DNA of 23,052 nucleotides. It comes from Bradymonadia bacterium. Its GTDB lineage: Bacteria; Myxococcota_A; Bradymonadia; UBA7976; UBA1532. The stretch is from the NCBI GenBank assembly GCA_046290225.1, contig JBKAGE010000017.1:1-23052 (forward strand), given 5' to 3'. The notes below the pieces were generated by a model. It worked only from the letters and a program-made list of their open reading frames with translations. It was not told the DNA's origin and ran no database searches. Positions 1-23,052 of this stretch are shown here, piece by piece. Within the stretch, counting starts at the first letter, position 1. Each line of letters begins with the position of its first letter. The translations under genes were made by a program, and so were the position numbers.

Positions 1-67
1 TTGGCTTGTCCTCCGCTACACCACAAAACCTACCCTCAAAAGGGGGGTTGCGAATTGATAGAGAGTC

Positions 68-86
68 CGTGCCCGTGCCCGAAAAC
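68..86 (+). repeat. Short (CGTGCC)2-CG-AAAAC dispersed repeat; inverted counterpart at 22887-22924
   Basis: CGTGCCCGTGCCCGAAAAC read directly. The reverse complement of the right end reads ...CGTGCCCGTGCCCGACAAAC. Confidence 0.5.
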
Positions 87-134
87 TGATCTGCGAGCGC
101 CAGCGAGTCACCACAGAGCAGCAGCCCCACCATC

Positions 135-168
135 AAAATTTTCAGAAAAAAAGCACCAAAGAAAAAAA
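135..168 (+). promoter_or_regulatory. A-tract-rich upstream region of the first gene (possible UP element or bent DNA)
   Basis: A-runs at 135-138, 146-152, 158-160 and 162-168 in otherwise GC-rich DNA, about 115-150 nt upstream of the ATG at 284. Confidence 0.3.
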
Positions 169-283
169 GACCCCCTCGCGACCTCCAGTACAGCAGTGAC
201 GAGCCAGGCAGAGACCCTGGCGCAGCCATGACACATACACGATGTCAATCACCGGTGTGTTCACACCATACAGGAGCAATGTA

Positions 284-2581
284 ATGCGTCGTCTTCACCG
301 CTGGATGTCCGCCATCGCCCTCAGCGTCACGCTGCCCACCGCCGCGAGCGCCTTCGACTTCAACATCCCTGATCTGCCCGGACCCATTTTCGCCACCCCC
401 AGCTTGGAGGACTGCCAGGACCCGAACTTCGTCAACGAAGTACATCCCATCGTGTCCAATCAGTGCATGCAGGTGCTCGGCGAGGCCGCTGCCGAAGAGG
501 TCTACCAGGCGCGACTCGAGAGCCGGCTGTCCACCACCTATACCCCAGCCATCGTCGACGGCAGCCCCATGGCCACCGCACTTCGAGGCACCACGATTCG
601 AGATCGGGCTCGCGGGGGCATCGGCGGCGGCTTCGTCTTGCCAGAGTGGTTTGCCTACGAGTTCGATGGTGCTGAGATCGGGAGTTGTGATGAGTATGTC
701 TATCAACGGTTCTATCACTACAACAAATACATGCAGAAGGTAGAGAACGCCGACAACTCTCGCGAAGCCTTCGATGCAGCCTTCGACGAAGATGGCACTG
801 GTAACATCGGCCACCGATACAACACCAATGGCTATGGTGTCATGAGCCTGTCCAATCGATACAACAGCGCAGATCAGGTCGATGATCCCCTCATGCCGGT
901 TCATGGTCATCTGGTGCCCGATCTCGGCGTGTATGTCTGGGACATGCCCAAGAATGACTTCTTCGCCCTCACCGACTCCGAGATCACCATGGTTCGGCGG
1001 TATGCACCGGACATCGCCGACATGCTCGATGACGGGCAGCATTACTACCGTGTGCGGTTGAATGGTCGTCGTTCAGCCTATCGGTATGGACAACACCCCA
1101 CCCCCTGGGAGCTACATCTGCAACTCGCTGAAGCCCTCGATGGCGAGCGCGACGCCGAGCTGGAGGTCATCGCCGCTCGACGCAGCACGATGCAGCGCCT
1201 GCTCAAAGAGCGCCGTACGCTGATGCGCAGCGGCGCCTCTCAATACAACTGGGACGTGCGCGCCGTCGATCGTCAAATCGTCGACGCGCTCCGACAGGCA
1301 GACCTCGACGGCTGCCTCGACATCGACAGCAGCCTCGATCGACAGAATGGTGAGTATGACTACAACCGCTGTGACTGGGCCCCAAGCGATCTGCCCACTC
1401 AGGTGCAGCGTGTGATGGAGCCCAAGCTGAAGTTCGCTCGCCAGCTGTGCGAGACCCACTACCCACCGGCAGAAGCCGAGCACGGCTACACGTACCGCAC
1501 CCTCTATGGCAGCCGGATCGAATCCGGGCAGAACCCCTTCGCTGATTCGTTCTACATGCGCCGGTACCTGGAGAAGATGCGGGACCAGACCCGGTACTAC
1601 CTGGGCCAGTTCGACGCCGACACCCGGAACAGCAACGGCGAGCCCAACGTACCCAACTGGAACCGCGCCTATGGTGAGCGCTGGGTGTGGGGCGACGAGG
1701 ACATCGCCGCCGCGGAGTTCGGGTACCACGCTGAGTGGGGGCTCTCCGATGGCGCAGTGCGCAACACCTGTGACGTCAACCCGCAGTTCGATGTCGGCGG
1801 CAACATCACCGGGCACATCTTCGGCAAGGAGAAAGACGTCGTGCGTGCCCTCGCCGCCTTCGACCTGCGCCGCAACCGCCGCGAGCTGGACTTCGAGCTC
1901 TTTGGTCGGGACTACCTCAACTACAACTGGGAGCGTAGTGGCAACGTCAACCCAAGCTTCGCCGGTACCAGCCTCAACGAAGACATCCACTGGGACACGG
2001 TGCGCAGCTACGAGAAGTGCAAGACCTTCGTCATCGCAGCGGTGCCCATCTCGGTGTGCGGGGAACTGTCGGGCCGCGTGGGCTTCGACTTCGATCTCAG
2101 CGCCTACGCAGGGGAGAGGATTCAGGGCACCAACGCGTGTGAGCCCAATGCCACGGCGTCGATCACTGCGCGACCCTTCGCCACCGTCGACGCCATCGGC
2201 AGCGGCGGTGTGGGGGTGAGTGGCCTGAGCGGCGGTGTGTACGTGAGCGTGAACCTGCTCGACATGTCTCTGCCTGCAGAGCTCAACGCTTCGGTGAACG
2301 CCCCCCACGACACCACCCAGCGCCTCGCCGACATCGAGGTGAGCGTCGACGGCTCCGCTGAACTCGAACTCAGCTCCCTCGCTGGCGAGGCCGGCGGTTA
2401 CGTGGAGTTCCCCCGGGTGTGCATCCCCTTCACCAGCAAGTGCGTAGGGGGTCGTTACAACAAGTCGTTCTTCGACTGGGATCGCGCCCTGCACACCACC
2501 TTCGACCTCTTCGACTTCGAGTGGAACCTCAGCATCGACGTCTGGCAGCAAATCTGCGGCCTCCCCGACTTCGACTGCTGA
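284..2581 (+). CDS. Secreted Cys-containing protein (765 aa) with a C-terminal amphipathic beta-sheet region resembling the lipovitellin/MTP open beta-sheet (DUF1943-like)
   Basis: Long ORF with strong GC3 bias. AGGAG RBS at 272-276 favours ATG 284 over 242. Sec signal peptide MRRLHRWMSAIALSVTLPTAASA|F. 14 Cys. Alternating-hydrophobic strands from about 1658 to the end. Terminator immediately downstream. The CDS is secure; the product is inferred. Confidence 0.85.
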   Translation: MRRLHRWMSAIALSVTLPTAASAFDFNIPDLPGPIFATPSLEDCQDPNFVNEVHPIVSNQCMQVLGEAAAEEVYQARLESRLSTTYTPAIVDGSPMATALRGTTIRDRARGGIGGGFVLPEWFAYEFDGAEIGSCDEYVYQRFYHYNKYMQKVENADNSREAFDAAFDEDGTGNIGHRYNTNGYGVMSLSNRYNSADQVDDPLMPVHGHLVPDLGVYVWDMPKNDFFALTDSEITMVRRYAPDIADMLDDGQHYYRVRLNGRRSAYRYGQHPTPWELHLQLAEALDGERDAELEVIAARRSTMQRLLKERRTLMRSGASQYNWDVRAVDRQIVDALRQADLDGCLDIDSSLDRQNGEYDYNRCDWAPSDLPTQVQRVMEPKLKFARQLCETHYPPAEAEHGYTYRTLYGSRIESGQNPFADSFYMRRYLEKMRDQTRYYLGQFDADTRNSNGEPNVPNWNRAYGERWVWGDEDIAAAEFGYHAEWGLSDGAVRNTCDVNPQFDVGGNITGHIFGKEKDVVRALAAFDLRRNRRELDFELFGRDYLNYNWERSGNVNPSFAGTSLNEDIHWDTVRSYEKCKTFVIAAVPISVCGELSGRVGFDFDLSAYAGERIQGTNACEPNATASITARPFATVDAIGSGGVGVSGLSGGVYVSVNLLDMSLPAELNASVNAPHDTTQRLADIEVSVDGSAELELSSLAGEAGGYVEFPRVCIPFTSKCVGGRYNKSFFDWDRALHTTFDLFDFEWNLSIDVWQQICGLPDFDC

Positions 2582-2608
2582 CACTCTCTGACGCAGACCC
2601 TCGACATG

Positions 2609-2657
2609 GCGAGGGGGCCGGTGATGATGTTCGCCCCCTCGCTCCAATTTCTTTTTT
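2609..2657 (+). terminator. Rho-independent terminator after the first gene
   Basis: Perfect 10-bp stem GCGAGGGGGC (2609-2618) / GCCCCCTCGC (2633-2642), followed by TCCAATTTCTTTTTT. Confidence 0.75.
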
Positions 2658-2658
2658 A

Positions 2659-2817
2659 GAGGTCCTAACACAACGGCGGACCGAGTCAGGCACGTGAGGC
2701 GCGAGTGAGGCAGTCGAAAGACCCACAGGCGGGCCCAAAGGCCCGTCGAGGACGCTTTCGGCAGCCTCGCGAAGTGCATCGCGTTCCTGGCGACGGGAGC
2801 TGTTTTGCTAGGACCCC
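2659..2817 (+). repeat. 159-bp imperfect palindrome (MITE-like element or structured RNA)
   Basis: Terminal inverted repeats GAGGTCCTAACACAAC (2659-2674) / GTTTTGCTAGGACCCC (2802-2817) match at 13/16. Pairing continues inward with small internal loops to an apical stem GGCGGGCC-CAAA-GGCCCGTC (2728-2747). Confidence 0.75.
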
Positions 2818-2872
2818 ATAGATCAGACCTTTCGAGTTTTCCCCTTTTGACCGTCTTCCACAGGAGATCATC

Positions 2873-4738
2873 ATGGGCACCCTGCGCAACATCGCTTTGA
2901 CCTGTACGCTCACCGGCCTCACAGGGGGTTTGGTGTACCTCTCCACCACTGGCCCGGCGGTGAAGCATGGGCCAGACCAGCCTGTCACCCAGACAGCCTC
3001 CCGAGCCATGGTGACCGCCGAGTCGATCCTCTGGGCGCCGCGAACCACTTACCGCTTTCGCCTGACCCACGAGAGCGAGAGCCACGTCAAGATGACCCCG
3101 GAGCAAACACAGCCATTCTCGGGGCGCGCCCGCTGGGCTGGAGATCTGCACCTGACCCCCACCGAAGATGGCGAGGCCCTGCTGGCTCGACTCACCGACG
3201 TGAGGGTGGCTCAGTTCGACGTGCTGGGGCAGCCCAACCCGCTCGCCTTGGTAGAACTGGAGGGCCTCACCGCCCGGATCGAACTCACCGAAGGTGGCGG
3301 TCTGGGTGATCTCAGAATCCGGTCAGGCACACCGGAGATGCCCGCGCGGATCTTCTCGGAGGCCCTGGCGCAGCTGCGCTTCGAGGTTGAGGCCGGAGCC
3401 GATGGGTGGGTGTCCAATCACGGCGATGCCCTCGGCGAGGGCGAGGTGCACTACGCAGTCGATCAAAGCAACGGGCCGTGGTCCGCCAAACGCACCAGAG
3501 CAAGCTACGACGCTATCTCGGCGCTGCCTCATCTCACCTCCGAGACCCCACGCGTCGAGGGTGAAGGGCGTGTGCTCACCACCGCTGATGGCGCCCTCGA
3601 GCGTATCACTGAGTCACGTGGACTCGTGATCGTCGACGGCCACGATCAATCGCTGGTGGAGATGCACGTCTCGGTGGGGCTCCAACGCCTCGGCAGTCGA
3701 ACGGCAGAGGCTGTCATCGCAGAGGATGACACACATTGGGTCGACCTCTCTGATCTCGCCCACCGCCGCCAACTCGATGCTGATCTGAAGGCCCGAGTGG
3801 GCGACATGACCCTGGAGAAAGCCCTCGACGCCCTGGCCACCAGGGCAGGTCGTACGCTGTTGCCCGATCACAGCGAGTGGCTGTGGCGCGTCACGGGGTT
3901 GCTCACGCTTCACCCCGAGCTGTGCGCTGCTTTTGCCGAGGGTGCTCTACAGCATGGCTATGATCCGCAGCGTCTGGCCCTCGACCTTCTGGCGTCTACG
4001 GGGCATGCATCGGCACAAGACGCCATGTTGAAGATGTTCGACGCCTCGTCCATCGACGATGGGACCCAACGCCATCGTATGGTGCACAGCCTGTTGTTGG
4101 TGGAGCAGCCCACTGAAGCCACCGTGTCATTTGCCCGCCAACGCTACGCCGAAGGCGCGGTCGATGCTCTGGCGGCGGCGAACGCCATGGGCAGCATGGC
4201 CGGTGAGCTCGCATCTATGGGTCGTGACACAGAGGCGACATCTCTGGTGCAGCAATTGAGCGAAGGTCTCGCCGCAGCTGACTCGGATCATGCCCGTAAG
4301 GCCCATGTGGTGGCTCTGGGCAACAGCGGGCACCCCAAAGCGCTGGAGACCCTGGTCGAGGCGACCCATGACGAGGCGACGACGGTGCGCCGTGCCGCAG
4401 CTCGCGCCCTGCGACATCAAGACAACGACTCGGCGGCAGATGCACTGGTCCGTCTCACGTTGGACGATGACGCCGAGGTGCAGGCTCAGGCCGTGGCCTC
4501 GTTGATACACATGGGTGTGTCACCGGGAGATCTCGACCCCCTCGGCGATCAGGTCCGCGACTCGGGTCTGTCACCACAGGTGGCTCGGGCAGTGCTCGAG
4601 GCGGCAGAGCGACACCGATTGCCCGAGGCAGAGGCAGAGGAATGGATGGAGACGGTGGCAGGCTCTGATCTACCTCGACGCTACATCGAGCGGGCCCTCA
4701 AGGTGCAAGCAGCGGTTCGAGGTCGCGAGGCGATGTGA
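2873..4738 (+). CDS. N-terminally anchored protein (621 aa): beta-rich N-domain plus HEAT-like alpha-solenoid, resembling the Vitellogenin_N/LPD_N lipid-transport domain
   Basis: AGGAG RBS at 2862-2866. Hydrophobic N-terminus. Beta region begins WAPRTTYRFRL. Helical motifs LDLLASTGH, EQPTEAT, AMGSMA, ALGNSGHP and VRRAAARALR. The HEAT repeats are clear; the lipid-transport assignment is inferred. Confidence 0.85.
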   Translation: MGTLRNIALTCTLTGLTGGLVYLSTTGPAVKHGPDQPVTQTASRAMVTAESILWAPRTTYRFRLTHESESHVKMTPEQTQPFSGRARWAGDLHLTPTEDGEALLARLTDVRVAQFDVLGQPNPLALVELEGLTARIELTEGGGLGDLRIRSGTPEMPARIFSEALAQLRFEVEAGADGWVSNHGDALGEGEVHYAVDQSNGPWSAKRTRASYDAISALPHLTSETPRVEGEGRVLTTADGALERITESRGLVIVDGHDQSLVEMHVSVGLQRLGSRTAEAVIAEDDTHWVDLSDLAHRRQLDADLKARVGDMTLEKALDALATRAGRTLLPDHSEWLWRVTGLLTLHPELCAAFAEGALQHGYDPQRLALDLLASTGHASAQDAMLKMFDASSIDDGTQRHRMVHSLLLVEQPTEATVSFARQRYAEGAVDALAAANAMGSMAGELASMGRDTEATSLVQQLSEGLAAADSDHARKAHVVALGNSGHPKALETLVEATHDEATTVRRAAARALRHQDNDSAADALVRLTLDDDAEVQAQAVASLIHMGVSPGDLDPLGDQVRDSGLSPQVARAVLEAAERHRLPEAEAEEWMETVAGSDLPRRYIERALKVQAAVRGREAM

Positions 4739-4751
4739 TTAACAAGTGTGA

Positions 4752-7700
4752 TCAACCACCCTTCTTGAGACGCTTCAACTCTCGCCGGGCTTCTTCGGCG
4801 TAGTCGCCGTTGGGCGCCACCTTCAGATATGCCTCGCACTCTTGAGCTGCGAGGGCGTTCTTGCGCTTGTCCCGATAGATCACGCAGAGGCTGTAGTGAG
4901 GCTCTGCGAGCGTGTCATTGAACTTCACGGCATTCCTCAAGAAGGGCACCGCCTCGTTCACCTTGTCCTGGCGCAGGAGCGACTGCGCTGCCTTGAGGTG
5001 CGCATCACCGTTCTCCGGTGAGAGGGTGATGGCCTGCTGGTAGTGCTTGAGCGCCAGATCGGACCGACCTCGGAGCGAGAACGAGTCGCCATACGCGATC
5101 CAGACCTCGGCGCGGGTGGCGTCGTAATCGAGCACCTTCTTGAAGTCTTCGCTCGCCCGGCTGTAGAGCGAGCGCATCATGCGCATCTGGCCACGGCGAT
5201 AGAAGGCGTCATAAAGCTTGCGGTTGATCTCGGGCTGCCGGCTGAGGGACTCGGCCACAGTGTTGTAGGCCGCCGAGGCCTGCGTGATCTTGCCCGTGGC
5301 CTCGAGGGCACGACCGAGCCAGTAGTGGTAGACGAGGTTGCCCTTCTTGTCGTCGTGGGCCAGCTTGAACTTGCGCACGGCGGCGGGGAACCGGCCCCGA
5401 TCGAAGGCCACCCGACCCATATAGTAGTGGGCGTCGGTGAGGTTGCCGTTGAGACGCGCCACCTCACGCAAGGTCTGATCAGCGGCGTCATAGTCACGCT
5501 TGTGGAACTGGGCTGTACCCAGGGCGAGCATGAACAACCCGTTTTTCGGCTGCCGCGCCAGGGCTGTCTCGAAATACTTGATGGCCTGGTCGGGCTGACC
5601 CGTGGCCATAGCCACTCGACCCTGGTCGAAGTCGAGAGGGGCACTGTAGGTGCCCCGGGCGATCAGGATCTTGAGCTGCGCCTGGGCTGCCTCTGCCTCT
5701 CCACGGTCGAGGTAGGCTTCGACCAGCTTGTGGCGCGCCTCGTCGAGGCTCGGATCGAGCTCTACGGCCTTGCGCAAGGAGCGCTCGGCCATGGCCAGGA
5801 GTTCCTGGTTGGTGTCGGCGCTGGCCACCTTGTGCATCAGACGGCCATACCCGAACTGCAGCAACGCACTGTCGGGGTGCACCTTGAGCACCTCTTCCAA
5901 GTACTTGATGGCGTCGGCCACCTGTGACTGCTGCATCAGCATGGCCACGATGTCGAGGTGGGTCTGATGATCGTCCGGAGCCACCTCGAGGGCCTTGTCG
6001 TAGGCCACCCGCGCTCGATCATAGCGCCGCATGCGCACCTCGAGTTTTCCGAGGGCCCGGCGAATGGCCGATGATTCCGGGAAGGCCTTGATGCCCTCTT
6101 GGAGCACCGCCAACGCTTTGTCCATGCCCTTGAGCGCCTGATGCGACTCCGCGATGGCCACGACCAGCTCGGGGGTGTTCACCCCTGCACCACGCAGCTT
6201 TTCAAAGAGGCTGAGTGCCTGGTCATAGGCAGCCTCTTCGAACAAGACCTCGCTGAGCATCTCAACAGCCTCAAGATCGCTCGGCCAGGTCTCGACCGAC
6301 TGCCTGAACGCTTCGATGGCGGCTTTTTTGTCGTTCTGCTTCAGCGCGATGCGGCCGCTCAAGGTGAAGGCCGCCGCCCGCTCTCGGGCGGTCATCGTGC
6401 TCGTATCGAGGGCGAGCAGCTCATCTGAGGCGGTTTTGGCGTCTTCGAGCTGTGACTGGGCAAACCCCAGGCGCGCCCGCATCTCGAGGTTGATCGGCGC
6501 CGCGGGCTTCACCTCGGTGAGGTGCTTCAAAGCAGCCCGACCTTGCTCGATCTCTCCGCTGGCGGCGCTGCTCAGGGCCAGCATACGCCATGCAGGCAGC
6601 AGGTGTGTGTCACTGCGCGTGGCGTCGGCAAAGGCCTTGGCTGCTTGCTTGTCCATACCCAGCCTGACCCTCAGCAGACCGAGGAGATGCTGGCTGCGGG
6701 CGTCTTCGGGGTGCCGGCCGGCGAACTCGATGATGTCGTTCACCATGCCATCTGGAGGCCGCTTGTCCCCGAGATTGGCCAGGGCTGCTGCATAGGCCGC
6801 CCGCTCACCCTTCCAGTCGCTGCGGACCGCCTCGGGCATGCGGGACACCATCTGCTGTGCCTTGTTGCCCCAGCGGTCGCCCCCAGGGAACTCGAGGGCG
6901 CCAAAGGCGTACAGCTCGGTCACCAGGGTCGAGAGATCGCCCTTGGGCTCTCCACGCTGCTCCAGCTCGGCCACGGCCTTGCGGTAGTCGGAGATCTGCA
7001 CGAAGCCTTCAGTGCGCACCACCTCGGCGATGGGGGCCTGCTCACCCACAGGCTTGGGATCGACCTGAGGATCCTTGGTGGGCTTCTTGTTCGGGTTCGT
7101 GGTGGAGTTGCCGAGGACCGACGGATCTTTGGGCTGCTGAATGGGCTTGGGTTGATCTGCAAAAGGTCCGAGGCCCAAGGCGGCGCTGGCACCAATGGCC
7201 GCAGCGCCGGCGACGCCGAGCACTCCGAGGAGCATCCAGGACCGCTTGCTCGCCTGCTTTGGCGCAGGTGGGGTGACCTTCTCTGGTGTGCGCTCCGAGA
7301 TCTCTTCTTCTTCAACCGGGTCTTCCATACCCGGGCCCGAGGGCGGGGGCTCGACCCCTTCGAAGATCTCGTCGATACGACGGGCCTGCTCGGCAGGATC
7401 ACCAGAGATATCGATGGTCTTGCGGGGCACCATGCGGCCGATGGCCACCTTGGGTGCCGGCAGCTCGGCTTCGACCTTGGGCGCCGGCAAGTCGGCAGCA
7501 CCGACCTCACCACCCATCGGATCTGCCCCGCGCACAGAAGGCGCGTCACCCACCCCAGGCACTGACATGGGGGAAGGGGTATCGCTCACCGAGGGCAGGT
7601 CCGTGGGGCCGGGCAGATCCATGCCACCCTGCGCCCGTGGCCCTGGCAGGTCGACCACAGCCCGTGGCGCGGGCAGATCGGTGGCGCCCTTGAAGCCGGG

Positions 7701-8642
7701 CAGATCACTCACCGACTTCGGCGCTGGCAAATCGCTCACTGCCTTCGGTGCAGGCAGATCGCTCAAGGCTTTTGGTGCGGGCAGATCGATGCCCCAGTCG
7801 GGCACATCGTCTGGCACTGGGCCCTTGGGTGCCGGCAAATCAGCCATGGGATCAACACCTCGAAGGGCGCTGGGCATGGACGAGCTGCGAGGTGATTCAC
7901 CCACCGGTGCCGGCAAGTCCGGCGGCGGCGGGGTGTGGGGTACCGCCTGACCCACCTCGGGGTTCGGGGTGGCCATGATGACGTTCGACGGGAGCGGCAG
8001 GGTCTCAGCATCTCCCTCGGGGAGGGGTACGCCTGCGGGCAACTCGCTCTCGCTCACCCCGTCGGGGGCAGCACTGCTCAACGCCAGGGGATCGATGTCG
8101 AGACCGAGATCTTCCACATGGAACCGGAATTCGAAGTCTTCCGGCTTCATGCGCTCCTGGCCCCCGTCACCCGCGCTCACCTGACCACCGAGGTGCGCGT
8201 AGGCATCACCTGGGGCGCTGCCCATGGGATCGAAGCTCGACGGCAACGGCGTCGGGGTCAGATCTGCCGCAGGCTGCAGGGCAGGCTGTGCCTCGATGCC
8301 CGGGAACGACTTCAGGGGCATCCAGACGCGCTGATCCACCGAGGCGTCTTCTTGACCCGTGAGCTGGCTCTTGTTGATCAACGACTGCACACGAGAGGTC
8401 TCGTAGGGGCCGATGACCCGGCCTTCGTTGGTCCGGATGTAGAGCGAAGTGGGTGGCGGAGTCAGGCTGAGGAACGGATCGTCGCCGAAGACCCCCAGGG
8501 GATCGCTCTCATCTTGCTGAGCGCGCTCGGGCACAGCAAAGACGTGGCTGCATTGGGTGCAGGCGATCAGGGCACCGGGTGTGGGCTCAAGGCCGTCCAT
8601 GAACGACTGATCGGCGCCGCACTTGGGGCAGGTGATCTTCAT
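4752..8642 (-). CDS. MJ0042-type zinc-ribbon / GYF_2 (DUF4339-like) / Pro-rich linker / single TM / multi-TPR protein (1296 aa)
   Basis: N-terminal CPKC...CTQC. GYF_2-like LYIRTNEGRVIGPY...W. DLPAPK repeats. TM WMLLGVLGVAGAAAIGASAALGLGPF preceded by KQASKR. More than 15 TPR-like units (e.g. AHYYMGRVAFDRGRFPAAVRKFKLA). GGGGA upstream of the ATG. Confidence 0.92.
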   Translation of the reverse strand: MKITCPKCGADQSFMDGLEPTPGALIACTQCSHVFAVPERAQQDESDPLGVFGDDPFLSLTPPPTSLYIRTNEGRVIGPYETSRVQSLINKSQLTGQEDASVDQRVWMPLKSFPGIEAQPALQPAADLTPTPLPSSFDPMGSAPGDAYAHLGGQVSAGDGGQERMKPEDFEFRFHVEDLGLDIDPLALSSAAPDGVSESELPAGVPLPEGDAETLPLPSNVIMATPNPEVGQAVPHTPPPPDLPAPVGESPRSSSMPSALRGVDPMADLPAPKGPVPDDVPDWGIDLPAPKALSDLPAPKAVSDLPAPKSVSDLPGFKGATDLPAPRAVVDLPGPRAQGGMDLPGPTDLPSVSDTPSPMSVPGVGDAPSVRGADPMGGEVGAADLPAPKVEAELPAPKVAIGRMVPRKTIDISGDPAEQARRIDEIFEGVEPPPSGPGMEDPVEEEEISERTPEKVTPPAPKQASKRSWMLLGVLGVAGAAAIGASAALGLGPFADQPKPIQQPKDPSVLGNSTTNPNKKPTKDPQVDPKPVGEQAPIAEVVRTEGFVQISDYRKAVAELEQRGEPKGDLSTLVTELYAFGALEFPGGDRWGNKAQQMVSRMPEAVRSDWKGERAAYAAALANLGDKRPPDGMVNDIIEFAGRHPEDARSQHLLGLLRVRLGMDKQAAKAFADATRSDTHLLPAWRMLALSSAASGEIEQGRAALKHLTEVKPAAPINLEMRARLGFAQSQLEDAKTASDELLALDTSTMTARERAAAFTLSGRIALKQNDKKAAIEAFRQSVETWPSDLEAVEMLSEVLFEEAAYDQALSLFEKLRGAGVNTPELVVAIAESHQALKGMDKALAVLQEGIKAFPESSAIRRALGKLEVRMRRYDRARVAYDKALEVAPDDHQTHLDIVAMLMQQSQVADAIKYLEEVLKVHPDSALLQFGYGRLMHKVASADTNQELLAMAERSLRKAVELDPSLDEARHKLVEAYLDRGEAEAAQAQLKILIARGTYSAPLDFDQGRVAMATGQPDQAIKYFETALARQPKNGLFMLALGTAQFHKRDYDAADQTLREVARLNGNLTDAHYYMGRVAFDRGRFPAAVRKFKLAHDDKKGNLVYHYWLGRALEATGKITQASAAYNTVAESLSRQPEINRKLYDAFYRRGQMRMMRSLYSRASEDFKKVLDYDATRAEVWIAYGDSFSLRGRSDLALKHYQQAITLSPENGDAHLKAAQSLLRQDKVNEAVPFLRNAVKFNDTLAEPHYSLCVIYRDKRKNALAAQECEAYLKVAPNGDYAEEARRELKRLKKGG
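7449..7919 (-). repeat. Coding repeat: about 12 DLPAPK-like motifs, including six tandem 27-nt (9-aa) units at 7626-7787
   Basis: DLPAPKALS-DLPAPKAVS-DLPAPKSVS-DLPGFKGAT-DLPAPRAVV-DLPGPRAQG plus dispersed copies, read from the translation. Confidence 0.85.
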
Positions 8643-8748
8643 TGAATCCCCAATGGCATTTCGATGGTGGTCAAGTTGAGGTCGCTCTCCGTCGAACCCT
8701 TAGGGTGGCCTCCCCTGTTTCGGGGGCGGGCGTGACACACGCGCTGGC

Positions 8749-8777
8749 AGTCTAGCACTGGCCTCCACGCGTGAGAA
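8749..8777 (-). promoter_or_regulatory. Candidate sigma70-type promoter for the zinc-ribbon/TPR gene
   Basis: The minus strand reads TTCTCA (8777-8772), 17 nt, TAGACT (8754-8749), with an extended -10 TG (TGcTAGACT), about 105 nt upstream of the ATG. Confidence 0.4.
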
Positions 8778-8831
8778 ATGTACGTCATGAACCGACATAC
8801 ACCTTTAGCACATGGAAAGGCTCTGTGGGGG

Positions 8832-9497
8832 GTGCTGCGACGCGGGCACATTGTGTTGTGTGCTCTCATGCTCCTCACATGGACGGGGGCGACACGTTCG
8901 GCACAGGCGGTGACCCCCGGTGGCCCGGTGATCTACGACGGCGAGGCACGCTTTGGCTTCGATGTCCGCATGGGCACGGTGGTGCCTGTGCAGCTGCTCG
9001 ACGGGCCGGGTTTGCACCTCGCCGTAGGTGGCCGTACCCGGATCGTCGGTCCGTTGTGGCTCCATCTGGAGGGAGGGGTCGATCGGGTGGCGGTGTCTTC
9101 GCTCTCCGAGACCGTGGCCCTCACCAGCGGCACCGCTGAGGTCGAGACCACCTACGCCCGTTGGTCCATGCCCGCCTTTGGCGGCCTGGGGTTGCACTGG
9201 CGCCTCGGAGACGAGGGACAACATACCTTCGGGATCATGGCCCTCGGCGGCGGCGCCTGGCAGTACGGCCGACAAGATGTCTCGGTGCGGGGTGATCCGG
9301 GCCTGAGGGTGCGCCGGGATCGATGGTTCGAGCCCCTCGCCCAGGGGCGCATTCAGGGCGGCATCGGCCTCGATGTCGGGGTGCTCACCCTGGCTCTGGG
9401 CTGGCGAGGCACCCTCGCCCCGGTGGAAGACCACGTGAGCCGGGGTGTTCAAGCAGATGGGATCTTGTTGGAGGCAGGATGGTCTTCTCGTTTCTGA
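8832..9497 (+). CDS. Probable 8-stranded outer-membrane beta-barrel protein
   Basis: GTG at 8832 gives a typical signal peptide (M)LRRGHIVLCALMLLTWTGATRSAQA|V, with GGAAAGG upstream. The ORF is open from 8778, so the start is uncertain. About eight Gly/aromatic amphipathic strands. C-terminal LLEAGWSSRF ends in Phe (BAM beta-signal-like). Confidence 0.75.
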   Translation: MLRRGHIVLCALMLLTWTGATRSAQAVTPGGPVIYDGEARFGFDVRMGTVVPVQLLDGPGLHLAVGGRTRIVGPLWLHLEGGVDRVAVSSLSETVALTSGTAEVETTYARWSMPAFGGLGLHWRLGDEGQHTFGIMALGGGAWQYGRQDVSVRGDPGLRVRRDRWFEPLAQGRIQGGIGLDVGVLTLALGWRGTLAPVEDHVSRGVQADGILLEAGWSSRF

Positions 9498-9934
9498 AAA
9501 AGCACGCGGCGGCGTTCGTGATGACGAGCGCCCTCGCGTTGCCGGCCTGCGACGCCCCTGACTTCGAAGTTCAGGCGCCGCTCTTCGTGTTCAACACCTA
9601 CCCCGCCAACGGCTCCACCGTCTCTCGGATCGATCTCGACGAGTTCCTCATCGTCTTCTCGAGAGATCTGGGCACCGCGGAAGATGTGCGCGATTCCATC
9701 GAGACATGGCTGCGGCTCTCCGACGAAGAGAGCGAGCTGGTACTGATCAGGCCTGATCAAACCAACGTGTCCTATGACGCAGAGTTCTACACGGTTCGGG
9801 TGCTCGTCGATGGCCCGCTGAAGTCGGGCATGGCCGGTGGGTTGTACACCCTCACTGTCGATCCGGGCCTCGAGAGCGTCGATGGCATACGCATGCCCCA
9901 ACCCTTCAGCGTCAGGTTCCGTCTGGCGGATTGA
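9479..9934 (+). CDS. Lipoprotein with a bacterial Ig-like (Big_5-type) domain (151 aa)
   Basis: GGAGG RBS at 9470-9474 and ATG 9479, overlapping the upstream CDS by 19 nt. Lipobox LALPA|C. Big_5-like pattern TYPANGSTV..IVFS..L...YTLTV..GLES.DG..M..P.S..F. Confidence 0.8.
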   Translation: MVFSFLKKHAAAFVMTSALALPACDAPDFEVQAPLFVFNTYPANGSTVSRIDLDEFLIVFSRDLGTAEDVRDSIETWLRLSDEESELVLIRPDQTNVSYDAEFYTVRVLVDGPLKSGMAGGLYTLTVDPGLESVDGIRMPQPFSVRFRLAD

Positions 9935-9958
9935 CCCGCGTTTGGGTAAAGCCACTGT

Positions 9959-11092
9959 ATGGACAGTGAGCTCGTCACCCTCGGCCCCTACCGTCTGTTT
10001 CAGAGTCTCAAGAAAGGGGGCATGGCCCGGGTGTACCTCGGGGTGCACGTGGAAGATCCACACCGCGTGCTGGCCATCAAGACGCTGCTCCCCGAGCTGG
10101 CGGGCAAGTCGAACTACCGCGACATGTTCACCACCGAGGGCAAGGTGGGGCGCTTGCTCGAGCACCACCACATCGTGGCCACCCTCGACGCAGGCCGCGC
10201 CGGCGACACGCACTTCATCGTCATGGAGTATCTGCAGGGCTTCGATCTGAGCACCTTGCTCAGGCAGCTGCGCAAGCAAGGGCACACGATGCCCCTGGGC
10301 GTAGCCCTCACTCTGGCCTGCGCCATGGCAGAGGGCCTGGCCCACGCCCACGATCTCACCGACGAGCATGGCCGTCCTCTCGACATCGTGAACCGCGACG
10401 TGAGCCCTGGAAACGTGATGATCACCACCACGGGCCGCGGGGTGCTCATCGACTTCGGCATTGCCCAGACCACCGTCGATGTCCGCAGTCAGATCGGCAG
10501 CATCAAAGGCAAAATCAGCCACATGAGCCCCGAGCAGGTCCGAGGCCTGCCGGTGGACCAGCGCAGCGACGTCTTCAGCCTGGGCACGGTGCTGTATCAG
10601 ATGCTCACTGGGGTGAACGTTTTTCAGGACGATGGCGACTTCGCCACCATGGAGCGCGTACGTCGGGCAGAGGCCCCACCCCCCTCTCACCACCAGCCTG
10701 CCCTTCACGGCGCCCTCGACGATCTGGTCATGGCCACCCTCACCCCCCGAGCGATGGATCGAACCCCCTCGGCCCGGGCGCTGCTCGATGCCCTCCGGGG
10801 CTACATGCGCGATCATCAGATCGCCGAGGACGAGGCCGCGGTGGCGACGTGTCTGAGGCAGACACTGGGGCCCCGCCTGGAAGAACTGCAGAGCACTGTG
10901 GCGGCCCATCACCAGGGCGCTCTCGAGCAGTTGGGCGTCATGGCCCCCCGCCAGACCCTGCAAGAGGCCATGCCGCCCCCCGAGGTCGGTGAGCTGGCCC
11001 CACCTCCACCTTCGAAGTCCCCATTGCTGTGGGTGGTAGCCGCCGGGGTGATCCTCGCGGTGGTGACCGGTGTGATCATCTTCAATGTCTGA
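9959..11092 (+). CDS. Hanks-type Ser/Thr protein kinase with a C-terminal TM anchor (377 aa)
   Basis: GGMARVY, LAIK, alphaC Glu (FTTEG), NRDVSPGNV, DFG, SPEQ and SDVFSLG motifs. Terminal hydrophobic segment LLWVVAAGVILAVVTGVIIFNV. Confidence 0.95.
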   Translation: MDSELVTLGPYRLFQSLKKGGMARVYLGVHVEDPHRVLAIKTLLPELAGKSNYRDMFTTEGKVGRLLEHHHIVATLDAGRAGDTHFIVMEYLQGFDLSTLLRQLRKQGHTMPLGVALTLACAMAEGLAHAHDLTDEHGRPLDIVNRDVSPGNVMITTTGRGVLIDFGIAQTTVDVRSQIGSIKGKISHMSPEQVRGLPVDQRSDVFSLGTVLYQMLTGVNVFQDDGDFATMERVRRAEAPPPSHHQPALHGALDDLVMATLTPRAMDRTPSARALLDALRGYMRDHQIAEDEAAVATCLRQTLGPRLEELQSTVAAHHQGALEQLGVMAPRQTLQEAMPPPEVGELAPPPPSKSPLLWVVAAGVILAVVTGVIIFNV

Positions 11093-14000
11093 CGCCTTTG
11101 CGCCCCTGCAGTGGACCCTCCTCGAAGCGCGCCTCGCCGAGGAAGGTCTGTATCCCATGGCCCGAGCGGCCCTGCTCGCGGGTCCTCTGGAGTGCCCACG
11201 GGCGGCGGTGGAGGCGGCCCAGAGTGCACTGTCGAGCGCCGGTACAGATCTGACCCCAGTCCTGTTGTTGATGCAGCTGGCCCTGCACCTCGACGACGAG
11301 GGGGTGGCCCGCTCGACCTGGGCCCACACACACACGCATCTGTGCCATGGCGCGCTGCCTCCTGTGGAGAGCGGCGCCCTGGCGCTCACCTGGGCGCTGA
11401 TCTGGACGCTGCGCTGGCCCGACGCCGAGCGGGCGGCGCAGGCCCTCGAAGTGGCGACGCCCTACGACAGCCTGCGCCTCGGCGATCTGCTCACGTCGCT
11501 CACCGGCTCGCTCGACGAGCGCATCGCCCGGGCCCGACATCGCCTCGAAGGGGCTGTGGACGCCGACGATCGCGCCCGCGGGCAGCTGCACCTCGGGCGT
11601 TTGCTGCTCTCTGCAGGCGATCTGACGGAAGGCGCCGCCCTGGTAGACGCAGCGGTGTCCTCGGGTGCTGATCTCGACGAGGCCGCCCGCCTCGCCCTCT
11701 GGCACCGACTCGAAGTGAGCTGGCGTACCTCTGACGCCCTGGGGATGCCGCTCATCGAGGCCCTGGCCAGGACCTTGCCCCCATCTGGCGCCGGGGCACT
11801 CTGGCACCTCGCCGCAGATCTGCTCGCTCAACGAGGCGAAGACGCCCGGGCAGAGCGCTTGTACGCCCGAGCCGCCGCAGGGCCGAGCGGGCTGGTCATC
11901 GCCCTCAAGCGTCTGCACCGCGCGCTGTCTGATCCATCGCTCGAGCCTGCTCGACATGCCAATCGACTGCACGACGCGGTGCTCGCCGGCGCGGATACAG
12001 GTCTGGACGAGCTGCTCTCGATCCGCAGCGCCGAGCTGTGCCTCGAGGCTGATCTCGACGCCCGCACGGACCTTGATGTCTCCTCGGCCTCCGACGCCCT
12101 CGCCCGCGTCCGCTGGCATCAACGTCGGTGGTCCGATCTGCGCTTGCTCGTGGACCGTCGCCCGCCGAGCGCAGCGGTGTCGATCTTCACCGCCGCCCTC
12201 GACCTCATGGCCCTGAAAGACGCCGAAGGGTGCACGCGCACCCTGCTCGACCTCGCGTCGTCCGGTCTCGACGGGGACGACGAGACCACAGCCCTGATGG
12301 GCTGGCGCCTGCGCCAGCTCGCCGGTGACGATCGAGGGGCGCTCCGCGCCGAGGCTGACCGGCAACCTGATCTGCAACGCCGCGTGAGCGTGCTCGTACA
12401 GCTGGTGCACGCAGCCCTCGCGGATCCATCGGCTCGACTCGACGCACATGTGGCCCTCGAAGCGGCTCTGGGCTTGGATCCACGGCACCCCACGGCGCTG
12501 TTGCTCGGGGTAGAGCTCGGCCGTCAGTCTGGCCGGCCAGGGCCCTGGGCCGAGGCCCTGACCCGAGCCATCATGGCCTTCGCCACCGACGGCACGGCCC
12601 CCGGTCCATTGGGGCAAGCGCTGATCCACAGGCTGGCGGCGCTGTCGAGCGCAGCGCCGAAGGTGGCCCGGTTCCTCGCCGACGAGCACAGCGCCGCCAT
12701 GGGCAGCTGGCTCGATTCGCCGACGACGGCGGACCAGGCCGTGGAGATCCTCAAGGCGGGGGAGCGCTATGTCGTGCTCGAAGATCTGCTCCGCCAGGCG
12801 AGCGAGCGCTCTCCTCATCCACTGCACCGCGCTCGGCTCCTCGCCCACCGTGGACAACTGCTGTGCGACTTCGCCGACCGGCCGGCGGAGGGTGGTGATC
12901 TGATCCAACGGGCCCGAGCCCTCATAGAGTCGGCGCCTCCCTCAGAGAGCCGCACAGCCTTGCAGGACTGGATGAGCAGCTGGCAGGGCGGTGAGTCTGC
13001 TCACACGGTGGTGCACGCCGTGACGCAGGAGACCACCCGCGTCGCTGGCACCACCCCCGACGAGCCCGAGGCATGGGGATCGACGGTGGAGGCGCCGGCC
13101 ATGCCCTCAGAGGCGGCCTCTGATCCACAGCCGAGCTCACCCTTGGGGCCTGCCCGCCGCACAGGAGGGGCACGCAGCCGCGCTGCGGTGCGTCGAAGGC
13201 TGGCCCGTGCGAAGTCGGACCAGCGAGGGGCTGCGATCACGTGGCCCGACCTGGGCCGGATGCAGATCCGCAACGCCCTCGACGCGTTGAGCGCTGCAGA
13301 TGACGCCCACAGCCGGGCAGAGGCGGCAGCTGAGGTGGCAGAGCAATACGAAGCCGCGGAGGCAGAGGCAGAGGCCATCGCCGCGTGGCGAGAGGTCCTG
13401 GCCTGGCGTTCGGGCTCTCTGCTGGCCATCGAGCGCCTGCTGGTGCTCTGCACGCGAAGAGGAGACTGGAAAGGCCTCGCTCAAACACTGCAGCTCGCCA
13501 TCGACGCCTCTGGCGACACAGCGCGCCGCCAGCAGCTGATCCTGAGCCTCACTGAGATCTACACCGAGCGACTGCACGATCCCGCCTCGGCGGTGCCCCA
13601 CCTTCGACGAGCACTCTCGGAGCGCCCTGGAGATCAACACCTCGTCACCCTGCTGGCCGCCACCCTCAAAGGGGCCCGCATGTGGAGCGACTATGTGCAG
13701 GTGGTCACCGCCTCCGGGCAGATCGACGCCCACCCGGAGGTGGCCTTGGAGGTGGGTCAGGTGCTGCTGCACCACCTCGACGATCCACAGCGGGCGGCGC
13801 CTCTCATCGAGCGCGTGGCGCCACAGATGCTGCACGCCGTAGACGAAGACACCTCGATCCAGCTGCTGCGGGATCTGGCCACCGTGAGGGCGGTGACAGG
13901 GGCCCTCGACGAAGCCATGGCCCTGCTGGACCGGGCGATCACCATGGCCACCCCCTCCCAGGCTCTGGCCCTGCGCTTGTCGCAGGCGCAGCTGGTTCAG

Positions 14001-17000
14001 AGCCACGGCGACGATCCAGCGCAGGCCCTGGCGCTCTACCGACGCGCCCTCGGCGAGGGGCTGCACGACCTGGCCCTGCTCGAGCAAGCAGAGCGCCTCG
14101 CCATCGATCTTCGGGCCTGGGGGGTGCTGGTGGAGATCCTCGGCGCCATGGCCCGACAAACGGCAGACCATGCAGACAAACGGGCGCTGCTGATCCGGCT
14201 GGGGCATCTACACCGGGCCCGACTGGATGAGCCACTCAAAGCAGCGGACTGCTTTGTCGAGGCCTTCGAACTCGATCCTGCAGATCAGAAGCTGTACCGC
14301 CTCATCGTGGGTCTGGTGGACGCCGACGAAGATCCACAGCGGGTGGCCTTGCGGATCAGGGTGCACCAGGCCTGGTTGTCGGCAGTGCCTGATCCGAGCC
14401 CTCAAGCCCGCGTCGAGGTGGCCCGGCAGCTCGCTGCTGCCTATGAGGCCGCGGAGCAGCCTACAGACGCCGCCCGCGTGTTGGAGTCAGTGTGGCACGC
14501 GTTGGGAGACGACCCAGCGGTGCACGCTCTCCTCGCCCCTCTGGAGCGCGCATACAGACGGGCCGGGCAATGGGCGGAGCTCGCCCGTCTCTACACCCTG
14601 GGCTTGAGCCAGAACCCCTCGGAGGCCCGACAGACGGTCTTGTTGCGTCATCTCGCCCGGGTGCAGGAGACGGGGCTGCACGATCTCGTGGCGGCGACGG
14701 AGACCTGGGGCAAAATCCTCACCATCACGCCGGACGATCTCTCGGCGGTGCGGGCGCTGTGCCGCCTGCTCGAGGCCCAACGGCGCTGGGACGAGCTCAT
14801 CGAGGCCAGCGGCCGCGAGTTCGAGCTTCAGCCTGATGACGCCCACAAGGCCCACGTACTTTTCCGCATCGGCAGTCTCTACGAGACCCACCTCGACGAC
14901 ACGGCCATGGCCCAGCAGGTCTACGAGCAGGTGCTGCGCCTCGATCACGGGCACTTCCCGGCGTTGCATGGTTTACGAGCCCTGGCCACGGCGGCGGAGG
15001 ACTGGCCTGCGGCGATCAAATGGCTGCAACGAGAGGCCGATCGCTGGGACAAGCCCCGTGAGAAAGCGGCGGTCCTGGCTCAGATCGGCTTGATCGAGCG
15101 CGACAAGCTCGAACGGCCACACAAAGCGATGGCCACCCTGATGCAGGCCTTCGAGCTGTGGCCCGCCTGCGTACCCGCCGCCAGGGCCCTCGGCGACGCC
15201 GCCTACAGCATGCAGGCCTGGGAGCGGGCGGCGACATTCTACCAGGCCGTCACGACGCAGAAGCTCAGTCGCTGGTCTGCCCACGATCGCGCCGAGATCT
15301 TCACACGTCGCGGACTCATCGCGCTGCAGCTGGGCAACCACCATGAGTCCGCAGAGAGCCTGCGCATCGCCCTGGAGATCAACGCTGACCATCCTGGAGC
15401 CCTCGAGGCCCTCGTAGAGGCCAATGGGGCTCTGGAAGATCCCATCGCTGAGGGTCCAGATCTCCGGGCCCGCGTCGAGGTCAGGCGCCAGACCCTGGCC
15501 AACGCCGGCGCCTCGGTGATCGAGCGAGCCCGGGTAGAAATCCTCGAAGGTCATCTGCGACGACAAGCCCTCGATCTCGACGGCGCCCTCGAAGCCTACG
15601 GTGCGGCCATCACTCTGGCGCCTGATCAGCTCGACCTCAGGCAACCCCTGGTGGACTTGCTCACGGCCCTACGTCGCTGGCCAGAAGCCACAGCCACCCT
15701 CGACGCGCTCTGCGTCCGCCTGGAGGATCGACTCGAAGACGACACAGCCCGGGCCGCCTACCTCGAGGCTCAGGCACAATCCGCCATGCTGTGGGGTGAC
15801 TTCGCCGTCGACACCGCTCAGGCAGAGGATCGATGGGTCAAGGTGGCCCGCGTGGCCCGGGGGGTGGACGATCGACGCCACCGCGAGGCCCGGCTGGCCG
15901 TCGCTCAAGGTGCCTTCCTCGAGGGTGATCCCACTCGGGCCCTGTTCCTCGTGGAGCGTTTGCTCGAAGACGTCACCGCACGGCCAGAGTCGGTGTCGGG
16001 TCCGGAGCTGGCGTCGATCTATGCCTACGCAGGGGTGATCCTCACCAAGGGCCTGGACGACCAGACACAGGGCGCCGCCCGGCTGATTGAAGCCCTGAAG
16101 ACCGATCCCCGTTGCGCCATGGGCCTGCTGGCGCTGTTGAGGCTACGGCATCGACAATCAGGGGGCACGGTCTCCGACGAGCTCACCACGCTGCTCGAAA
16201 CCCACAGCGGTCTCATCGAGGCCTGCCCTGCCCGAGATCTGCAACACAGCGCCCTCAAGATCTTCGCCGCGGAGCTCTGGAGTCAGATCGAGCCGGGCAA
16301 GGGCCGCGGGCTGCTGGAAGATCACGCCCGCGGCGGCCCCGGCGCCCGTGATGCACGTCTGGCCCTCGCCCACGGCCCCAACAGCACCGTGGAGGCCGGG
16401 GCGAACCATCTCTATGACGCCCTGGAAGAAGACATCTGTGATCTCGACGCCTTGAGATCTCTCGCCCGCCTCGCACAGCAAGAGGGCGACGATGATCTCG
16501 AGCTGAGGGTCCTGGAGGTGCTCGATCTCTGTCGCGCAGTGTCGGGCCCTGATCTCGACCAGCTCCGGCAACTGCAGAGCAAGGCCCGCAGGCGACTCGA
16601 GCGCGGGCCGAGGGACCCACGCGCCGACTTGCGCTTTCAGACGCTGCACCACCCGGGCTGGTCGAGCCCGCTCATCGAGCTGGTGCGCCTCTGCGAGCCC
16701 CTTCTCCTGCCTCTACAGCCCCCACGCCCACGACCTCAGGTGCGCCGCAATACCGCCTTGGGGCCTCGCAGCGGACATCCCTTCGCAGCAGAGCTCCCAG
16801 CGGTCTTCGAGCTGTTGGGCAAGCCCACCGCCGAAGTCCACGGCCTGCCAGGCCTCACCCTCGGCGAGCCACCCATCACCGTCTGGCCCGACGCAGTACC
16901 GCGCATCGTCTTCGCAGCTCAGCCGCCCGAAATCGCATGGACCATCGCCCAGCAGAGGTTCTTGCTGGGGCGGGCGCTGTGCCTCACGGGCCACGGGTTG

Positions 17001-17447
17001 TCGATCCTGCACGATCTCTCCTGGGCCGAGGCCCATGAGTTGATGGGCCAGCTCGCTCAGCTCTTCAGCGCCAACAGCTCTCTGGAGATCGACACACTGC
17101 CTCCCGATCGCGCCGAGCGCGTCGAGCAACTGCTGCACCGGGATCAACACGGCGGCATGCCCCAACCCCTGATCCCACGTTGGGGTCCCGAGCCAGCGCT
17201 CAAGGGGGTGACCCGCACGATGGACCGCTACGGGCTGCTCACAGCGGTGGCGTTGAGAGCGGCCGTGGGGGCGATGGTGCGCCTCAAGGGCAGCGCGGTC
17301 GAGATCTCCCATCTCGACACAGGCGATCTGACGTGGGCCCTGCGGAGCAACCCGCGGGTACGTGATCTGGTGAAGTTCTCGCTCTCGGAGGGCTACCGCC
17401 AGCTGCGCTCTGCCGCAGGCCTCGCTTTGAGAGCCCGCCCAGAGTGA
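11085..17447 (+). CDS. Giant cytoplasmic TPR-like protein (2120 aa; myxobacterial AgmK-like architecture) with a degenerate M48-peptidase-like C-terminal domain
   Basis: Start overlaps the kinase stop (ATGTCTGA). Many repeats of the type L.RL......W..L...L....../A...Y..VL..DP....AL. No signal peptide. C-terminal RFLLGRAL, MDRYGLL and VRDLVKFSLSEGY motifs. Confidence 0.9.
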   Translation: MSDAFAPLQWTLLEARLAEEGLYPMARAALLAGPLECPRAAVEAAQSALSSAGTDLTPVLLLMQLALHLDDEGVARSTWAHTHTHLCHGALPPVESGALALTWALIWTLRWPDAERAAQALEVATPYDSLRLGDLLTSLTGSLDERIARARHRLEGAVDADDRARGQLHLGRLLLSAGDLTEGAALVDAAVSSGADLDEAARLALWHRLEVSWRTSDALGMPLIEALARTLPPSGAGALWHLAADLLAQRGEDARAERLYARAAAGPSGLVIALKRLHRALSDPSLEPARHANRLHDAVLAGADTGLDELLSIRSAELCLEADLDARTDLDVSSASDALARVRWHQRRWSDLRLLVDRRPPSAAVSIFTAALDLMALKDAEGCTRTLLDLASSGLDGDDETTALMGWRLRQLAGDDRGALRAEADRQPDLQRRVSVLVQLVHAALADPSARLDAHVALEAALGLDPRHPTALLLGVELGRQSGRPGPWAEALTRAIMAFATDGTAPGPLGQALIHRLAALSSAAPKVARFLADEHSAAMGSWLDSPTTADQAVEILKAGERYVVLEDLLRQASERSPHPLHRARLLAHRGQLLCDFADRPAEGGDLIQRARALIESAPPSESRTALQDWMSSWQGGESAHTVVHAVTQETTRVAGTTPDEPEAWGSTVEAPAMPSEAASDPQPSSPLGPARRTGGARSRAAVRRRLARAKSDQRGAAITWPDLGRMQIRNALDALSAADDAHSRAEAAAEVAEQYEAAEAEAEAIAAWREVLAWRSGSLLAIERLLVLCTRRGDWKGLAQTLQLAIDASGDTARRQQLILSLTEIYTERLHDPASAVPHLRRALSERPGDQHLVTLLAATLKGARMWSDYVQVVTASGQIDAHPEVALEVGQVLLHHLDDPQRAAPLIERVAPQMLHAVDEDTSIQLLRDLATVRAVTGALDEAMALLDRAITMATPSQALALRLSQAQLVQSHGDDPAQALALYRRALGEGLHDLALLEQAERLAIDLRAWGVLVEILGAMARQTADHADKRALLIRLGHLHRARLDEPLKAADCFVEAFELDPADQKLYRLIVGLVDADEDPQRVALRIRVHQAWLSAVPDPSPQARVEVARQLAAAYEAAEQPTDAARVLESVWHALGDDPAVHALLAPLERAYRRAGQWAELARLYTLGLSQNPSEARQTVLLRHLARVQETGLHDLVAATETWGKILTITPDDLSAVRALCRLLEAQRRWDELIEASGREFELQPDDAHKAHVLFRIGSLYETHLDDTAMAQQVYEQVLRLDHGHFPALHGLRALATAAEDWPAAIKWLQREADRWDKPREKAAVLAQIGLIERDKLERPHKAMATLMQAFELWPACVPAARALGDAAYSMQAWERAATFYQAVTTQKLSRWSAHDRAEIFTRRGLIALQLGNHHESAESLRIALEINADHPGALEALVEANGALEDPIAEGPDLRARVEVRRQTLANAGASVIERARVEILEGHLRRQALDLDGALEAYGAAITLAPDQLDLRQPLVDLLTALRRWPEATATLDALCVRLEDRLEDDTARAAYLEAQAQSAMLWGDFAVDTAQAEDRWVKVARVARGVDDRRHREARLAVAQGAFLEGDPTRALFLVERLLEDVTARPESVSGPELASIYAYAGVILTKGLDDQTQGAARLIEALKTDPRCAMGLLALLRLRHRQSGGTVSDELTTLLETHSGLIEACPARDLQHSALKIFAAELWSQIEPGKGRGLLEDHARGGPGARDARLALAHGPNSTVEAGANHLYDALEEDICDLDALRSLARLAQQEGDDDLELRVLEVLDLCRAVSGPDLDQLRQLQSKARRRLERGPRDPRADLRFQTLHHPGWSSPLIELVRLCEPLLLPLQPPRPRPQVRRNTALGPRSGHPFAAELPAVFELLGKPTAEVHGLPGLTLGEPPITVWPDAVPRIVFAAQPPEIAWTIAQQRFLLGRALCLTGHGLSILHDLSWAEAHELMGQLAQLFSANSSLEIDTLPPDRAERVEQLLHRDQHGGMPQPLIPRWGPEPALKGVTRTMDRYGLLTAVALRAAVGAMVRLKGSAVEISHLDTGDLTWALRSNPRVRDLVKFSLSEGYRQLRSAAGLALRARPE

Positions 17448-17549
17448 TGTCCGAAATCTACAAGCCCCTGACTCTACGCAATTCTCTAGAGACAGATTGG
17501 CTTCGTGTTTTATCAATACCTGAGCACACATGTCAGCGAAGGATGCACG

Positions 17550-18872
17550 ATGCGCCTCGACCCGATTCTCCGGGTGGTCTGGGTCTCGGCCCTGGCTACG
17601 GCCTGCGCCGGCGAGGCCACCCAGAGCGAAGGAGATCCCACACAAGAGGGCCCGCCCATCGAGGCGCAGCTCGACATGATGCCCTCTGGCGACGGCAGCC
17701 TCGGCGAGGGGCGAGCCGATGGAGGCCTCAGAGGGCCCGATGCCCGCATCGAAGACACTGGCCCGCCACAATGGCAGGTCAACGACGCAGGGCCCTCGGA
17801 TCACGACCTCGGCGTCTTTCGTTCAGACGCCGGGACACCAGATGCCGAGGTCCCGGATCTCGCCCTGCCCGATGTCGCACTCTCGGATGCAGAGCCCGCG
17901 CCTGTCGACATGACCCCCATCGTGGAGACACCGGATGCCGAGGTGCCTGATCTCGGGGTGCCCGACATGATGATCATCGTGATCCCGGACGCAGAACTGC
18001 CCGATCTCGAGATCCCAGACGCAGAAGTACCTGACGCCGAGGTGCCTGACCTCGAGGTCCCCGATGCCGAGCCAGACCCGTGCCTCGGGCAGGTGGAGCT
18101 GTGCGGTGACGGCCTCGACAACGATTGTGATCTCGTCACCGACGAGACCACGTGCGCCATCCGTGTCGGACGCCCCGAGATCACCTGGGTGCGCATCCGC
18201 GGGGGCAACTTCCTCATGGGTACCGAAGCGGGTGAGCCCCTCGACCGGCCTGCACATCAGGTGAACGTGCCCGAATTCTACATCTCCAAAACGCCGGTCA
18301 GCGTTGCTGCATATCGACAGTGCCGCGACGAAGAGGCCTGCACCGCGGGCCCGGGCTGCAATGTGCCTGTGGGCGACACAGCAGAGCTGCCCATCGACTG
18401 CGTGCGTCAGAGCGAGGCCCTGGAGTTCGTCCGCTGGTACGGCGCCCGACTGCCCAGCGAAGCCGAGTGGGAGTACGCCGCCCGCAGTGGTGGTCGAGAC
18501 GAGCTCTATCCCTGGGGCAACAACGCCCCCACCTGTGATCTGGCTGTGCTCAACGACGGTGTACGTGGGTGTGGCCGCGACACCCTCTGGCCGGTGTGCA
18601 GCAAGCCGCAGGGCAACACGGATCAGGGGTTATGCGACATGGCGGGGCTGGTCTGGGAGTGGGTGGCCGACGACTTCGGCAACTACGCAGACACACCTGT
18701 CGATGGCTCCGCCCACGTCAACGGCGGAACCATCGGCATGCTCAGAGGCGGCAGCTTCATCGATGACGCGGTCTTCATGCGCTCGACGAGGCGCCTGCCT
18801 TCAGCCAAAGGCCAGCGGGCCTTCGGCGTGGGCTTCCGCCTGGTGGTGAGAGCGCTCGCCCCCATCGAATGA
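17550..18872 (+). CDS. Lipoprotein with an acidic pentapeptide stalk, one MopE-like metal-binding motif and an FGE-sulfatase (SUMF1/EgtB/PvdO-family) domain (440 aa)
   Basis: GAAGGA RBS before ATG 17550. Lipobox ALATA|C. ELCGDGLDNDCDLVTDE motif. FGE motifs FLMG, RLPSEAEWEYAAR, YPWG, GLCDMAGxVWEW, RGGSF and GFR. Confidence 0.9.
   Translation: MRLDPILRVVWVSALATACAGEATQSEGDPTQEGPPIEAQLDMMPSGDGSLGEGRADGGLRGPDARIEDTGPPQWQVNDAGPSDHDLGVFRSDAGTPDAEVPDLALPDVALSDAEPAPVDMTPIVETPDAEVPDLGVPDMMIIVIPDAELPDLEIPDAEVPDAEVPDLEVPDAEPDPCLGQVELCGDGLDNDCDLVTDETTCAIRVGRPEITWVRIRGGNFLMGTEAGEPLDRPAHQVNVPEFYISKTPVSVAAYRQCRDEEACTAGPGCNVPVGDTAELPIDCVRQSEALEFVRWYGARLPSEAEWEYAARSGGRDELYPWGNNAPTCDLAVLNDGVRGCGRDTLWPVCSKPQGNTDQGLCDMAGLVWEWVADDFGNYADTPVDGSAHVNGGTIGMLRGGSFIDDAVFMRSTRRLPSAKGQRAFGVGFRLVVRALAPIE
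17838..18074 (+). repeat. Coding pentapeptide repeat PD[A/L/M/V]x[V/L/I], about 13 copies
   Basis: PDAEV-PDLAL-PDVAL...PDAEL-PDLEI-PDAEV-PDAEV-PDLEV-PDAEP, with 15-nt periodicity. Confidence 0.85.
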
Positions 18873-18900
18873 GCGCGACCGACTGAACACCACAACCTGA

Positions 18901-21900
18901 TCAGGCGCCAGTGAGCTCGTGCAGATCTCGGGCGATCTCGCTGAAGACGATGGCGGGGGCCTCACGCCACGGGAGCCCCTTGGACTCGAAGCTGATCCCG
19001 ACCCCGTTCAGCTCCATCTCCTCCGTCGTCCATTCAGGGATGTAGCTGTCATGGCTCAGGTTGATGGTGTAGGGCCCGAGGGTTCGATACGACATGCAGA
19101 TGAGGCCCGCGTCCTCTCGAGGGCCACGCTCGTACCCCAAGGCGTTGAGGCCCTTCATGAACGCACCGGCAGTCATGCGAGGCAGCTGATTGAAGAGCGT
19201 CCTGTCGTCGGGGAGATCGGCAGGGGTGAAGACCCGGCGGTCGATCTGCATGAAGAGGGGGCGCTCTTTCGCATCCCAGAGGGCCTCCTTCCACGCCTCG
19301 CGCTCCGCCACGGTCAGATGGATCGGATGCAGCAGCCTGATGTCCGAGTTGTCAGGCAGCGTAACCGCCTCACCGGCGACGTCGACGAGGGTGGGGCCCT
19401 CTGCTCCACGGGCCACCCGGAACTGCACCACACCGTGCTCGCCCTCCACAGCTTCCCAGACGAGGCGCCTGGCCAGGGAGAGCATGAGCGGGTGCTCCAC
19501 GAAGCGCTTCACCCAGTCGGCGCGGGCCCAGCGACGACCCGAGGCGAGGGCATCTTCGAGGCGCCGAGGCTGCACCTTCTGAATCTGCTTCATCTCTTTG
19601 CGGATGCCCGACAGCCGGGCCTTGGCCGAGCGCACCTTGTGAGCGTCATCGTCTTTGCGCGCTGCGGGCAGGCTCTTCACCGTCTTGCCCGCATCGTTGA
19701 CGATCTCGATGTTGAGATCCTCGTCGAGACGCAGCGTGAAGGCCCGGGGGCCGTAATCCAACTGCTGCTCGCCAGAGAGGTCGAAGCCACAATCCGACAT
19801 GGCCGAGTCCACGAGATCTTCCACCGTCATGCCCCGAGCCTGCGCCATACGGCCCAGCCCTGCAGCAGACCGCCAACGCAGGGCGTCACGGCGGGTCTTG
19901 CGGTGGGCGGTGTCGAGGGCGCGGATCGCCGCGTCGGAGCCATTGCGCACCAGGGCCTCGACCCCCTCGTCCCCCCACTGGGTGTGCTGAGAGCTCGCCA
20001 GCTTGTCGAGCTCACCCGCGATGGCGTCAACCCGCTTTGCCCCGCCGAGGAGCGCCTGGGCGAAGAGCGGCCACCCCGTAAAGGCGTTGTACACGCCGGC
20101 GAGCATGGCATCGATGACGGGCTCGCTGTGCACTGGATCGAGGCGCCTCGCCACCTGGTGCAGGGTCTTCGAGCCTCGCTCGGTGGTCTCCTGACCCAGA
20201 GCCCCCACCACCCACCGCTGAGCGGACTGAGTGAGATACCCCCCTTCAGCCCACCTCAGCTTCGGCAGCCCCGTGAGGGTGAGCCCATCGGGCACCGGCG
20301 CCAGGGGCAGCTTGCCCAGAGCGATGGTCAGGGCCTTGCCATCGAGGGCGTCGACGTCGAGGGCCTCGGCCTCGATGATGGTCAGGGCCTTGCTGACCTG
20401 CTCATCGGGATCTTTGCCAGCATCCTTGGCCGCCTGGAGCAGCTCGAGGCTGCTTCCGTCGGCGATGAGCCCCAAGGCCTCGGCGGTGCCAGAGAGGGTG
20501 ATCTCGTCGAAGACCTCGGCCTCCACGAGGGCCTTGAGCTGTGCATGTAGAGCTGGCAGGGCTGCCGCTGGATGCCCGGTGAGCGCCGCCATGACCACCT
20601 TGCGGGCTTTGACCCGCTTGTCTTTGAGGGCCCCGGCGACGAGGGGCATGTAACGCGCAGGATCTCGACCCACGCCCCAGCTCACCACGTCGCCGAGCTT
20701 GTAATACATGGCCCCTTTGCCGAACTCGGGGGCCCGCTTGAAGCTGTTGGTCAGCACCCAGGCGGTGAGGGCCGGGGCAAAATCCTCGAAGAGCCCGTCG
20801 AGGGCGGTGAAGTATTCGCCGTAGTCATAGCCCACGCATCGCGACACCTCGATGGCGTGATCTCGCACGCCCTCTGCGTCTTTGAAGGCTTCGAGCAGGG
20901 CCAGCCAGGGGTCGTACTCCGTGTCGTACGTGTCGAGGTTCCTGCTCGTGAACGTCTGAGCGAGATACTGGCGGTAGATGCCCACCAGCTCGGGGCCCCG
21001 ATCTTTGAACTCGGTCCACCGCTCGCCCTCGCTCTCTTCGAGGACCTCGATGATCGACCCCACGTCGTCGACCTCGCCCTCGCCCTTGGGGGCCTTCACT
21101 CGCTCGAGCTGCTCCACCACCGCCGCCGCCTTCTCCGTGGCGAGGTGACTCTGGGCCGCGGCATACACCTCGGCGTGGGCCGGCAGATCGGCGAGCACGG
21201 TGGCCGCAGCGGCGCGGGTGTCCTTCTTCTTGGCATCGAGCAGGGGCAACAGATGCGGCAGCGCCACCTCGGGTGCAAAGAGCAGCATGGACTCACAGGC
21301 CACGCCCCGCACCTTCTTGCTGGTGCTGGCGAGGGCGGCGGCGACACCAGGGGCGGCGTCGGGGTGAGGGGTGTTGTCTTCGCCACTGATCGACAACAGA
21401 TGGACCATGACATCCTGAGCGCTGGAGCTGGCCTTGCGCTTGGACACCCCTGCGACAAGATCTGGGATCAGCGCTTCTCTGATCGCGTATACATAGCCGT
21501 TTTCATATTTTTCGTAGGCGCTGCCCCTGATGGTCTCTATGACCCGCTCTGCCTGGTAACTGGGGCGCCCGGGGAAGTTGCAGATCTCAGCGACAATGCG
21601 GGCCCGCACCCCTGGAGCGTCGCTGCTGGCGATGAAGCGCCACGGCATGGTTTTGGCGTTGACCAGGATCGCCTCGAGGCGCTCGGCGGGGATCACGGCC
21701 ATGGTCTCGCGGGCCCGCCTGAGCTCGTCTTTTTCACTGCCGCCGTTCCATCCCTCTTCGTAGGTACTGATCAGCGTGGAGAGCTGTGCGTCGAGACGCT
21801 CTGGTGGGGTCACCCCGTGCTTTCGACAGTGGCGCAGATAGACCATGCCGTAGGTGAGGGCCGGCCAGCCTTCGTCATATCCACGGGGCTTGATCTCAAG

Positions 21901-22704
21901 GCCCTCGAAGGCCTCCTCGAAGATGGACAAGGCCTCATCGGGCAAGACGTCCAGAGATTCGATGGCGTCCCATACCCGCCACGAGTCACTGGTCTTGGCG
22001 AGCACGCTCACGAGGGTCCGGGTGTCGGTGTGAGGGATCAGCTCCGAGACGACGAAGCAATGGTTGAAGTAGGCGATCTCATCATCAAGCGCCGCTTTGA
22101 GCAGCGCCGCCCCCCATCGCTGGGGGTCAACATTTGCCTCGCTGTGCCAACTGTCCTGATCCTTGGCGCTATGGGCCACATAGACCTTGGCGACGGTGTG
22201 CAGCTCGTCATCGGTGAGCGCATCCCAGCTGATGTGTTCGAATCGCGCCAGGTGCCACCCCACGACGAGCCGCCACGGCTCGGGCAGGCTGCGCCACTTG
22301 CACTCGAGAGCTTTGCCGAAGGCAGCGTCGCCCTTCTTCACCTCGAGCAGCTCGGCAAGCACGCTCACGTCACCGGGCAACTGATCGCTGCTGGCCAGTG
22401 ACGACGTATACCCGCCATGATCCTTCTCGCCCTTGGGGAAGGCGGCGTCCATGGCTTCGATCCACCGCACGTAGTCATCGCCGTCGAAGGCCTCGGGCTC
22501 TTCTTCCTGGGCGATGAGCCAATGCAGCCGATCGTGCTTGGCGATGTCGAGCTCACCGTCTCGGAAGGCCTGCCACAAGAACGTGGAGAGCTTGCCGTCG
22601 AACTTCTCGTTGCACAGCGCTCTGATCTTGTCGTCAAAGCTGTAGCTGTCTGCGTAACGGCTCGTGATGCCAGCGAGCTCGGGGTAAAGATCGGCTGCGT
22701 TCAT
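18901..22704 (-). CDS. DUF4132 domain protein with HEAT-like repeats (MolR/YehI-like; 1267 aa)
   Basis: GAGGAG RBS 5 nt before the ATG. DUF4132-type motifs GFD..G...LDYGPR, GK.VKSLP, RLEDAL..GRRW, HPLM..LARRLVW, I.LLHP, F.QI.R.VF and VFSEI.RDL. Confidence 0.92.
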   Translation of the reverse strand: MNAADLYPELAGITSRYADSYSFDDKIRALCNEKFDGKLSTFLWQAFRDGELDIAKHDRLHWLIAQEEEPEAFDGDDYVRWIEAMDAAFPKGEKDHGGYTSSLASSDQLPGDVSVLAELLEVKKGDAAFGKALECKWRSLPEPWRLVVGWHLARFEHISWDALTDDELHTVAKVYVAHSAKDQDSWHSEANVDPQRWGAALLKAALDDEIAYFNHCFVVSELIPHTDTRTLVSVLAKTSDSWRVWDAIESLDVLPDEALSIFEEAFEGLEIKPRGYDEGWPALTYGMVYLRHCRKHGVTPPERLDAQLSTLISTYEEGWNGGSEKDELRRARETMAVIPAERLEAILVNAKTMPWRFIASSDAPGVRARIVAEICNFPGRPSYQAERVIETIRGSAYEKYENGYVYAIREALIPDLVAGVSKRKASSSAQDVMVHLLSISGEDNTPHPDAAPGVAAALASTSKKVRGVACESMLLFAPEVALPHLLPLLDAKKKDTRAAAATVLADLPAHAEVYAAAQSHLATEKAAAVVEQLERVKAPKGEGEVDDVGSIIEVLEESEGERWTEFKDRGPELVGIYRQYLAQTFTSRNLDTYDTEYDPWLALLEAFKDAEGVRDHAIEVSRCVGYDYGEYFTALDGLFEDFAPALTAWVLTNSFKRAPEFGKGAMYYKLGDVVSWGVGRDPARYMPLVAGALKDKRVKARKVVMAALTGHPAAALPALHAQLKALVEAEVFDEITLSGTAEALGLIADGSSLELLQAAKDAGKDPDEQVSKALTIIEAEALDVDALDGKALTIALGKLPLAPVPDGLTLTGLPKLRWAEGGYLTQSAQRWVVGALGQETTERGSKTLHQVARRLDPVHSEPVIDAMLAGVYNAFTGWPLFAQALLGGAKRVDAIAGELDKLASSQHTQWGDEGVEALVRNGSDAAIRALDTAHRKTRRDALRWRSAAGLGRMAQARGMTVEDLVDSAMSDCGFDLSGEQQLDYGPRAFTLRLDEDLNIEIVNDAGKTVKSLPAARKDDDAHKVRSAKARLSGIRKEMKQIQKVQPRRLEDALASGRRWARADWVKRFVEHPLMLSLARRLVWEAVEGEHGVVQFRVARGAEGPTLVDVAGEAVTLPDNSDIRLLHPIHLTVAEREAWKEALWDAKERPLFMQIDRRVFTPADLPDDRTLFNQLPRMTAGAFMKGLNALGYERGPREDAGLICMSYRTLGPYTINLSHDSYIPEWTTEEMELNGVGISFESKGLPWREAPAIVFSEIARDLHELTGA

Positions 22705-22892
22705 GTGGACTCCTCAGATGCGGTGGAGTGTGTATGCCATGGCATCTACAGCCATGAAACCCCATCACAGAATGACATCGCTCAAGCTCACACTGAAAGT
22801 TAGTTCAGCCAACCCATGCTCTTCGAAAACCTCATCGAACATCGATATGTGGATGGGGTGTCGGAGGGCGCTCCGCGGGTGAGAGAGTTTGT

Positions 22893-22924
22893 CGGGCACG
22901 GGCACGGGCACGGGCACGGGCACG
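22893..22924 (-). repeat. Hexanucleotide tandem repeat (CGGGCA)5-CG
   Basis: Five perfect CGGGCA copies at 22893-22922, in non-coding-looking DNA. Confidence 0.9.
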
Positions 22925-23052
22925 AGTTGATTCGAGTGTTGACCCGTGGCCCGGCATGACTCCGCTCGTAGATTTGTGATGGTGGAGGCTCTACCCGACC
23001 CCACCTACTTCTCAATGGAGGCTTTTGGGCTCCATAACACCCAAAACCTGAA

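What the first reader, a model, noticed from the sequence alone, without database searches (positions are those of the whole stretch)
284..4738. Candidate split bacterial large lipid transfer protein (vitellogenin/MTP/apoB-like) encoded as a two-gene pair
Seen: two adjacent co-oriented exported proteins. One ends in a ~300-aa beta-sheet region; the other is a beta-domain plus alpha-solenoid. Established: eukaryotic LLTPs are single chains of N-terminal beta-barrel + alpha-helical domain (Vitellogenin_N/LPD_N), followed by open beta-sheets (DUF1943) that line the lipid cavity. Inference: ORF2 matches the first module and the ORF1 C-terminus matches the second, so together they could form a complete LLT module in trans, with the gene order permuted. 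This suggests an envelope or secreted lipid loading/transport system, for example a membrane-anchored loader plus a secreted cargo subunit carrying an extra N-terminal domain. It would bear on the origin of LLTPs. A toxin-plus-chaperone pair is the alternative reading.
Basis: partly seen in the sequence, partly recalled or inferred. Interest (0 to 1): 0.8.

Follow-up and report, generated by a model that had tools for sequence, protein, structure and literature searches.

The report
Split bacterial vitellogenin/MTP-like gene pair
Two neighbouring genes of a myxobacterial relative encode the front half and, probably, the back half of the animal lipid carriers (vitellogenin, MTP, apoB) as two exported proteins that stay linked across many genomes, so bacteria seem to own a two-piece version of a supposedly animal machine, although binding of the two proteins to each other or to lipid is not shown.

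Summary
Both genes are real. ORF2 (2873-4738, 621 aa) is a true relative of the front half of animal large lipid transfer proteins: Pfam Vitellogenin_N above cut-off, profile hit to lipovitellin E 3e-14, and a confident model whose eleven best Foldseek hits are MTP, lipovitellin, apoB and bee vitellogenin. ORF1 (284-2581, 765 aa) ends in about 290 residues of amphipathic strands; three structure searches rank MTP's C-terminal lipid-binding sheets first among solved structures, but modestly (Z 8.4, next 7.7), with no firm sequence signal. Linkage is tight in both directions: 39 of 48 ORF2 loci have an ORF1 relative directly upstream, 18 of 19 loci picked by ORF1 have ORF2 beside it. The ORF1 front end is a swappable passenger; some loci show a minimal partner in animal gene order. 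No fused form was found. The complex could not be modelled, so the interface and lipid binding are untested. Best reading: a two-chain, membrane-anchored MTP-like lipid module (about 0.55). Not found in ten literature searches, but this scan reported the same pair at least eight times on other DNA, once in this genome.

The parts
284..2581 (+). ORF1, 765 aa exported partner protein (no Pfam or NCBIfam family)
   Evidence: family of 3154 representatives at E<=0.001 for its C-terminal profile
284..352 (+). ORF1 predicted cleavable Sec signal peptide (aa 1-23, ends Ala-Ser-Ala)
   Evidence: sequence read by eye; 92 of 135 family members starting with Met carry an AxA pattern, 6 of 135 a lipobox-like pattern (loose regex)
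383..1620 (+). ORF1 helical, cysteine-rich N-terminal domain; six Cys conserved in 99-100% of aligned members (C44, C61, C135, C344, C363, C389); subfamily-specific, fold unassigned
   Evidence: model; conservation; absent from 19 of 19 distant ORF1 loci
1661..2533 (+). ORF1 C-terminal two-sheet beta domain (aa 460-750), best match MTP C- and A-sheets; strands strongly amphipathic; conserved C496 and C619
2608..2658 (+). GC-rich hairpin (11-bp stem) followed by a T run between the genes; possible terminator or mRNA-stabilising stem
   Evidence: -27.3 kcal/mol, z -2.2, 5 of 200 shuffles as good; not called by the terminator scan
2873..4738 (+). ORF2, 621 aa, front half of the large lipid transfer (LLT) module
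2891..2947 (+). ORF2 N-terminal hydrophobic segment, probable uncleaved membrane anchor (weak here, hydropathy 1.33; clearer in homologues)
3044..3703 (+). ORF2 N-terminal beta-barrel (LLT N-sheet)
   Evidence: VIA-align to apoB barrel 9bd8 Z 16.0, rmsd 4.9, 231 aligned; HEAT-free profile ranks lipovitellin 84-161 first, E 0.023
3746..4732 (+). ORF2 alpha-helical solenoid (Vitellogenin_N helical part, HEAT-like), with the ALGN motif shared with lipovitellin
   Evidence: PF01347 34.3 bits vs cut-off 24; motif in 36 of 45 members and in 1lsh alignment

Best explanation
A two-chain bacterial LLT module. ORF2 is exported and held in the inner membrane by its N-terminal anchor; it supplies the beta-barrel and the helical clamp (shown: homology and fold; inferred: location). 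ORF1 is exported by Sec with its signal removed; its C-terminal two amphipathic sheets dock into the ORF2 clamp and barrel as the C- and A-sheets do within one chain of MTP (inferred), so the polar faces meet ORF2 or solvent and the hydrophobic faces enclose a small MTP-like cavity that binds envelope lipid, most likely phospholipid (inferred). The beta domain works as a constant docking and lipid-loading foot on which very different extracellular passenger domains are carried (shown: modular architecture; inferred: purpose). Here the passenger is a 410-residue disulfide-rich helical domain. Whether lipid is loaded onto an outgoing ORF1 or collected from outside is open.
For: ORF2 homology: PF01347 over cut-off, 22 of 45 members hit it at E<=0.01; 45-sequence profile hits 1lsh_A 84-507 at E 2.7e-14 and MTP at 2.2e-7; model pLDDT 91.9; Foldseek ranks 1-11 all LLTPs, E 1e-15 to 2e-8; 1lsh aligned 14-578 to 17-632, which stops where the sheets begin. 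ORF1: Foldseek ranks 1-5 are MTP, lipovitellin, vitellogenin (E 1e-4 to 0.016); MTP 8eoj_B 579-870 is the only Z>=8 among 48,161 chains (Z 8.4, rmsd 5.0, 213 aligned); 6i7s_G 575-877 Z 8.5, 242 aligned; Atlas rows 4-5 are MTP_lip_bd (TM 0.55) and Vit_open_b-sht (0.48) after three bacterial clusters. The two chains thus cover complementary, non-overlapping parts of MTP. Strands alternate hydrophobic and polar faces across 90 sequences. Linkage: 39 of 48 (29 of 41 with a 4-sequence profile that had not seen these loci), 18 of 19 reciprocal, 11 of 11 in five further genomes; the pair survives changes of order and strand.
Against: The ORF1-MTP match is middling: Z within 1 of an unrelated insect pigment protein (7.7), identity 7-8%; no PDB hit by sequence profile; Pfam Vit_open_b-sht in only 2 of 32 members, both under cut-off, and 0 of 30 distant members. 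Amphipathic sheets are generic. 3 of 20 ORF2-led loci (L122, L132, L134) and L071 show no partner nearby. No lipid-handling or transport gene recurs near the pair. This genome has no squalene/oxidosqualene cyclase over cut-off, so self-made sterol is not the required cargo. Passengers of up to about 3,000 residues suit display better than shuttling.
Confidence: 0.55

Rival explanations
1. Same heterodimer, no lipid: ORF2 is a dedicated folding chaperone and docking receptor, and the ORF1 sheets are only a sorting tag that anchors or exports large adhesin-like passengers.
For: Passengers include RCC1, EGF, LamG, FG-GAP, FN3, Ig-like and beta-propeller domains (18 of 31 long members had a Pfam hit) and frames of 3,400-3,500 aa; the LLT barrel and helical domain are protein-binding parts in MTP (PMC6717300 passages); no lipid genes nearby.
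Against: Both ORF1 sheets keep a continuous hydrophobic face, which in MTP lines the lipid pocket; minimal partners with almost no passenger exist (L137-L139).
Confidence: 0.25
2. ORF1's C-terminal strands insert into a membrane as an autotransporter-like barrel or a pore-forming toxin, with ORF2 as chaperone or immunity partner.
For: Variable passenger plus conserved C-terminal 300-aa beta domain is the autotransporter layout (own knowledge); porins and BamA/TamA fill the lower ranks of the fold searches; the hosts are largely predatory Myxococcota (titles; predation recalled).
Against: Only 10 of 152 family members end in Phe, Trp or Tyr; barrel matches are either short (under about 130 residues) or at rmsd 9-21 A, whereas MTP aligns 213-242 residues at 5.0-5.6 A; MACPF-type hits have E>=0.19.
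Confidence: 0.1
3. The genes act in one pathway but the proteins do not form an LLT-like complex; the ORF1-MTP likeness is a generic curved sheet.
For: Z 8.4 is in the range that unrelated models reach (note); no sequence signal; some ORF2 copies stand alone.
Against: It would be chance that the constant neighbour of an LLT front half has exactly the missing LLT back half as top hit in three searches.
Confidence: 0.1

Closest known systems
Microsomal triglyceride transfer protein large subunit (human MTP-alpha; PDB 6I7S, 8EOJ)
   Same: Barrel (21-297), helical domain (298-603) and C/A-sheet sandwich (604-884) per PMC6717300; ORF2 matches the first two, ORF1's C-terminus the third; similar total size; both live in an export compartment.
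   Different: One chain versus two genes, usually in reversed order; ORF2 mostly has a membrane anchor; ORF1 carries a passenger N-terminal to the sheets; no PDI-like third gene is linked; lipid transfer unshown.
Lipovitellin / vitellogenin (PDB 1LSH; bee 9ENR, 9ENS) and apoB-100 (9BD8)
   Same: Best sequence match to ORF2 (E 2.7e-14), shared ALGN motif and barrel motif; lamprey lipovitellin's module is itself formed of separate, proteolytically cut chains (PMC12214520).
   Different: Much larger cavity and extra sheets or vWD domain; made as one precursor; the bacterial split falls between helical domain and C-sheet.
Bdellovibrio TipA/TipB (bioRxiv 10.1101/2025.09.09.675085)
   Same: Functional precedent only: an operon pair in a predatory bacterium, one lipid-binding protein of a fold known from animals plus a dedicated partner.
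   Different: TULIP fold, unrelated to the LLT module.
Bacterial 'HEAT repeat / Lipoprotein amino terminal region' hypothetical proteins (PF13646 + PF01347)
   Same: ORF2 belongs to these automatically named clusters (Myxococcota, Pseudomonadota).
   Different: The label names no partner and no function; ORF1's family has no Pfam model.

Membership tests
Large lipid transfer protein superfamily (LLTP) | N-terminal beta-barrel (N-sheet) | tested here: met
   ORF2 aa 58-277; Z 16.0 to apoB barrel; Atlas structure rows to MTP/Vg clusters meet the naming bar; barrel-only profile E 0.023, top hit lipovitellin
Large lipid transfer protein superfamily (LLTP) | Alpha-helical domain directly after the barrel (Vitellogenin_N, PF01347) | tested here: met
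   34.3 bits vs cut-off 24; continuous alignment to 1lsh 17-632
Large lipid transfer protein superfamily (LLTP) | C- and A-sheets, by fold | tested here: met
   In ORF1, not ORF2; MTP top, but Z 8.4-8.5 with the next unrelated row at 7.7: weakly met
Large lipid transfer protein superfamily (LLTP) | C- and A-sheets, by sequence (PF09172, PF19444) | tested here: inconclusive
   PF09172 in 2 of 32 members, 16.5 and 19.9 bits vs cut-off 23.7; 0 of 30 distant members
Large lipid transfer protein superfamily (LLTP) | Whole module encoded as one polypeptide | tested here: not met
   Two genes 291 bp apart; none of the 152 ORF1-family proteins held carries an ORF2 domain; a search for longer ORF2 forms returned only HEAT proteins (weak)
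Large lipid transfer protein superfamily (LLTP) | Helical clamp and barrel hold the sheets around a cavity | not tested
Large lipid transfer protein superfamily (LLTP) | Binds or transfers lipid | not testable with these tools
   Only amphipathic strand pattern seen
Large lipid transfer protein superfamily (LLTP) | Enters the export pathway | tested here: met
   Signal peptide or anchor by inspection and hydropathy; no dedicated predictor
MTP | Obligate PDI subunit | tested here: inconclusive
   No third gene recurs in the neighbourhoods; an unlinked partner is not excluded
Autotransporter / outer-membrane beta-barrel | C-terminal aromatic beta-signal (recalled) | tested here: not met
   10 of 152 end in F, W or Y
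Autotransporter / outer-membrane beta-barrel | Closed barrel fold | tested here: inconclusive
   Porin matches are partial or at high rmsd, but the model is a monomer with pLDDT 64-84 in this region
Pore-forming toxin (MACPF-like) | Toxin fold | tested here: inconclusive
   Only E>=0.19 Foldseek rows; ORF1's N-terminal domain was not folded and searched alone

The most novel reading that the evidence does not exclude
The LLT module is a widespread bacterial two-gene envelope system that predates animals; MTP arose by fusion of an ORF2-like gene with a minimal sheet-only partner lying downstream (the arrangement seen at L137), and vitellogenin and apoB descend from that fusion. In bacteria the module lipidates and displays a large, swappable set of extracellular proteins.
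Probability: 0.3. Interest if true: 0.9.

Novelty: new variant of a known kind. Interest (0 to 1): 0.72.

Why it matters
LLTPs are described as animal circulatory lipid carriers whose emergence is tied to multicellularity (PMC12214520, Introduction), with MTP as the suggested oldest member (PMC6717300, PMC3337244). A common bacterial, two-chain form gives a concrete candidate for where the fold came from and makes it testable: trees with both halves, a soluble two-protein reconstitution, and genetics in cultured myxobacteria (Citreicoccus inhibens M34, Sorangium sp. So ce726). It would also define an unannotated envelope system with thousands of members (3154 representatives at E<=0.001) that tags very diverse exported proteins.

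Tried and rejected
Fusion: long open frames over ORF2 homologues (1345-1696 aa) are GC shadow frames, with ORF1 in another frame; no fused protein found. Sterol carrier for self-made sterol: no cyclase over cut-off in this 99% complete genome; WS/DGAT search rang nowhere, controls included, so uninformative. Third conserved gene: none; the commonest neighbours were Ser/Thr kinases and a Cys-repeat protein in 7 loci each. Sequence searches of ORF1 against PDB, Pfam and NCBIfam were blank. No fold was found for ORF1's N-terminal domain, but it was only searched inside the whole model. Distance matrices of the two proteins correlate (Spearman 0.55, 56 pairs), but linked genes share history, so I do not count it as interaction evidence. 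Profile comparisons of two very divergent candidate partners were marginal. No phage match to ORF2. No RNA holder listed. Promoter scan: 2 sites vs 1.0 expected, uninformative. The search for related loci with a single distant protein found nothing. No tree with animal sequences was possible because none was held.
Full report
Observation. The window is a whole 23,052-bp contig (C17) of an 8.6-Mb, 99% complete genome. Named relatives of the pair are nearly all Myxococcota or records titled Deltaproteobacteria, and the neighbouring TPR, kinase and FGE-sulfatase genes fit that group (own knowledge). ORF1 runs 284-2581 (765 aa) and ORF2 2873-4738 (621 aa), both on +, both with an AGGAG before the start and gene-like codon-position GC. 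A 291-bp gap holds an 11-bp hairpin and T run. The pair is bounded by the contig start and a convergent TPR gene.

ORF2 is the front half of an LLT module. Pfam gives Vitellogenin_N (34.3 bits, cut-off 24) and HEAT_2; 22 of 45 aligned members hit Vitellogenin_N at E<=0.01. Because HEAT repeats could explain that, I tested the barrel apart. The 45-sequence profile aligns to lamprey lipovitellin 84-507 in one stretch (E 2.7e-14; MTP 2.2e-7; designed HEAT proteins rank higher but match only the last 130 positions). A profile without the C-terminal repeats still ranks lipovitellin first of 177,635 sequences, in the barrel, though weakly (E 0.023). The AlphaFold2 model (pLDDT 91.9, pTM 0.81) returns MTP, lipovitellin, apoB and bee vitellogenin as Foldseek ranks 1-11. 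VIA-align matches model 14-578 to 1lsh 17-632 (Z 16.5, rmsd 9.4), to MTP 23-615 (Z 16.1, rmsd 12.0) and the barrel alone to apoB (Z 16.0, rmsd 4.9); four designed-HEAT rows score Z 16.9-17.9 on the helical part only. MTP's helical domain ends at 603 and its lipid-binding sheets span 604-884 (PMC6717300, passages seen), so ORF2 stops where the sheets begin.

ORF1 ends in the missing half, on weaker evidence. It has no Pfam, NCBIfam or PDB sequence hit, yet its C-terminal profile finds 3154 representatives at E<=0.001. The model (90 sequences, pLDDT 76) shows a helical N-part and 16 strands over aa 460-750. Foldseek ranks 1-5 are MTP, lipovitellin and vitellogenin (E 1e-4 to 0.016). An independent alignment to 48,161 chains puts MTP 579-870 first and alone at Z>=8 (Z 8.4, rmsd 5.0, 213 residues); the next row, an unrelated insect protein, scores 7.7 over 94 residues, so by Z alone they are tied. 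The second look gives MTP 575-877, Z 8.5, 242 residues. The ESM Atlas model gives three bacterial clusters, then MTP_lip_bd (TM 0.55) and Vit_open_b-sht (0.48), all under its naming bar. Pfam Vit_open_b-sht appears in 2 of 32 members below cut-off and 0 of 30 distant ones. Ten of the 16 strands show a hydrophobic face (mean 1.4 to 2.9) opposite a polar one across 90 sequences.

Linkage. A 10-sequence ORF2 profile matched 25 of 301 genomes of the phylum at 42 places. I fetched all 40 foreign places and the paralog on C1. A profile from only four ORF1 sequences found a relative directly upstream in 29 of these 41. Adding 7 new named loci (one search gave 17; nine duplicates and one 31-residue match were dropped) and a wider profile, partly built from these loci, 39 of 48 have ORF1 directly upstream; three have it nearby in another arrangement (L072, L073, L077), three end at a contig edge, three showed none. 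Of those three, L041 has its partner 11 kb away and L079 a short beta-rich candidate upstream that scores only marginally. Reciprocally, I picked 19 loci from the weaker of the 84 ORF1 rows: 18 have a full-length ORF2 relative adjacent (15 downstream, 2 upstream, 1 divergent) and one ends at a contig edge. Of 20 ORF2 loci picked because no ORF1 had been found, iterated profiles found an upstream partner clearly in 12, weakly in 2, marginally in 2, by eye in 1, and not in 3; the same profiles hit only the two true genes among 35,850 ORFs of this genome. In five further genomes 11 of 11 ORF1 matches lie within about 1.3 kb of an ORF2 match. By genome, ORF1 is in 46 and ORF2 in 57 of 301, and 45 of the 46 overlap (the ORF2 profile included sequences from ORF1-picked loci, and kin are not independent). 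At least 43 of 101 genomes in the family of Citreicoccus inhibens carry ORF2. Atlas clusters extend both families to Pseudomonadota, Bacteroidota and Verrucomicrobiota. No third gene recurs.

Architecture. The beta domain is C-terminal in 148 of 152 family proteins. What precedes it varies: the helical Cys-rich domain seen here (135 of 152; none of 19 distant loci), extra RCC1, EGF, LamG, FG-GAP, FN3 or propeller domains, frames of 3,400-3,500 aa, or only about 110 residues (L137-L139). Several divergent partners carry a C-type-lectin-like insert inside the second sheet (under cut-off). ORF1 proteins mostly have cleavable signals; ORF2 mostly has a basic-hydrophobic-aromatic N-terminus typical of an uncleaved anchor, though L101, L110 and L140 look cleavable (by eye). 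At L137 an anchored ORF2 is followed about 200 bp later by a minimal partner, the animal domain order. No fused chain was found.

Mechanism. Shown: homology and fold of ORF2, modular build and fold likeness of ORF1, tight two-way linkage. Inferred: after Sec export the ORF1 sheets dock into the clamp and barrel of membrane-anchored ORF2, rebuilding an MTP-sized cavity; since phospholipid transfer is thought to be MTP's oldest activity (PMC3337244, passages seen) and this genome has no sterol cyclase, phospholipid is the likeliest cargo. I give 0.97 to ORF2 homology, 0.8 to the ORF1 sheets being the LLT back half, 0.75 to a heterodimer and 0.55 to the whole lipid-binding model. The complex could not be modelled, so the interface is untested. 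Rivals: lipid-free chaperone and display tag (0.25); membrane-inserting barrel or toxin (0.1; only 10 of 152 end in an aromatic residue); generic sheet without contact (0.1).

Known or new. It works, if the model holds, like MTP, but fails the single-chain feature, so I file it as a split variant rather than a member. Ten full-text searches listed no paper on a bacterial LLT module; I judged them by title and abstract start, the library lacks most subscription papers, and supplements were not read. Of papers opened I saw passages of PMC6717300 and PMC3337244, passages and the Introduction of PMC12214520, the abstract of the TipA/TipB preprint, and a blank term search in PMC12139934. Databases already label ORF2-like proteins with PF01347. 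This scan has reported the same kind of pair at least eight times, in other phyla and on another contig of this genome; my reading was formed before that look-up, and those notes are not independent evidence.

Verdict. Real, conserved and apparently unpublished; homology of the front half is firm, the back half probable, function inferred. Interest 0.72.

Noticed in passing
G000:C1 108,027-112,988 (L011 8025-12839, minus): Second, diverged copy of the pair in the same genome (785 and 613 aa, about 616 bp apart; 17-22% identity to the window pair).
   Followed up: yes
L137 2034-5407 (G382:C1): Anchored ORF2 followed by a minimal signal-peptide plus beta-domain partner: the animal domain order, one fusion away from an MTP-like chain. 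L138 and L139 hold similar minimal partners transcribed divergently.
   Followed up: partly
window 383-1620: ORF1's helical domain with six invariant cysteines and SCxEY, KNxFF, WH and CDWxP motifs is an unannotated, widespread domain found only ahead of the beta domain in what I examined.
   Followed up: partly
L117, L119, L120, L121, L124, L128 upstream genes: A C-type-lectin-like domain appears inserted within the partner's second sheet (Pfam under cut-off).
   Followed up: partly
L113 4343-13649: Two ORF1-like genes in tandem (1240 and 1304 aa frames) precede a single ORF2.
   Followed up: no
L115 (G116:C23): Pair separated by about 11 kb on the same strand; a transposase-like gene (recalled Rpn type) lies just downstream of ORF2.
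   Followed up: partly
L122, L132, L134, L071: ORF2 relatives with no detectable partner nearby.
   Followed up: partly
L052, L069, L072: ORF1 relatives split over two frames: sequencing errors or decaying copies.
   Followed up: no
window 2608-2658: Hairpin plus T run between ORF1 and ORF2 could give more ORF1 than ORF2 message; most homologous pairs are much closer together.
   Followed up: partly
window 4752-8642 (minus): 1296-aa zinc-ribbon, proline-rich repeat (DLPAPK), transmembrane, TPR protein of the common myxobacterial type.
   Followed up: no
window 8778-17447 (plus): Tightly packed run: unannotated 239-aa beta-rich exported protein, Ig-like lipoprotein, Ser/Thr kinase and a 2120-aa helical-repeat protein.
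   Followed up: no
window 17505-22704: FGE-sulfatase-domain lipoprotein with acidic P-D-A-E repeats (plus) and a convergent 1267-aa DUF4132 protein (minus).
   Followed up: no
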